Shown: positions 1-64,000, numbered from the stretch's first letter. The stretch is 64,000 nt of DNA from an uncultured Anaerolineae bacterium (GCA_964439625.1 CAYTPI010000001.1:80944-144943); one strand, 5' to 3'. The notes: generated from the sequence alone by a model not told the origin. A program made the numbers and translations.

Positions 1-1004
1 GCGGCTGACGTGTGGCGCTTCAGTGCGATGAGCCAACCAAACAAACCGATCAACGCAATGGGGCTCAGCAAGAACAACCCTTGATTTGGGTCATCAGGCA
101 CGAACCACAACAGCGCCTGTAATCCATACAATAGGGGTGTTGTAAACGTAGCTGAGAGGTTCTCGTTTTCGGGCCAGAGGATGGTATCTGCGTAGAAGCG
201 TGAGAATTCGAGCGGCCCGCCAAAGTTGACGGTATTGTAAACCAGCAAAAATGCGACTGGCACAAGCGCCGCACCGACCAGTACCGACCACCAGCGGATT
301 GTGCCCGTGTTGCGGGGTAAGCGAGCCAGCAAAAGATACAACCCCACAATCACGACGAAGGGCACATTTGTATACTCGACCAATGGCGCGAACCCCAGCA
401 CAAAGCCTAACAGTAAGGCATCCCGCAGACGCAGTGACTCTGTGCGAATGGCCCGCAATGCGCCGTAAAGAGCTACAGTCAGCACTAACGCAGAAGCCGC
501 GTGTGAGTATAGGACTGTGCCATACTTCCAGATGGTGGTACCGAGTGCTAGCGCCAGCGTCGCTAAAGCTGCCGCTCGGATTGATACGTCAAATACATGC
601 CGCAGCAGCAAATAGAAAAGCGTCATAGCCAGCGCAGCACTCAGCGCAGCACCCAGCACCGCATAGATCACTTGTGCGTGACCTGCGTCATGCTTTGATG
701 GCACGTCAACCAGTGGTATGGGGCCGATGTACCCAAGAGCGTACAGTGGCGCACTCAGTAAGGCCGTCCCCGGTGGCCTATCTGAATAGTACTGCCCGTC
801 TCGAGTCGCGTAGTCTTGATTTTCGGTAAAAGAAAGATAGGGGTCAATCCGGAAGGAGCGATCATCGACTAAGGCGCGTACCAAGGCATAGTGCGATCCA
901 TCATTGCTTGATGTAATCCCGGAGATAGTAGCAAAGTAGACTGATGACAGCACAATAAAAATGAGTACTGCGATGTGTTTATCCACCGAAAAGTGACGAT
1001 TCAT
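1..1004 (-). CDS. Polytopic membrane glycosyltransferase-like protein (GT-C, ArnT/PMT-like); 3' end lies beyond the window
   Basis: Absent from the ORF track because no stop falls in the window. Manual reverse translation from the ATG at 1004-1002 stays open to position 1: MNRHFSVDKHIAVLIFIVLSSVYFATISGITSSNDGSHYALVRALVDDRSFRIDPY... It has many hydrophobic spans. The N-terminal loop motif SxDGSHYAL..AL....F.ID is typical of GT39/PMT_2-type enzymes (from memory, not searched). Confidence 0.6.
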   Translation of the reverse strand, partial: MNRHFSVDKHIAVLIFIVLSSVYFATISGITSSNDGSHYALVRALVDDRSFRIDPYLSFTENQDYATRDGQYYSDRPPGTALLSAPLYALGYIGPIPLVDVPSKHDAGHAQVIYAVLGAALSAALAMTLFYLLLRHVFDVSIRAAALATLALALGTTIWKYGTVLYSHAASALVLTVALYGALRAIRTESLRLRDALLLGFVLGFAPLVEYTNVPFVVIVGLYLLLARLPRNTGTIRWWSVLVGAALVPVAFLLVYNTVNFGGPLEFSRFYADTILWPENENLSATFTTPLLYGLQALLWFVPDDPNQGLFLLSPIALIGLFGWLIALKRHTSA

Positions 1005-1090
1005 AGCGCGCAGTGTAGCAAAATTTCGAGTTAACTACTATTTTTATGTGCGTTACGAGCAACTGACCTTCTGAAGATATACGGTTCTTC

Positions 1091-2311
1091 ATGCGACCTC
1101 ATTTGCGTAGTCTGTTTTTTGGATTTGTTGTGCTGGCTTTGACTGGATGTACCGGAGGCAGCTTGGAACCGACTCCCAGACCAACTACCGAGGCTTACGC
1201 CTACAGCCTGACTCAAGAAGCCCTGCCGCGGCACTTACGGGACGCGCAGTTTGAGGCAGCCTCAACGCTTGAGGCAGAGGAAGGTTTGACTGTTGCTGAG
1301 TATATGGAGGTGCAGGCGCCAACGCCCACATATATACCGCTGCCCACCGAAGAGAACCTGCTGCCGCCCCTACTGCCGTACCCCAACCAACCTATGAGCG
1401 ATGGCTTGTTGCTGGCGCGCCTTGGGGTCGCCGAATGCCGCGGCATGGGGCCACGTCGTGATCAGTGCCACTTTTCGGTCATGTCTACGGTAATGACGCG
1501 CATCAAGTATCGGTTTGTTAGTGACGGCACAGTCTACGGCACGCTTGATTGGGGTGTTGATGGCACCCAGCCGCAGTTTGTGCCATGGGTCACGCGAGGC
1601 TGCAATGGGATTTCAGCCGCAGCCTGTAACGATAACGAACCAATCCAGTGGGCGGTGGATAACGCTTATGCCTTTTTGGCTGGGCAGACGATGCCGGGTA
1701 CCTGTAACGGTTACGTTTACTATAATTCGATTCCCGGCGGCGAAAATGAATGCTTGCTGACGGGGAGCGGTCAGTTTGTAGAGTTCTTCCAACAGTATGA
1801 CGACTCGGTGCCGGGGCCGCGTACCGTTCCGCCGACATTCACACCAGCCCCCACACCGACGGCTACGCCCCGGGTTGGGGCTCAATTCACTGAAGGCATC
1901 TTACTGACGGATTTGGGCATTGCCCAATGTCGTGAGTTCCGCGGAGACATCCGTGATCTATGCCACCTCTCCCTGATCTCGCTGGTGTACGCTCGGATAG
2001 CAGCCGAATACAAAAGTGATGGCACCCTCTACGGCACGCTAGCTCATAATATTGGTATTGGCACACCCGCTTTCGACCCGTGGATCACCTATAGCTGTGA
2101 CCCCGTTTACACGGAAACCTGCCTTGACAATGTCGATACCGAATGGGCGCTCGAAAACGCCTATGCCTATCTCTCTAACCAACCGTTGGACGGGGCCTGT
2201 ACCGACTTCCTCGAATACACACGCGTGCCAGATCAGAACAATAGTTGTATTTTGCAGCAGGGCGGCCTGTACATTGGCTTCCATACCCCGCTCGAATCGC
2301 AAGTAGACTGA
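1091..2311 (+). CDS. Secreted lipoprotein with two tandem SleB/Hydrolase_2-like cell-wall hydrolase domains
   Basis: Lipobox LALTGC follows a basic N-terminus. Two homologous ~130-aa modules (aa ~105-235 and ~268-395) are joined by a PT-rich linker (PPTFTPAPTPTATP). Each module has LL(A/T)(R/D)LG(V/I)A(E/Q)CR, SDGT(V/L)YGTL and six spaced Cys. Confidence 0.7.
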   Translation: MRPHLRSLFFGFVVLALTGCTGGSLEPTPRPTTEAYAYSLTQEALPRHLRDAQFEAASTLEAEEGLTVAEYMEVQAPTPTYIPLPTEENLLPPLLPYPNQPMSDGLLLARLGVAECRGMGPRRDQCHFSVMSTVMTRIKYRFVSDGTVYGTLDWGVDGTQPQFVPWVTRGCNGISAAACNDNEPIQWAVDNAYAFLAGQTMPGTCNGYVYYNSIPGGENECLLTGSGQFVEFFQQYDDSVPGPRTVPPTFTPAPTPTATPRVGAQFTEGILLTDLGIAQCREFRGDIRDLCHLSLISLVYARIAAEYKSDGTLYGTLAHNIGIGTPAFDPWITYSCDPVYTETCLDNVDTEWALENAYAYLSNQPLDGACTDFLEYTRVPDQNNSCILQQGGLYIGFHTPLESQVD

Positions 2312-2377
2312 GATAACTACTGCTACCCTCTCTAGGGTACACTCTACGCTAGATTAACTTTATTAGGGGATATACCT

Positions 2378-3574
2378 TTGCAAACCGAGTCGGATAACCG
2401 TCTCAATTACATTCGCTTGGTCTCTTACTATCTTGGATTTTTGGGGCTGGGCGCGACTCTGGTTGCGATTGGCCCAACCCTGCCCGATCTGGCAGAGCAA
2501 ACGGGTGTGACGCTAGCCGCTGCGGGTTTTCTGTTTACCATTCGCTCGGTTGGCTCGGTGATCGGTGCCAGCAATGCCAGTTGGATCTATAAAAAACTGC
2601 GCGCTCACCATATGATCGCGATTGCTCTGTCGATTCTAGCGATCACCATCGCCCTGACTCCTTTGATCCCTAGTTTTTGGTTGTTGTGCGTTGTGTTGTT
2701 GATCATGGGGTTTGGCTCTGACCTGATGCAAGTTGGTGGAACCAGTTCCATTATGCGGATGTTTAGGGGCAAGGTTGGTCCTTACATGAACGCACAAGGG
2801 GTGGCCTTTGGCATTGGTATGTTGATTGCGCCCGTGCTCGTGTTAGAACTGCTGCTGCGAACTGGAGAACTGCGTTACGGCTATTGGGTGTTGGCTCTGT
2901 TGTTCGTCCCAACGATCATCGCTGTGCTGCGCCTGCCAGACCCACCCATGACTTCAGCCGAGGCGACAATCAAAGGGACGCGTGAGGGCTACCGTATGGT
3001 TATTTCGGCGGCGATCTTTCTGTCGTTAGTGGTTGGCATCGAAGTGACCGTTGCTGGTTGGGTAGCGACATATGCAACCACGCTTGGCTTAATGCCCCGG
3101 TCGGCAGCCGGCCTACTGACGTCTGCGTTTCTCGGCATGATTATGGTAGGTCGCTTTTTGGCTATCCCAGTCAGCGGCGTGCTTAATTTACGTGCTCTCT
3201 TATCTATCTTGCTGTTGGGGTGTATTGGAAGTGTTGCTATCCTGATTTGGATACCTGGGAATACGACGCTTTGGGGGGCGATTATGCTGTTTGGTACAGT
3301 ATTTGGCCCGCTCTTTCCGACGATGCTCGGCTACGTTGAGCAGCGAGTGCCCGTCACAGGAAGCATGAACAGCATCTACTTTATTGGTGGCGCTACTGGC
3401 GCGATGATCTATCCTTGGGTGGCAGGCCAACTGTTTGTGAATGTTGCACCGACAACCTTATTCCGGATGGTCTTGGTGATGATATTGGCAGCCGTCGTCA
3501 TCTTTGGGGTGTTGTTGTACCCCAAACGTGATGCACACATTGACCCACTGTCGGCTTCTGTATCCGCTAAATAA
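2378..3574 (+). CDS. MFS-type transporter
   Basis: 398 aa with about 12 hydrophobic spans in a 6+6 layout and a central loop. TTG start at 2378. Confidence 0.75.
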   Translation: MQTESDNRLNYIRLVSYYLGFLGLGATLVAIGPTLPDLAEQTGVTLAAAGFLFTIRSVGSVIGASNASWIYKKLRAHHMIAIALSILAITIALTPLIPSFWLLCVVLLIMGFGSDLMQVGGTSSIMRMFRGKVGPYMNAQGVAFGIGMLIAPVLVLELLLRTGELRYGYWVLALLFVPTIIAVLRLPDPPMTSAEATIKGTREGYRMVISAAIFLSLVVGIEVTVAGWVATYATTLGLMPRSAAGLLTSAFLGMIMVGRFLAIPVSGVLNLRALLSILLLGCIGSVAILIWIPGNTTLWGAIMLFGTVFGPLFPTMLGYVEQRVPVTGSMNSIYFIGGATGAMIYPWVAGQLFVNVAPTTLFRMVLVMILAAVVIFGVLLYPKRDAHIDPLSASVSAK

Positions 3575-4726
3575 TTATATCAGCGTCGCCATATAGATAA
3601 TAAATGCGAGCAGCGCTATCAGCATGATCGTCAACAGCAGTGGTATGAGTATGCTGCGCGTTTCTTCTTGAGGTTGCACCGCTGACGTCGGCTGTGATGC
3701 ATAAGTTCGCGCTCTTGGCTGCGCTGTTGGGGCAGGTGTAGCCGCCTCCTGCTCGACTTGTTCAATAGGGCGGTCAGGGGCAAAGTTATCCATCGGCTGG
3801 CCCTCCATGTCATATTGAGGGGTTAATTCTCCGGGTCGACGCGGCGGCGGGTTGTTGCCGTTTAATGTTTCCGTTGACGAATCTTCATATGGGATTGGTT
3901 CAATAACAGAGTGCCCGGCAGCGTGTGCCATCATCCGGGCAATGGCTGACGCCGTCGCTGGGCGTGCTTCAGGGTCAAAATGGAGAGCTTGGAAGAGTGC
4001 CACGATGACACCAGGCGGTAGGTCGGGGCGGTACTTGCGGATATCAACCTCATACCTGCCTTGCTTATACGCCTTCTGGAGATCATCCAGCGTTTCAGCT
4101 TCACATGGCAAACGCTGCGATAGCGCCTCGAACAGCAGCACGCCAAATGAAAAAATATCGCTGGCAGGGGTAACTTCGCTGCCAAAGGCGACTTCTGGGG
4201 CTACATAGGGATACGCCCCGAATGTATAGCCGCCTGCACCGCCAGCAAGCCCAAAATCTGCGAGATAAGCGTGTCCGTAAGCGTCAAAGAGAACATTGTC
4301 GGGCTTCAGATCACGATGCACGATACCTTGTTTGTGCGCGTAATCAAGGGCTTGCGCAATTGGCGGAGCGAAACTAAGCGTGCGCTTTAATGATATTAAA
4401 TAGCTGGGGTTATATATATGGTCAGATAAGGTGCCGCCCGTCACGTAACCCATGGCAATGAACGGCTGCTGGTTGTGACTGCCCACCTCATAGATCGGCA
4501 AAATATGCGGGTGTTGTAAACGAGCCGTCGCTAATGCCTCCTGCTCGAAGCGTCGGCGGGCATCCGCCGTATGGCTGTAGTTAGCGTTGATTACTTTGAC
4601 GGCAACGACACGGTCAAGGTCGGCTTGATAGGCTTCATAGACGGTACCCATACCACCTGTGCCGACTTCGCGAATAAGTTGATAGCGGCCTATCCAGCCA
4701 AGATTGTAATCGGTTGTTTGCTTCAC
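3575..4726 (-). CDS. Hanks-type Ser/Thr protein kinase, C-terminally tail-anchored
   Basis: Motifs GTGGMGTVY, VAVK, HRDLKPDN, DFG and APE. A Pro/Gln-rich linker leads to a single TM helix at the extreme C-terminus (ILIPLLLTIMLIALLAFIIYMATLI-stop). Confidence 0.9.
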   Translation of the reverse strand: MKQTTDYNLGWIGRYQLIREVGTGGMGTVYEAYQADLDRVVAVKVINANYSHTADARRRFEQEALATARLQHPHILPIYEVGSHNQQPFIAMGYVTGGTLSDHIYNPSYLISLKRTLSFAPPIAQALDYAHKQGIVHRDLKPDNVLFDAYGHAYLADFGLAGGAGGYTFGAYPYVAPEVAFGSEVTPASDIFSFGVLLFEALSQRLPCEAETLDDLQKAYKQGRYEVDIRKYRPDLPPGVIVALFQALHFDPEARPATASAIARMMAHAAGHSVIEPIPYEDSSTETLNGNNPPPRRPGELTPQYDMEGQPMDNFAPDRPIEQVEQEAATPAPTAQPRARTYASQPTSAVQPQEETRSILIPLLLTIMLIALLAFIIYMATLI

Positions 4727-4885
4727 GCTATGTTATTCAAAAAAGAATCGTCAGACTAGAGTGTACAAAGCGTTTGCGAGTACTGCCGTATGGCGCGTTC
4801 GATTTCCGTTTGTCAAATGTACATTAACCCTTTTGACAACCATATAACCCTCCGTTAACATACATTCAAGCGTTTAAAGCGCATT

Positions 4886-5012
4886 GAGTGCTGCTGAAGG
4901 AGTCGGGTCCTACGCGGCGTATACCGATGAACCTGGTCAGGTCCGAGAGGAAGCAGCCATAAGACGGACCATACGGGTGCCGTAGGGTTGCCTGGCTCCC
5001 TCAGCAGCACTC
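4886..5012 (+). ncRNA. ffs: Signal recognition particle RNA (small bacterial 4.5S type)
   Basis: Conserved domain-IV core cctGGTCAGGTCCGAGAGGAAGCAGCCataag (E. coli 4.5S has GGUCAGGUCCGGAAGGAAGCAGCC). The terminal helix is closed by perfect pairing of GAGTGCTGCTGA (4886-4897) with TCAGCAGCACTC (5001-5012), followed by a T-run (5013-5020). Confidence 0.9.
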
Positions 5013-5084
5013 TATTTTTCTGTAGCTGAGGGCAACACCCACTACGCCCTACCTATCTTTATGCTCAACGGTTAGATTGTATTC

Positions 5085-6653
5085 ATGACCCGTCGTGATC
5101 GTTCACGCATGCCGCTCCCAGGTGAGCATCCAATTCATGTTTACGGACACAAAAAAGCACGCCGCAAAGTAAAACCCAAGTATGGGTTTATTCGTAATTT
5201 CGGCCCGCCACTGCTCTTTGTTGCTGGTATTGTTTTGTTGGCATGGTTCTGGATGACGCTGCGAATTCCTGTCACATTGGTGGTGAATGGTCAGCCGGTA
5301 GATGTACGGACGCACCGACGGACGGTGTCTGGCGCGCTGCTGGCTGCTGGCTATGACCCAACACAGGTCGTCTTTAGTGACCCTGACTTAACCCAGGCCA
5401 TCAACCGAAATATGGTTATTACTGCAGCGATTGTGCGTCCGGTGATCGTTTATGCCGATGGTGAACGTATCACTGTGACGACGCAGGCTACCGACCCGGC
5501 GGCGATTGTGGCAGAGGCTGGCTTAGCCTTCGGCTTGGGTGACCAAATAACTGTTTCCCGTTACGCGGCACCAACTGCCGCGGAGATAGACGCAAACCCC
5601 GAGTTGGGGTCAATTCCAGCAGTGCCGCGCGAGATCACTATTGAACGTGGGCGCACATTGATTGTCAGTGAGACCCTACCAGATGGTACGATGAATCGCG
5701 TCAGCCTTACAACAGGAGCCAGTACCCTTGGGCCAGCGTTGCTGGATGCAGGTTATGAACTGTTTGCTGCGGATGAAGTCAACGTGCCGTTGGATGCGCC
5801 GGTCGTCCCCGGTATGGAAGTCACTATCGAGCGGTCGCTCCCTGTGACGATCATAGCGGACGGCTTGACCATGCAGCATCACACGCAGGAGACAATCGTC
5901 GCAGATATCTTAGCAGAAAATGGCCTTGCCCCCCTCACAGACGATTACACCATCCCCCAAATGCAAACCACAGTGGCACCTGGTGAAGTGATTCAATTGG
6001 TGCGCGTCACCTATGAACTAATCGAGCAGCGAGAGCCAATTCCCTTTGATGTGCGCTACATCCCTGACCCGGAAATGAACCTAGACCAACTGGTGGAAGT
6101 TCGGCCGGGTGGAGCTGGTACGCGCGTCGTTCAAACACGTGTACGTTATGAGGATGGGCAAGTGGTGGCGCGTCTGCCGGCTGGCTCGTGGGTCGAAGCG
6201 TATCCACAGGCGCAGGTCATCGCGTATGGGACAAATATCGTGCTGCGTACTCAGACAACGGTTGATGGTCAGATAACTTATTGGCGTAAACTGCGAATGC
6301 TGGCAACATCTTACAGTCCACTGACGGCTGGCGAGAAGCAGCCGGGCGATCCGTTTTTTGGCCTCTCGGCGACTGGGGCGGAAGTTGTTAGGGGGATTGT
6401 TGCTACCGATCCACGGGTCGTGCCGCTTGGCACCAGTGTGTACGTGCCGAACTACGGTACGGGCCTCGCGCTCGACATCGGTGGGGCCGTTAAGGGGATG
6501 CGGATCGATCTAGGGTATGACGATGCCAACCTCGTATTGTGGAACAACTGGACGGATGTTTACCTGACGCCGCCCGTGCCGCCCCCTGATCAAATCGTCT
6601 GGGTGCTGCCTGAGATCGCAGAGATTGATGGCATACCAGCAGACAGGCCATAA
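5085..6653 (+). CDS. YabE/Rpf-like cell-wall protein: TM anchor, DUF348 repeats, G5 domain and 3D (RlpA-like) domain
   Basis: N-terminal TM span. Repeated VNGQPVDVRTH / ADGERITVTT-type DUF348 units. G5-like EPIPFDVRYIPDPEMNLDQLVEVRPGGAGTRVVQTRVRYEDGQVV. C-terminal 3D motif ATSYSP...TATGAEVVRGIVATDPRVVPLGTSVYVPNYG...DIGGAVKGMRIDL. Confidence 0.85.
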   Translation: MTRRDRSRMPLPGEHPIHVYGHKKARRKVKPKYGFIRNFGPPLLFVAGIVLLAWFWMTLRIPVTLVVNGQPVDVRTHRRTVSGALLAAGYDPTQVVFSDPDLTQAINRNMVITAAIVRPVIVYADGERITVTTQATDPAAIVAEAGLAFGLGDQITVSRYAAPTAAEIDANPELGSIPAVPREITIERGRTLIVSETLPDGTMNRVSLTTGASTLGPALLDAGYELFAADEVNVPLDAPVVPGMEVTIERSLPVTIIADGLTMQHHTQETIVADILAENGLAPLTDDYTIPQMQTTVAPGEVIQLVRVTYELIEQREPIPFDVRYIPDPEMNLDQLVEVRPGGAGTRVVQTRVRYEDGQVVARLPAGSWVEAYPQAQVIAYGTNIVLRTQTTVDGQITYWRKLRMLATSYSPLTAGEKQPGDPFFGLSATGAEVVRGIVATDPRVVPLGTSVYVPNYGTGLALDIGGAVKGMRIDLGYDDANLVLWNNWTDVYLTPPVPPPDQIVWVLPEIAEIDGIPADRP

Positions 6654-6676
6654 ATACCAGACATATAAAAAGCTAA

Positions 6677-6704
6677 AAAGTCCTGCTTCTACAAGCAGGA
6701 CTTT
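6677..6704. terminator. Bidirectional stem-loop between convergent genes
   Basis: aaagtcctgctt-ctac-aagcaggacttt forms a 12-bp perfect stem with A-run/T-run flanks. It lies between the stops at 6653 (+) and 6728 (-). Confidence 0.7.
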
Positions 6705-6727
6705 AATGTAAGTTGCGAAACCATTAT

Positions 6728-8026
6728 TTAATCTTTAGCAATGATATCCTCAGCAGCGGCTGCCAGTTCGTCACTGTCTTCGATTGCATCATTAACGGTT
6801 TGCCTGTTGTCCGCCAGACGGTTTTCTACCTCATTTACGATCAATGCTGCGGAGTTGTCGCTTTCACTACGGGTAGAGAGCCATACTAACTGCTCATCAG
6901 ATGAGACGTCGTCAAGGCTCAGCGCAATTTGACGATCTTCCGTGTTAATTTCGATGATGCGCACGGGCAGCTCATCACCCTTGCGCACTACATCGCTGGG
7001 GTGGCTTGGATTGTAGCTTGCCATTCGGCTCACATGCAGCAGACCAACAATGCCATTTGGCAGCATCGCAAAGGCCCCGAAGTCAACGACGTTGGTGACG
7101 TTCACTGTAATGATGTCACCGACATTATATTCCTCGTTGACATTCTGCCATGGGTCAGGCAGCACGGCCTTACGACTGAGGCTAATACGTTCCTTCTCAA
7201 CGTCAACTTCTTCGATGCGCACCTTGACTTTTTCCCCAACTTTCAGGATGTCACTGGGTGCCTCTACAAACTGCCAATCCAACTCAGACACATGAATCAA
7301 GCCGTCAACACCGCCAATGTCAACGAAGGCACCGTAAGGCATCAAACTGACTACCGTTCCTTCGATTACGTCGCCGACGTTCAAGTCTTCCATGCGTTGG
7401 GCCCGCGCCTGTTGCTGTGCGGCCCGCTCAGATAAAACCAGCCGGTTGCGCTGGCGGTTAATGTCGATGACTTTCAATTGAAGTTTATTTTCGACCATGT
7501 CAGATTTAGCGTCAGCCATTTCATCACGGCTTTGCCCGCGTGGAACCTCTAACAGATGTGAGTTCGGGACAAACCCACGGATTCGACCGAAGCTCACCAG
7601 AACGCCACCCTTATTCGTGCCGACCACCTGTGCTGAGACGGTCTCACCCGACTCTAACAGTTGCTCAGCCCGCTCCCAGTCTTTTTCCTCTAACGCCCGG
7701 TTGATTGAAACAATCAACTGACCATTCGAATTGCGCGGCTGTAAGACATAGACTTTAATCTCTTGACCCTTCACTAGGCTGTCAACCAGCTCTTCGTCAA
7801 GTCTGTCAAGGTCAGTCCTTGGTACGAACGCATCTCGTTTCGCACCAACATCAACCATAATATCCGTCTCGGTTTTCTCGAGAATGATTCCGTCTAGAAT
7901 CTGACCACGCTCTGGGTCATCATAATCGTAAGCGTCCAGTAATTCAGCGAAGCTTAGATCGTCATTATCATCATTACTCTGGGATTTCATAGTCGCGCTG
8001 TAATCCATATCAGTTGTCAAGGTCAA
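6728..8026 (-). CDS. rpsA: 30S ribosomal protein S1 (four S1 domains, acidic N- and C-terminal extensions)
   Basis: Four repeated S1/OB modules (GQILDGIILEKTETDIMVDVG..., GETVSAQVVGTNKGGVLVSFG..RGFVP, VGDVIEGTVVSLMPYGAFVDIGGVDGLIHVSEL, VGDIITVNVTNVVDFGAFAML). TTG start sits 9 nt after a GGGAG RBS; ATG at 8008 is an alternative start. Confidence 0.9.
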   Translation of the reverse strand: MTLTTDMDYSATMKSQSNDDNDDLSFAELLDAYDYDDPERGQILDGIILEKTETDIMVDVGAKRDAFVPRTDLDRLDEELVDSLVKGQEIKVYVLQPRNSNGQLIVSINRALEEKDWERAEQLLESGETVSAQVVGTNKGGVLVSFGRIRGFVPNSHLLEVPRGQSRDEMADAKSDMVENKLQLKVIDINRQRNRLVLSERAAQQQARAQRMEDLNVGDVIEGTVVSLMPYGAFVDIGGVDGLIHVSELDWQFVEAPSDILKVGEKVKVRIEEVDVEKERISLSRKAVLPDPWQNVNEEYNVGDIITVNVTNVVDFGAFAMLPNGIVGLLHVSRMASYNPSHPSDVVRKGDELPVRIIEINTEDRQIALSLDDVSSDEQLVWLSTRSESDNSAALIVNEVENRLADNRQTVNDAIEDSDELAAAAEDIIAKD

Positions 8027-8429
8027 CTGTACTATCTCCCTTCAAAAAAACTAAAATAAAGCACCCTGCCGCGTTTTGACGAGTTCACGGTAACTGTGCG
8101 CCTCCTGTATTAAGTTAGACGGGTGCAGCCTGAACTAACTTACAGAAATGTATCAGGCGAAAGCCTGATTATACACGCCTCCTATAAACATAAAAGCCAC
8201 TGCGCAATGGAACGAGCAACACATGTGGCACACTCGGGCTAACATCACCCGGTAAAATACTCAATTGGATAAACCAATTTACGCTTGTCAAGTATGACGA
8301 TGTTCCATTGTTCGGTCAATTATTTCTCAGAAGACCATTTGGTTTATTTTATCTTTGCTAATCTAGTTAGACAAGCATTCTATGATATATTCATTGATAG
8401 TTTACCCACAGTTTGTATGAAGGGTATTA

Positions 8430-8503
8430 AATAGCATGCTGATCAGCATGCTATTGAGAAAAATCTAATGTAATTGTGAACCCCAGTCGCTCTTAGAGCG
8501 ACT
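8430..8503 (-). terminator. Two stem-loops downstream of the 8515-8958 CDS
   Basis: Hairpin agtcgctc-tta-gagcgact (8485-8503) and a 26-nt perfect palindrome aatagcatgctg/cagcatgctatt (8430-8455). On the minus strand the palindrome is followed by TTTAAT. Confidence 0.4.
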
Positions 8504-8514
8504 AGATTAAAAAT

Positions 8515-8958
8515 TTACATTGATGGCGAAGCGACTGAGGACATGCTATCACCAGTGTATTCAGCGTCACCATAGCCAGCAAGTAGGTAAGGAATTGAGC
8601 AGTTGCTTAAGGCACCCAAGATAGCGTAGAGCGTGCTGGATTCGGGTTTGCCATACACTTCGGCTGTTGCTTGACCGATTAGGAAACCAAACACCAAATT
8701 GAGGGGTGAGATCAACATAAGTAGACCATACCAGCCCGGTTTCTTGGCAACTTCTGCCATCACCCAGTAGTTATAAACTGGGATAATTGCCTTCCAACCT
8801 GGTTCGCCCGCTTTCTCAAAAGCTTGCCAGATGCCGTAAATGACTGCAACAGTAATTGCCAAACCGATGATGAAGCTGCAAAGGCCACCGATGATTGCCG
8901 CAAAAGTGCCGCCGCTTCCGTCGCCCTGTTGCAACAAAACTGCCAATGGAATATCCAC
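8515..8958 (-). CDS. Small membrane protein, DUF5684-like
   Basis: 147 aa with 3-4 TM spans. The motif KAGEPGWKAIIPVYNYWVMAEVAKKPGWYGLLMLI resembles the DUF5684 signature (KAG.PGW.alIPiYN...l....grpgWW), from memory. Confidence 0.6.
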   Translation of the reverse strand: MDIPLAVLLQQGDGSGGTFAAIIGGLCSFIIGLAITVAVIYGIWQAFEKAGEPGWKAIIPVYNYWVMAEVAKKPGWYGLLMLISPLNLVFGFLIGQATAEVYGKPESSTLYAILGALSNCSIPYLLAGYGDAEYTGDSMSSVASPSM

Positions 8959-9177
8959 TTCTTAACTCCTATAAGGTTGAGGATCAAAAGATACAAAGCA
9001 TGATCATTATAGACACTCTTGCACATTGTGCCACTGCTCCCTCATATATTACTATAGTTCCAGCTCAAGACCTTGTTAAATGTAGTTTGCCAGTTGCTTG
9101 TTCGGTCGGCACCATGTTGGTTGATTAGGCGCTATAATAGTCACGGAGCATAGTCAACCACAGGGATAGAGACTGAG

Positions 9178-10548
9178 ATGATGGGTTTTCCCCCCGAAGG
9201 GTTCGTCCAAGTTGAATCTAAAGTAGCCGGAGTTATCGTCTACAAACCAAAGCAAGACGGAGAGGCCGAGGCACGCGAGGTGGTCAATTTTGCTTGCCCG
9301 AACTGCCTTGCAAAGACGGCTTACTCAGCAAAAGACGGCGGCCTTAAGTGTACAAATTGCGGCTACTATGAACCGCCATCACAACCAGCCGTAGGTAAAT
9401 CAGCCGAGCAGTTTGAATTTAAGGCTGATATGTACGAACAAGCTGCCCATGGCTGGGGTGAAGTCCGTGAAGAAATCGAATGCCAAAATTGTTATGCGGT
9501 CTTTTCCCTGCCGGAAGGGCAGCTTACCAGCGAGTGTCCGTTTTGCGCCTCACGCAAGGTGATCCAATATAAGGCCTCACAAGACTCATTACGTCCGCGC
9601 TTTCTCATTCCATTTACGAAAACCCCTGACGACATTGCCCCATTAGTCACAGATTGGTTGGGCAAGAGCTGGATGGTGCCAGCGACCCTACGCCGCAAGG
9701 CCCGCCTGCAAGAATTTACTGGGATATATCTGCCCTTCTGGACGTTCGATGCTGACACGACTGGCTCATGGAAAGCATTGGTCGGCATTAAAAAGACTCG
9801 CCGATACTATTCGGATGGTCAATGGCGGGCGCAAAGCTACATCGATTGGCAGTGGCGTAATGGTGGCGTTTACCGGTTGTTTGACGATTTTATTGTCAGC
9901 GGAACGCGCCATGTAACCCACGGCATTCTGAAAGGGATGTCTAACTTTGACATGACAAAACTGGCTGCCTACGATCCGTCTTACTTAGCTGGATGGCAGG
10001 CACAGGCCTACGAAATTCCACTCGATGAAGCTTGGCAGAATGGACGCGAACTGATGCGCGAGGAAGTCCGCGAAGATGCCAAGGCGGATGCCCTGAGCGG
10101 TGAGGGCCAGCATGTTAAGAACATGTCCGTCTCGCTGAACTATGCCAATGAGAGTTGGCGCTATATCCTACTGCCGGTTTACTTGTCCGCCTTCAACTAT
10201 CAAGGTGAAACCTATCAGTTTGTGGCAAATGGTCAGACTGGTGCCGTGGCAGGCTCACGCCCTGTCGATTGGTTTAAGGTCTATCTGGCTGTGGCCCTCT
10301 GGCTGATACCAGGCTTATTTCTCTCGATGGTAGCGTTCATTCTGACGATCATTTTTGGCCCCTTCGGAATGATTGCAGGTGGGCTAGCGTTGGCAGCGTT
10401 TACTGGCGGCATTGCCTTCGCACGTCAAATTGTCACAAAAGCCCGTAAGGTCGCCCGTCCAGATGGCTTGGATGGGGTCTATATTGGGGGCATCGTTCCA
10501 TGGCGACTGGACTCACCGAGTCAAACTGACAAGCCGCAGCCTGAGTAA
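9178..10548 (+). CDS. Double zinc-ribbon membrane protein of unknown function (paralog A)
   Basis: Two Cys4 ribbons (CPNC..17..CTNC and CQNC..16..CPFC), a central domain with YLPFWTFD, then WRYILLPVYLSAFNY and VANGQTGAVAGSRP, and 2-3 C-terminal TM helices. Confidence 0.8.
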   Translation: MMGFPPEGFVQVESKVAGVIVYKPKQDGEAEAREVVNFACPNCLAKTAYSAKDGGLKCTNCGYYEPPSQPAVGKSAEQFEFKADMYEQAAHGWGEVREEIECQNCYAVFSLPEGQLTSECPFCASRKVIQYKASQDSLRPRFLIPFTKTPDDIAPLVTDWLGKSWMVPATLRRKARLQEFTGIYLPFWTFDADTTGSWKALVGIKKTRRYYSDGQWRAQSYIDWQWRNGGVYRLFDDFIVSGTRHVTHGILKGMSNFDMTKLAAYDPSYLAGWQAQAYEIPLDEAWQNGRELMREEVREDAKADALSGEGQHVKNMSVSLNYANESWRYILLPVYLSAFNYQGETYQFVANGQTGAVAGSRPVDWFKVYLAVALWLIPGLFLSMVAFILTIIFGPFGMIAGGLALAAFTGGIAFARQIVTKARKVARPDGLDGVYIGGIVPWRLDSPSQTDKPQPE

Positions 10549-10568
10549 GCTGATAGAAGGAGCATCGC

Positions 10569-11747
10569 ATGCAGCAAGACACAACAGCACCTACGATGGA
10601 AAGTCAAGTCGATTGGAAAAACCTTTGGGGTCTCGAACTTGAGCAAGCAAACTGCTCACTCTGTGACGCCTCCTACCTGCTGCCTGAGGCGATGGCTCGC
10701 TTCGGGCAGGAACCCTGCCCGAACTGCTCGCGCGCCTTTTTGGAAGTCGCAGAAAAGACCGTCGCCCAGCCGGACTTTGCGCGTGCTCCTGAGCTTGTCG
10801 TGGAGTTCTTGGTTGAGCCAGCCCAAGCCGTTGACTTGATGATGAGGTTTGTCAAGCAAATTAAGCAGCCTCCGCCTGATATCACCAAGCAAAATCTAGC
10901 AGATCGCCTTCGGCGTGTTTATCTACCAGTTTGGTTGGTAGATGCTACTGTGCAAGCGCAATGGGGTATGGATGTTGGCTTTGACTATGATGTTGTGAGC
11001 CATCAGGAGCGCCATGTTGACGGTAAGTGGGTATCACAAGAGGTAAAGAAAAACCGGGTCGAATGGGAGCCACGTGTCGGGTTAATGGAACGTCGTTACG
11101 ATAACATCCACGCGGCTGCCTTAGACGGGTATTTTAACCTGGAGAAACAGGTCAAAGCGTTTGACGAAAAAACCGCGGTACCCTATCAAGCTGACCAATT
11201 AAGTCAGGCTTATATCCTTCTACCTGATCGCGCGACCGACGATGCTTGGAATGATGCCGAGGTAGGTATGCTACAGCGTGGCAAGGCTGATGCGCTCGCT
11301 GCCGTCGAAGCCCACCATAACCGCGACTTTAAATGGTCACCTCAGTACAGTGATAAAAACTGGACGCTGTTATTAGTACCGCTCTATACATCTTACTATC
11401 TCGATGATGACCGGATGCCGCATGTGCTGTTCGTCAATGGGCAGCGGGGGGGCATCAATGGGGCCTTGAAGGCTTCAGAAAAGCAAGCGCGCCGCTTTGT
11501 CATCCCTACTACGATTGTAGCGTTTGTCGTCGTTGCCTTATCATTGATTGTCGGTGCCGTTGGTATCCTGAGCGGGCTGCTTCCAGTCGCCTTAATCAGT
11601 GTCCTTGGGGTTTTATTTGCAATAATGCTTGTTGTGCTGGCGTTTGCCCCAGTGGCTTCAGCGACTATGTTCAATCGCAAATACGATCAGTTGCGCGTTT
11701 TCTTCAAGCCGTACCGCCCTGAGCTAAATAAAACGCTGGGTAAATAG
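10569..11747 (+). CDS. Zinc-ribbon membrane protein of unknown function (paralog B)
   Basis: GAAGGAG RBS. One Cys4 ribbon (CSLC..20..CPNC). Same downstream motifs as paralog A (YLPVWLVD, WTLLLVPLYTSYYLD, FVNGQRGGINGALK). C-terminal TM helices. Confidence 0.8.
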   Translation: MQQDTTAPTMESQVDWKNLWGLELEQANCSLCDASYLLPEAMARFGQEPCPNCSRAFLEVAEKTVAQPDFARAPELVVEFLVEPAQAVDLMMRFVKQIKQPPPDITKQNLADRLRRVYLPVWLVDATVQAQWGMDVGFDYDVVSHQERHVDGKWVSQEVKKNRVEWEPRVGLMERRYDNIHAAALDGYFNLEKQVKAFDEKTAVPYQADQLSQAYILLPDRATDDAWNDAEVGMLQRGKADALAAVEAHHNRDFKWSPQYSDKNWTLLLVPLYTSYYLDDDRMPHVLFVNGQRGGINGALKASEKQARRFVIPTTIVAFVVVALSLIVGAVGILSGLLPVALISVLGVLFAIMLVVLAFAPVASATMFNRKYDQLRVFFKPYRPELNKTLGK

Positions 11748-11766
11748 ATCGTAGCTAGGGGTTAGG

Positions 11767-14700
11767 TTAGGGGTCGATGGTCGTTTGAGGTGTGCTAAAG
11801 AATGGCCCACTGCCGCCACCGCTTTTGTTCGTGTAGACGGGTATAGTAAGTGTAAAAATACTGCCGCCTTCTTCTGCATCACGCACCCAGATGCGCCCAC
11901 CATGCGCCTCAATAGCTAACTGGCAGAATGCCAGCCCGATGCCCGTACTATAGCGGCGTCCTTGCCGCCCGGGTACTTGCTTGAAGCGATCAAAGATGCT
12001 CTTCTTGAATTCGTCTGGAATGCCGGGACCTTGGTCGTGTACTTCGACTTGCAGCACCTCTGTCCCTGCTTCTTCTAGCTCTGTACGAAAGGCTTTCAAC
12101 GCGACAAGAGTGCCCGGTTCTGTATACTTGAGCGCGTTATCAACGATGTTCAGGATCACACGTTCGATCATGCTTGGATCAACGCGTGTCTCAGGTAAGT
12201 TCTTTTCAACCTCTGCTGTTAGCACGACGTCGAGTTCTTGGGCGATGGGCCGCATCTCCCCGATGACCGCGTCAATTGTCGAGGTGATATCGATAATTGA
12301 CGCATCTACAGAAATATTACCATCACTCAAGCGAGATACATCGAGCAGGTCATTGATTAGGTTCAACAACTTTTTGATGGCTCGCGAACTTGTCTGCACA
12401 GACTGGAAAATAATGGCATTATCTGGCTCAGCATGGCGCTCGATTAACGACATGCTGGTCATAACCGCCGTCAACGGGCCGCGTAGGTCGTGTACCATCA
12501 TACTGGTTAGGTCTTCGCGTGCCTGTTCTAGTTCGTGTTGTTCGGTAACGTCGCGGAAGATCAGCAATAGGCCAATGAAGTTGCCATTGGTATCTCGCAC
12601 TGGAGTCACTGTCCGCTCTACAAATCTCTGCCGCTTGTTGATGGTCACACGAGTGACATATAGGTCGGTTTGGGCGGGCATATTGGGGTTGCGAATGCAG
12701 CGGCCCAACAGCGTTTTTAATTCACCTTCTTTATAGCCCAGGCCTTCGCCTAGTGCAGTTAATGGGTCTTGGGCGAATTGCTCTGGGCTGCGCTCCATGA
12801 AATCGTCGCGGGCGAAATCCCAAAAGTCGTGCATGCGCGAATTTGTCATCACAATACGTGAACGTCCATCGATCATCAGTAACCCATCGAGGCTAGAGTC
12901 CAAAATCGCATGGAGACGGTCGCGCACGAGCTGCGAGTGGAAGAATAATTGCGCATTGCGAATAGCAATCGACGCTTGAACTGCTAATTGACTGACAAAC
13001 TTAACATCATCATCGTTAAAAGTCTGTTCGTGGGGGCTTTCAAGGATGATGGCTCCGATCACAGTCGTCTCTTGGAAGATTGGGATGCCCAACTGCGATA
13101 AGGGTTCCCCTGCGTCTATTATCTGTTGGTTGATCACTGTTTCGCCTTGCTCAACGACAATATTGGTTGACTCTTCCTGCGCAACGTGATGCGGCATCCG
13201 ACGTGACACAGTTGGATCGAACCCACGCCAGGCCACCAAGTTTAGGGCACCGCCAATACCAAGCTGCTCAGATTCGTGAAGATCACCTGCGAGCAGCAAA
13301 ATCCCAGATGCAGCACTCGTAGCCTCTACTGCCGAGTCGATGAGGAGGTCAAACACCTGTTCCAAGTCGAGTGTCGAGCTTAAGCGCCTTCCAATCTCGC
13401 TGACACTGACAATTTGTTCTGCCTGACGGCTTACCTGCTCATCAACGCGTTCATAGAGACGAGCATTTTCAATTGCCAATGCTGATTGGTTGGCGAAGGT
13501 GCCTAGCATCCGTAGTTCAGTCTGTCCAAAGCGGTGAATATGCTTGTAGTAGATAGCAATGATGCCAACGATCTTTATGGGGCTGGTCAGGGGTAGGTAG
13601 GCATATGACGTGAAGTCTTCTTGCTCAGCCAGTAGGCGTACTGCTTGAAATACCTGTGTGTTGGGGTCATGAACGTTCTCGATTGTAATGATTTCGCCCT
13701 CTGCCAGTAGCCGCTCGATTTCTTCCGGTTGTAAGGGCAGGTTAATTGCCTGAGACCGGACTGTATAACCAGGCGAAAACTTCTCGGCATGAGCCAACTC
13801 TAGCTTGATACTGTCGTCGCTTGTCTCGTTGAGGAGATAAATCGCTGCTTTATCGCAATTGGCAAATTGTACAATACCTTCCGCAATCAGATTAAGAACA
13901 CGCTCCGGGTCGAGCGAAGCGCTCAGTGAGATATTAAGTAGGTTGAGACGCTCCAAACGTTCCGCATGCCCGGCTGACTCCTCATAAAGCATGGCATTTT
14001 CAAGCGCGACGCCTGTCTGTGAAGCAATGGCACTAAAGATATCAAAGTCGCTTTGCGTAAACTTCTCCTCAGGCGTTCCGGCTTTTCGCCACGTCAACAT
14101 ACAACCCAACGTCCGCCCCGAAGCGCTGATCGGAACACCCATCCAACTTCCGACACCTTCTGGGAGTTTATGTGCCTCGTTGACGAGCAAGGGCGTCTCT
14201 TTTTCTAAGAGCGTCTGCGTCAGCGGGTCAGACGGAGGATGTGTCCAGCCATTACCCTGACGGGTACCATCGAGCATCTCAAGTGCGGTTTGCCAAGTCT
14301 TATCTTGCGGACGCTGCATAATAATGCGCAAATTACGGGTGCCCAGCAACTGTTCAGACTGAATGTAGACATTATCAACGAGGCTTCCAAGGTCGAGCGT
14401 GCTGCGTAATGCGCGGTGCATTGTGCTAAAAGACTGTAGTTGATGCACTTGGTTAACGAGTGAGCGATGCGTCTTTTCAATTTGGCTGGCCATAAAGGCA
14501 ATCGCAGCCACAATTGCGCAAAAGACCCACAGGGCGGCACTGCCTAACTGCCAGAAGGTGAGAGCACCAAGTGGAGCAAGAATCATTGGTAAAATTTGTA
14601 TCGCAAGGATGGTTTGTCGATGCTCAAATGCAAGCCGCAGCGCAGGTAGCTTGCGACTAACCAAGTCGAGAATGAGTAGTCCGTCGTACACAATCAGGAA

Positions 14701-15183
14701 GATGAGGATTGCGATACTGACTTGTGCAGCCGTTTGCACGCTCGGGACACCATCAAGCGGAACTACCCCCCCAAGTGCCATAAATGTGACGGAGGCAGCA
14801 ACCAAGGCCAGAATGTTTTTTGACAGTAGCCAAACCTCATCTAGTAGGCGCGTGCTAACCGGCTGCGTTGCCTGTTGGTTGTGGTGGAGAATGAGATGCA
14901 GAATACCACCGGCAATTAGGCCGACTGTGAGGGCGATGTAAGCCGTGCTTTCACCCAGCGAGAAGTAACATAATAGCGATGCTACCGGCAGCAGGGTCAA
15001 GTCTTGAAAATCAAACTTGAGGCTGGTATTTCGAATAACAGCAACCATAATGATAAGTGGTGCGGTAATCAAAATTGCGCCGAACAAGGCACTAAGAGAA
15101 GGCGGAGCCTGAATCATCAATACAATGATACTGGCTAACCCGGCAACAAGTCTGATGGTGATGTTAGCCACTAAGTTCTTCAT
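11767..15183 (-). CDS. Sensor histidine kinase: polytopic N-terminal membrane module, 3 GAF, PAS, HisKA, HATPase_c
   Basis: About 8 TM spans in the first ~235 aa. Three GAF-like blocks, each ending in (A/S)(L/I)A(L/I)(E/R)NA(M/R/Q)L(Y/F). PAS (LDGLLMIDGRSRIVMTNSR). H-box VHDLRGPL. N/G boxes IVDNALKYT, DQGPGIP, GIGLAFC. Confidence 0.9.
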   Translation of the reverse strand: MKNLVANITIRLVAGLASIIVLMIQAPPSLSALFGAILITAPLIIMVAVIRNTSLKFDFQDLTLLPVASLLCYFSLGESTAYIALTVGLIAGGILHLILHHNQQATQPVSTRLLDEVWLLSKNILALVAASVTFMALGGVVPLDGVPSVQTAAQVSIAILIFLIVYDGLLILDLVSRKLPALRLAFEHRQTILAIQILPMILAPLGALTFWQLGSAALWVFCAIVAAIAFMASQIEKTHRSLVNQVHQLQSFSTMHRALRSTLDLGSLVDNVYIQSEQLLGTRNLRIIMQRPQDKTWQTALEMLDGTRQGNGWTHPPSDPLTQTLLEKETPLLVNEAHKLPEGVGSWMGVPISASGRTLGCMLTWRKAGTPEEKFTQSDFDIFSAIASQTGVALENAMLYEESAGHAERLERLNLLNISLSASLDPERVLNLIAEGIVQFANCDKAAIYLLNETSDDSIKLELAHAEKFSPGYTVRSQAINLPLQPEEIERLLAEGEIITIENVHDPNTQVFQAVRLLAEQEDFTSYAYLPLTSPIKIVGIIAIYYKHIHRFGQTELRMLGTFANQSALAIENARLYERVDEQVSRQAEQIVSVSEIGRRLSSTLDLEQVFDLLIDSAVEATSAASGILLLAGDLHESEQLGIGGALNLVAWRGFDPTVSRRMPHHVAQEESTNIVVEQGETVINQQIIDAGEPLSQLGIPIFQETTVIGAIILESPHEQTFNDDDVKFVSQLAVQASIAIRNAQLFFHSQLVRDRLHAILDSSLDGLLMIDGRSRIVMTNSRMHDFWDFARDDFMERSPEQFAQDPLTALGEGLGYKEGELKTLLGRCIRNPNMPAQTDLYVTRVTINKRQRFVERTVTPVRDTNGNFIGLLLIFRDVTEQHELEQAREDLTSMMVHDLRGPLTAVMTSMSLIERHAEPDNAIIFQSVQTSSRAIKKLLNLINDLLDVSRLSDGNISVDASIIDITSTIDAVIGEMRPIAQELDVVLTAEVEKNLPETRVDPSMIERVILNIVDNALKYTEPGTLVALKAFRTELEEAGTEVLQVEVHDQGPGIPDEFKKSIFDRFKQVPGRQGRRYSTGIGLAFCQLAIEAHGGRIWVRDAEEGGSIFTLTIPVYTNKSGGGSGPFFSTPQTTIDP

Positions 15184-15222
15184 AGAATAAGTTTACCTTA
15201 AACCTGCCTTGTTTGGCCCATA

Positions 15223-18200
15223 TTAATCGGTAGGGGCAGGCTGTTCTGGAGAAAGCGGCAGTGTAAAATGGAAGGCAGCACCCCCTTGTGCCCCTTCATC
15301 TACCCAGATGCGCCCACCATGCGCTTCAATGGCTAGTCGGCAAAACGTCAGCCCAAGGCCGCTGCCTTTACTCCCACGGAAACGCTGGGAGCGCTCGTTC
15401 TGCGTGAAGCGTTCAAATATCTTCTCGCGCATCTCTTTTTCGACGCCACGCCCCGTATCTTCTACGAGCACGCGGAGATGTGTATCAAGTTCATCGACTC
15501 GGATGAAAAGCGTGCCATCTTCTGGCGTGTGTCGGATTGCGTTATCGACCAAATTATGAAAGACGCGCTCTATTGTTTGCTGGTCAATATCGACCAGAGG
15601 CAGCCCGTCTGGAATATGATTAACGACAGAAATCCGTGCTTGTTCAAACCTAGAATTCAGACTTTCTAACATTTTCAAGGCGACCACTTTGATGTCTTGT
15701 AGTTCAAGGTCTAACTGCATTTCGCCTGCTTCTAGCTTGTTAATATCAAGGATAGCCTCGATTAACTGAAGCAAGGAGTCAGAACTTGACAATGCGATGC
15801 TGAGTGCTGTCTTAATTGTATCGATGTCACGCGCTTCGCTGTCAGCTTCTTCGAGCGCGAAATAAATGCTTGAGATAACGCCGCTAAGCGGAGCGCGTAA
15901 ATCGTGAACAATCATCTCAGACATTTCTTTCTGATATTGGTCAAGCACTACCTGTTGAGTCTCGTCTCGGATGACAAACAGTCGCCCAAGAACTTGATCG
16001 TCTTCATTGGTTACAGGGGATGATATTTCCTGAAGGGCTCGGAACGTCGGTTTATGCAGTTCGTATGAGCGGCGGGTGATTAGATTAGGGTTCTCACGCG
16101 CTGTCTGCTCGATATCACGAATGTGGTTAATAGCAAGAACCCCGGTATCTGTTTGAGTGGGTGGCATTTGTTCGAAAATCTGGGCAAATGTTTCACCAAT
16201 GAAATTATTTAAGTGGACGTTGAGTAGGTACTCTGCGCGTGAGTTTGCTAGAATGACCCGTCCTGATTTATCTAACATGATGATTCCATCATTGATGCTG
16301 TGGAGAATAGCTTGCAGTCTGTCACGGCCAGCACGTGTCTGTTCTGCGAGCTGCTCGTTGCCAATGGCAACCGCTGCTTGGGCCGCCAGCAGATCAAGAA
16401 AGCGGATGGCATCCTCTGTGATGGTCGTTTCAGGGCCGAAGGTAGCCACAAAAATACCGACAAGTTCTTCGCCTCGGCGCAACGGTAAACAAACTGCGCC
16501 ATTGACGTTCTGTTTTTCGAGCAGCGACGTGAAGTCTTCGAACAGATGGTTATCTTGGATGTTTGAGGCAATGATCGGTTGTTCGTTGTCAGCAAAGTGA
16601 TCTGTAAGTGCCTGTGCCGCCGGAAAATAATTTTGCATGTCTACTTCGCCCGTTTCCAATAAGTTGACCCCAGTTGTCATTCCTCCTGAAATTTCGTGTT
16701 TCAGGAAGATGTAGACGTTGGCTGCATTGACACGCTGCCGAGCTTCTTGGATGATCAAACGCAGAGTCTGTCGTAGATTGCCAGAATTAAGCAGTTGTAC
16801 GCCAAGGTCCCGTAGTGCGTTGAACTCATTAGCCCTTTGTTGGACAGTCTCAAACAAATGGGCATTTTGGATGGCAATCGCAGCATGCTCTGCGAGATGG
16901 TTCAGAAAGCGGGCGTGGCTTTGATCGAAAGCCCCGACCCGTTTCGACTCAACGTTAATTACCCCCAGCTTTTTGTTGTTAAGTAGAATTGGCGTGGCAA
17001 GTTCTGCCATTACCCCCGGCCTTACCGAGATAACACGTGGGTCATTTCGGATATCGTCAACAATCAGAGTGTGCCCACTGGTCAGCGCGTGTCCGGATAA
17101 GCCTTGCTCTGCAGGCCACTTGTTTAAGCCGGGTGTGCTGCTCTCGCTTAAGCTAGCCACGACTTGCAGTGTATTGTTTCGTTCGTTGAACATGATCAGC
17201 TCGCATATATCCGAATTGGTGGCCTCAGCGGCAGCCACAACCACTTCTTGCAGCACTTCATCAATGTTTAATTGGCTGGCCATACGTTGGGCGATTTGCC
17301 CGAGGGCTTCAAGCTCATTCATCCGGCTGGTCAAGGCTACATCAATTGACTCGAATAGACGTGCGTTTTGTAAGGCGACGGCTGCTTGGTTTAATAGAAG
17401 CTGTGCCTGCTTGAGTTGGCTTTCTGCGTAGCGTTTATTAAGGTTGCTGCTTCCGACGAAGACAACGCCAAGCTTGAATTGGTGCACTACTATTGGGAGC
17501 AGCATCGCAGCTTGGAGATTATGATCCCGTAGGAATTGTTCTTCAGTCGCTGACAGCTTATCTGTCGCTCGGATCGTCGTCAGGCGGGTAACGGTAAGCG
17601 CATGCGCAATATGTGGCATTTGATTAATAGAGAGCAAGTCGTCGGTGTTTGGTACGTCAATGTATCGGGTGATGCCGCCTTCGTCAGTAACAATGATGGC
17701 TGTGTATAGAGTCGAGTCATCCTCATCTAATAGGAGCGCACCACAAACTTCAGCATCGAGTGCTTCAATGATGCTGGTCACGGTGGCATCCAAAACGCTG
17801 CGCAGTGAGAGGGACGTGGTCAGCCGGGTGCTTGCCGCATAGAGTGCCTCTAGTTGCCTTTTTCGTTGACGTTCTGTTTCAAATAGATGGGCGTTCTTCA
17901 CTGCAACGGCCATTTGGCTTGCCATCGTTTCCGCCAGTTGAATCATATGGTCACTAAAACGGTAGCGGTGTGTATAATATGCCGACAAGACACCGATGAC
18001 TTGGCCTTCTAGATTGAGTGGCACATCGATTACCGCCCGAATATATTGATCAAGCTCCTTGATTTGCTTGGACTCAGACCGTTCGACGTCTTCAATAATG
18101 TGCGGTTTACCGCTCGTGATTGCTGTCATCCGTGCACTCGTGATCGGGATATTGACAGACTTAGCTTGATATCTCTTTGTTAAGCCGATGCTCCCCGCGA

Positions 18201-19671
18201 GGTTGACCACTTCGCGAGCCTCGTCGACCAAAAAGACGGCTGCTTTTTGTGCATGAAATAAATTGACGACAATACGGCACACAGAGTTGGTCATTTGTTC
18301 CAAGTTGAGGCTGGCGCCGACTAACGTTGACACCTCCGCAACAGACTTAAGTTCGACAGCTCGCTGGTTAGCCTCTTCTAGCAGTTGTGTTTTTGCCAGC
18401 GCTTGTGCTATTCGCCTCGAAATCAACTGAATTGCTTCAATATGTTGGTAATTGTACAGGTACCCTGGCTCATGGTTGCGAATACTCAACACGCCAATGA
18501 CTTTGTTTGCAGCCACCAACGGAACAGCCAGCAGACTGTACCATGCGTTTAGTCCCATGTCTGTTGCCCGATCAGGCTGAAAACCCAAACTTCTGGCAGC
18601 ACCAACAGCGTCGCGGTTTAGGATTAACGGCTTCTTACTGCGCAGCACATGCTCGTTGAATCCGTGTGTCGCAGGGCGTTCACTGAGTGCGAGGGCCTGG
18701 CCATCACGGTAGACCAATGGAAATGAGAATGTCTCATTGGCCTCGTCATATATTGCAATCTGAAAGTCTGTTGCTGCCACAATGCGGTCTGTTGCTTGAT
18801 GCGCGGCTTTTGCTGCGCTGATAATCGTTGTGGCTTCTAGTAAATTTTTGTCAAGCGAGGATGTGACATCCAGCAGATGCTGCTGATATGCCTGTCGCCT
18901 TTGCTGGCGGAAGAAAAAAGATACAGCGATTACTATCACCGCCGTCGTAATGATGGTCGGCAGCAGGCTAGGCTGCATCTCGGTGAAGCTCGCAGCAATA
19001 AACAGACCCATCGTACTAAAATTAATCGAATTAGCGACAAATGACGGCCAATTCGAGCGAATATACTGCTCCACATTGCGGACACTCAGCGAGAGCCAGA
19101 AGACATAAAAAACACTGAATACCGCCATGAACACCATTAGGGCAGCAATAATCAGCCCTAGTGAAGTCTGTGCGAGATACATGACAGGGATAAGCCCATG
19201 AATGACATTGGGAAATATTTGGGCGACGAGTACCAGCGTCAAAGGTACGAGAGTGGCATGTGCAGTTACTTCGACGGCTTGTTTAAAGTTATTCTGCCAA
19301 GAAAGGCCGATAAAGCGTCCAATGCCCAACCGAATGGGAACAGCTACTCCTGCGGCAAGTAAGGCTAAGATCATGGCTGCTTGGTAGCCAAGAGAGAAGG
19401 CAATCGCAATTTGCAGCATTGTGTAGCCGCCAACATAAATACCATTTGGTAGCCGCACCACAATGATCAAAGCTGTTGTCAAAGCGATTGCGAAGAAGAC
19501 ATTGCCCGGCTCGGTAACATCAAGCTGGAAAGTTGATACCATCCCCACCGTTAAAACTAGCAGAGTAAGCACAAATAGGACGACAATCAAGTAGTGTTGT
19601 GTCGTCAATGGACGTTCATCGCGCCAATATAAAGTTGACTCGTTAAGCCTCTGCTTCAGCTTGCGTTTCAT
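15223..19671 (-). CDS. Sensor histidine kinase: polytopic N-terminal membrane module, 5 GAF, PAS, HisKA, HATPase_c
   Basis: About 8 TM spans in the first ~255 aa. Five GAF-like blocks, each closing with ...A(V/I)A(V/L/I)(K/Q)NA(H/R)LFE. PAS (INDGIIMLDKSGRVILANSR). H-box VHDLRAPL. LVDNAIRHT, DTGRGV, GLGLTFC. The start overlaps the upstream GTPase gene by 29 nt. Confidence 0.9.
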   Translation of the reverse strand: MKRKLKQRLNESTLYWRDERPLTTQHYLIVVLFVLTLLVLTVGMVSTFQLDVTEPGNVFFAIALTTALIIVVRLPNGIYVGGYTMLQIAIAFSLGYQAAMILALLAAGVAVPIRLGIGRFIGLSWQNNFKQAVEVTAHATLVPLTLVLVAQIFPNVIHGLIPVMYLAQTSLGLIIAALMVFMAVFSVFYVFWLSLSVRNVEQYIRSNWPSFVANSINFSTMGLFIAASFTEMQPSLLPTIITTAVIVIAVSFFFRQQRRQAYQQHLLDVTSSLDKNLLEATTIISAAKAAHQATDRIVAATDFQIAIYDEANETFSFPLVYRDGQALALSERPATHGFNEHVLRSKKPLILNRDAVGAARSLGFQPDRATDMGLNAWYSLLAVPLVAANKVIGVLSIRNHEPGYLYNYQHIEAIQLISRRIAQALAKTQLLEEANQRAVELKSVAEVSTLVGASLNLEQMTNSVCRIVVNLFHAQKAAVFLVDEAREVVNLAGSIGLTKRYQAKSVNIPITSARMTAITSGKPHIIEDVERSESKQIKELDQYIRAVIDVPLNLEGQVIGVLSAYYTHRYRFSDHMIQLAETMASQMAVAVKNAHLFETERQRKRQLEALYAASTRLTTSLSLRSVLDATVTSIIEALDAEVCGALLLDEDDSTLYTAIIVTDEGGITRYIDVPNTDDLLSINQMPHIAHALTVTRLTTIRATDKLSATEEQFLRDHNLQAAMLLPIVVHQFKLGVVFVGSSNLNKRYAESQLKQAQLLLNQAAVALQNARLFESIDVALTSRMNELEALGQIAQRMASQLNIDEVLQEVVVAAAEATNSDICELIMFNERNNTLQVVASLSESSTPGLNKWPAEQGLSGHALTSGHTLIVDDIRNDPRVISVRPGVMAELATPILLNNKKLGVINVESKRVGAFDQSHARFLNHLAEHAAIAIQNAHLFETVQQRANEFNALRDLGVQLLNSGNLRQTLRLIIQEARQRVNAANVYIFLKHEISGGMTTGVNLLETGEVDMQNYFPAAQALTDHFADNEQPIIASNIQDNHLFEDFTSLLEKQNVNGAVCLPLRRGEELVGIFVATFGPETTITEDAIRFLDLLAAQAAVAIGNEQLAEQTRAGRDRLQAILHSINDGIIMLDKSGRVILANSRAEYLLNVHLNNFIGETFAQIFEQMPPTQTDTGVLAINHIRDIEQTARENPNLITRRSYELHKPTFRALQEISSPVTNEDDQVLGRLFVIRDETQQVVLDQYQKEMSEMIVHDLRAPLSGVISSIYFALEEADSEARDIDTIKTALSIALSSSDSLLQLIEAILDINKLEAGEMQLDLELQDIKVVALKMLESLNSRFEQARISVVNHIPDGLPLVDIDQQTIERVFHNLVDNAIRHTPEDGTLFIRVDELDTHLRVLVEDTGRGVEKEMREKIFERFTQNERSQRFRGSKGSGLGLTFCRLAIEAHGGRIWVDEGAQGGAAFHFTLPLSPEQPAPTD

Positions 19672-20692
19672 GTTTCTGAAGGTGCTGCTCCACCGTTTTC
19701 TTGCGCTTCCAGCGAATGTTCTTGTACATTCGCCGCAAATCCTTGCCCTTTAATTTCTGACCCGTCTCAAAGAAGACGACGCCTACCCGACCAAGAGCGG
19801 TGGTTCCGGTCAAGCCGACAATGCTGGCCACGACCCAGCCTGCCACGGGAATAAACTTAGCTAATTCTTGTGCTGCATACCGGATTGCCACACCGCCCGC
19901 GGTTGCCCCGAGCAGTTCCCGTGCGCGCTTAGCGTTCATATCTGCCCCGTAAATGATCGATAACCGCAGGAGCATCCGTACTTGTACACCGATCAAAAGG
20001 GGGATCGCTAGGCCCGGTATTGGTTCGAAACTGACGATGGCTGCGATAATCGAGGACTCGCGGATCACGCGGCGGGACGAATACTTCCGATAATTAGGCA
20101 GTGCTCGACCAATGGCAACTGCCATCTTAGAATTCGAGTCGATGATGGCGGGTAGCAGTTTCTTCCCAACATTGGTGCCCTTCTTGGCTGAGATTGGGAT
20201 CACAGGGATTTGCAGCTTGCGCTCAATATCTCGAACGACCCGCTCGCGCTCTTTGCCCAACAGATCAATTTTGTTGAGTACGACTATTACGGGTACGCCA
20301 TGCAGCTTGATACGCTGCAATAGTTCTTGGTCAGACTGGCGTACACCTGCCGACGCGTCTAATACCAAGACAACACTATCTGCTTGACTCAACGCTGACC
20401 GCGCAATAGCAGCATTATCACGACCGGCAACTTCTTCAAACCCTGGTGTATCGACCAAAAGGAAGGGGCCAAATTCTTCTGTAAGAAGGTCTGTTGTTGT
20501 GCCTGGGACGGGAGAAACATCAGATAGTTTCTCGCCTTTTAAGCGATTGAATAACGTTGATTTTCCAGAATTAACTGGCCCGACAATGGCAAGTTTAGCG
20601 CGTGCTTCTCCAGAGACAGTTGCTTCAATTTCCGAATAATCAAGTGATTGTAGTAAGTGCCGTGCATCTTTCAGACGACTTGGTAGGCTCAT
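19643..20692 (-). CDS. P-loop GTPase (Era/EngA-like G domain) with C-terminal DUF697-like hydrophobic domain
   Basis: G1 GPVNSGKST, G3 DTPGF, G4 NKID. The C-terminal part (IPGLAIPLLIGVQVRMLLRLSIIYG...FIPVAGWVVASIVGLTGTTALG) resembles DUF697. Start chosen at the ATG at 20692, preceded by GGGGAG; the track ORF extends to 20797. Confidence 0.8.
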   Translation of the reverse strand: MSLPSRLKDARHLLQSLDYSEIEATVSGEARAKLAIVGPVNSGKSTLFNRLKGEKLSDVSPVPGTTTDLLTEEFGPFLLVDTPGFEEVAGRDNAAIARSALSQADSVVLVLDASAGVRQSDQELLQRIKLHGVPVIVVLNKIDLLGKERERVVRDIERKLQIPVIPISAKKGTNVGKKLLPAIIDSNSKMAVAIGRALPNYRKYSSRRVIRESSIIAAIVSFEPIPGLAIPLLIGVQVRMLLRLSIIYGADMNAKRARELLGATAGGVAIRYAAQELAKFIPVAGWVVASIVGLTGTTALGRVGVVFFETGQKLKGKDLRRMYKNIRWKRKKTVEQHLQKHETQAEAEA

Positions 20693-20903
20693 TTTGCTCC
20701 CCGCAATCTTGCCTTGGTCAACTATAGCGTTATGGTTTGCCACGCGCCAGCCGCTGCTCTGCGTGCCACCAAAGACTTGTGGTAGATGAAACAGCAACGG
20801 GTAACATATAACGCAATTATCGTAAGCGTGTGCAGCCAGTTTGTCATTACAAGCTGACTTTCAAGCGTTCTCTCAGATTCTAATTATAAAGGATACCCCG
20901 AAA

Positions 20904-21329
20904 ATGGATACACATGAAGTCACCGTTGCCCTTCAGGAAGGCATGCATTTTACATCGGAACAAGATGATCAGCAGACAATAAACATAGATGCCAAAGCAG
21001 ACTTTGGTGGGATGGGCAAAGGCGCACGACCACAGAAGTTGATGTTGGTGAGCCTCGGCAGCTGTACTGGTATTGATGTTATTTCAATCCTGAACAAGAA
21101 ACGCCAAGATGTCACGGCTTTTGCGATTGACGTCAGTGGTGACCGCGCCGAAAACCACCCGAGAATCTATACGGAAATTCGGGTACACTACCGAGTGACA
21201 GGGTACAACATTGACCCAAAGGCTGTTGAGCGTGCCATTGAGCTCTCCATCAACAAATACTGCCCAGTGGCAAATTTGCTAGCGGCTGCTGTGCCCATCA
21301 TTACAAGCTACGAGATAACTAACGCTTAA
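20904..21329 (+). CDS. OsmC/Ohr family protein
   Basis: About 141 aa from the ATG at 20904 (AAGGA RBS). OsmC-like pattern with two Cys (LGSCTGIDV ... NKYCPVANLL). Confidence 0.75.
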   Translation: MDTHEVTVALQEGMHFTSEQDDQQTINIDAKADFGGMGKGARPQKLMLVSLGSCTGIDVISILNKKRQDVTAFAIDVSGDRAENHPRIYTEIRVHYRVTGYNIDPKAVERAIELSINKYCPVANLLAAAVPIITSYEITNA

Positions 21330-22420
21330 CGCGCCAGTTCAGTCGCTAAGGCAAAGCCAGCGTCTCCAGCGATAGAGTCGTCGACGTCATCAATTGAATT
21401 TCGCAGTACGATCACCGTAGCGTCGCTGTCGATCAAGTACCAGAACTCGCTCGAGAAGCCTGCCGTCGCGCCCGTGTGGCCCCAGGCTTCTCCCCATTGA
21501 TTATTAACTAATTCAACACCCAAGCCATACTCGGAGGCTTCACCCGGGCCGGCTGGTTCAAAGAGAGTTTCCAGTGACTCCTCACTGATGATCACCCCAG
21601 CCTCTAAGGCCCGCATGAAGCGGTCGAGGTCGGCTGCCGTTGAGATTAAACCGCCGTCCGCCATGCCGGTGCCGTCGTTATACCCAGTGACGTCCTGCCC
21701 ATACTCGTAACTGTCTACTAATGGGCCTGTCTGATAGTGCTCCAAGTAGCTGTCGTTCATGCCCGCTGGGCTAAGCACCCGCTCCTCGAAAAGGGCACCC
21801 AATGGCTGACCAGTGACTTGTTCAGCGACGAGCTGTGCCAAAATGTAATTAGTGTTGCTGTAACTCCAACCATCACCAGGGGCAAAGTTGGCTGGCTCCC
21901 CAACGGCAAAGTCCAGTACTTCAAGCGGACGCCAAAGATAAGTCGGGTTATCCTCATAGGCGTCCCAGAAAGACTCGTTTTCGAGATAGTCAAAGACGCC
22001 GCTGGTCATTTGTAGCATTTCACGGAGGGTAGCGTCATCTGCGTTTTCAATCCCCGCATAGACGTCAAGCGGGAGGTAATCTGCTGCGGGATCATCAAGG
22101 TTGAAGAATCCATCCTCTTCCAAGCTGAGCATTAATACACCCATGAATGTCTTGGTCATGCTGCCGATGCGGAATGAATCTGCGGACTGTATAGGAGTCT
22201 CTGCATCAATGTTGGCGAAGCCTGCGGTAGTGATCTCCTGTGGACCATCGCCAACGCGGACGGCTATCAAAACGGCGCTGTTGTCGGCCTCTTCGGAAAT
22301 AATTTGGGCGGCCTCCTCGATGGTGTATTCGCTGCTAGCGCCCTCAGCTAACGAGCCACAGGCTAAGGTACTGCCTATGATCATTAAGAGGGAAATCAAT
22401 AACTGTTTGTTTGGAAACAC
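21326..22420 (-). CDS. Serine hydrolase, beta-lactamase / DD-peptidase family (lipoprotein)
   Basis: Lipobox TLACGS. SxxK (GSMTKTF), YxN (YSNTNY) and a KTG-like HTG (GHTGATAGF). Confidence 0.85.
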   Translation of the reverse strand: MFPNKQLLISLLMIIGSTLACGSLAEGASSEYTIEEAAQIISEEADNSAVLIAVRVGDGPQEITTAGFANIDAETPIQSADSFRIGSMTKTFMGVLMLSLEEDGFFNLDDPAADYLPLDVYAGIENADDATLREMLQMTSGVFDYLENESFWDAYEDNPTYLWRPLEVLDFAVGEPANFAPGDGWSYSNTNYILAQLVAEQVTGQPLGALFEERVLSPAGMNDSYLEHYQTGPLVDSYEYGQDVTGYNDGTGMADGGLISTAADLDRFMRALEAGVIISEESLETLFEPAGPGEASEYGLGVELVNNQWGEAWGHTGATAGFSSEFWYLIDSDATVIVLRNSIDDVDDSIAGDAGFALATELAR

Positions 22421-22508
22421 AGAATAATACTCCTCAATGGAGATAGTTGACGTTATTTACTACCGTATGAATGGCAACATGTTACTGTACGCTCTTAGAG
22501 CCAAAAGG

Positions 22509-23258
22509 TTACGTTAGTGGTGCGTCAAGTATAATGTTAAAGTGCTCTCGGAGCAGTTCGTCGCGTTCACTACTCGTGATGCTGCGTTCTGTTTTTTGAC
22601 CAGCTATTGTCTCAATGAGCTTATCGTTACTGATCGTGATGCGACCTGTGCGGGCTGCCAGGGAACAAACAAGTTTCTGTGTAAATATCGACTCACGTGA
22701 GGTCTGATGATACTGGCAGCCGGCGGCAAAGTCAGCGACTTGCCGCGATGTGAAGTCAAAAAAGAAGGCGCGTTTCCAACTCGTGCCATCTTGCTCGAAG
22801 TAGCGGCCCTGCTGCCCGTCCTGCTCGACCTGGTAGACCTTGTGGCCCTGCCTTTGCGGGGTAGGGTCGTCCACAAGGAGCGGTTCAATGAAACTGTCGC
22901 CAAAGCCAACGTCAGCCAGCCAGCGTTCCTCTAGCTGAACAAGCAGCGTCATGTGGTCGTAGCGAATGCTGTCTTCTGCTGGGAGCGCTTCGAGTACATC
23001 CACCTGAAATCCTAACTGGCGCAGCACGGCTGCGAACAAACTGTTCTGCTCGTAGCAAAACCCGCCGCGCTTAGCATTGACGATTTTCTCATATATGTCG
23101 TCAAGTGCAATTGAAATGGGTCGTCCGAGATGAATGTCGAGGTTTTCAAAGGGCACGCTGAACATGTGTGCTCGGTGCAAAGCGCGCAGCGTCTCTATTG
23201 TTGGCTCAGCAGGGCCGTCATAGTTGATGCGCTTAAAGTATTCGTCAAGGTTAATCAT
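22509..23258 (-). CDS. Arylamine N-acetyltransferase (NAT) family
   Basis: FENLDIHLGRPISI, catalytic Cys context GGFCYEQN, His (YDHMTLLV) and Asp (WLADVGFGD). The ATG at 23258 overlaps the upstream stop as ATGA. Confidence 0.85.
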   Translation of the reverse strand: MINLDEYFKRINYDGPAEPTIETLRALHRAHMFSVPFENLDIHLGRPISIALDDIYEKIVNAKRGGFCYEQNSLFAAVLRQLGFQVDVLEALPAEDSIRYDHMTLLVQLEERWLADVGFGDSFIEPLLVDDPTPQRQGHKVYQVEQDGQQGRYFEQDGTSWKRAFFFDFTSRQVADFAAGCQYHQTSRESIFTQKLVCSLAARTGRITISNDKLIETIAGQKTERSITSSERDELLREHFNIILDAPLT

Positions 23259-25372
23259 GAAACTTTTGCCTCCTTGAGGGCTGCCGCCATCGTATTGCAC
23301 GCGCTGTGATTGGTTTCTCGGGATAGTGCTGTTTCTATCATTACTCTCCAGCCAGCGATGTTGCGCTGATGGAGTGTTTCGACTGCAACCTTGCGGAGTT
23401 CCGCATGGGGTGCCGTCAGATATTGGGTGAACAAGTCGTTATCTTGCGGCTCCTTATACAGGGCAATAGCGTGGAGAGCCGCCACGCGCACCTCCCAATG
23501 GAAGTCTGTTAACGCGTCAAATAGCAGTGGGCGGCTGCTCTCCGCGCGGATTTTGCCGAGGGCTAAAACAACTTCTGCTCGTACAAACGAACTGCTATCG
23601 TGTGCAGCGGCCTCAAGCTGAGGCACGGCTCGCTCTTCTTTGAGTTCGCCCAGCGTCGCTGCTATTTCTCTTCGTACCCATTGATCATCGAACATGTCCA
23701 ACTGCTGCATCAACTGTTCGGCGGAGTCTGGGTGCCGAAGTTGGGCCAAGGCGAGTGTCAATGTTTGCGTATAGTCATAGCGCATCTCCTGATCAAACAA
23801 AGATAGGAAGTACTGACAGCAACCCTCTGCACTGATGTCTGCTAAAGTTTCAATGATGCGATCAATCAGAACCCGCTGTTCTTCTGATTCTATGGTCGCT
23901 GTCATGATCACCGATTGCAGCATATTTTCTAAAAGCGGGCCTGCCCGTTTTACTTGGAGGGTACCTAGTGCCTCTAGCGCGCATTCACGTAGGTATAAAC
24001 CGGCGCTTTCGTTCAAGGTAAGGTCAACGAGGTATTGTACAAAAGCCTCCCTTTGCTGTTCGGTCGTATCGTTCTGAGGTTGCGATTGCTCCAAGAGCAG
24101 CCGGGCCGTTGCTGTGATTGCACTGGCCTTTGCCGCTTGGCGTTCTGGTAGATCGTCCATTGCAATCTCAATGAGTGTGCTTAGGTCGTCGTCATCGCTG
24201 TGCTTGCCTAGCGCTTGAATTGCGGCATGTAACAGCAGGCGCGAGTCGTTATCCGCTGCTGTTGCGTAGCTGCTGTTGAGGATAGCTCGAATCTTTTGCT
24301 GTGTGCGCGCATCAATGCGCGACAGCGCGCTAACTGCCCCTACTGCCGCTTGCCTGACTACCAACGACGGATCGTCAAGATAAGGTTGGAGATGGTCAAG
24401 GGTGTGTGTGCTTTGCCATTGATCCGTCAAGAAGCGAATGCTGTCTTTCAGAAAATGGGGGATGAACCAATCGTCCTCGCCCATCAGCAGGTCGATCAGT
24501 GGAATGATTGCTTCTTCACTGCCGATCTGCTTTAGTGTTTCGATTACAATCTCGCGGACGTAGTTATCCCAAACATCAAACATTCCCAGTAGGGTTTGCT
24601 CAACCTGGTATAGATGCTCCTTTGGGGTGATGTGCCGTAGCGCTTCTGCCGAGATACGCAGTTCATAAGTCTCGACGTAATCACCAGCGGTAAACGTCAT
24701 CAGATGATCAAACAGACCAGGCCAACCCAAACGCCATAGTGACTGCATTGACCTAGCGCGCACATTCTGGCGCTGCGAATGTAAGCCTTCGGTGACGAGC
24801 GCTTCAAGCGCCTCTATGGACTTTGCCTTGTACAAGGCATCGGCGGCTTCCGCCTGTGGCAGATCATCGTCCAGCAATGTATTGATTAGGGCCTGCTCAG
24901 CGGTGCGTGTGTTCAGTAGGGCTAGCGCATCGATGATGTACGTCGCTTGACGAGGCTGCCCACGAGCGAGGACAAGCTGCTCTGCCAGCAGATGACTGGC
25001 AGCCCCAGCATTAATTGTCCGCAAGGCCATAGCAGCTGCACTCCGTAAGTCGCGCTGAAAGTCTTCAACGATGGTTTGCATCAAAGCTGCCAATGCTGCC
25101 TCGGCATGGAGCTTGCCCAGCATATTTGCGGCGCGCAGACGGATGTGGTCGGGTTGGTTGACATCACCCAATAAGGCGATCAACTGGTGCGTGGCCCGTT
25201 CGTCACCCAGCTCAGCTAGGGTAAAGCTGGCCCGCACTCGGATAGCTTCTTTAGGATGGGTGAGTTGTTCAACAAGGTGCCGCACTGCCGCATTACCTCC
25301 CAATTGAACGGACTCTTCTCCCTGTTGATGATGGATGCTTGGTTCGTCCCTGCTGATCTGTTCTGCTGTCAA
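23255..25372 (-). CDS. HEAT-repeat (PBS-lyase HEAT-like) protein
   Basis: 705 aa of repeated ~30-aa units such as VR..AA.ALG.LGD..A...L...L.D. TTG start. Confidence 0.75.
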   Translation of the reverse strand: MTAEQISRDEPSIHHQQGEESVQLGGNAAVRHLVEQLTHPKEAIRVRASFTLAELGDERATHQLIALLGDVNQPDHIRLRAANMLGKLHAEAALAALMQTIVEDFQRDLRSAAAMALRTINAGAASHLLAEQLVLARGQPRQATYIIDALALLNTRTAEQALINTLLDDDLPQAEAADALYKAKSIEALEALVTEGLHSQRQNVRARSMQSLWRLGWPGLFDHLMTFTAGDYVETYELRISAEALRHITPKEHLYQVEQTLLGMFDVWDNYVREIVIETLKQIGSEEAIIPLIDLLMGEDDWFIPHFLKDSIRFLTDQWQSTHTLDHLQPYLDDPSLVVRQAAVGAVSALSRIDARTQQKIRAILNSSYATAADNDSRLLLHAAIQALGKHSDDDDLSTLIEIAMDDLPERQAAKASAITATARLLLEQSQPQNDTTEQQREAFVQYLVDLTLNESAGLYLRECALEALGTLQVKRAGPLLENMLQSVIMTATIESEEQRVLIDRIIETLADISAEGCCQYFLSLFDQEMRYDYTQTLTLALAQLRHPDSAEQLMQQLDMFDDQWVRREIAATLGELKEERAVPQLEAAAHDSSSFVRAEVVLALGKIRAESSRPLLFDALTDFHWEVRVAALHAIALYKEPQDNDLFTQYLTAPHAELRKVAVETLHQRNIAGWRVMIETALSRETNHSACNTMAAALKEAKVS

Positions 25373-25482
25373 ACCGTGCCCTCAAAATGAATGTTTAAAG
25401 TGATGGAACCAATTGGAACTGACAGTCGTCTTTAGAGTAACAGAAATTGAAAAGATACCCTATAGACATGATGAGGTGAAAC

Positions 25483-27012
25483 ATGACCATGACCAACCGG
25501 AAACTATTCTTTCTTTTAGCGACATTGTTACTGCTGCTGGCGCTATCAGCCTGTAGAAGCCGTGATGAACTCACTGCTACCGAGCCGATACCACAGTCAA
25601 ATGGCGAAGTGGCAGTTGAGGAAATGGAATTTGAGGAAACCGTCGAAGAAAAAGCATTAACTGAAGAGGAATTTGAGGCTGACCCAGAGAGTGACAGTCC
25701 TGCGCCATCGACAGCGGATGAGGCTTACACCTATGAGGAGAGCAATGATTTCGCAGATGATGCGGGTGCCGCTGTGCCACCAACGCCTGAGGCTGAGCGT
25801 TCGACCGAGGGCGATTTTGCATTTGAAGAAGCAGACTCTGCTGAGCTGGAAAGCTTGCCAGATGAGTTTTATGAAACGCCGTCCGTAGAGGGTTTTGGCG
25901 GTGGTGCCGCCGAGTCTGACTTTGCGGATGTACCTGATGTTGAGTTCGTCCAACCGTTGCAAGCGGGTGAGATCAATGACAATGAGTTGTTCGGGGAATA
26001 CTTGCGCTACCGTCGTGAATTTGAACAAAGCGGTTGGGAGCAGTACACACTAGAGGTAGACGTTAGCGAACGCCATGTAATTAACGTTGAGACCCCCGGT
26101 GGACTTCCGGTGCTAGGGGCTGAGGTCTTGGTGGCTAACGGTCAAGAATTCATTACCTCATTCATAACACCTGCGACGGGCACGGTCTACTTCCACCCAC
26201 ATGCCTTCCCTGGCGGACGGGTGGAACAATCCTATGATGTGATTATTTCTAAGGGCCAGGCCGAAACAGTGTTTCGTTTGCAGTCTGGTCAGTCAGACGA
26301 ATACTTCATTGAACTGGATACTCGTCCAGCCCAGCAGCAAGTTCAATTGGATGTCTTGTTCTTGCTCGACGCAACTGGCAGCATGGGCGACGAGATCGAT
26401 CAGTTGAAGGACAACATCCTGAGTGTCTCGGCACAGATCGAAGCGCTGCCCGCTGACCCAGATGTGCGCTTCGGCATGGTGGCTTACCGTGACCGTGGTG
26501 ATGAATACGTCACCCGTAACTATGGCTTCACAGGCAATGTAGAGGCCTTCCAATCAGCGTTGCGTAACGTTGAAGCCTCCGGTGGCGGCGACACGCCTGA
26601 AGCCCTTAACGAGGGTCTCCATGAGGCGATCAGTGATGTGGCTTGGCGCAGGGGTGAAACGATCAAGTTGATCTTCCTTGTTTCTGATGCTCCACCACAT
26701 CTGGACTATGCTCAAGATTATTCCTACGCGCAAGAGATGCAGTTTGCCGCCGAGCAGGGGATCAAGATTCATGCGATTGCCTCTAGCGGCTTGGAGGGTG
26801 AAGGCCCACACGGCGAATATATATACCGTCAGTTGGCGCAGTACACAGGCGGCAACTTTATCTTCCTGACATACGATAGTACGCCGCGCAGCACAGATCA
26901 GGAGCCGGGGCGCGACGTCAGCGTGCCGGAACAAAACTACAGCGTCGAAGACCTTGACGACTTGGTTGTCCGCCTGATCGTCGAAGAGTTGGAAGCGCTT
27001 GCTATTCAATAG
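25483..27012 (+). CDS. Lipoprotein with acidic low-complexity linker, Ig/CarboxypepD_reg-like module and vWA domain
   Basis: Lipobox LALSAC. About 130 aa rich in E/D. vWA MIDAS DVLFLLDATGSMGDE ... GGGDTPEA ... FLVSDAPPH. Confidence 0.8.
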   Translation: MTMTNRKLFFLLATLLLLLALSACRSRDELTATEPIPQSNGEVAVEEMEFEETVEEKALTEEEFEADPESDSPAPSTADEAYTYEESNDFADDAGAAVPPTPEAERSTEGDFAFEEADSAELESLPDEFYETPSVEGFGGGAAESDFADVPDVEFVQPLQAGEINDNELFGEYLRYRREFEQSGWEQYTLEVDVSERHVINVETPGGLPVLGAEVLVANGQEFITSFITPATGTVYFHPHAFPGGRVEQSYDVIISKGQAETVFRLQSGQSDEYFIELDTRPAQQQVQLDVLFLLDATGSMGDEIDQLKDNILSVSAQIEALPADPDVRFGMVAYRDRGDEYVTRNYGFTGNVEAFQSALRNVEASGGGDTPEALNEGLHEAISDVAWRRGETIKLIFLVSDAPPHLDYAQDYSYAQEMQFAAEQGIKIHAIASSGLEGEGPHGEYIYRQLAQYTGGNFIFLTYDSTPRSTDQEPGRDVSVPEQNYSVEDLDDLVVRLIVEELEALAIQ

Positions 27013-27037
27013 TTTGACAGGAAGCATTGCAAATAAA

Positions 27038-27061
27038 ACGAGCCAGCAACTGCTGGCTCGT
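27038..27061. terminator. Stem-loop between convergent genes
   Basis: acgagccagc-aac-tgctggctcgt forms a 10-11 bp stem, preceded by an A-rich tract and followed by gcctggtttctg. Confidence 0.6.
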
Positions 27062-27080
27062 GCCTGGTTTCTGTGTGAAG

Positions 27081-27344
27081 TTAGGCGCTTCTACGTGAAC
27101 GCTTGCGGTTTACGTGGCCGCTGCGACGCCCTCTAGCGTGATCGTAGCGTGTGGCGATTGCTTCTGCCCAAAAGTGGCTTAGGCCAAATTCTTCCGCTAG
27201 GTAGAAGACCACATCATAATGTAAGTGGCCCGGTTCAATCCAGCGATCAATGGTGGCATACCACCGTTCCCAACTTCTTCCTGTTTTTTTGGTTACATCG
27301 GCGTCACTAACTGCCGAATAGCCAGGCACAACGGCCTGTTGCAT
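27081..27344 (-). CDS. Small conserved hypothetical protein with basic C-terminal tail
   Basis: The ATG at 27344 sits 5 nt after AAGGAG. The motif KKTGRSWERWYATIDRW...FWAEAIATRYDHARGRR recalls a widespread small family I cannot name with confidence. Confidence 0.55.
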   Translation of the reverse strand: MQQAVVPGYSAVSDADVTKKTGRSWERWYATIDRWIEPGHLHYDVVFYLAEEFGLSHFWAEAIATRYDHARGRRSGHVNRKRSRRSA

Positions 27345-27506
27345 AGATTCTCCTTTAAGGTCACAGCTAACTAATTTTGCGTATTGGAGCAGAAGTTTAG
27401 CAGGTTTCATGCGGAAATCAAGCTCTGTTTAAAAGATGTATGTAAGATCAGCACATATTTTAGAACGCATGTTCTGAAGTTGTAACCCATAGACCGCAGA
27501 GGTCCC

Positions 27507-28358
27507 TTAAATTTCCGATAACAGAATAAGACGATTACCAGAAGGGTCAGTTAAAGCAATGGCACCATTTTCCTCGTAAGTGATTTCCTCATGCTGTACA
27601 ACTCGCTCCGCTATCGTACTGATTGTGTCGTCATCAAGAATGACTTCAACTGACTCAAGGCCGAGGCTGTTGGGGTTAGCTGGTGGTGTGCCGAGAGAAT
27701 GCCATGTATTCAGGCCAAAATGATGATGGTAACCGCCAACGGAAACAAACAATGCGCTATCACCGAAAGCTGTCATCACGTTAAGGCCTAACTGATTGAT
27801 GTAATACTCATGGGTGGCATTCAGGTTAGATACCTGTAGGTGCGCGTGCCCCATATCGGTTTGGGCTGGCAGCCCCTGCCACAAATTGGCATGCACGCCT
27901 GCCAGGATGTCACCCAAATCCAACGGATCGACTGCCATACGTAAGCCGCCGTCCGGCTGCATAGGCCAGACGGCGGTTGGCTTATCCCAATAGATTTCAA
28001 TGCCATTACCTTCTGAGTCACTAAGGTAAAGCGCTTCACTGACGAGATGATCACTTGCGCCTTGGAAATTTGGGTTGCCCGCATTGATGTAGTGCTGGAG
28101 CCATGCGCCTAGGTCTTGCCGAGTGGGAACGCGCAACGCAAGGTGATATAAGCCCGGTGCCCGATTGGCACGCCGTCCATCTGGTGTGTGGCGCAGCTTG
28201 ACCAATGCCCGTTGATCTGTGCCTAAACTGACTCGATCCCCTTCGCTAGACAGAACGTGTAACCCAATAATTTCTTCATAAAATGCCGAAACACGCTTAA
28301 TGTCTTTTACGCGCAGTGTAATTGCACCAATAATGGATGGATGTTCAAGCTGGTTCAA
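27507..28358 (-). CDS. VOC-superfamily protein (two glyoxalase/extradiol-dioxygenase-like modules)
   Basis: 283 aa with two beta-alpha-beta-beta-beta modules (ITLRVKDIKRVSAFYEEIIGLHVL; HAHLQVSNLNATHEYYINQLGLNV). Conserved His/Glu positions are plausible. Confidence 0.75.
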   Translation of the reverse strand: MNQLEHPSIIGAITLRVKDIKRVSAFYEEIIGLHVLSSEGDRVSLGTDQRALVKLRHTPDGRRANRAPGLYHLALRVPTRQDLGAWLQHYINAGNPNFQGASDHLVSEALYLSDSEGNGIEIYWDKPTAVWPMQPDGGLRMAVDPLDLGDILAGVHANLWQGLPAQTDMGHAHLQVSNLNATHEYYINQLGLNVMTAFGDSALFVSVGGYHHHFGLNTWHSLGTPPANPNSLGLESVEVILDDDTISTIAERVVQHEEITYEENGAIALTDPSGNRLILLSEI

Positions 28359-28472
28359 TTTACTTCCCTTAGAGAATCAATACCGACCACACTAAATACG
28401 TTGTGTGGCCTGGGTACGTCAATAGCTTCGAAGTCGTTTTGAATGAAATTATTTTAAGAATTTGAAACTGAG

Positions 28473-28559
28473 CGGGGAGGACAGGATTCGAACCTGCGGT
28501 ACCCTTGCGGGCACAACTGCTTAGCAGGCAGCCCCAATCGTCCACTCTGGCACCTCCCC
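28473..28559 (-). tRNA. tRNA-Ser (anticodon GCT), class II, CCA not encoded
   Basis: Reverse complement GGGGAGGTGCCAGAGTGGACGATTGGGGCTGCCTGCTAAGCAGTTGTGCCCGCAAGGGTACCGCAGGTTCGAATCCTGTCCTCCCCG. Anticodon loop is CTGCTAA. It has a long variable arm and the T-loop GGTTCGAATCC. Confidence 0.9.
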
Positions 28560-28581
28560 AGTTAAAAACAGTATGCGGTTG

Positions 28582-28672
<91 letters not shown>

Positions 28673-28703
28673 GGTTGCCAATTTGTATTTGACACGGACA
28701 AGT

Positions 28704-28732
28704 ATTTTATCATGTTGGGTTTTCCCAGGCAA
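28704..28732 (-). promoter_or_regulatory. Candidate sigma-70 promoter for the tRNA-Ser pair
   Basis: On the minus strand: TTGCCT, a 17-nt spacer, then TGaTAAAAT (extended -10). The -10 ends about 30 nt upstream of the tRNA 5' end at 28672. Confidence 0.45.
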
Positions 28733-28805
28733 GAGTGCGCAGTTCGAGTTCTGGAGTTCGGAGTGTCTTTAGCGTCAGGTGCGTCGCTGATAATTTGGGT
28801 TACAG

Positions 28806-28837
28806 CAAAACAAAAAAAGCCGGGCAACCACCCGGCC
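28806..28837 (-). terminator. Rho-independent terminator after the receiver gene 28845-29249
   Basis: On the minus strand: GCCGGG-TGGTTG-CCCGGC followed by TTTTTTTGTTTTG. Confidence 0.75.
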
Positions 28838-28844
28838 TATTCTG

Positions 28845-29249
28845 TTACTGCCACTCCCAGATGGGCTCCCCATTGAGGATTTTTTCAATCTGCTCCGGGA
28901 AGCGGTCGGGGTCAAGCGGCTTACCGATGAAGCCATCAAAGCCACCATTAATTGCTTTCTGCATATACTGCTCGCTAGCATTTGCCGTTACCGCAACAAT
29001 CTTGGTGCCTTTGTAGGCTTCATTATCCCGCAGACTTTTGTGAACCTCAAAGCCATTTTCATAAGGCAGTTGAATGTCGAGCAGAATTAAATCGATGGGA
29101 GTGAACTGGTCAGCCTCTTGGGCTGCTTTGTAGCCACTGCTGATCCACTCACAATATTCGATGCCAAGTGATGTTAATAGACGCAAAATAAGATTGAAGT
29201 TATTGACGTTATCCTCAACCACGAGCACCCGTGCATCTTTTGGATTCAT
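28845..29249 (-). CDS. Stand-alone response-regulator receiver (CheY-like)
   Basis: VLVVEDNVNN, DLILLDIQLP, VAVTANA, GKPLD. No output domain. Confidence 0.9.
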   Translation of the reverse strand: MNPKDARVLVVEDNVNNFNLILRLLTSLGIEYCEWISSGYKAAQEADQFTPIDLILLDIQLPYENGFEVHKSLRDNEAYKGTKIVAVTANASEQYMQKAINGGFDGFIGKPLDPDRFPEQIEKILNGEPIWEWQ

Positions 29250-29305
29250 ATGATTCTATCCTTTGTTGGTTGCTGTTTTCAAAAGTGTCAGAGCTACGTC
29301 GTTGG

Positions 29306-30196
29306 CTAGACAGCAGCCCCACGCTCAGAGAACAGCCGGGCGTTATCAATTGCAATCGCGACTTGATCCGCCATCATTTGGATGGTCTGAATGTCATCCT
29401 CAGTAAAGGCATTGACGCTCGTGCTTTGGACGTCTAACGCACCAATGACGTCACCACGTACACGCAGAGGTAGAGCCATCTCGGCGCGTGTTTTCGGTAG
29501 GTAGGGGTTATCAAAGCGGATTGCTTCTTCACCGACATCTAACGCGATGCGCGGTGCGTTGTTTGCCGTTACCCAGCCCACCATTGATTGGCTGCCAACG
29601 CCGAGCTTATGTCCAATCTCTAGCAACTGCTTACCGCCTTCACCAGTTGCTGCGCGGAGAATAGCCCACTCGCCGGCATTATCGATCAGAAAGATAGCGG
29701 CATAGTAGAAGCCGAAGTGCTCGCGGATCAAATTGACACAGCGTTCGATCAACTCTTGGTAGTCCAAGATTTGTGTTGCTGCTCGAGCAACCTCTGATGA
29801 GGCCAACAGTTGCATGCTGCGCTGCTGCAATTCCTTAAGCAGTCGCATCTCGTCACTGAGATTCTTAATTGAGTAAACAACGCCTGCAACTTTCTTCTCT
29901 TTCATTAAGGGGCCGGCCCGTAGTTCGACCGGGATGTTGCGTCCGCGCTTTGTAAGCAAGTCTCGAACGAAGGTATCCGTCTTTTTCCCTTTTTTGACCG
30001 TTGCGAGAATTTCTTTGATTGTTTCTTCGAATGCATCCGAGGCAAAGCCTGTCATTTTCAGCCCACTAGCATCCTCGCGAGAATATTCCAGTAAGTCAAG
30101 GACATCATCGTTTATCTCTGAAATGTTGCCGTCAAGATCAGTTACGATGACACCTTGGGGAATGCTGTTGATCAATTGGCGAACGTCAAGATCCAC
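29306..30196 (-). CDS. PAS-GAF signalling protein without output domain
   Basis: GTG start 7 nt after GGGAG. PAS (IPQGVIVTDLDGNISEIND) and GAF (FYYAAIFLIDNAGEWAILRAATGEGG...ALPLRVRGDVIGALDVQS...AIAIDNARLF). Confidence 0.85.
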   Translation of the reverse strand: MDLDVRQLINSIPQGVIVTDLDGNISEINDDVLDLLEYSREDASGLKMTGFASDAFEETIKEILATVKKGKKTDTFVRDLLTKRGRNIPVELRAGPLMKEKKVAGVVYSIKNLSDEMRLLKELQQRSMQLLASSEVARAATQILDYQELIERCVNLIREHFGFYYAAIFLIDNAGEWAILRAATGEGGKQLLEIGHKLGVGSQSMVGWVTANNAPRIALDVGEEAIRFDNPYLPKTRAEMALPLRVRGDVIGALDVQSTSVNAFTEDDIQTIQMMADQVAIAIDNARLFSERGAAV

Positions 30197-30547
30197 TCTT
30201 CTACTCCCTCGTATGGTCTGGTTTTGTAGTTGGGTTAAGGTTAATTTGCTGTCATATCTATCTGACTGCGCCCGTATAGTGAGTATAGCACGCTAGAGAA
30301 ACACGATAGAAACAATTTAGCTACAATTTAGTCTTAATTGCAAGGCAGACTGTAATGACATCCTAATCTTATTTGTGTAATGAACGTTTATACTATGTAT
30401 GGGTGGGAAAACAATGCCGGGAAGCACCGTTTGCCTCACTAAATAACGTGATCATGCAGCACGTATCCAATGTGTCACTTACGCTTGACATGTATTGTGC
30501 TAGCTGGATGCGAATTGACCTATCTGTTCTAAATTGTGGAGTAAGAG

Positions 30548-31711
30548 ATGTCTGATATAAAAAGTGATGCATCACATATGATTTTACTCGTCGATGATGA
30601 TCCAGCAATTCTTGAAGGCGTCGCCGACTTGCTGCGTCTGTATAACTATAACGTCATAACGGCAATTGACGGCAGCGATGCACTATCACAAATGCAGCTT
30701 ACTAAGCCAGACATCATCGTCTCTGATATTATGATGCCAGACATGGACGGCTACGAGTTTTTTGAAACGGTACGGGCAAATGCTTCATGGACAACAATTC
30801 CGTTTATCTTCTTAACCGCCCGTGGTCAAGCAAAAGATATTCGTCTAGGTAATATGCTGGGTGCAGATGCTTACTTAACTAAGCCTTTCGATCCGGAAGA
30901 CTTAATTGTGCTGGTAAAATCACGCTTGCAGCGTGTTCATGACATACACGAGGCAACACAGCATGATATCGACCGCATGAAGAATCAGCTAATCACAATC
31001 TTCAGCCATGAACTCCGCACGCCGTTGACATATATCTATGGCTACGTCAACTTATTGCAAGAGCAGCACACCGAACTTGAAGCGAACACTGTTGAGGACA
31101 TGCTGACGGGCGTTCAACGTGGTGCCGAGCGGCTGGTGAACCTCGTTGAGGACCTGATGCTGCTTGTGCGCATCGATAGTGGGATCGTCGAGATGGAAAT
31201 CAATATGCGCCAAGACGCCATAAACCTGCATGAACTGGTACAGCTTATATTGAGTGAATTTAAGCATGAAATTGCTAAACAGCGGCTTGAGGTCGAGATG
31301 GACATTGACCCTGCCATCGAAATCTATGGGATGGAATTACACCTGCGCGATGCGCTAAAGCGCGTGATTGATAATGCACTTAAATTCAGCCATCGTGGCG
31401 AAGGGCTTGTAACAGTGCGTGGGTACGCTCAAGGCGATCAGATCGTGATTGAAGTCATTGACCGTGGGATTGGCATCGCCGCGGGCAAACTTGATCAAAT
31501 CTTCGAACGCTTTAAGCAGCTTGACCGTGACCTTATGGAACAGCAAGGTATCGGGCTTGGCTTGAGTATTGCTGACACGATCATTACGTTGCACCATGGG
31601 CAGCTCTCTATCGAGAGCGAAGTTGGAGTCGGGACGACCTGCCGAATTTCTCTCCCCAATAGTGGCAGTGTTTTTAGTACGAACGGTATGGTAGAAATCA
31701 TCGACGCTTAA
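30548..31711 (+). CDS. Hybrid receiver-histidine kinase (REC-HisKA-HATPase_c)
   Basis: REC (LLVDDDPAILE, DIIVSDIMMPDMDG, LTARG, TKPFD). H-box FSHELRTPL. IDNALKFS, DRGIGI, GIGLGLSIA. Confidence 0.9.
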   Translation: MSDIKSDASHMILLVDDDPAILEGVADLLRLYNYNVITAIDGSDALSQMQLTKPDIIVSDIMMPDMDGYEFFETVRANASWTTIPFIFLTARGQAKDIRLGNMLGADAYLTKPFDPEDLIVLVKSRLQRVHDIHEATQHDIDRMKNQLITIFSHELRTPLTYIYGYVNLLQEQHTELEANTVEDMLTGVQRGAERLVNLVEDLMLLVRIDSGIVEMEINMRQDAINLHELVQLILSEFKHEIAKQRLEVEMDIDPAIEIYGMELHLRDALKRVIDNALKFSHRGEGLVTVRGYAQGDQIVIEVIDRGIGIAAGKLDQIFERFKQLDRDLMEQQGIGLGLSIADTIITLHHGQLSIESEVGVGTTCRISLPNSGSVFSTNGMVEIIDA

Positions 31712-31723
31712 ATTGATGCTCCA

Positions 31724-31751
31724 AGAGCCAGCCTCGACACAGGCTGGCTCT
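31724..31751. terminator. Bidirectional stem-loop between convergent genes
   Basis: agagccagcct-cgacac-aggctggctct forms an 11-bp perfect stem. Confidence 0.65.
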
Positions 31752-31756
31752 TTAGA

Positions 31757-32608
31757 TTATCTTCCGTTCAGCGTCAACTGCATTTCAATGCGCCGAAATG
31801 ACTCAACGTAGCCATGTTCAAAATAATGGTCGAGGAACGGGGCATCAGTTGGTACGTTCTCAGCGATTGTATCTAAAGCTGGGAACTGCATATGCAGCAG
31901 CGACAACAGTCGAGCGGCTGGAGCAGTAGCTGCTGTACCCTGTGGGCTCAGCATGACGCGCTTTAGCTGTAATTTACTTTTTAGGTAAGTGACCCAGCCA
32001 TATTCACCGGTGCCATCATCATTGATCTTTAACATCTCGACGCTGCCCGCATTACGCACCGACTCAAGCTGATTCGTCCAGGCGGCACGCCATGGACGCG
32101 TTTTTAGGCAGCTCAATGTGCTTACTTCATCCAGCCATTCGGCACAGGGTTCAACCAATGCAGAGAATGGCTGTGCAGGGCGAGGCGGGCGGCGGAGGAT
32201 TAATAACTCGCGCTGTTCAATAAAGCCTAAACTCTCAAACAGACGGTACGCTGGTTCGTTGCCGGTAATCACCTCCAGGAAGACATACTGAAGACGCCGT
32301 TCGATAGAACGCTCGATCATGTAATTCATCATATGGCGCCCAATGCCATTGCGCCTACTGCCAGGGATGACACCTAATCTCGTAATCCAGGAGCGGTTTT
32401 CCCTAACGCCCAACATACTGAGTCCAAGCATGTTGTGGTTCTCGTCTAGTGCAACAACTGAGTCTTCCAATGAAATATCGTAGGTATCAACGTAGGCTTG
32501 CAGACGCTTTGGCGACATTGGCATTGGTACAATGTAGTCGATGCGTGTCTGATTATATGCGTCTGTTAGCTCTTCAATTGAATACTGCGAGGCCGGTACG
32601 AGGTACAC
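31757..32608 (-). CDS. GNAT-family N-acetyltransferase
   Basis: Motif A: WITRLGVIPGSRRNGIGRHMMNYMIE...AYRLFESLGF. Confidence 0.8.
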   Translation of the reverse strand: MYLVPASQYSIEELTDAYNQTRIDYIVPMPMSPKRLQAYVDTYDISLEDSVVALDENHNMLGLSMLGVRENRSWITRLGVIPGSRRNGIGRHMMNYMIERSIERRLQYVFLEVITGNEPAYRLFESLGFIEQRELLILRRPPRPAQPFSALVEPCAEWLDEVSTLSCLKTRPWRAAWTNQLESVRNAGSVEMLKINDDGTGEYGWVTYLKSKLQLKRVMLSPQGTAATAPAARLLSLLHMQFPALDTIAENVPTDAPFLDHYFEHGYVESFRRIEMQLTLNGR

Positions 32609-32714
32609 GGTAAGTTTGCTCCGGGCTTTAGTTACTATATTCTGCGAAATACACCATCAGGTATGAGGTGGCATCTCGACAATTCTATTATGCTGGTAAA
32701 GCCCCGCAACGTAA

Positions 32715-33146
32715 TCAGTTGGTTATAGGTTTGATATGATCTTTTATCTGATCGTGGAATACGCGCGTATTGATTGGCTTAGAAATGTAGCCTTCACACT
32801 CATATGCATCTATCATTTTCTTTGCAGTTTCAGATGGCCATGCCGTAACGACAATAATCGGAGTATTGGGCAGGGCCTCTGGTTGTTTGAGCCATCCTGC
32901 GACTGTCTGACCGTCAACATCTGGTAGACCTAGGTCTAACAATATCAGATTTGGGTTTTGCGCCAACGCCATTTCCAAGCCAGACTCGCCATCTTCTGCG
33001 TGAAATAATTGATAATTGTGACGTTGTAATACGCGTAGCATCAAACGAGCGTTCTTGGGGTTATCCTCAATAATCAGAATCTTGGCGGCTGTGTTTTCAG
33101 TTGATTGATTGGCACTTGTTTCAGTTTCCACAGTCACACTCCCCAC
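32715..33146 (-). CDS. Stand-alone response-regulator receiver
   Basis: ILIIEDNPKN, NLILLDLGLPDVDG, VVTAW, SKPIN. Confidence 0.9.
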   Translation of the reverse strand: MGSVTVETETSANQSTENTAAKILIIEDNPKNARLMLRVLQRHNYQLFHAEDGESGLEMALAQNPNLILLDLGLPDVDGQTVAGWLKQPEALPNTPIIVVTAWPSETAKKMIDAYECEGYISKPINTRVFHDQIKDHIKPITN

Positions 33147-33241
33147 CTACAATGAATTGCACATCAGTTGTTAGTTCGTTAAGCAAAAGTTTATCGCTAA
33201 GGATATAACCGACCTGTTCCTTTTGCCACTAACTGTTGTAG

Positions 33242-33784
33242 TTATTGCTCCTGCTGGCCTTTTGAACGCTTAACAACTTTGCTCTCGACTTTTGCTTTGG
33301 ATTTTTTGTTTTCGTTTTTTGCTTTCGCGGCAGCTACTTTAGATTTACTCTCATCAGTCGTAGTCTTTTTCTTTGAATCTGTTTCTTCCGCAGGTATGCT
33401 AGCCTTCGTTTGAGCCGCTGGTAAAAACGTCTTCAAGGCTTCTCGAAGTTCATCACGGCTAATGGGCTTCCGCAGATAGCCGTCACAGCCTGCGGCAAGA
33501 AAGCGCTCGCGGTCGCCAACCATCGCGTTCGCCGTCAGTGCCACAATGGGGACTTCCTGCATAGCGGGGTTTTCTTTGAGCCGTTTAGTCACCTCAATGC
33601 CTGTGATATCAGGCAGGTTGATATCCATCAAGATGAGGTCAGGGGCAAGCTCCGGCGCCATTTTGAGTGCTGTTTCGCCGTCCTCAGCTTGGTGAACATC
33701 GTAGCCTCTCTTCTCAAGCTGCAGCATCCGGTTGACGAGTCGGAAGTTCTGGAAATTGTCTTCGACGTACAGGATGGTAGTCAT
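33242..33784 (-). CDS. Response-regulator receiver with Lys-rich disordered C-terminal tail
   Basis: ILYVEDNFQN, DLILMDINLPDITG, ALTANA, RKPIS, then about 55 aa of K/E/S/A-rich tail (KKKTTTDESKSKVAAAKAKNENKKSKAK...). Confidence 0.9.
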   Translation of the reverse strand: MTTILYVEDNFQNFRLVNRMLQLEKRGYDVHQAEDGETALKMAPELAPDLILMDINLPDITGIEVTKRLKENPAMQEVPIVALTANAMVGDRERFLAAGCDGYLRKPISRDELREALKTFLPAAQTKASIPAEETDSKKKTTTDESKSKVAAAKAKNENKKSKAKVESKVVKRSKGQQEQ

Positions 33785-33793
33785 ATAATCTCC

Positions 33794-34252
33794 CTAAATG
33801 ACTGTACTTGGGTTGGTGTTGCCTGTATCGTTTTGTGCAGATGTATCGGGTGTACTTGTGCTGGCTTCTTGCTGGCCTGCTTCGCGGTGACTGCCTTGCT
33901 GAATGAACTGCTCAATTTGCCCGGCGAATGCGCGCGTATCAATCGGCTTGGTAATGTAGCCATCACAACCATATGTCATGGCCCGTCGCTGTGTGGCGGT
34001 GTCAGTGCTGCCAGTCACAGCAACGACGGGGATATCACCTGGGATGCGGTTCAACAGAGCCGCAATGGTGTGACCACCAATATCAGGTAAACCGAGGTCA
34101 AGTAAAACAAGGTCCACGGTTTCCTCACTGGCAATCTTAAGCCCCGCTAGCCCCTCCGACGCATGCTTAACTTCATGCCCATTACGAGACAACACACGCC
34201 TGACGATATTTGCACTGTGTGGGTCATCTTCAATTACTAGTATCTTCGCCAT
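33794..34252 (-). CDS. Stand-alone response-regulator receiver with short Q/S/T-rich tail
   Basis: ILVIEDDPHS, DLVLLDLGLPDIGG, AVTGS, TKPID. Confidence 0.9.
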   Translation of the reverse strand: MAKILVIEDDPHSANIVRRVLSRNGHEVKHASEGLAGLKIASEETVDLVLLDLGLPDIGGHTIAALLNRIPGDIPVVAVTGSTDTATQRRAMTYGCDGYITKPIDTRAFAGQIEQFIQQGSHREAGQQEASTSTPDTSAQNDTGNTNPSTVI

Positions 34253-34263
34253 GTGTTTGCTCC

Positions 34264-36387
34264 TCAGTTGGCCTTGTCGAACATACTCATAATTTCTTTC
34301 TGAAGCATGGTTCGTTCAATGGCCCCCTTTGTCAGGGTTTTATCGACTCGGGTTTCCAGAATTTTGCGCTCTTTGCGTGTTAGGTCTTTTGCCGTCAGTA
34401 AGATGACGGGCGTCTCCTGAGCAATCGAATGTTCTCGCAGGTGTTCGAGTAGCTCAATGCCTGTCATATCAGGCAGCATTAAATCTAAGATGATTAAATC
34501 TGGTGCCATTTGTTCCAAGAACTCAATCGCTTGTTCACCAGTATGCGCTTCGTAGACTTCACACTGCCGCTGATCTTTCAGTGTTCGCTTAAGTAAGCGT
34601 CCGTCTAGTGGGTTGTCTTCAACTAAGAGGAGCTTGAACTGTGATTGCTCAAACTCGCTAGCCGCTGGTGCTTTAGTAGGGATAGTAGTTCCTTCTGGGT
34701 GCTTATTGTTGTCGCTGCTGGGTAGCAGTCGTGGTTCATCACCTAGGGTCGTGACAATATGATTGACAAGATCGTGCGTATTGTAGTTACCCTTGACCCA
34801 TAACGACACGGTTTTGCGCTCTAAGTCATTTTGTTCCGTTTGGCTTAGAGTCTTGCCAGAGACGACAATAACGGGTATTTCAGCGGTGAGTTCATCGGCC
34901 TTGAGGGTATCTATCAAGTCAAAGCCATTGACGTTAGGCATCATTAAATCAACGATGACCAGATCAGGCTGGCGGTATCGCACAAGGTCAAGACCTGTAT
35001 CAGGGTCGTTAGCTTCAAATATGCGATACGACTTATGCCGTTGTAACAAGCGTTTAATTAAGCGGCTGTCTTGCGGTGAGTCATCGATGACAACAATGCT
35101 GGTAATGCGTTCATCGAGGAACTCAAGCGCTGCTCCTAAGCCCTCTTCGGGAAGGACGCCCCATTGATCCGCCAGTTCACTTTTGACGGCAATATCAACA
35201 ACTTGCTGGTCACTGAGAATAAACTTCTCAACAGGCATCGTGTGCCCAGACGCGTTAATGACAACTTTGTGCTCAGGTGCTACCAGCCCTTGTGCGACCA
35301 TCTTGGCAAAACCTGCAAAGGCCACAGCAGTTGCTGGCTCAACAGAAATCCCTTCTAACCGGGCAAGACGTCGCATCCAAGTGAACGCCTCATCATCAGA
35401 GACCGATACCATCGTGCCGCCCATTTGCTTCGTTGCTCGGTACAAATAGGTATAACCAAACCCCGGCGCGCCGGTCGACAAAACTGTAATCGCGGTTCTC
35501 GGTTCTATGGGCTCGGCTTCTTCTTGGTCTTGCTCGAATGCGCGTACCATTGGGGCGCATCCATCAACCTGAATAATGCCAAGCCGTGGCAGGCTGTCTA
35601 CCATGCCAATCTGCTTGAGCTCTGTGAAGCCTTTCCACACACCGATTGGGCCTAAGCCACCGCTTACGGCCTGTATGAACCAATCCGGGGTGTGCCAGTT
35701 AAGCTGTTCAGCAATTTCAAAAGCCATGGTCTTCATGCTTTCTTTGCTCGCAATTGCCTTAGCGCCGCGTTCGTAGTGAATGCCGTGGCGTTTGGCAAAG
35801 CTGGCTGCAACCACCTTGGTCTGATCGTATGTGCCCGTCACTTTGATCACGTCAGCGCCATACAACGAGATTTCCCGCATTTTTTCACCAGGAACCTGAC
35901 TGGTTAGAAATACCCACAGCTTAATTCCGGCACGGGCACAATAGGCAGCATAGGCAGTTGCGGCGTTCCCTGTCGAGGCGATCACGGCATCTTTGACCCC
36001 AGAGGCAACTAAAGCGGATACAGCAAGTGATGCTTGCCTATCTTTGAAGGAACTGGTCGGGCCGCGGCGCTCATCCTTGATGTAAATATGCTTATGGTTT
36101 AAATAGTCGCCAAGACGTGTTGCCTGAAACAGTGGTGTAGCCCCCTCTACCATGGTAACGCGATGCACATCATTGACGGGTAGCAAATGCTTGTAACGCC
36201 AGAGACCATCGGCATTATTCCCGAGGCCATCAGGCCAAAGCTTGCTGACAGCCTCATAGTCGTACCGGGCATCTACCCATGGTGAGCCGCACGATGTGCA
36301 GGCTACCACATCAAGTGTTGCGGGCATCATATGGTCACATGCTAGACATGCGACCTGTTTGAATGTACTGCTGACTGAAGGTGTCAA
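34264..36387 (-). CDS. Threonine-synthase-like PLP enzyme fused to two C-terminal receiver domains
   Basis: N-terminal Cys4 ribbon (CLAC...CTSC). PLP-Lys motif PTSSFKDRQA (Lys codon 36043-36045). ASTGNAATAYAAY and AVSGGLGP, colinear with ThrC. REC1 (VVIDDSPQD, DLVIVDLMMPNVNG, VVSGK) and REC2 (LLVEDNPLD, DLIILDLMLPDMTG, LLTAK). TTG start. Confidence 0.85.
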   Translation of the reverse strand: MTPSVSSTFKQVACLACDHMMPATLDVVACTSCGSPWVDARYDYEAVSKLWPDGLGNNADGLWRYKHLLPVNDVHRVTMVEGATPLFQATRLGDYLNHKHIYIKDERRGPTSSFKDRQASLAVSALVASGVKDAVIASTGNAATAYAAYCARAGIKLWVFLTSQVPGEKMREISLYGADVIKVTGTYDQTKVVAASFAKRHGIHYERGAKAIASKESMKTMAFEIAEQLNWHTPDWFIQAVSGGLGPIGVWKGFTELKQIGMVDSLPRLGIIQVDGCAPMVRAFEQDQEEAEPIEPRTAITVLSTGAPGFGYTYLYRATKQMGGTMVSVSDDEAFTWMRRLARLEGISVEPATAVAFAGFAKMVAQGLVAPEHKVVINASGHTMPVEKFILSDQQVVDIAVKSELADQWGVLPEEGLGAALEFLDERITSIVVIDDSPQDSRLIKRLLQRHKSYRIFEANDPDTGLDLVRYRQPDLVIVDLMMPNVNGFDLIDTLKADELTAEIPVIVVSGKTLSQTEQNDLERKTVSLWVKGNYNTHDLVNHIVTTLGDEPRLLPSSDNNKHPEGTTIPTKAPAASEFEQSQFKLLLVEDNPLDGRLLKRTLKDQRQCEVYEAHTGEQAIEFLEQMAPDLIILDLMLPDMTGIELLEHLREHSIAQETPVILLTAKDLTRKERKILETRVDKTLTKGAIERTMLQKEIMSMFDKAN

Positions 36388-36504
36388 CTTGCTTACCTGA
36401 AGTTAATGGAAAACATACTTATTAGAACCTCGTCATCACTGTAGCACGCGAGGCTAAGGTCACACAACTGTATTGAGGGTATTGTATCTGCCCTGTAATG
36501 ACTT

Positions 36505-36549
36505 TTGAACAAAGAAGCACCATCTTCAGATTGCTGCTGATGGTGCTTC
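36505..36549 (-). terminator. Stem-loop downstream of the 2486-aa kinase gene
   Basis: gaagcaccatc (36514-36524) pairs with gatggtgcttc (36539-36549), an 11-bp stem. On the minus strand it is followed by TTTGTTCAAAAG. Confidence 0.5.
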
Positions 36550-36592
36550 AGTTTGGATACTACTCGTTATTAAGGCAAACTAACCTGCTGAT

Positions 36593-39500
36593 TTAGTCGC
36601 CTGTGAATTCATCGACTTCTTCACCAGAGCGGTGCCCATTACCATTACTGCTGCTTGCGTGGCCGTTTCGGCTAACATTACCACCTATCGAGTCTTCATC
36701 CGGTAGGTCTTCACTTGTGGGTTCTAATGGCAATGACAGTATAAACACACTACCCGTACCTGGTTCACTGCTTTCTAGCCAGACATCGCCACCATGGAGA
36801 CGGGCCAACTGCCGGGTAATTGCCAACCCAAGCCCAGTGCCGCCTGCTTTGCGGGTTGCAGACCCGTCTGCCTGACGGAATTGGTCGAAGATGAAACTGT
36901 GCTGCTCATACGGGATGCCAATACCAGTATCTTGAACTTCGACATGTAACCAGCGATTGTTGACGGTCATCACACCAACCCGGACGTAGCCTTTTTCGGT
37001 GAACTTAATGGCGTTACTGAGCAAGTTCCAAATGACCTGCCGGATGCGAACAGCATCCGCACTGACGACGGGTAGGTCTTCCTCAATTTCGATCCGCAGC
37101 TCAACGCTAGGCTTGTCCCGTAGTTGGACGCGTAACATGTCAACAATCTGTGGCAGAGTGTTGGTCAAGTCAACTTGGCTGCGATTAAGCTCCATGCGGC
37201 CTGCCTCGATCTTCGCGAGATCAAGAACGTCATTGATAATGGCGAGCAAATGGTGCCCGCTAGAGTGAATAGCCTTGATGTCGTCGAGCGCCATCTCATC
37301 GAGTTCTTCTTTCATCTCATCGATCAGCAGTTCGGAGTAGCCGATGATCGAGTTGAGCGGTGTTCTTAACTCATGGCTCATGTTCGCTAGGAACTCAGAC
37401 TTCAACTGGTCGACTTCGCGCAGCTTGTCCATAGTCTTCAACTGCTCTTGATAGAGTTCTGCGTTCGAGATAGCAATGGCTAACTGGCTCGCCAGAATGG
37501 AGAGTGTCCGGATTTCGTCATTGTTGAACTGCTCGGCCCTGTCTTGCTGCACGTCGAGAACACCGACCACATCGTCACCGACTGCCAGTGGAATGGCAGC
37601 CTCTGATATTGTGTCGGGTAATAGTGGGTTCGGTAAGTGGAACGGGTCGGTGCGGACGTCGTTCACAACGACGGGCTCCAGTGTTCTGGCGGAGCGAGCA
37701 ACCAGGCTTCGGCCTGCATCCATCGGAATGCTGTGCTCGCGACGTTTCATTTCGCTGCCTGCATGGCCTAAACCCGCACGTACTGTCAGGACGCCCTGCT
37801 CACGGTTCATCAAGTAGATGTGGCAATAGTAGTAGTCAAAGGCTTGTGCAACCCGGGTGACGGTGTTGTCCAGCAACTCCTCGATATCCAGGGTGGCAGT
37901 TAACTGACGCGCCAACTCGTAAGCTGTTTCTTGCCGGCGTTCAATGCGCCGCTCTTCAGTGATGTCTCTGGAGATACCCAGAATGTAAACAACTTTGCCT
38001 GCGTTATCCATAACGGGTATTTTTCGTGTTTCTAGAACCCGCTGCTCGCCGTTGGCAAACTCAACCAAGTCGTTCGCGTTGTAGACGATCTGTCCTTTCT
38101 CCAAGACTTTTAGATCATCGGCGCGGTAGCCAGGTGTGCCACCAATTTCTCCGGTGATGTAGGCCTCGTCCGACAAGTCCTCGTCGCGCTTGCCAATAAT
38201 TTCCTCTGGTGAGAGGGCAAAGGCCTCGGTAGTCATTTTTTCATTTGCTAACACGAAGCGTAGGTCACGGTCTTTCAAGAAAATCCAGTCAACGGAGGCA
38301 TCGATCACTGAGCGGATTAGGCGCTCTGACTCAGCGGTGTTGACTAAGGCATCGCGGACGCGGTTGAGCAGCAACTGGTTACTAACGGTTATGGATGCCT
38401 GCTCAGCAACTGACCGGTAGAAGCGTTCCGTCTGTTCACTGATTGCACCGGGTTCTGTGCCCGTTAGAGAAATCCAACCGAGCCAGCGGCGGCTGCTGTC
38501 TCGCAACAGCAAGCTCATCATGCTGCGGGCGGTGCTCATCTGCGGAACGGTCTCACGCGTGATGTCATCAATGCGCTGATCTTTGTCAAGATCCGCTGCA
38601 TAGAATAGGCCGTCAACTGCATTGTCTCTTAGCGACAGGAGCAGATCATGGTCGATGCCCTCCGAGGACTGAGTGACCTGAGCCTGCTTATCAGTCATAG
38701 AGTAAGCGGACATATGTTGATATGTGCTAATTGACTGACCGATGGTTATAGGTTCATCAAATAGGTATAGGTCTAGCCGGTCAAGATGAGCAGGTGGCGT
38801 AGTGCTGACAATTGCTTGCAGCAGTTGGTCGAAGGAACCGGCTGCAGCAATGCTGCTAGAAGCCTCATACAGGCTTTCTGTCAGTCTCAGGCTTGCTTCT
38901 GTCTCACTGAACAACTCTGCGTTCGACAGCGCAACAGCAAGCTGGCTGGACACAATCTCTAGCGTGTTGATTTCCGCTTCGTCAAAAGCGAATGGCGTGT
39001 CTTGCTGAATGTCAAGGACACCCAAGACGCGTTTACCAAGCGAGATTGGTATCGCGACTTCTGCTTGCGTTTGCGGGAGCAGCGGGTTCGGTAAATGACC
39101 AGGGTCAGTGGTGACATCATCGACCGCGATGGATTGATTGTCTCGAGCGGCGGCTGCTACAAAGCTTCGGGCGGCATTTAATGGAATGGCGTGCCCACGA
39201 TTTTTGAGTTGCTGGCCTGCTTGGCCTAGACCTTCTGCTAGGAAGAGGACGTTCTCTTCTTCATCTAGAAGGTAGATATGCGCATGGTAGTAGTTGAATG
39301 TATCTGCCAATTGGCTAACCGTAATCGACAGTAGTTCTTGCGGGTCAAGCACAGTGCTCAGACTGCGGGCCAGTTCACGACCAAGCGTCTCACGCTCCGT
39401 CTGGCGGATACGGTCGGTCACGTCATATTGCAGACCGACGAAGTAAGTCAGGTCACCCTCACGGTTGACAATCGGTGAGATGTTCAACTCGTTGTAGAAG

Positions 39501-42500
39501 AGCGTGCCGTCTTTACGGTAGTTTCTCAACAAGACGGTTGTCTTGCGGCCTTCCTCCAGCGCTGACCGTAGTTCGTCAAGGGCTTCTTGGTCGCGATCAT
39601 CGCTCTGAAGGAAACGACAGTTGTTGCCGACAGCCTCGTCAAAGCTGTAGCCGGTGATGGTCGTAAAGGCCTCGTTGACGTAAGTCAGGGGCATGTCTGG
39701 CTGACGGGCATCTACAATTGAGACACCAACCAGACTACTTTCAACCGCTGCTTGCTGCAACTGGAGCTCTTCGATCAGGCGCGTGTTCTCAAGGGCCGAG
39801 CTCAACTGCGTGGTGATAATTTCGAGAAGCTGGATTTCCTCGTTGGTGAAGTAGTCTTTCTGGTCGTGCTGAACGTCAAGCACACCAATAATGCGTCCAC
39901 CGGCATCCATCGGAATAGCTGCCTCTGACTTCGTGCGTGGGAGCAGAGGGTTCGGTAGGTGCCCAGGGTTTTGCCGCACGTCGTTCACAATCACTGGCTC
40001 GCCAGTACGCGCGGCTTCAGCCACAAGACTGCGTTGGGCCCCCAGCGGGATAGTGTGGCGGCGTGCCTTCATCGATGCACCCGCTTCACCGAGGCCTTCG
40101 ACAACAACCAAGGCCTGATCGCCTTCATTAAGCAGATAGATATGCGCATGGTAGAAGCCGAAACCGCGGTCTAGCTGCTCAATGGTGCGTTCTAACAGGC
40201 GCTCTTGGTTGAAGATAGAACTCAATTCTTGCGCCAATTCATAGGCTGTAGTTTGGCGCACCTGCCGCAGTGCGCTTTCGGTCACATCGGAAATACTGGC
40301 GATGATGTTGTCACTATCTTGGACTTGGGAGAAACTGGCATTGAAGTAGCGTTTACCAATTGGCAAGTCGAGCGTGTAGCGCATCGACTGCACCGCACCA
40401 GTTTCACGGGTAACGTCGAGCAGTTCTTCAAACGCTTCACCAGTCTGCCCTGGTAATACTTGAATAGGTGTTTTGCCAATCAGGTTGGCACGCTCCTCTA
40501 CCAGCAGTTCATCTGATGAGGCGTAAACCTGTAAGTGGCGGTTGTCGCAGTCGAACACGGTGAGTATGTTTGGAATGGAACTCACGACGATGTCTAACTC
40601 AGCCAACGCCTGCTGTGCATTTTCGAGCGCCTGCTGCGCTTCAAAGGTTGTTGAAATTTGAGTCCCTAATTGACCATAGAAACGCTGATCAGCACGGGTA
40701 AATATTTGTGGGTCGGGGAAGTTCACTGTGATAAGCCCGAGCCAACGTCCACCAATCGCCAGCGGCAAAAGAACGAGGCCGCGAACGTCAAGGAGCGTGT
40801 AGGTTGCTTTTTGATCTTCAGTCAGTCGTTCGGATGCTTTAATGTCGTCGATCAAGCGGGCCTGTGTTGGGTCTTCCAGCCAGACGTCGGCAAATGGAAT
40901 TTCCGCAATTTCAAATACAGCACCCTGTGGCATTGCGATGCCTTCATCGGTAGCGGCTGAGGCTGAGACGCGCGCCGTTTCCGGTACACCATCAGCATTG
41001 AGATCAAAGGTAAACAACGAAACCGAGGCCGCACCGCGTTCAAAGCTGCGCTCTGCGATGGCTTGCAGCACTTCGCTGCTGGTTGGCGCTTCAATAATGG
41101 TACGCGAGGTTTCAAACAGCAGTTCTGATTCGCTCAATGCCAGCGACGTTTGGCGCAGCAGACGCTGGTTGTCTAACACGTTGGCAAACTGTGGGGCCAA
41201 CAAGTCAAGCATCTGATACTCGTCGTCTTGCAGCTCAACTTTGTCCGACCAGACCAACGTTACTAGGCCAACCCAGCGCCGCCCGAGCGGTACCAGTGGC
41301 ACCAGCGTCACAGCGGTGATGCCTGTCTTGATCAAGGTGTCACGCAGTTCGTCGTTCAAGCGGTCATCTGAGACGATGTCCGGTATGGACTGAATAACGT
41401 TCAAGTTACCGAAAATCAACTCCAAGAGTTGAAAATTATCTAGTTCGTACATCGTACCGATAGGGGCATCATCGTGCACCACATCGGTGTTGTTGGTGCG
41501 GGCCGCCAGTTCAAACATGACTGGGTTGCCAGCCTCATCGTTGATCACAAGGTGAAGTGTCGCCGTGCCGGGGTTCGAATTCAGAATGGGCTCGACGAAG
41601 GTTTCCAGTAATTGCTGTGGATTATCAAGCTCGTTGAGGCGGCGACCAATCTGGTAGAGCGTCTCAACTTGGAATAGGGCTTCTTCTGTCTGGCGAAGCA
41701 GTTGTGCGCCGGTAATGGTGTACGCAATCGAGATAGCAGCGGTTTGCATCAACTCAATTTCGGACTCTTCCCAAAGGCGTTCCTCTTCGGTTTCGTCTAT
41801 ACCGATGACGCCGAACAATGTATTCTCAACCATAATCGGAATGAGCAAGATAGACTGTGCGCCCATTTCATGCATCAGGTTGCGCTCGTGCTTGTGTGGT
41901 TCCGTGGTAACCGAGCTGAGAACCGTTTTGCCCTGCTGAAGTTCGTTGTACCAGTTAGGCATGGCGTCTTCGAGTACCATATTCCGTAGGCTTGGGTTTT
42001 CGCTGTACTTTGTCTTTCTTGGGGATGCCCAATCATAGAGAATTCCATCATTGCCAAGGTCATCATCCAGCGGTGTTATGTGCCGGACAAGGAAGACATG
42101 GCACGCACGAGAGACTTCGCCAAGAATACGAATGGAGTCATTCAACCCATCGATGCCGAGGTTTAACAGGTTGGTAGCAACTCGAGCTACTGCCGCTGAG
42201 AAGCGGTTCTGGCGAGCTAGGTTGTCTAGTGCGTTGCGGGTTTGTTCTTGTGCTTCTTGCAGACTCTGGAAGGTGCGCGCGTTTTGCACCGCCACAGATA
42301 CCTGACCTGCCAATGTGTTCATCACCAAAATGGTTTCTGGTTTGAAGTAATCTACCCGTTCCGATTGCAAGTCAAGAACGCCAAGTACCTCGTCTTCTGC
42401 GAGTAGCGGCAGGGCTAACTCTGATCGTGTCTCGGGGAGCAGGGGGTTCGGTAAGTGTCCTACTTCCTTACTGACATCAGCAATAACGATTGCTTGCTTG

Positions 42501-44053
42501 CCGCGTGCAGCGCGTGCCACTAAGGAGCGCTCGGCCTGAGCAGAAATTGCATGGCCTTGCTGCTTCATGAAGCGGCCTGCTGTTCCTGCACCGGCTTCCA
42601 TCTTGAGCATATCTGTCGATGGATCTAATAGGTAGACATGAGCATGATAGAGACCAAAGCTTTCTTTCGTTAACTCAGCGACTTGAGGCAGCACTTCTTC
42701 CAGTGACAGACTGCGGGATATCTGCTGCGAGACTTCCGCGGCAATCTCTAGATCGCGGGTGCGTTCTGCAACCCGATCTTCGAGCGTGGTAATGGTCTCT
42801 TCAAGCTGTTCTGCCATCGTATTGAAGGCATTGCCCAACTCACCGAACTCGTCTTGGCGGTTGACTTCTACTCGCGTGCCGAGGCCACCCTCACTAGAAA
42901 TTCGCTGCGCACCTTCGCGAAGCTGTTCGAGTGGTTGCGTGAAGGTCAGTGTAAGCTGCCGTGCAACGACCAGCGCGAGGGCAACCACGACACCAAGGGT
43001 TGCCAACAACAGCGTAGTTGAGCGGCGTACGGGTGTTAAAATAAATTCTGTCCGTGCGAGGCCAATCACATGCCAGTTGACGAACGCCAAACTCTCAGAG
43101 TCGCTCAAGGAAATCGGTTCAATGAAGGCGGCTGCTTCGGCCCCATCTTGACTCGCAACAATGTTGAACTGAGCATCAAAAAAGCCCATACCGAGTGCAT
43201 CCGCAGAAAGCTGGTTAGCAATTAACCCAGGGACTGCGCGAAGTTGCTCGTTTGGTTCATAGGGTTGCCCGGCTTGGAATAGAATATCTCCGATGGAATT
43301 GACAAGCAGGTATTCGCCAGCCGGTGAATTAACCAGTTGCACTGTCAAACCCTCGATGTTGTACAGGCTGTGCATGACAGCGACTGTGCCGGAGCGGTCA
43401 ACTTCAATTGGCGTTGCGATTGTGACAACAGCATTGCCTGTGCGTTCATTGGTCCGGACTTCTGGATCGATGTAAAATTGTTCGGCTTCACCCTCAATGG
43501 CTGACTGCCACCAAGCAGTATCATTATAGAGGTAAGGGACATCCCGCTCGGTTGATGCAATTAATGCACCGAACTGGTCTACAATAATCATCTCTTCATG
43601 GAACGGGACGTCGGTGGTGACATCCTGTAATCCCCTTGCGCTGTCGCCTGACAGCACCCCCAGTCGGATCGCAGCCGTATCGTTAGTATTGTTCCAACGG
43701 GCTTCAGCCTCTGCAATGCGCTCGCTGCGAATCGTTTCATCTTCCGGATAGTTTGATAGCCGAGCGACAATATCACGCTGAATAATTTCGCTCGCACTGA
43801 AAATGTTCATGAAATCAACTTGATCTTCAATGGCGGCTGTGATTTCCCCTGCGGCAGCACGTGTGCTTTCTTCAAGGTCGGCGTTGGCTTGCTGCACTGT
43901 GTCCGCCCGCGTGCGGAAGATCGCCAGTAAGGCGATGACAATTAGCGGAATAGTTGCAACAAGGAGGATAGATAGCAGAAGGCGTCTTCCGACGGAGCTT
44001 CTGTTTTGTGGGGCATTTTGTGATTCCGAGGGCATTGAGTCCATGGTTGCCAC
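36593..44053 (-). CDS. Giant sensor histidine kinase (2486 aa): TM, Cache-like sensor, TM, HAMP, ~8 GAF, 3 PAS (one LOV), HisKA, HATPase_c
   Basis: TM1 (LLLSILLVATIPLIVIALLAIF), about 300 aa extracytoplasmic, TM2, HAMP (FTQPLEQL...GELGNAFNTMAEQL). GAF blocks, four of them carrying GHLPNPLLP. H-box MSHELRTPL (His codon ~37373-37375). LLSNAIKFT, DTGIGIP, GTGLGLAI. The ATG at 44044, 6 nt after AAGGTG, is an alternative start. Confidence 0.9.
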   Translation of the reverse strand: MATMDSMPSESQNAPQNRSSVGRRLLLSILLVATIPLIVIALLAIFRTRADTVQQANADLEESTRAAAGEITAAIEDQVDFMNIFSASEIIQRDIVARLSNYPEDETIRSERIAEAEARWNNTNDTAAIRLGVLSGDSARGLQDVTTDVPFHEEMIIVDQFGALIASTERDVPYLYNDTAWWQSAIEGEAEQFYIDPEVRTNERTGNAVVTIATPIEVDRSGTVAVMHSLYNIEGLTVQLVNSPAGEYLLVNSIGDILFQAGQPYEPNEQLRAVPGLIANQLSADALGMGFFDAQFNIVASQDGAEAAAFIEPISLSDSESLAFVNWHVIGLARTEFILTPVRRSTTLLLATLGVVVALALVVARQLTLTFTQPLEQLREGAQRISSEGGLGTRVEVNRQDEFGELGNAFNTMAEQLEETITTLEDRVAERTRDLEIAAEVSQQISRSLSLEEVLPQVAELTKESFGLYHAHVYLLDPSTDMLKMEAGAGTAGRFMKQQGHAISAQAERSLVARAARGKQAIVIADVSKEVGHLPNPLLPETRSELALPLLAEDEVLGVLDLQSERVDYFKPETILVMNTLAGQVSVAVQNARTFQSLQEAQEQTRNALDNLARQNRFSAAVARVATNLLNLGIDGLNDSIRILGEVSRACHVFLVRHITPLDDDLGNDGILYDWASPRKTKYSENPSLRNMVLEDAMPNWYNELQQGKTVLSSVTTEPHKHERNLMHEMGAQSILLIPIMVENTLFGVIGIDETEEERLWEESEIELMQTAAISIAYTITGAQLLRQTEEALFQVETLYQIGRRLNELDNPQQLLETFVEPILNSNPGTATLHLVINDEAGNPVMFELAARTNNTDVVHDDAPIGTMYELDNFQLLELIFGNLNVIQSIPDIVSDDRLNDELRDTLIKTGITAVTLVPLVPLGRRWVGLVTLVWSDKVELQDDEYQMLDLLAPQFANVLDNQRLLRQTSLALSESELLFETSRTIIEAPTSSEVLQAIAERSFERGAASVSLFTFDLNADGVPETARVSASAATDEGIAMPQGAVFEIAEIPFADVWLEDPTQARLIDDIKASERLTEDQKATYTLLDVRGLVLLPLAIGGRWLGLITVNFPDPQIFTRADQRFYGQLGTQISTTFEAQQALENAQQALAELDIVVSSIPNILTVFDCDNRHLQVYASSDELLVEERANLIGKTPIQVLPGQTGEAFEELLDVTRETGAVQSMRYTLDLPIGKRYFNASFSQVQDSDNIIASISDVTESALRQVRQTTAYELAQELSSIFNQERLLERTIEQLDRGFGFYHAHIYLLNEGDQALVVVEGLGEAGASMKARRHTIPLGAQRSLVAEAARTGEPVIVNDVRQNPGHLPNPLLPRTKSEAAIPMDAGGRIIGVLDVQHDQKDYFTNEEIQLLEIITTQLSSALENTRLIEELQLQQAAVESSLVGVSIVDARQPDMPLTYVNEAFTTITGYSFDEAVGNNCRFLQSDDRDQEALDELRSALEEGRKTTVLLRNYRKDGTLFYNELNISPIVNREGDLTYFVGLQYDVTDRIRQTERETLGRELARSLSTVLDPQELLSITVSQLADTFNYYHAHIYLLDEEENVLFLAEGLGQAGQQLKNRGHAIPLNAARSFVAAAARDNQSIAVDDVTTDPGHLPNPLLPQTQAEVAIPISLGKRVLGVLDIQQDTPFAFDEAEINTLEIVSSQLAVALSNAELFSETEASLRLTESLYEASSSIAAAGSFDQLLQAIVSTTPPAHLDRLDLYLFDEPITIGQSISTYQHMSAYSMTDKQAQVTQSSEGIDHDLLLSLRDNAVDGLFYAADLDKDQRIDDITRETVPQMSTARSMMSLLLRDSSRRWLGWISLTGTEPGAISEQTERFYRSVAEQASITVSNQLLLNRVRDALVNTAESERLIRSVIDASVDWIFLKDRDLRFVLANEKMTTEAFALSPEEIIGKRDEDLSDEAYITGEIGGTPGYRADDLKVLEKGQIVYNANDLVEFANGEQRVLETRKIPVMDNAGKVVYILGISRDITEERRIERRQETAYELARQLTATLDIEELLDNTVTRVAQAFDYYYCHIYLMNREQGVLTVRAGLGHAGSEMKRREHSIPMDAGRSLVARSARTLEPVVVNDVRTDPFHLPNPLLPDTISEAAIPLAVGDDVVGVLDVQQDRAEQFNNDEIRTLSILASQLAIAISNAELYQEQLKTMDKLREVDQLKSEFLANMSHELRTPLNSIIGYSELLIDEMKEELDEMALDDIKAIHSSGHHLLAIINDVLDLAKIEAGRMELNRSQVDLTNTLPQIVDMLRVQLRDKPSVELRIEIEEDLPVVSADAVRIRQVIWNLLSNAIKFTEKGYVRVGVMTVNNRWLHVEVQDTGIGIPYEQHSFIFDQFRQADGSATRKAGGTGLGLAITRQLARLHGGDVWLESSEPGTGSVFILSLPLEPTSEDLPDEDSIGGNVSRNGHASSSNGNGHRSGEEVDEFTGD
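39409..39736 (-). other. LOV (light-oxygen-voltage, flavin-binding PAS) domain inside the giant kinase
   Basis: VSIVDARQPDMPLTYVNEAFTTITGYSFDEAVGNNCRFLQSDDRDQEALDELRSALEEGRKTTVLLRNYRKDGTLFYNELNISPIVNREGDLTYFVGLQYDVTDR. The adduct-forming Cys lies in NCRFLQ (codon 39617-39619). The flavin-contact N (RNY), N...N (YNELN) and Q (GLQ) are all present. Confidence 0.8.
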
Positions 44054-44388
44054 CTTAACTACTGTGAACTAGATGAATATACATATATAGGTATCGGCGC
44101 TGACAGAAGACACTGGGTAGCATACGTCTGTCTGTTATGTGAACGAACATTGTTCTACGATTAGCGCTGTTAATAACTTATAGCGTATCGGCTGGGGTTT
44201 GACTGTCAAGCTGGTTGTACACCGATACTACCTATCAAAACAAGTTTACCGGAAAATTGCACAGACAATTTGATAATCGCATAACAATGATCAAACAACC
44301 ACTGTTTGTTGCTACAGTATGGCACAGAATCAAGATAACGGCGTTAGCTGAAACAATAATTTAACAAGAAACATTTTTAAGGCTAACG

Positions 44389-44397
44389 TGGCATAAT
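44389..44397 (+). promoter_or_regulatory. Possible extended -10 element upstream of 44431
   Basis: TGgCATAAT lies about 34 nt upstream of the GTG start. No convincing -35. Confidence 0.3.
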
Positions 44398-44430
44398 CCA
44401 GCAGGGATCACTTTCGGAGAGGAATCAAGT

Positions 44431-44760
44431 GTGAAAAATCTACGGATATCAACACTGGTAACGATTGTTCTACTTATTGTCGGCTTCATCTTAGCGATTC
44501 TTGCCTTCGCCCAGGCCAGCAACTCTGAGATATCACCACTTTTCATCCTCATTGTGATGCTAGTATCGGCCTTATTTTTTGCAGCGGCGGCAGTCGTTGC
44601 CCTTCGGCGGAAATCTATCGTGCAGCGTGTGGTTGGCTTAGCCGCGGTGGTCGCGGCAGTCTACATGATCGCATTCGGCATTTTTAGTTACAGTATGTTG
44701 CGCATCGAGGTTCCTGAAGAATTTCTAGAAAGCCAGCGCACTCCGGAATTACCACAATAG
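44431..44760 (+). CDS. Small membrane protein (3 TM), unknown function
   Basis: GTG start after GGAGAGG. Three hydrophobic helices and an acidic C-terminus. Confidence 0.6.
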   Translation: MKNLRISTLVTIVLLIVGFILAILAFAQASNSEISPLFILIVMLVSALFFAAAAVVALRRKSIVQRVVGLAAVVAAVYMIAFGIFSYSMLRIEVPEEFLESQRTPELPQ

Positions 44761-44762
44761 CG

Positions 44763-45419
44763 TCAGTCTTTCGTCTGCTTAAACTGCTGTAACTGATGAT
44801 GCGTGTAACGCCCCACAGGTGCAGTTTGCAGATGACTTACTAGGTCAGTGGGGCTTACCAACCGCCGACCATCAGATTGGTGAACTGATGTTATGTTTGA
44901 GCGGCGAGCGTGTGCCAGTGCCGCTTCAACTTGGTCATGCAAGATGAGCGATATAATCTCAGGTTGACGCTGCTTAATCCCAAAGAAACAATAATGACCA
45001 GCCCTATTTGCATAGATCAAGAGGTTAATTGTAGGTTCTTCCAATCGCTCTGCGGCATGCTGTAGAGTTTGGCGAGTGAGCCCTGTAATATGTTGATGTA
45101 ACACAATGACGGCCCGCTGAGTTTGCTCAAAATGCTCCCGGATTGCATTTTCTACCTGTTCAGCCGATGTTACGCCATCGTATTCTCCTAGTTCGAAACC
45201 CGGTGCTAACTCCAAAAAATATGACCGCTCTGACCCAGTAGGAAATCCAACCACCACCGTGTAAGCGCACTGACGAAGGACCTCGGTAATATCCATCAGC
45301 AACGCATTCGCAAGGTGAGCACGGTCTTGTGCTTGCATAGACCCTGCTAGGGCAGGCAATGAATTCCCGACAATAGGCCGGTCAGCGTACAACAAAATAA
45401 TAGGGTCAGCTTGTATCAT
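44763..45419 (-). CDS. DUF2064-like protein, divergent paralog of 51418-52083 with degenerate motifs
   Basis: Colinear with the 221-aa DUF2064 protein: IILLYADRPIVGNSLPAL vs IIIFAKQPIPGKTKTRL; YFLELAPGFEL vs YFAAIAPGFHL; VIVLHQHITGL vs VMVADGDSPTL; NRAGHYCFFG vs EDGGYYGLAM. Confidence 0.6.
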   Translation of the reverse strand: MIQADPIILLYADRPIVGNSLPALAGSMQAQDRAHLANALLMDITEVLRQCAYTVVVGFPTGSERSYFLELAPGFELGEYDGVTSAEQVENAIREHFEQTQRAVIVLHQHITGLTRQTLQHAAERLEEPTINLLIYANRAGHYCFFGIKQRQPEIISLILHDQVEAALAHARRSNITSVHQSDGRRLVSPTDLVSHLQTAPVGRYTHHQLQQFKQTKD

Positions 45420-45466
45420 TGTCTATCACTATATTGTTATATTGTTGCCAGAAAGAGGTTGAAACG

Positions 45467-46108
45467 ATGCCAGTTCAGGGTGCAGTTGTGCATTTTATGG
45501 GCACAGCCAAAGGCGATGTCGAACGCTTGGTAACATGGTACAATGCGCCCATCACATATGACCTTTCGCAGGTTCCGGATGAGTCTTGGAATAACGACAG
45601 CAAGCAAGGTTTGATCGGCACAGATGAAACAACCCTCTTATTCCAAACTGCCTCTGACTTGCTCTTACGCTACCAATATTATCCTGAAAGCGTGTTGCAG
45701 GTAACTTCTGATTTTGGCTTTAATGATCGCACTATGGTGCCAGAAGACCGGATGCTTCTCCGGGTTCATGTACTTCAGTTGGCGAATAGGCATCTTGTTG
45801 ATGCACTGGTTGTTAACCGCGTCGTTAAGGTCATCCGGGAGGCACGTCGTACCGAAATCGCATATGTAACAACCTCACGCCATAGTGAGGTCGGGGTTTG
45901 GCGTGGTGCCGTCCACTGGCGCGAGAATGCATCCGTCTGGATCACAGTCGAAGCGTACTCGAAGACAGCGCCATATGTTTTATGGCCAGTCACAATAATC
46001 GTTCGGCTGCTGCAAAGACGAGCCTGGCAGTTGGGGATGACCCATTTTATTGAGCAGGCTCGCATCACTGCCGGGCTACCGATAGTTGATCTTACCTGTT
46101 CAGAATGA
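45467..46108 (+). CDS. Hypothetical protein, DUF1990-like
   Basis: The ATG at 45467 follows GAAAGAGG. The core EIAYVTTSRHSEVGVWRGAVHWRENASVWITVEAYSKTA resembles the DUF1990 pattern (gfaYgTl.gHpe.GeE.F.v......V...i.afSrp), from memory. Confidence 0.5.
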   Translation: MPVQGAVVHFMGTAKGDVERLVTWYNAPITYDLSQVPDESWNNDSKQGLIGTDETTLLFQTASDLLLRYQYYPESVLQVTSDFGFNDRTMVPEDRMLLRVHVLQLANRHLVDALVVNRVVKVIREARRTEIAYVTTSRHSEVGVWRGAVHWRENASVWITVEAYSKTAPYVLWPVTIIVRLLQRRAWQLGMTHFIEQARITAGLPIVDLTCSE

Positions 46109-46973
46109 CCGTTTCATTCGCTCCTGTAATGTCTTCACTGAGTGCCCAAAGGTTTCGTTGTAATGTCTCGTCAGTAGCAATTTCCGGTAGGTGCGCCGCC
46201 GTCTGCCCCTGATAGTAGAGGTGACTGGCTCCTTCGCTGGACAATAACCCTGTGATCGCTTCGGCAGCATCCTGAGGGTCTGTGCCTTTAGTTGCGTTCC
46301 GAAAGCGTTTCAACACACCATACCAACCTGTATCTAACCCTAGTTCTGTGTTAAGTACCCCAGGGTTGACAGCGCTCACAGCAACTGCTGTTGAGGCTAA
46401 ACGTTTGGCTAGTTCTGTTGTAAACAGCAGGTTAAATAGTTTCGTTTGGGCATAGGCCTTATAACCATTGTAAGACCGAGATGTGAAGTGTAAATCGCCT
46501 AGGTCTGGATTTGCGTCAACAGCGGCATCACAGGTGATGTTAATGATGTGGGCAGCACGGCCCGTGCGCAGCGCGTCTAACAGGCGCATGGTCAGCAGAA
46601 AGGGGCCAAGATGATTGATGGTAACGGTCAATTCGAGACCGGTTTCTGACTCAGTTCGAACAGGAAACATCGCCGCCGCATTGTTAACGAGCACATCCAG
46701 CCGTTCAAAATGCGTTTTGAAATGCTTGGTCATAATGCGAATTTCATCAAACGATGCTAGGTCGCAGACAAAGAAATCGACATTAGGGTTTTCTGACGCT
46801 CGTCTAATTTCTTTGGCGGTCTGAGTGCAGCGCTCCATGTTACGTCCTACAAGAATGACGCGAACACCCACTTTCGCCAATCTCAGTGCGATTGCCTTGC
46901 CAAACCCTGCCGTTGCCCCGGTGACCATACAGACGTTGTTGCGAATTGGCTTGATATTTGCTGTCAGCATCAT
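46092..46973 (-). CDS. Short-chain dehydrogenase/reductase (SDR)
   Basis: TGATAGFGKAIA (TGxxxGxG), NNAA, and the catalytic YxxxK (YKAYAQTKL). Confidence 0.9.
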   Translation of the reverse strand: MMLTANIKPIRNNVCMVTGATAGFGKAIALRLAKVGVRVILVGRNMERCTQTAKEIRRASENPNVDFFVCDLASFDEIRIMTKHFKTHFERLDVLVNNAAAMFPVRTESETGLELTVTINHLGPFLLTMRLLDALRTGRAAHIINITCDAAVDANPDLGDLHFTSRSYNGYKAYAQTKLFNLLFTTELAKRLASTAVAVSAVNPGVLNTELGLDTGWYGVLKRFRNATKGTDPQDAAEAITGLLSSEGASHLYYQGQTAAHLPEIATDETLQRNLWALSEDITGANETVILNR

Positions 46974-47307
46974 GCTCTATATCTGCTTAACCTGATGTGC
47001 TTCGCTATTGAAAAGGTATCGTTTTTCCCGTTAAGGTAGCAAGCACTCGCTAATTACAACCGTGAACGTATCATGGGGGGCCTGGGTTTTCAAAGCTGCG
47101 AAGAAATGATAGTACGAAGATTTATTCTCGTGCCGTAACATGTAAAACTTCTTGGTTGATCTCAGTCTACGGTTACGGAACTATCAGTTTGAGAATTGAG
47201 CTGTTATACTGTTAATGAAATTCAAAACCTGATTGCGTAGCTAGCCGTATATGCAATTAGTGGACACGCACAGATACAAAGATTGTCAATTAAACAGGAG
47301 AATAACT

Positions 47308-47547
47308 GTGGCTATTCAAGAGAAAAAGCTTGAACGTCTGCCCGATGAGGGTGTGATCAGTGGCGTATCAGCCGGTGTTGCTGAATACGTCGGTATTGAT
47401 ACGACTTTGGTACGCATTATTTTCGTTGTTGCGTCCCTCTTTGCTGGGTTCCCAATTATAGTTTACATTGCGTTGTGGATTTTTCTGCCCGTCCGAGAAG
47501 GCACTGCAGGGGTTTCGCCACCAATGCCCTCTGATGGTGACATGTAA
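47308..47547 (+). CDS. PspC-domain small membrane protein
   Basis: GTG at 47308 follows ACAGGAG. LERLPDEGVISGVSAGVAEYVGIDTTLVRIIFVVASLFAGFPIIVYIALWIFLP. Confidence 0.8.
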   Translation: MAIQEKKLERLPDEGVISGVSAGVAEYVGIDTTLVRIIFVVASLFAGFPIIVYIALWIFLPVREGTAGVSPPMPSDGDM

Positions 47548-47605
47548 CTAACCTTTCTTCCGTGTGCAGGGGGCGTAAATTTTTCGATGTGGCTTCCTGC
47601 ATCGG

Positions 47606-47635
47606 TTGACCTGACCTTGAAACCCCTGCTATGAT
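47606..47635 (+). promoter_or_regulatory. Candidate sigma-70 promoter for 47685-48848
   Basis: TTGACC (47606-47611), an 18-nt spacer, then TATGAT (47630-47635). It lies about 50 nt upstream of the ATG. Confidence 0.45.
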
Positions 47636-47684
47636 GTGTTGCGCGCTAAGGCACATTCGCTCCATTTGACAGAAATGACCTGCT

Positions 47685-48848
47685 ATGGCCTCTATCTCCG
47701 TTCGTCCTGTTGAGACACCAGACGAGCTCGATGCGTTCCTCAAGATGCCGTATCACATTTATAAAGGTGACCCAACTTGGGTCGCCCCACCGTGGCGCGA
47801 TCATCAGCATTACTTTGACCCGGCCCATAATCCTGAGCTGGTGGATGTCGACCAGCAGCTGTTCGTCGCGTGGAATGGTGACCAGGCTGTTGGCACGATT
47901 ATTGCTCATGTGCACCACGCTTATAACAAAGCTCAGGAGGCTACAGTAGGTTGGTTCGGTCAGTTTGAGTTAGTCAATGATCCCGAAGTAGGGCATGCCT
48001 TGTTAGAGGCCGCAGAGACTTGGGTTCGTGCGCAAGGCATGACCAAATTGATGGGGCCAGCCACGTACAGTACAAACTCTGAGATTGGCTTGTTGATCGA
48101 CGGGTATGATGCACAGCATGTCTTCATGACGACCTATGCCAAGGACTACTATCGGCAGTTCATCGAAAATTATGGTGGTTTTGAGAAAGCGATGGATATC
48201 TGGAGCTGGTTGTTTAACGTTCAGACCCAGCCCTTTCACGAACGCAAGCGCAAGATAGCCCAACGGGTGCGTCAGCGCAGGAAGCTCCACGTGTACCATC
48301 CAAACATGCGTGACTGGGACAAAGAAACAGATCGCATTCGTGAGATTTACCATGCGGCTTGGTCAGAAAACTGGGGCTTCGTCCCCTTCTCCGATGCCAT
48401 GTACGCTCAGTTTGTTGCCGAAATGAAGCAGATAGTTGACCCAGATATTGTGGTGATGGTCGAGAGTGAACACGGCAAACCAATAGCTTTTGGTGCCCCG
48501 ATCCCAAATATTTACCAAGCAGTTAAGGCTGCCAATATGAAGCCAGACGAACCACACCTATGGCAGATGCTTAAGCTGCTGTGGCAGTGGAAGGTCCGAC
48601 GGGTGGTCAAGTCGGCGCGCATTTTCTTGATGGGGGTCGTTCCGGAATACCGGGTCAGTGGCGTTGATTTGATCTTGCTAGAGTCAATGTATGATGCTTC
48701 TAAGCGCGAGGGTTACGACCAGATTGAGCTAAGTTGGGTTCTAGAAACCAACGATCTGATGAACGGCCCAATTCAGACGTTTGGGTCCAAGAGGTACAAA
48801 ACGCATCGCATCTATGAAAAGGCATTGTCTGTGCCAGAGTCTGGGTAG
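47685..48848 (+). CDS. GNAT-fold N-acyltransferase-like protein (~390-aa family)
   Basis: The N-terminal pattern IRPVETPDELDAFLKMPYHIYKGDPTWVAPPW...HNPEL...VGTIIAHV...GWFGQFE..NDPEVGHALLEAAETWVRAQGMTKLMGP matches a conserved family usually annotated N-acetyltransferase (from memory). Confidence 0.6.
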   Translation: MASISVRPVETPDELDAFLKMPYHIYKGDPTWVAPPWRDHQHYFDPAHNPELVDVDQQLFVAWNGDQAVGTIIAHVHHAYNKAQEATVGWFGQFELVNDPEVGHALLEAAETWVRAQGMTKLMGPATYSTNSEIGLLIDGYDAQHVFMTTYAKDYYRQFIENYGGFEKAMDIWSWLFNVQTQPFHERKRKIAQRVRQRRKLHVYHPNMRDWDKETDRIREIYHAAWSENWGFVPFSDAMYAQFVAEMKQIVDPDIVVMVESEHGKPIAFGAPIPNIYQAVKAANMKPDEPHLWQMLKLLWQWKVRRVVKSARIFLMGVVPEYRVSGVDLILLESMYDASKREGYDQIELSWVLETNDLMNGPIQTFGSKRYKTHRIYEKALSVPESG

Positions 48849-50200
48849 GGTATGCGAATCAATTGGTCAATTTTGTTGAATTTTGCCCGATGATAGAGAC
48901 GACCATCAGGCCATTGAATATTGACATATTCAATCTTGTCAATTTCACCTAGGCCAAAATGGGCTACGGGTTCCATCTGGCAGAGGTAACCACTGCCGGA
49001 GTCTATCGCTCGGATTTGGGTGCGTCCTCCAGCAGACAACCGCACAATAGCTCCCCGAGCCGGGGCCCCAAATTGTGTCATTGGCATGATTCGTAAATAG
49101 TGATTGTCGTTTTCTGGGCCAATATAGCGCGACAGAGGCTGCATCCCGGACTCTCCGTGCGAGATAATCAGTTCAAGGCGACCATCACCGTCAAAATCAC
49201 CGACTGCTGCGCCTGTCCCCAGCCCATCTGGCTCTGCGGCGCTGCCAATCGGCACTTCGAACCAATCCCCTCGCCGGCGCGCGAAAAGGCGGTTGGCCTC
49301 ACCGATGTTGTTAAAAAATACCTCTTGATAGCCATCATTATCAAAGTCTGCCGCGATCACATTGCGGATGCGTGAAGGTTGTTGCATCTCCGGTGGGGCT
49401 TCATCAACGAAACGCTCCCCTGCCCTGACAAATAATCGGTGAGGTCCTTCCCAATTGCCGTAGACAAGGTCAAGATGTTCATCATCGTTGGCATCTAACA
49501 CAGCGATTCCCCGTCCGTTTTGATTGGGGTCATCGAGGTTATAGGCCGCGGCAACTTCTTGAAATGTGCCGTCACCTCGGTTCCGAAAGAGAAAGTTAGC
49601 CCCTAGTTCATTAATTGCGAAGATGTCCATCCGGTTGCTAACCAACGGTAAAGATACAACCCCGCGCCCTCCTGTAACTAGATCGACCCCGGCTTCACTG
49701 GCGACGTCTACCATGCGTCCGTCTGGGTCTAGTTCGTACAGACGGATTGGGCCGCCGAAGTTCGCCACATATAAGCCGTAGATGCCACTACCTTTGCGGT
49801 CGACAGCAATCACTGAACGGCCTGCTGTTAGGTTCATCACGTCGAAGTTCATCCGAAGCGCAAACAGATCAGCCCAGGCGTCGCCGTCATGGTCGTAGAG
49901 CCGGTCGCCGTATTGTTTTGGGCCACCGAAGGTATCGCTGTTGAGGATGTATATCTCTTCGATACCGTCGCCATCAATGTCGGCTGCCGCAATGCTGATC
50001 GCTTTACGGTTTGGGTCTCGTAGTAAATCGGGTGTGATGTCGTGGAAACTACCGTTAATCCATTTAAGCGCTTGGTTGGGGAAGCCAAAACCTGCGACGA
50101 GCAGCTCAAAGTCGCCGTCGTTGTCGATGTCAGTCACGGCGATGCCGTAGCTCAATTGGGCAGGGTTATCGATTATTTGCTGGCTGTGGTCAGTAAACAT
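48812..50200 (-). CDS. FG-GAP/VCBS-repeat protein with ASPIC/UnbV-like C-terminus (CRTAC1 family)
   Basis: Repeated D.D.DGD.(E/D)(L/I) beta-propeller calcium-binding motifs (TDIDNDGDFELLV, ADIDGDGIEEIYI, ADFDNDGYQEVFF, GDFDGDGRLELII). C-terminal GSGYLCQMEPVAHFGLG. No signal peptide seen. Confidence 0.8.
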   Translation of the reverse strand: MFTDHSQQIIDNPAQLSYGIAVTDIDNDGDFELLVAGFGFPNQALKWINGSFHDITPDLLRDPNRKAISIAAADIDGDGIEEIYILNSDTFGGPKQYGDRLYDHDGDAWADLFALRMNFDVMNLTAGRSVIAVDRKGSGIYGLYVANFGGPIRLYELDPDGRMVDVASEAGVDLVTGGRGVVSLPLVSNRMDIFAINELGANFLFRNRGDGTFQEVAAAYNLDDPNQNGRGIAVLDANDDEHLDLVYGNWEGPHRLFVRAGERFVDEAPPEMQQPSRIRNVIAADFDNDGYQEVFFNNIGEANRLFARRRGDWFEVPIGSAAEPDGLGTGAAVGDFDGDGRLELIISHGESGMQPLSRYIGPENDNHYLRIMPMTQFGAPARGAIVRLSAGGRTQIRAIDSGSGYLCQMEPVAHFGLGEIDKIEYVNIQWPDGRLYHRAKFNKIDQLIRIPYPDSGTDNAFS

Positions 50201-50375
50201 GCCGACGAATGCTTTTCATATTGTGGTGCACTGCATATTGAGTAGACAGGAATGCAGCCTCTAATTGAGTATACATCGTTAGGTTTATACTGAGTAGAGT
50301 ACGCCTAGACGTGGTACACTCACTCGGTAAACCTCTAACATCATAGCGTTGGATAGCCAGAAAGTATAGGTACGT

Positions 50376-51398
50376 ATGTCAAACTTAAGTCGGCGCGGTC
50401 TATTAAAATCAGTGATGCAAGGGGCCCCGCTCGCTGGTGCGCAGTTTATCGGCGTCCGCCTCCAAGACCCAAACCCAATTATGGCGAATGGGCCGATCAC
50501 GCATTGGAATGCTGCGCCAAAGGGCCGTGTACTTCTCAATCTTTTGACGGAGTATAAAGAACCTAGCTGGCGTGCCCCCGCAACAGGGACGACCTATCTC
50601 TACGATGACGTGGTTGACATTGTCGGTGTGGTCGCAGGCGAAGGCCTCTACACGACCAACCATACTTGGTTGGAGACGGATAGTGGTTATATTTATTCAT
50701 CATGGGTGCAGCCGGTCGAAGATATTCGCACCAACCCCGTAGAGTCAATTGGGTTAGGGGGGGCGTGGACAGAAGTCACCGTGCCGATGACGCGCACATA
50801 CGCCCAACCTGAAGATAGCAGCCCTCGGCAGCGCTTGTACTACAGCAATGTCCAACGGGTGATTGGGCAAGAGAACGGCTTTTATTACGTCGAAGAAATC
50901 TACGGTATGCAATATTGGGTCAAAGCTAATGAGGTGCGCGTGATCCCGCCCTCCGAATTAGCACCGATCTCCGCAGATGTGCCTGCGGCAGAAAAGCGCT
51001 TTGAGATCAGCCTGCTCGATCAGCGGGCCTACGCCTACGAAGGGGGTCAGATTGTGCGCGACATTCAAGTGGCTACGGGCACGCTGGAGACCCCAACGCC
51101 GATTGGCGAATGGCAGGTAATCATCAAGCGCATCGGGCAGCGTATGACCGGCGGCGCGTCAGACACATTTTACAACCTGCCCGGTATTCCGTATGTTAGC
51201 TATATTAATCGCATGTGGATTGCGACCCATGGTTGCTATTGGCACAACGATTATGGTCGTTTACACAGCGCTGGCTGCGTCAACATGTTGCCTGCTGATG
51301 CTAAATGGGTGTTCCGTTGGACGACACCACATGCCAATTACTTTAGCCTGAGCACTGACGCAGGCGAAGAAGGCACGCCCGTCAGCGTCCGGATTTAA
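50376..51398 (+). CDS. L,D-transpeptidase (YkuD) with Tat-type signal and SH3-like N-domain
   Basis: Twin-arginine SRRGLLKS. Catalytic motif HGCYWHNDYGRLHSAGCVNM (HG...S.GC). Confidence 0.85.
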   Translation: MSNLSRRGLLKSVMQGAPLAGAQFIGVRLQDPNPIMANGPITHWNAAPKGRVLLNLLTEYKEPSWRAPATGTTYLYDDVVDIVGVVAGEGLYTTNHTWLETDSGYIYSSWVQPVEDIRTNPVESIGLGGAWTEVTVPMTRTYAQPEDSSPRQRLYYSNVQRVIGQENGFYYVEEIYGMQYWVKANEVRVIPPSELAPISADVPAAEKRFEISLLDQRAYAYEGGQIVRDIQVATGTLETPTPIGEWQVIIKRIGQRMTGGASDTFYNLPGIPYVSYINRMWIATHGCYWHNDYGRLHSAGCVNMLPADAKWVFRWTTPHANYFSLSTDAGEEGTPVSVRI

Positions 51399-51417
51399 GC
51401 GTGTCTTTCACGACTGC

Positions 51418-52083
51418 CTAGCGAATCAAATCTGGGTACTTCTCGATTAGCGTGCTGAGGTAGTGCGCTGTTGGTGTGACGCGCCCTTCTAGATCATCGT
51501 ATAGCCGGGTAAGGTCATTGGGTAAATCGACGTCGTACCATTCGTTCTCATACCACGATAGGTTTAACCCCATTTCCTCGGCAATAGCAGCGGTGTCGCC
51601 TGCGACGTTGGGCGTGCTGAACGTGATATTGAAGAGGTCAATGTACGGCTTGTTCATGGCAAGGCCGTAGTAGCCACCGTCTTCTGCGGGTCCAATGACG
51701 ACATCTGCCTCGTTCAGCAGCTCAAACATCTCGTTCAGGAAATCCGGTGGCAGCGTTGGGCTGTCGCCATCTGCGACCATCACACCACTATAGCCTTGGT
51801 CAAAGCCCCATAATGTCGCATCGCTTAAGCGTGCTCGTAGGTTTGACCCTACCTGTTCGATCAGGTGGAAGCCTGGGGCAATCGCGGCAAAATAATCGTG
51901 GCCTGCTGCCGGGTAGTATGCTATTGCTACATCCGCGTTAACCTTTGCCAGACTGGCGATTTTGTCCAGCAGAAACGCGTGGTACAGATGTGCTGCTTCT
52001 TCCCTAGTCAAGAGAGGAGTAAGGCGCGTTTTTGTTTTGCCGGGGATGGGCTGTTTCGCAAAGATGATGATCAGGTCTGCCAC
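51418..52083 (-). CDS. DUF2064 / TIGR04282-type nucleotidyl- or glycosyl-transferase-like protein
   Basis: IIIFAKQPIPGKTKTRL, ADGDSPTL and PAEDGGYYGL motifs. It sits immediately downstream of the GT2 gene (12-nt gap). Confidence 0.75.
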   Translation of the reverse strand: MADLIIIFAKQPIPGKTKTRLTPLLTREEAAHLYHAFLLDKIASLAKVNADVAIAYYPAAGHDYFAAIAPGFHLIEQVGSNLRARLSDATLWGFDQGYSGVMVADGDSPTLPPDFLNEMFELLNEADVVIGPAEDGGYYGLAMNKPYIDLFNITFSTPNVAGDTAAIAEEMGLNLSWYENEWYDVDLPNDLTRLYDDLEGRVTPTAHYLSTLIEKYPDLIR

Positions 52084-52095
52084 AATGTCTCTCCA

Positions 52096-52806
52096 CTAGA
52101 TTTTGTCTTGCCGTATAAGGCGTTTGTATGTAGTCAATAAAGTCTGCTGGCTGAAGCCAAGCATATACATTATGTAGATCACGTAGAATATGATACACAA
52201 GCGGACGACCCCATTTTCAAGAAACTTGCGCGCCGACGTTGTGACTATTGTGGGTTGCAGCGAAAAATTGACTTGCTTTCGCAGCCGTTTCACAATATCG
52301 GCGTCTTCCATGACGATGCACGTTTCGTCAAAGCCGCTGACGCGCTCAAAAGCTACCCGGGTGACGAACAAACTCTGATCACCGAGGCGAATGTGTTTGA
52401 CATTGTTGACCAATGTAGCAGTGATGCGCAGCAGCGGGTGGGGGTGGTCAAAGCGAATTGTGAAGCTGCCCGCTTCAGCGCCATTCGCCACAGCGGCTTG
52501 AATGTCTGAAATGACTGTCTTTGGGGGGAATGTATCGGCGTGCAAGAAATAAAGGACATCGCTGTGTGCTGCTCGCGCACCCATGTTCATTTGGATGGCG
52601 CGCCCCTTGGGTGATGCCACCACAGTAACACCGCAGGCTGCCGCTCTCTCAGGCGTGCCGTCTGTGCTGCCACCATCGACCACAAGTATTTCCGCGTCAA
52701 CGGTTGCCTGTAGGAACCCAAGTAATTGCTCGATACCTTGGGCTTCATTGAGGGTTGGTACAATAATGCTGACGGTTGTCGCTTTCGTCTCTAACATGTT
52801 CGCCAT
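52096..52806 (-). CDS. Family-2 glycosyltransferase (TIGR04283-like)
   Basis: VSIIVPTLNEAQGI, ILVVDGGSTDGT, FLHADT, GDQSLFV, MEDADI and TSARKF. The classic partner of DUF2064 genes (from memory). Confidence 0.8.
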   Translation of the reverse strand: MANMLETKATTVSIIVPTLNEAQGIEQLLGFLQATVDAEILVVDGGSTDGTPERAAACGVTVVASPKGRAIQMNMGARAAHSDVLYFLHADTFPPKTVISDIQAAVANGAEAGSFTIRFDHPHPLLRITATLVNNVKHIRLGDQSLFVTRVAFERVSGFDETCIVMEDADIVKRLRKQVNFSLQPTIVTTSARKFLENGVVRLCIIFYVIYIMYMLGFSQQTLLTTYKRLIRQDKI

Positions 52807-52884
52807 AATACAAATTTGGATTGGTTACCGCCATCATGACCATATCATCCTCCAGATATATTACAAATTTGGTACAACAAACTC

Positions 52885-53691
52885 ATGCGAATGACTATGC
52901 TTGGCCCCCTTAAGCGCCTGCTGCACTATGGCGATGGCTACCGCAACCCAATCGTTAAAATGCGCGTGCGGGGCCATAAGTTGCTGCTGCGCCATACATT
53001 GTTTGCAGCGATCTTATTGTCAGCGCTGCAAGCTACCTGCTTGATGAACATCATCGTAGTGCGCCCAGAACTGCTCAGTGTCGTGCTAAATATGGCGGTT
53101 TCTGGTTTTTTGCTGGTTGTCGTAATTCCCGTAATCGTTTCGCTAGCGGCTTTCGGGCAGACGCAGCGTTTCACCGAATCGGATATGTTCGAATTACTGC
53201 AATTATCCAATTTGCCGACGCGTCAGATTGTACGCGGTGTTGGGTTTACTATCTTGCATTGGACGCGAGACCTATTAATTGTTCCAGTATCAATTTTGCC
53301 GTTACTGGCGGTCGGCAACATGGTAGGGCTGTTTAACTTTAGCCTGCTCGCAGGGCTTAACAGTTACAATGCCCCTTTACTGACGGCAGCAACAATCGAA
53401 GAGGTGCTGACATATGGTTACATCACCGTAATTTGGGGGGTAGGCATGTGGGGCATCTACATCGGCGGCTTGTGGTATGGGGTTGGCTTGGGTTTTCGCC
53501 TAGATAAAGTTTCCAGCGGCTTGGCTCTGATCACGTCTACCTTCCTGAGCCTCTATCTAGCATTTATTGCGTCGGTGCTACTGCTGCCAAACACGCTTGT
53601 CGTAACAATTGTCTTTTGTGTGGTTGGCTGGGGGCTGGCGGTTGTCGGTTTTGTATTTTGTAGCCGCTCATTAGAGCAAGCCAACGCATAA
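52885..53691 (+). CDS. Polytopic membrane protein, ABC-2-permease-like (triad member 1)
   Basis: 268 aa with about 6 TM spans. N-terminal YRNPIVKMRVRG and the motif ELLQLSNLPTRQIVRGVGF. Confidence 0.65.
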   Translation: MRMTMLGPLKRLLHYGDGYRNPIVKMRVRGHKLLLRHTLFAAILLSALQATCLMNIIVVRPELLSVVLNMAVSGFLLVVVIPVIVSLAAFGQTQRFTESDMFELLQLSNLPTRQIVRGVGFTILHWTRDLLIVPVSILPLLAVGNMVGLFNFSLLAGLNSYNAPLLTAATIEEVLTYGYITVIWGVGMWGIYIGGLWYGVGLGFRLDKVSSGLALITSTFLSLYLAFIASVLLLPNTLVVTIVFCVVGWGLAVVGFVFCSRSLEQANA

Positions 53692-53706
53692 GGAAGGGGC
53701 TGCATT

Positions 53707-54489
53707 ATGAATTGGAACAAGCCGCAAGATAACCCTCTGATCAAGGCTATGGTTGGGAAAAATGCTGACCAAATCTCCAATGAGCTGCGTCACACTGCCA
53801 TTGCGTTTGCCATCATCTTGTGTCTATTGACTGTTTTAGTGTCGGCAATTGTTATCATCGGTAATGATCTTGCGCTGCTCACTGAGGGTGGTACTGGCCT
53901 ACCGTCCGCACCGGAAGTTGCTCTCTACATTGTTGGTGTTACCGTGATAGTTGCTTTGATCATCGGCGCTGGGCTTGGTGGCTTTTACCCGGTCGTGCTG
54001 GGGGTTGTCTCAGTGCTGTTCATGCGGCGGCAAATTGAACAATTAGACTGGTATACACTGATTAAGCTCACCGGCATCAGTGACAGGGTGCGTATTAACT
54101 CATTGGTGTTTGCGGCTTTCTACCAGGTGCGCGTGCTGAACGCGTTTTTTCTTGCCTTGCCACTAGCTGCCGCCCTGACTCGTCTAATCCTGCTGGATTA
54201 TATCGTCTTTAGCCCGTCACCTGTCCTTGCTGTTAGCCTGCATACGCTGGCCTATGTCCTATCGCTTCTTGGGCTGTATGTGCTTGTTTTGTTGATCGCA
54301 ACTGCCAGCGCGCTTTCTTTTGATGATGCTGTTACCCCAGTTTTGACGACTCTGGCAGGTAGCCTCGTGGCGACATTAGCTGTACAAATCGGAATTTTCG
54401 CTGTGTCGCGCCCGTTCGCGTTCGTTTGGATGCTGCTACCCTATGGGTTAGTCTATGTGGTCTATGGTTTTATCGTCCGTATAAGCTGA
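53707..54489 (+). CDS. Polytopic membrane protein, ABC-2-permease-like (triad member 2)
   Basis: 260 aa with about 6 TM spans. AAGGAAGGGG RBS. N-terminal DNPLIKAMVGKN and the motif TLIKLTGISDRVRINSLVF. Confidence 0.65.
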   Translation: MNWNKPQDNPLIKAMVGKNADQISNELRHTAIAFAIILCLLTVLVSAIVIIGNDLALLTEGGTGLPSAPEVALYIVGVTVIVALIIGAGLGGFYPVVLGVVSVLFMRRQIEQLDWYTLIKLTGISDRVRINSLVFAAFYQVRVLNAFFLALPLAAALTRLILLDYIVFSPSPVLAVSLHTLAYVLSLLGLYVLVLLIATASALSFDDAVTPVLTTLAGSLVATLAVQIGIFAVSRPFAFVWMLLPYGLVYVVYGFIVRIS

Positions 54490-54548
54490 TTGTTGCCCAT
54501 TGCCCCTTCGCGTTACAGTTAAGGTAAAAGGATGAGATTCTACTCAAA

Positions 54549-55349
54549 ATGAGAGCCGCAACATCTGCACAACCGCGCTTTAAAGTCATTCGGCCCGTTC
54601 GCGAGCACTTTATGAAAGGGGCTTCTTGGGGGCAGGTGCTGGTCGCGGTTGTCGTATGGGCGGTTTTGCTCTCTTTGAGTGTGTTTGTTTCTGTAATCAT
54701 TGCGCTGGTGTGGCCTAACCGCTTGAACTGGCCGCCTGTATTTCTGCCGGTAATGGGTCTTATTCTGGTTGCGCATCTATCTGGACCACTAATTGGTGGG
54801 GGCTTCACGGCTTTGTTTGTTCGTAGCGCTGTTGACCCTGAGACTCTCAACCTGCTGCAACTGACTGACGTGCGTCCGACGTCTATTGTATGGGGCAGTT
54901 TCGTTGGGGCTATCTATAAACTGCGCTTCGTGCCCGCTATCTTATGGAGTGTGAGTATGGCGCCTTTTTTGGTGCTCTGGCTCAGCACTTTTCGCAATCT
55001 AACGCTGCTGATAAATGCTCTTTTTTTCGCCGTCCCCCTGGCTTCACTGATGCTCTTTTCGTTCATCGTGCTGTGGGTTGGGCCTTTTATTGCTTCGGTT
55101 GCGGTTGGGGTTGGTATCGGACTGCGAACGCGTGGCAGTGTGACGGAGTTCGGTGCTGTAGTTTCGCTGATATTTCTGTTTGTGGCTTGGGTCGGCATTT
55201 TAGCTACCACGCTTTTCTGGTGGTTGCTGTTGTTGTTCCCCCAGGTATGTATTGCCGCTATCCTCGGTTACTTCTTGCTCGCTGGGATCTTTCTAGTCGT
55301 GGCGGAACAGTGGGTCTTTCTGAACGGGCCGCTTCAACCACCAGCCTGA
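54549..55349 (+). CDS. Polytopic membrane protein, ABC-2-permease-like (triad member 3)
   Basis: 266 aa with about 6 TM spans. Motif NLLQLTDVRPTSIVWGSFV, with the same topology as the two upstream genes. Confidence 0.65.
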   Translation: MRAATSAQPRFKVIRPVREHFMKGASWGQVLVAVVVWAVLLSLSVFVSVIIALVWPNRLNWPPVFLPVMGLILVAHLSGPLIGGGFTALFVRSAVDPETLNLLQLTDVRPTSIVWGSFVGAIYKLRFVPAILWSVSMAPFLVLWLSTFRNLTLLINALFFAVPLASLMLFSFIVLWVGPFIASVAVGVGIGLRTRGSVTEFGAVVSLIFLFVAWVGILATTLFWWLLLLFPQVCIAAILGYFLLAGIFLVVAEQWVFLNGPLQPPA

Positions 55350-55553
55350 AGCACATCCTGTTCTGGGCGCAAAATGCTTTCCAAGAGTGTGTCGTGCTAG
55401 GGCAAACGCATCGAACGCATCAGCCGGATGTTAGTAAAAAACCCCGCCCGCTGATTTATTGTACGCCTTCAGCGTCTTAATATCGCTACTACACTATCTA
55501 GTAGCGAGCAGTGCCTAGTAGAGGCAAGCTCCAAAGCGGCAATAGGGTGATTA

Positions 55554-55562
55554 TGCTATACT
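55554..55562 (+). promoter_or_regulatory. Possible extended -10 element upstream of the STAND NTPase gene
   Basis: TGcTATACT lies about 40 nt upstream of the ATG at 55603. No convincing -35. It is preceded by the hairpin cgctacta-cactatc-tagtagcg. Confidence 0.3.
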
Positions 55563-55602
55563 GACCGCATCAATTTGCGCTTGTTTCGGAAAATGCATCT
55601 CA

Positions 55603-57741
55603 ATGGTCGAACATAATAACCATACTGCGAATCATGTCACTAAAGATACCGAGGAGATCGTGACGGCTGTGGCCCTTAAACCAGCCGAGCGCCTTTCTGA
55701 TGGGGCATTTACCGTTCCTGACCTGCCGATGCACTACGTCGAACGAGCAGAGCAGACTGAAGCGCGCCGACTGTTGTTAAGTCAACAGCGCCAAGGGGCT
55801 ACCTTGACGCCAATCCTTATAACAGGCGTGGCTGGCGCGGGTAAGACGACTTTGGCAACCGCACTTGCGCATGACCCTGAAATTCAGGATGCATACCCGC
55901 ATGGAGTCCTCTGGACGACACTCGGTGAGGGTGTCGATATCCAGATCGCCCAGTCAAGCTGGGGCAAGATGCTGGGTAAGGACCTGAGCTACCTGCCAGA
56001 TGCCGCCAGCCGTGCCAGTGCCCTGCGGGATGCATTGAAATCGAAGCGCTATCTATTGGTGATCGATGGGGTCACCAGTGTAGAGCAAGTGCGCCTGCTG
56101 AGTGTGGGTGGGGCCAATAGTGCCCGCTTAGTCATCTCTGACGATGCCAGCGAAGAATTGCAAGCACTGCGGGCCCATCGCATTAACATCGACCAAATGC
56201 GCGAACCTGAAGCGCTTGAGCTGCTCACTCGCTGGGCTGGGATGCTCTCCGATGTGTACCTGCCAACCGTCAAGGAAATTATAAAGCGACTCGGTGGCCT
56301 CCCCTTGACCATCGCTCTGGTCGGCGGGCAAGCGCGTCAAGGGATCACTTGGCTGCGCCTACTGGAGGTTTTACGCGATGACCAAGGCGGCATTGCTAAT
56401 CTTAATGCGCAGTCCGAGGCGGTGCGGACGAATGCGCTGGGGTTGGTAGTTAACCTTGTCCTATCGCGCTTTGGTGGGCAGGAGGTTCGGCGTGCGTCAC
56501 TCTTGGGCGCTTTCGCTGCTGGGGCTAATGCACCGTTTTCGGTGGGGGCGGCTGCTGCCTGTTGGGGCATGCGCTACGACGAAGCGCGCCAAACGCTGCA
56601 ACTGCTTTTTGAGAATGCCATTATCCAGCGCCTCCCAGATGACCTCTACGTCCTTCATCCGGCCTTGTCACAGCATTTACGCAAAGCTGCGATTGATAGC
56701 CACCTGGTGCAAGCACAGAAGCGCATTCAAAGCTATTACACCAACTTGGTTGACCGTCGGTTGGAAGCTGCCAAGCAAATCGATGCTCAGATCAGCCAGA
56801 TCATGGTGGTCTTTGAGCGTATCGCCAGCGAGAATCCCAATCAAGCGAGTCTATTCGCCGACTCATTGATCGATTATTTTGAGCAAAAAGGCTTGTGGGG
56901 CAGCCTGGTGCAACTGGCTGACAGCATCGTCGATAAGGCCCATGCTGAGGGCAATGTCATGCTGGAGCATCACTTCCTGAACGACTCGGGTTATGCCTAC
57001 ACCATGCTCGGTGACCTGATACAGGCTAGGGTACGCTTTAATCGTTCACTGGAGGTGAGTAAAGCCCTCGGCGATCCGGTCGGTGAGGCCAACGCACTCA
57101 ACAACCTTGGCGCTATTGCCGAACGCAACAGTGATTATGCAACGGCTGAAACCTACTACCAGACCAGCAAGGCCATCCGCGAGCGCATTGGTGATAAGGA
57201 AGAGATTGCCGAGACGTTGAACAACATCGCTGGGGTGCAGTACCAGCAAAGCCGCTACTTTGACGCCCTAAGTACCTTTGAGCGCGTGTTGGATATTTTC
57301 GAGACGCTGGGGGAACGTCAGCGCCAAGCGCAGGCGTTGCTGAATTTCGGTGCTGTCCATGAGCAGATTGGCAACGACAGTGATGCGCTTGCAGCATACC
57401 AGCGCAGCCTCGCGATCTATGCCAATATCGGTGACGACAGCGGGCGCTCACAAGCTCTGAATAACATCGGCATTGTCTACTTCAACATAGGAGATACACA
57501 GCGCGCACTCGATCATTTTCAGCGCAGCCTGATCTTAAAAGAAAAATTGAGCGACCGGCACGGGCAAGCCCTGACGCTTAATAACATCGCTTTGCTCTAC
57601 GAGATGCGCGGTACCATGACGGCTGCCCTCGAACAGTATGAGCAGGCTTACAAGCTGCTCGAGTCCCTGGATGACCCCCGCGCAAAGGTTGTTGGCGAGA
57701 ACATCAACGTCTTGCGCAAAAAGATGAACATCCTCAGCTAG
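55603..57741 (+). CDS. STAND NTPase: NB-ARC-like P-loop domain plus C-terminal TPR array
   Basis: Walker A GVAGAGKTTLA, Walker B YLLVIDGV, then RLVISDD. At least 7 TPR units of the type A...NNLG.(V/I)Y...G....AL..(Y/F)..(S/A)L.I. Only about 70 aa lie N-terminal to the P-loop, so no effector domain. Confidence 0.85.
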   Translation: MVEHNNHTANHVTKDTEEIVTAVALKPAERLSDGAFTVPDLPMHYVERAEQTEARRLLLSQQRQGATLTPILITGVAGAGKTTLATALAHDPEIQDAYPHGVLWTTLGEGVDIQIAQSSWGKMLGKDLSYLPDAASRASALRDALKSKRYLLVIDGVTSVEQVRLLSVGGANSARLVISDDASEELQALRAHRINIDQMREPEALELLTRWAGMLSDVYLPTVKEIIKRLGGLPLTIALVGGQARQGITWLRLLEVLRDDQGGIANLNAQSEAVRTNALGLVVNLVLSRFGGQEVRRASLLGAFAAGANAPFSVGAAAACWGMRYDEARQTLQLLFENAIIQRLPDDLYVLHPALSQHLRKAAIDSHLVQAQKRIQSYYTNLVDRRLEAAKQIDAQISQIMVVFERIASENPNQASLFADSLIDYFEQKGLWGSLVQLADSIVDKAHAEGNVMLEHHFLNDSGYAYTMLGDLIQARVRFNRSLEVSKALGDPVGEANALNNLGAIAERNSDYATAETYYQTSKAIRERIGDKEEIAETLNNIAGVQYQQSRYFDALSTFERVLDIFETLGERQRQAQALLNFGAVHEQIGNDSDALAAYQRSLAIYANIGDDSGRSQALNNIGIVYFNIGDTQRALDHFQRSLILKEKLSDRHGQALTLNNIALLYEMRGTMTAALEQYEQAYKLLESLDDPRAKVVGENINVLRKKMNILS

Positions 57742-57766
57742 GCGCGTCACCTCGCGTTCAGTGCGG

Positions 57767-58657
57767 TCAACATAACTCGATGTGGCTTTCGAGCCGGGCC
57801 AACTCTCTTTCGAGTTTGTGGCGCTTCTGAGCGTACTCGTCTTTAAGACGCTTATTGGTCAGCAGTGGGGAGGCGTCATCAATGTGGCGCAGTTCCTTTT
57901 TCATGTCAGGAATTGACTCTGAGACCGAGAAATACTCCTGGAAGCTGCTTAAGCGCTGCAATACCTCAAAAGCATGATCAGAGAGCTCGTCGATTGCGCT
58001 CTGCAACAGATCTAACTCTCGTCGAACTTTGTTAGGGACTGATATCACCGACGATTGCCATAGACGGGCTCAGGCTTTGTACTGAGTTGGTGTCAGCACC
58101 GTCAGAAAGAACGACGATTGCCCCGATATGGTCTGGATCGCCACTTTCTTGGAGAACATTGTAACCAAACGCCACGCCATCATATAAGCACGTGCCGAAA
58201 CATTCGATCACCCTGGATACACGCTGGCTAAGCTCTGCACGTTTTGGCCCGAGTTCAGTTAATTCGCTCAGCGTGATCAACTCTTCGTTGAACAACACGA
58301 CGGATAGCCTATCGCGGTCATCGAGAAGCTCAATGAACTGTAACAGACCGCGGTACGCGCTGCCGATATCCTTGCGCCGCTCATATTGCCTGAGATATTC
58401 ATCACAACAACGAGGTCAACAGGCTTTTTAACGTCTTCCCAAAGCTCCCAAGCCTCAAACAGTACGTCTGCTTCTGGCACTTCTAGCACGGTTTGCGGCT
58501 GCGCGGGGTCAATGCCATGTGCTGCGTTCAGCTCACGTAGTGGCGCATATGCAATTGAACGAATAGAGGGAAGCACTAATGCTGTAACAAAAACGCCGAG
58601 CATCAGCAACGTGTAGAGAATGAGCAGGGTAAGGTTGAGGCGAAATCTGCCGGACAT
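57767..58657 (-). pseudogene. Membrane-anchored vWA-domain gene broken by a frameshift (three overlapping ORF fragments)
   Basis: ORF 58277-58657 encodes a TM anchor plus the vWA start VDLVVVMNISGNMSGA, then turns into nonsense. The adjacent frame continues as KDIGSAYRGLLQFIELLDDRDRLSVVLFNEELITLSEL...GTCLYDG...AIVVLSDGADTNS (ORF 58032-58298). The shift lies near 58371-58376. A third fragment (57767-58048) is a coiled-coil tail in yet another frame. Confidence 0.6.
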
Positions 58658-58802
58658 ACATTTCCCGCTTATAGACTATTGACAGTTGTCGGCGAGGCTA
58701 ATAACGCAGCTTCAATTTATGTTATACAAAGTACCCTTACTATAGCTAACTGGCATAACGGATTGATAAGCTTCGTGATTAAACGCACTTCAAAATTAGG
58801 AG

Positions 58803-60497
58803 GTGCTACCCCTGTTGCGCCGAATTCTGGCTCGTTTTACCATCGGAGTAATGAATCTTTTGCTTCCACAGCGGGGTCGGGTACGAGAAATGAGTTATGT
58901 AATGATCGGCGCGTTGGTGTTGTTTGCCGCAAATGTCTTCCTGGCATTGGTCTCTATCTTGATCCGGCGGACGCGCACGACCACACGCAAGCTAGCGCAA
59001 CCCGCCCAGGTGATCGTCGGCAGCCCAGTGTTAGTGAACAGGCAAGCAGACGCTCCACCCCAGAAGAATGCCTCAGCACAGACTCAAGCCAGCCGCCCCA
59101 CATTGCAATCTATTACAGTTCCGTTCTCCGAACCCTCAATTAATGCGTCAGAGAGTGCAGCCGCAAAAGGTGCCCTGATCACGGCTGCCTTGCAGCCTAC
59201 AGACTTTCGCTCATTGGGTTTACCGCCCATGGCCCAAGGGGTAACGACCTATGTATTTGGTGATGATCTGTTTGATGAGTCTTTTTCGATCACCGATGCC
59301 TCTGGTGATCTACTAGCAGAGATGGGCGTCGCCGTGTCCGAAGGTGTTGATTGGGAAGATGGTAAGAACATCGTTGCCTTTGAACTATGGTTATTTGATG
59401 CCAAAAGTGGTGAAACCAATGCTCAAATCTTGCTGACCCCCGCTGGCTTTGAGACGGCCGCTATTCGCCGCCGCTTCGAGAAACAAGGCCACGTCAATGC
59501 GGCTACCAACGACCTCTGGCTGACGCTGCAATCGAAAAATATTACCGTGCGTGCACGTGTCGTTAACGTCAAAATACGACCTGACACGGATGTGCCGGAC
59601 ATTATCTTTGAACGCTTGATCATTGAAATGGCAGCGTGGCCCAACGACGGTAGTGCCCCGGTGATTGGTCTTGAAGATATGCCTGATACGGAACCAGTTG
59701 CCCTCGAGCCTGATATTGAAACACCGCCCACCAAACTAGTAGCAGCCGGGCCACACATCTATCAGCAGAAGATTGAAGCCAGTTACACCGTAGAATATGC
59801 CTCGCGAGTTTATCTTGGTCAGCCATTTACGGTTGTTGTGCAATTTGGTACACCTGACTCTCAACGTAAGGCACACGCAACCATCAAGCGGCGGAGTGGG
59901 TCGAATGAGAAAGATGTTGGTGTTGAGCAAGTAACGTTTACCCATGAGACGTATCAAGAGCCAACCATACTGCCTCAGTTTGAGCCTGAAGTGCAGATAA
60001 ACGTGCGTGGCAGCGAGTTCGAATTCCAAATCCCGATTCAACAGCGCAGCTTCAAATTGAGAAATGGATTGGGCACTCGCCTTGAGTTTGACGTCAAACC
60101 GTTGGATACTGGCTCGCTGCTGCTATTGGTCGAGACGGTCTACTTGGGGCAGAAATATGTACCGGAACGTGAACTCGGCACGACCATCATGAAGAACCCG
60201 GAGACAGGCGAAGTTGAGAGTATGAGCACACGTAAGGCACCCAGCGGTTACTATTCTGATCCGCAAACAGTCGCTCGTGAGACACTCAACGTGCGCGTCC
60301 AAACCATTTTGGGCTTTCAGCCGGGGGCGCTGAACTTCCTGACGTGGTTTCTTGGCCTGCTAAATGTATTGATATACGTCTTGATAGGTGCGTTCAGCTT
60401 GACAGCACTGGACGGAGCCAACGCAATAATCGCGATTACCGCCTCAACTGCCGCTACCGTACCGCTGCTGACTGCAACGATTGTCAGTCAGCGTTGA
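58803..60497 (+). CDS. Orphan membrane protein, unknown function
   Basis: 564 aa with an N-terminal TM (YVMIGALVLFAANVFLALVSILI), a Q/P/A-rich linker, two soluble beta-rich regions split by a Pro-rich spacer, and two C-terminal TM helices. The start is uncertain: GTG at 58803 abuts AGGAGG, and in-frame TTG 58815 or ATG 58851 are alternatives. Confidence 0.6.
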   Translation: MLPLLRRILARFTIGVMNLLLPQRGRVREMSYVMIGALVLFAANVFLALVSILIRRTRTTTRKLAQPAQVIVGSPVLVNRQADAPPQKNASAQTQASRPTLQSITVPFSEPSINASESAAAKGALITAALQPTDFRSLGLPPMAQGVTTYVFGDDLFDESFSITDASGDLLAEMGVAVSEGVDWEDGKNIVAFELWLFDAKSGETNAQILLTPAGFETAAIRRRFEKQGHVNAATNDLWLTLQSKNITVRARVVNVKIRPDTDVPDIIFERLIIEMAAWPNDGSAPVIGLEDMPDTEPVALEPDIETPPTKLVAAGPHIYQQKIEASYTVEYASRVYLGQPFTVVVQFGTPDSQRKAHATIKRRSGSNEKDVGVEQVTFTHETYQEPTILPQFEPEVQINVRGSEFEFQIPIQQRSFKLRNGLGTRLEFDVKPLDTGSLLLLVETVYLGQKYVPERELGTTIMKNPETGEVESMSTRKAPSGYYSDPQTVARETLNVRVQTILGFQPGALNFLTWFLGLLNVLIYVLIGAFSLTALDGANAIIAITASTAATVPLLTATIVSQR

Positions 60498-60503
60498 TGT
60501 TGC

Positions 60504-61118
60504 TTACTCATCAAGCCAGTCCGGCATAACGCGTCCCGCCGTCAGGTTTTGCAGCATTGGCTCGAAGCTGCCAATCTGGTCAACGGCAAAGCGCACCAGC
60601 AGCACGACGTTAACGCCGAACTGCTCATCAACAATCTCCCCTTGATGCTCTGCAATGAGCAGCTTAACTTGCTCATAGAGTGGGTAGGGTATGGTTAAGT
60701 CGCTAAGTTTTGTAGCGATGCGCTCGGTTAATTTCACTGCTTTAATCGCCTCTTTGGTCATCTGCGTGTAGGCACGGACAAGGCCACCGGTCCCCAACTT
60801 TTGACCACCAAAATAGCGCGTGACTACAACCGCAACATCACCGATATTTTCTCCTCGTAACACAGTCAATGCAGGACGCCCTGCCGTGCCTGCAGGTTCG
60901 CCGTCGTCGCTTGCTCCTTCGATGACACTGGAACCATAGCCCGCTCGGAACGCATGGACATTGTGCGTGGCGTCGGCGAACTCGTTTCGCATTTCATCAA
61001 TGAAGACCTTTGCTGCCTCAGCCGTAGGTGCAGCGTCAATCGTCGAGATGAAGCGCGAGCCGCCGATGACAAGCTCAAAACGCGCACGGCCCGCAGGGAT
61101 CGGGTAGCGGTCACTCAT
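60504..61118 (-). CDS. yigZ: YigZ / IMPACT-family protein (UPF0029)
   Basis: SRFISTIDAAPTAEAAKVFIDEMRNEFADATHNVHAFRAGY...DDGEPAGTAGRPAL...VVVTRYFGGQKLGTGGLVRAY. Confidence 0.85.
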   Translation of the reverse strand: MSDRYPIPAGRARFELVIGGSRFISTIDAAPTAEAAKVFIDEMRNEFADATHNVHAFRAGYGSSVIEGASDDGEPAGTAGRPALTVLRGENIGDVAVVVTRYFGGQKLGTGGLVRAYTQMTKEAIKAVKLTERIATKLSDLTIPYPLYEQVKLLIAEHQGEIVDEQFGVNVVLLVRFAVDQIGSFEPMLQNLTAGRVMPDWLDE

Positions 61119-62568
61119 TGTGTAGGGTTTTCTCGGCTTCGGATTTTGTCTCCCAGAGCCAATCCCTCACTGCCACGGTGGCGTGGCAGTCTTCCTCGTT
61201 ATAGTGCAGAATGCGGTTGATGTAGGTGCGGTCGCCGTTCTCCAGCCAATGGATGAAGTCCAGCACGGAGTCGCCGCCGGAGGTTGTTTCACTATCCCAA
61301 CTGAAGCCGAGCCAAGGTGCAACAGCTTTGAGCGAATAGCTTCGCAGTGGTAGCGCGATTGACTTCTTGATCGCCTTTTCGAGGTTCACCAATCGATCCA
61401 TTAGTCGCTCAGCACGTTCGGTGCCGCCATGGCGCTCGGTCAATTGCTTAATGGCTGTCTTCTCGTAAGCGCCATAGTGGTAGACGTGTGCGCCCTTATG
61501 GCCGAGGAATGCATCCAACCGCGCCAAAAAACTGAGCCACATGAGGCCTTCGTCGGCAGGTTTTTCTGCTAGGTCATATTCATAAACCCATGTGCCGTCT
61601 CGCTTGACGACGTAGCCCATCAGGTAATGAAACTGTTCATTGGGGATTGACTCGATATCATAAAAAACGTCATAGGGCGAGGGCGCAGGCAACTTGATCT
61701 TCTTAAAGATGATGGCTTCATCATTCGTGAGGGCCTGCGCATGACGCAATATCTTATCCGCGACTTTGTCCCCGACCCCTTTGATGTTCAGTAACTCCTC
61801 GCGCGGGATGTTGGTTACATCGCTAATGCGACCTCTGTTCTGCGTGTGAAGCATCTGCCAGACCGTGCGCCGCATACCCGGTAGCAGGGAGGCATCGTGA
61901 TTTTCCTCGGCGATTTGCGTACAAAAGCTTTGCCAACCGCACATTTTGCAAACCGACGAAATGAACGGCTTCCGTTCTTCACCAGCAGCTAATAGGCGCG
62001 TTTCCGCAAGGTAAGCATTAAACAGCGGGGCGTCAAACTTGACGATCTCTTCCGTAAACAAGCCGACCGCATCTTTCGCATCTTTGAGATACAAACTGCC
62101 GACTGGGCGTACTGTTTGAATTTGCTCCAATAGCCACGCATAGCACATCACTTGGAGGCGGTGGCCTTTCTTTGATTTTGACGCCAGTTTAATATCTACA
62201 GGCCGGTAAATATGCGTGCCAAGCGCTGACGCTACATCGTCCACACGGATTAGTAAGTCCGGCACACCGACTACATCATCGTGCAGCAGCACCCCCTGGT
62301 AGATGATCTTTGCCCCATTTTGCATGAGTTCGAGTGTTTGCTGCCAACCAGTTTCGAGGTCGCCGATGATGTAAGCTGGTTTTTCAACTTTTAGTGTCGC
62401 CACCACCCGATCCTCGAAGGCCTCACCTTCCGCCGCCAAGTACTTTTGATACTCTGATCGCTCATCGCGCAGGTTTTTGTCACGATTATGGTTCAGATAG
62501 ACCATGCGGTCGCACTCAGTGAGGGAATACAGATCAGTTGCTCGAATGGTGCGAGTAGGATTACTCAT
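61111..62568 (-). CDS. RecB-like nuclease, TM0106 family (PD-(D/E)xK plus Cys cluster, HhH, RNase-H-like C-domain)
   Basis: N-terminal Cas4/RecB-like core (DLYSLTECDRMVYL...GVPDLLIR...YRPVDIKLASK). Cys cluster CKMCGWQSFC. HhH (LLNIKGVGDKVADKIL). C-terminal DEDD-like FYDIES...H.YNEEDC. The ATG at 62568 follows GGGAGT; the track ORF extends to 62622. Confidence 0.75.
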   Translation of the reverse strand: MSNPTRTIRATDLYSLTECDRMVYLNHNRDKNLRDERSEYQKYLAAEGEAFEDRVVATLKVEKPAYIIGDLETGWQQTLELMQNGAKIIYQGVLLHDDVVGVPDLLIRVDDVASALGTHIYRPVDIKLASKSKKGHRLQVMCYAWLLEQIQTVRPVGSLYLKDAKDAVGLFTEEIVKFDAPLFNAYLAETRLLAAGEERKPFISSVCKMCGWQSFCTQIAEENHDASLLPGMRRTVWQMLHTQNRGRISDVTNIPREELLNIKGVGDKVADKILRHAQALTNDEAIIFKKIKLPAPSPYDVFYDIESIPNEQFHYLMGYVVKRDGTWVYEYDLAEKPADEGLMWLSFLARLDAFLGHKGAHVYHYGAYEKTAIKQLTERHGGTERAERLMDRLVNLEKAIKKSIALPLRSYSLKAVAPWLGFSWDSETTSGGDSVLDFIHWLENGDRTYINRILHYNEEDCHATVAVRDWLWETKSEAEKTLHNE

Positions 62569-62706
62569 ATATGCTTTGTTACTCCCTGTGACTGGTATCA
62601 TAGCTACGATGATCACCGTCATCCGCTGTTATGATTGGGCACCCTGTTCAACATACTTTTGATGGATTATGCTAAGCGTAACCATAGAATACTATAGGAT
62701 TTAAAC

Positions 62707-63696
62707 ATGTTGACGTTAAATTATCGAATACTGACTGTATTTCTGCTCGTAGCGGCAGCTGTTTTAGTCGGGTGTAACACGCCAGAATTGGCAACACAAA
62801 CGTTTGCAACGGCAGAATTACTCTCTACAGAGACCAGTATAGTCGAAACAGAAGGCCAACAAGAACCGAATTCAACACCATTGACAGATGCGCAACCAAC
62901 TACCGTTGTTGAGTCCACTGTGATGCCAACAGTAGCAGCTTTTGCTACCGTTGAAGTGGTGCCTACCGTCAATGAAGTAGCCGAGGTTGAGCCAGCGCAG
63001 CCGTCCGCGCTCCGAAATGGTTGTTCAACTGGCGTGCAGTACGAGGCTTTGCCGTTTAATGATCTTGACCTTTGGTCGGTGTATCAGTCCGGTGTTGATG
63101 CCGACTACAGCGGAATTATTGCGTTTTGGCAGGCTACTTATCCACAGCAGTTTGGAACAGCTTTTCCGGGGGTCTGCCATACCGTCGAGTACACGCCAGA
63201 AACTGTGCCCTTTCAAGAGAGCTGTGTTACACCAGATCGAGCCGCGAACAACGCTTTTTATTGTCCATCTGTTAATGCCGTCATGTGGGATGGCCCGACC
63301 TTCTACCATCAAATATATAGTGACCTCGGCCCTGCCTCACTGACGTTTATTACAGCCCATGAATTTGGGCATGCCGTACAATTTCTCAGTGGAACACTCC
63401 CCGCCACCTCAGTAAATACTGAGCTTCAGGCGGACTGCTATGCAGGGGCCTATCTAGGATACGCGGCTAATCAAGGGTTGCTTACGCAAGAAGATGCCCG
63501 CGATGTTATCTTGATCGTCGCCGCCGTCGGGCAATCACGCTTTGGCTCAACTTGGTTGACGCGCAGTCACGGCACGTCGCTTCAACGTGAATTAGCCACG
63601 CAGCGTGGTTTTACAGATGGCGTTGCTGGTTGCCAGATCGATTTTAGTGAACCGATAAGACCCTTAGAGGAAAGAAACGGGCCACTTCGCCAATAA
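62707..63696 (+). CDS. Neutral zinc metallopeptidase (YpfJ-like) lipoprotein
   Basis: Lipobox LVGCN. HExxH in TAHEFGHAVQF, with the downstream TELQADCYAGAYLG typical of the YpfJ/PF04228 family. Confidence 0.8.
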   Translation: MLTLNYRILTVFLLVAAAVLVGCNTPELATQTFATAELLSTETSIVETEGQQEPNSTPLTDAQPTTVVESTVMPTVAAFATVEVVPTVNEVAEVEPAQPSALRNGCSTGVQYEALPFNDLDLWSVYQSGVDADYSGIIAFWQATYPQQFGTAFPGVCHTVEYTPETVPFQESCVTPDRAANNAFYCPSVNAVMWDGPTFYHQIYSDLGPASLTFITAHEFGHAVQFLSGTLPATSVNTELQADCYAGAYLGYAANQGLLTQEDARDVILIVAAVGQSRFGSTWLTRSHGTSLQRELATQRGFTDGVAGCQIDFSEPIRPLEERNGPLRQ

Positions 63697-63742
63697 CCAG
63701 CCGTGACAATAACTTTCCATTTCAGTCGGAAGTACTTACAAT

Positions 63743-64000
63743 GTGGGCACTTCAAATATTCTGGAAAAAGGTGCGATTGTGGCAAGAGAAAGAGCAGAGT
63801 CATTGCGAATGGCCGTCAATGAGGCGCGCCACGCTGGAGATATAGAAGCCGAAGTTGATGCAGCATATCATCTATCGCTGTTTAGAATCGAATCGCGAGA
63901 TTGGCGTCTTTTGGAGTCACTAGTAGAGGAATTTATTGGCGTCAATCGTACAGATAAAGAACGCTTTTACGCAGCGCACTGGTTGATGGAAATTCAAGAA
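63743..64000 (+). CDS. Partial ORF running off the window end, unknown function
   Basis: The frame is open from 63713 to 64000, with a possible GTG start at 63743: ...EKGAIVARERAESLRMAVNEARHAGDIEAEVDAAYHLSLFRIESRDWRLLESLVEEFIG... Helical, with no recognisable motif. Confidence 0.3.
   Translation, partial: MGTSNILEKGAIVARERAESLRMAVNEARHAGDIEAEVDAAYHLSLFRIESRDWRLLESLVEEFIGVNRTDKERFYAAHWLMEIQE

Follow-up and report, generated by a model that had tools for sequence, protein, structure and literature searches.

The 64,000-nucleotide stretch of an uncultured Anaerolineae bacterium analysed here (the window) encodes a multi-sensor histidine kinase whose mid-chain domain is a LOV domain by sequence, residue identity and predicted fold. 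The reading we favour, with a probability of about two in three, is that this segment is a functional flavin-binding LOV photosensor, serving as one input module of a dimeric transmembrane HisKA-type kinase of the Chloroflexota. From the evidence below we infer flavin binding, photocycle, dimerisation, direction of regulation and receiver partner. The protein adds a new member, of large size, to a kind of LOV kinase that was already known.

Domain map of the kinase and its downstream genes

The features are listed from the N-terminus of the kinase onward, with residues counted from the GTG at 44053.

36593..44053, minus strand: multi-sensor histidine kinase gene, 2486 aa from GTG 44053; stop codon 36593-36595
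43916-43984, minus strand: TM1 (aa ~24-46), hydropathy peak
43022..43915, minus strand: Cache-like extracytoplasmic domain (aa 47-344), sub-threshold dCache_1 match plus hydropathy peaks
42953-43021, minus strand: TM2 (aa ~345-367), hydropathy peak
42797..42949, minus strand: HAMP domain (aa 369-419), PF00672, 54-58 bits
42278..42721, minus strand: GAF1 (aa 445-592), HLPNPLLP type
41699..42136, minus strand: GAF2 (aa 640-785), PF01590, 40.7 bits
40619..41686, minus strand: two divergent GAF-like 'RRWxGL' modules (aa ~790-975 and ~976-1145), mutually paralogous, sub-threshold GAF matches
40268..40606, minus strand: PAS (aa 1150-1262) of the first PAS-to-GAF cassette, PAS_4, 29 bits, and cassette alignment
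39782..40204, minus strand: GAF3 (aa 1284-1424)
39359..39793, minus strand: LOV domain with flanking helices (aa 1421-1565); core aa 1440-1548 = 39410-39736; Jα aa 1546-1565
39617..39619, minus strand: Cys1479 codon, predicted flavin C4a adduct-forming cysteine in GNNCRFLQ
39428..39430, minus strand: Gln1542 codon, Iβ glutamine equivalent to AsLOV2 Q513 and YtvA Q123
38918..39346, minus strand: GAF4 (aa 1570-1712), receives the LOV Jα
38339..38896, minus strand: third divergent GAF-like module (aa ~1720-1905), BLASTP against aa 976-1145, E = 2e-7; a Pfam search of this module gave no match
37940..38311, minus strand: PAS (aa 1915-2038), PAS_4, best stretch aa 1918-2036
37460..37888, minus strand: GAF5 (aa 2056-2198), 30 residues from GAF end to H-box His
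37190..37411, minus strand: HisKA/DHp (aa 2215-2288), PF00512, 75.7 bits
37373-37375, minus strand: codon of the phospho-acceptor His2227, in SHELRTPLN
36716..37066, minus strand: HATPase_c (aa 2330-2446), PF02518, 105.8 bits
34264..36387, minus strand: threonine-synthase-like PLP enzyme (SFKDR, Lys115) with two receiver domains, 707 aa, probable partner
33794-34252, 33242-33784 and 32715-33146 (within 32715..34252), minus strand: three stand-alone receiver-domain genes

The earlier note had described a 2486-aa reading frame, and 36593-44053 does encode one when read from the GTG. The ATG at 44044 appears the likelier start and would give 2483 aa; an AAGGTGG Shine-Dalgarno sequence lies 5 nt upstream of it, and the identical NCBI protein (P0001) has 2483 residues, numbered lower by 3. 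The DHp domain carries an H-box, and the N, G1, F and G2 boxes of the HATPase_c domain are legible as NLLSNAIKF, DTGIGI, FDQFRQ and GGTGLGL, features by which the protein is classed as a predicted HisKA-type sensor histidine kinase. Its description as a transmembrane multi-sensor kinase is supported as well. As for the proposed Cache-like sensor, its position between two hydrophobic segments, the second followed by HAMP, agrees with the claim, but the dCache_1 score of 36-38 bits stays below the cutoff of 45; 'Cache-like' is therefore a weaker, putative label, taken from a sub-threshold Pfam match and membrane topology. The 2886-aa orthologue P0002 carries a precomputed PF02743 match.

The LOV domain does lie between two GAF domains, which match GAF_2 with 79 bits (aa 1284-1422) and 66 bits (aa 1570-1710), and the spacing of about 750 aa to the H-box proposed earlier is 748 aa when counted from Cys1479 to His2227. 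Four domains intervene between LOV and DHp, namely GAF4, the third GAF-like module, PAS and GAF5. This spacing and the intervening domains rule out membership of the short LOV-HK class (EL346, LovK, YF1), in which LOV runs straight into the DHp helix and the Cys-to-His distance is about 100-120 aa.

Five REC domains are encoded on the kinase strand in the 3.9 kb that follow the kinase, and all keep the acceptor Asp. In the syntenic locus L001 the stand-alone receivers follow the same order and a ThrC-like gene again lies directly downstream of the kinase, and the same kind of neighbour follows multi-GAF kinases in about 33 of the 81 related loci, Herpetosiphon and L030 among them. The conserved ThrC-like enzyme fused to receivers is thus a probable phosphorylation target of the kinase. 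The stop codon of the kinase is followed by a strong hairpin (-22.3 kcal/mol, z = -4.8), which may split the kinase transcript from the ThrC-REC gene.

Identity and conservation of the LOV domain

Minus-strand translation of 39409-39736 reproduces exactly the peptide quoted in the earlier note, and the codon at 39617-39619, named there as that of the adduct cysteine, specifies residue 1479 of the protein, within a GNNCRFLQ motif (aa 1476-1483) of the LOV pattern GXNCRFLQ. In an alignment with AsLOV2 and YtvA, whose reference sequences were verified against the PDB beforehand, the residues C, R, Q, R, N, N and Q all fall in register: R1480, Q1483, R1496, N1511, N1521 and Q1542 correspond to AsLOV2 R451, Q454, R467, N482, N492 and Q513. 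Position 1520, adjoining N1521, carries Y instead of W. The Pfam PAS_9 profile, proposed as a check, scores 95.1 bits (cutoff 27), and the NCBIfam models YtvA_fam (148 bits over aa 1434-1555) and BluLightHisKinLov (140 bits) also match the segment; both stay under the cutoff set for the whole protein, since the similarity is confined to the LOV part.

Such a match lies far outside what chance would produce: a phmmer search against the PDB returned 129 LOV chains at E < 1e-10 (best E = 7.4e-33), and identity to solved LOV structures is 43-56%. The AF2 model of the domain (pLDDT 90.4) shows the canonical PAS-fold succession A'α-Aβ-Bβ-Cα-Dα-Eα-Fα-Gβ-Hβ-Iβ-Jα, with Cys1479 as the first residue of the predicted Eα. 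Searched with Foldseek, the model retrieved LOV structures in all of the 50 matches listed, headed by 9vf7 (TM 0.85-0.93, rmsd 1.3 Å), PpSB2-LOV, YF1 and Brucella LOV-HK. Sequence, key residues and predicted fold thus agree on the canonical LOV module claimed at the outset.

Compared with P0002, few parts of the protein are conserved as well as the LOV domain: its identity of 77% is exceeded only by HisKA (92%) and equalled by HATPase (77%), with GAF domains at 36-70%, the other PAS domains at 35-43% and Cache at 21%, which argues that it is functional. P0002 carries two more cassettes, and the LOV-to-kinase half (GAF-LOV-GAF-GAF-like-PAS-GAF-HisKA-HATPase) has the same order in both, with nearly equal Cys-to-His spacing (748 versus 739 aa). 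Of the full-length homologues, the closest 120 include only 2 with a LOV domain.

Linkers, a possible signalling route and alternative readings

In the AF2 model of the GAF-LOV-GAF segment (pLDDT 85.8), a single predicted helix (aa 1404-1440) joins the end of GAF3 to the LOV A'α, and Jα is followed by the N-terminal helix of GAF4, with a helix break predicted at LDP on the Jα/GAF4 boundary. This multi-domain model, a monomer, has a pTM of 0.51, and its pLDDT drops to 60-66 where GAF3 joins LOV, so that the continuous helix at that junction is suggestive rather than certain. Linker lengths in the kinase family cluster in heptad steps: among about 270 family proteins, PAS-to-GAF linkers of 45, 52 and 59 residues occur in 32, 119 and 7 cases, LOV-to-GAF linkers of 45 and 52 in 6 and 2, GAF-to-His linkers of 23, 30 and 37 in 4, 99 and 18, and GAF-to-LOV Cys linkers of 56 and 63 in 4 and 3, counts that are not independent because paralogous cassettes and related proteins are included. 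The window protein has linkers of 56 residues (GAF to LOV Cys), 45 (LOV to GAF, counted between the DVT and YHAH motifs) and 30 (GAF to His), and from the DVT motif onward its LOV cassette aligns without gaps with its two PAS-GAF cassettes. The LOV cassette thus shares its register with ordinary PAS cassettes, which fits the coiled-coil transmission model for tandem sensors.

In the proposed mechanism, blue light would couple Cys1479 covalently to flavin C4a, and the resulting change at Gln1542 and in the β-sheet would alter the packing or rotation of A'α and Jα. The former probably forms one helix with the end of GAF3, and the latter leads to the helix with which GAF4 begins. From there the change would travel along a dimer spine, helical and probably coiled-coil, through GAF4, the GAF-like module, PAS and GAF5 to the DHp, where autophosphorylation at His2227 would be rebalanced against phosphatase activity. 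The same spine would combine the light signal with the Cache-like/HAMP sensor and the other PAS and GAF inputs, and phosphoryl groups would then probably pass to the downstream receivers, both the ThrC-like PLP enzyme with its two REC domains and the three single REC proteins. The nearest experimental case of long-range LOV transmission is the Brucella LOV-PAS-HK, with one intervening domain; a natural LOV signal is not known to cross four folded domains.

One objection, that a generic PAS domain resembles LOV by chance or convergence and binds no flavin, is effectively refuted by the PDB matches (E = 7e-33 to solved LOV structures, 129 LOV chains), by the register of all seven flavin and photocycle residues and by structural matches listed that are exclusively LOV (best TM 0.85-0.93); moreover, the two ordinary PAS domains of the same protein lack the motif. 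It is also improbable, though less extremely so, that the domain is a leftover of cassette shuffling, photochemically intact or decaying, and uncoupled from the kinase because its signal cannot cross four intervening domains. The family does shuffle PAS-GAF cassettes freely, as the two additional cassettes of P0002 illustrate, and the presence of LOV in so few of the closest homologues points the same way. Against this stand the order and spacing of the LOV-to-kinase half shared by both orthologues, the LOV identity between them, linkers on either side of LOV that fit the family heptad classes exactly, and comparable long-range LOV placements that recur in independent lineages.

An unlikely alternative, but one of more weight, is that the domain binds flavin and may be photoactive in vitro, while in the cell it acts mainly as a redox or oxygen reporter, or as a dimerisation or scaffold module, light not being the physiological input. 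By the titles of their records, many relatives belong to Anaerolineae MAGs from groundwater, sludge and sediment, habitats in which light may be scarce. The neighbourhood of the kinase gene lacks photolyase, carotenoid and any other light-related genes, and Caulobacter LovK, modulated by the redox state of its flavin, offers a precedent. Yet none of the photocycle residues has been lost, the adduct Cys and the Iβ Gln included, whereas the equivalent positions have diverged freely in the paralogous PAS cassettes. The standing of LOV among the most conserved parts across orthologues and the occurrence of the same arrangement in Herpetosiphon, a surface-dwelling gliding bacterium, likewise favour the photosensor reading.

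Comparison with known LOV proteins

The exceptional placement claimed for this domain was overstated, because mid-chain LOV layouts were already catalogued in 2014, when the bacterial entries of that census included 52 'GAF+LOV' and 35 'LOV+GAF' strings, and because they recur in related bacteria, including a Herpetosiphon gene and other GAF-LOV-GAF...kinases with spacings up to 1305 aa. GAF-LOV(-GAF)...kinase layouts occur in about 14 more clusters of proteins and in several genomes of Chloroflexota, and their Cys-to-His distances range from 106 to 1305 residues; direct LOV-DHp fusions of the same protein set have 106 or 113 aa. Domain maps of the window protein, P0002, L008-L013, P0249, P0250, P0262 and P0269 were compared, and by its predicted HAMP...GAF-LOV...GAF-HisKA-HATPase order, with homologous modules, the window protein matches the catalogued Chloroflexota multi-sensor LOV kinases; its LOV identity to proteins of this type is 56-77%. 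Of the long multi-input wire suggested earlier, the several sensors and the distance to the H-box stand, but integration via coiled-coil linkers is an already stated model: linkers of heptad length between sensors in tandem are established, and so is, in the engineered kinase YHF, the integration of two signals (PMC6798134).

The Herpetosiphon aurantiacus LOV kinase (L008; A9B1I0 / YP_001543993.1), from the same phylum, likewise combines HAMP, GAF, a mid-chain LOV, more PAS/GAF domains, a final HLPNPLLP-type GAF and HisKA-HATPase. Its H-box His follows the LOV Cys by 827 aa (748 in the window protein), its LOV is 56% identical, and in both a ThrC-like gene is directly downstream. The window protein exceeds it by about 600 aa and has extra GAF and GAF-like modules and a Cache-like periplasmic domain. 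A GAF directly follows its LOV, whereas the domain maps place no HLPNPLLP-type GAF there in Herpetosiphon; between that LOV and the next GAF they show one PAS, where the census string lists four. A literature search found no experimental characterisation of either protein.

The best match to the window LOV in both sequence (E = 7.4e-33, core about 55% identical as counted from the alignment) and structure (TM 0.85-0.93, rmsd 1.3 Å, both flanking helices included) is that of Meiothermus ruber Mrub_1259 ('histidine kinase'; 9vf7/9vf8), solved as an isolated domain only. The YtvA LOV-FixL fusions YF1 (4gcz) and YHF and the short-LOV proteins YtvA, PpSB1 and PpSB2 share the LOV subtype of the window protein, with A'α and Jα coiled-coil helices and a DIT/DVT motif ending Iβ. 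Function in YF1 and YHF depends on heptad-step linker length, and YHF integrates two tandem sensors on one coiled-coil spine. In YF1, however, LOV joins the DHp directly and in YHF through one PAS, as against four domains in the window protein, in which other sensors also occupy more than 1400 residues ahead of the LOV.

Brucella abortus LOV-HK (LOV-PAS-HK; 6ph2/6ph3/6ph4/6pps) is a natural LOV kinase in which the signal crosses a PAS via helical linkers, and it matches the window LOV in structure (Foldseek) and sequence (E = 2e-24). Unlike the window protein, it has one intervening domain and about 490 aa, and is cytoplasmic, without GAF, HAMP or Cache. The cyanobacterial Slr0359, All2875 and Alr3170 also join LOV to GAF and other sensors in long signalling proteins, with GGDEF/EAL domains, and their isolated LOV domains are reported to bind FMN and photocycle (PMC8640849); they belong to another phylum, are much shorter, and have c-di-GMP metabolism rather than a histidine kinase as output.

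Gene boundaries and identity of the LOV domain

The LOV peptide, quoted in the earlier note and confirmed here as the minus-strand translation of window positions 39409-39736, lies inside a single open reading frame, 36593-44053 (-), of 2486 codons counted from the GTG at 44053. The identical NCBI protein, P0001, starts three codons downstream, at the ATG at 44044 (-), and has 2483 aa; this ATG is the more likely start of the kinase, because AAGGTGG, a Shine-Dalgarno sequence, precedes it at 5 nt. Residue numbering follows the 2486-aa form, from which 3 is subtracted to obtain that of the NCBI form. Within GNNCRFLQ the cysteine is residue 1479, at the codon that the earlier note had given for it (39617-39619), and the proposed distance of about 750 aa to the H-box corresponds to the 748 residues between Cys1479 and His2227.

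Against Pfam PAS_9 the domain scores 95 bits (cutoff 27), and NCBIfam matches confined to the LOV portion include YtvA_fam (148 bits) and BluLightHisKinLov (140 bits). A phmmer search of all PDB chains retrieves 129 LOV sequences at E < 1e-10, headed by the LOV domain of Meiothermus ruber Mrub_1259 (9vf7, E = 7.4e-33) and followed by Pseudomonas short LOVs, YtvA/YF1, phototropin LOV1 and LOV2, aureochrome and Brucella LOV-HK. The AsLOV2 and YtvA sequences used as references are identical to PDB chains 2v1a_A and 2mwg_A.

Aligned residues of the LOV domain
C1479: AsLOV2 C450, YtvA C62
R1480: AsLOV2 R451
Q1483: AsLOV2 Q454
R1496: AsLOV2 R467
N1511: AsLOV2 N482, YtvA N94
N1521: AsLOV2 N492, YtvA N104
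Q1542: AsLOV2 Q513, YtvA Q123

Alignment to PAS_9, phototropin LOV2 and YtvA thus bears out a canonical LOV domain with photocycle and flavin residues in place, the sole notable substitution being Tyr1520, a Trp in most LOVs. For aa 1420-1570, AlphaFold2 with 100 short-LOV homologues as input gives a model with a mean pLDDT of 90.4 and the canonical order of LOV elements; Cys1479 is the first Ealpha residue in it, and the displacement from this helix that had been considered earlier is not seen. All 50 matches listed by Foldseek are LOV structures, with TM 0.85-0.93 and an rmsd of 1.3 Å against 9vf7. Sequence, residue and predicted-structure evidence together effectively exclude reading the segment as a generic PAS domain and secure the LOV assignment as far as evidence of these kinds can.

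Variation at the Ibeta glutamine was observed in two relatives, the gene at 1-2994 (+) of L030, a locus in an Anaerolineae metagenome-assembled genome, and the kinase P0269 (LOV at aa ~551-665). Both keep the adduct Cys and carry Ser in place of the conserved glutamine (GISND vs the usual GxQxD), representing natural variants without the “glutamine lever”.

Cassette architecture and a proposed helical spine

The domain map is based on Pfam searches with the whole protein and with overlapping segments, phmmer domain maps, hydropathy and internal comparisons.

Domains of the kinase (36593-44053, minus strand)
aa ~24-46: TM1
aa 47-344: Cache-like domain (dCache_1 36-38 bits, below the cutoff of 45)
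aa ~345-367: TM2
aa 369-419: HAMP
aa 445-592: GAF1
aa 640-785: GAF2
aa ~790-975 and ~976-1145 (window 40619-41686, -): two divergent GAF-like modules of “RRWxGL” type
aa 1150-1262: PAS
aa 1284-1424: GAF3
aa 1436-1550: LOV
aa 1570-1712: GAF4
aa ~1720-1905 (window 38339-38896, -): third divergent GAF-like module
aa 1915-2038: PAS
aa 2056-2198: GAF5
aa 2215-2288: HisKA
aa 2330-2446: HATPase_c

The LOV domain does lie between two GAF cassettes, with GAF3 before and GAF4 after it. The extracytoplasmic Cache-like sensor suggested previously is in keeping with a segment bounded by TM1 and TM2, although its dCache_1 score stays under the cutoff. GAF1, GAF3, GAF4 and GAF5 form a paralogous set (38-42% identity) with an invariant HLPNPLLP motif, and each follows an input domain: HAMP, PAS, LOV and PAS, respectively. 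In the three PAS-type cassettes, the stretch from the D(V/I)T motif, which ends Ibeta, to the end of the next GAF can be aligned without a gap, so that the LOV domain takes the place of the PAS in a repeated [PAS-linker-GAF] unit.

The three GAF-like modules, of ~180 aa, are mutually related and have a strand motif, “RRW(L/V)G(L/W)”, in common. With scores that reach or fall short of the GAF thresholds of Pfam, they resemble a divergent subtype of GAF, one poorly covered by current models.

Comparison with the 2886-aa orthologue P0002 (JGI sample 3300022686) bears on the possibility that the LOV domain is a decaying relic. The two proteins differ in the number of N-terminal cassettes, and identity is 21% in the Cache-like domain, 35-43% in the other PAS domains, 36-70% in the GAF domains, 77% in the LOV domain, 77% in HATPase and 92% in HisKA. 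The orthologue keeps the order GAF-LOV-GAF-GAF-like-PAS-GAF-HisKA-HATPase and nearly the same spacing (748 vs 739 aa), and this preservation of the C-terminal half argues against decay.

A model of GAF3-LOV-GAF4 has a pLDDT of 85.8 and a pTM of 0.51, the latter being expected of a monomeric, multi-domain model. A single predicted helix (aa 1404-1440) comprises the final GAF3 helix and A'alpha of the LOV domain, with pLDDT falling to 60-66 at the junction; the predicted Jalpha spans 20 residues (aa 1546-1565) and, after a short break at LDP, is followed by the N-terminal helix of GAF4.

Motif-to-motif linker lengths across ~270 family proteins; the counts are not independent events, given paralogous cassettes and related proteins
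PAS D(V/I)T to GAF YHAH: 45 (32 cases), 52 (119) or 59 (7) residues
LOV to GAF: 45 (6) or 52 (2) residues
GAF end to H-box His: 23 (4), 30 (99) or 37 (18) residues
GAF end to LOV Cys: 56 (4) or 63 (3) residues

In the kinase itself the linkers are 56 (GAF end to LOV Cys), 45 (LOV to GAF) and 30 (GAF end to His), and LOV domains that directly abut DHp have their Cys 106 or 113 residues from the His. Exact steps of seven residues are a known signature of coiled-coil linkers. As a mechanistic picture, entry of a light signal into a heptad-registered helical spine common to the other sensors is well supported by the anatomy. Heptad steps have been reported for LOV kinases and between consecutive sensor modules, and in the engineered kinase YHF a single spine combines the light and O2 inputs (PMC6798134, a review). 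The picture is an already established model rather than a new one. The linkers of multi-GAF kinases, quantised by seven, also offer a clean natural data set for rules of coiled-coil register.

Downstream genes and a possible output

Genes downstream of the kinase, in the same order in the syntenic locus L001
34264-36387, minus strand: ThrC-like PLP domain with two C-terminal receiver domains, 707 aa (NCBIfam, SFKDR)
32715-34252, minus strand: three stand-alone receiver genes
31757-32608, minus strand: GNAT acetyltransferase
30548-31711, plus strand: REC-HisKA-HATPase kinase, divergently transcribed

The ThrC-like domain scores just under the cutoffs of the NCBIfam thrC models and keeps the PLP lysine, Lys115 in SFKDR; a Cys-rich segment lies at the N-terminus of the protein. 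None of the receivers downstream of the kinase carries a DNA-binding domain, and no light-related genes were found near the kinase. The ThrC-like-REC fusion occurs widely across Chloroflexota, in at least 120 clusters at 47-81% identity, and directly follows a multi-GAF kinase in ~33 of 81 related loci, Herpetosiphon included, whether LOV is present or absent; a search for literature on ThrC-receiver fusions returned nothing relevant. Co-transcription of the two genes is uncertain, because a stable hairpin (36510-36555, -; -22.3 kcal/mol, z = -4.8) follows ~40 nt past the kinase stop codon. Succeeded by UUUGUU, it looks like an intrinsic terminator, revealed by folding and missed by a consensus terminator scan owing to its loop-length rule.

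It is tempting to speculate, at odds of about one in five, that the kinase and the ThrC-like-REC protein form a Chloroflexota-wide two-component system with enzymatic rather than transcriptional output. Where a member carries LOV, phosphorylation would place a PLP-dependent amino-acid reaction under blue-light control, through a natural LOV-to-kinase relay longer than any yet studied that would work as a multi-input logic device. The more original lead may be the conserved fusion adjoining multi-GAF kinases.

Elsewhere in the window, two further multi-GAF histidine kinases lack LOV (15223-19671, -, 1482 aa; 11767-15183, -, 1138 aa), and a PAS-GAF protein of 296 aa is encoded at 29306-30196 (-); kinases of this family appear to be numerous in the genome. 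Rfam matches above threshold in the window are limited to a bacterial small SRP RNA (4901-5000, +) and two tRNA genes (28473-28559, -; 28585-28672, -).

Relation to known multi-sensor LOV kinases

Among the 120 closest full-length homologues, NC[RK]F[LM] occurs only in P0001 and P0002, which makes LOV an occasional cassette within the kinase family. The frequency of the architecture was judged from an exhaustive search of representatives with the GAF-LOV-GAF segment as query, which found 16 LOV-bearing representatives among the best 150. A LOV-only query retrieved nothing but short LOV proteins, and not even the protein it came from; evidently the word index gives preference to short sequences. 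Two of the 16 were excluded from the count as unrelated to the kinase, P0259 (3055 aa) and P0264 (4197 aa), metagenomic, eukaryote-type proteins without GAF or kinase domains, which have 5 and 7 LOV motifs, respectively, RGS in both and RhoGEF in P0259, and whose high scores reflect nothing but the repetition of LOV domains.

The placement of the LOV domain, presented earlier as exceptional, is not unique. The order GAF-LOV-GAF-...-HisKA-HATPase recurs in the relatives P0249, P0250, P0262 and P0269, with Cys-to-His distances of 567-1305 aa, and genome scans revealed a LOV multi-sensor arrangement in L030 as well. A literature search on Herpetosiphon LOV, 9VF7 and Meiothermus LOV yielded nothing relevant.

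Should the LOV domain control the kinase through the four domains that separate them, the protein would offer a natural system in which to study how the long coiled-coil spines of multi-sensor kinases carry and combine signals; light would be a clean and easily switched input, set among ligands otherwise unknown. Long-range multi-sensor integration is already a formulated idea in the field and comparable kinases have been catalogued since 2014, one of them from cultured Herpetosiphon aurantiacus; the gene thus adds an example, not a concept. The arrangement found by the scan of GTDB species representatives in H. aurantiacus DSM 785 and four related genomes, HAMP-GAF-LOV-...-GAF-kinase, has a Cys-to-His distance of 827 aa, and the kinase described here is an unusually large further example within this catalogued class.
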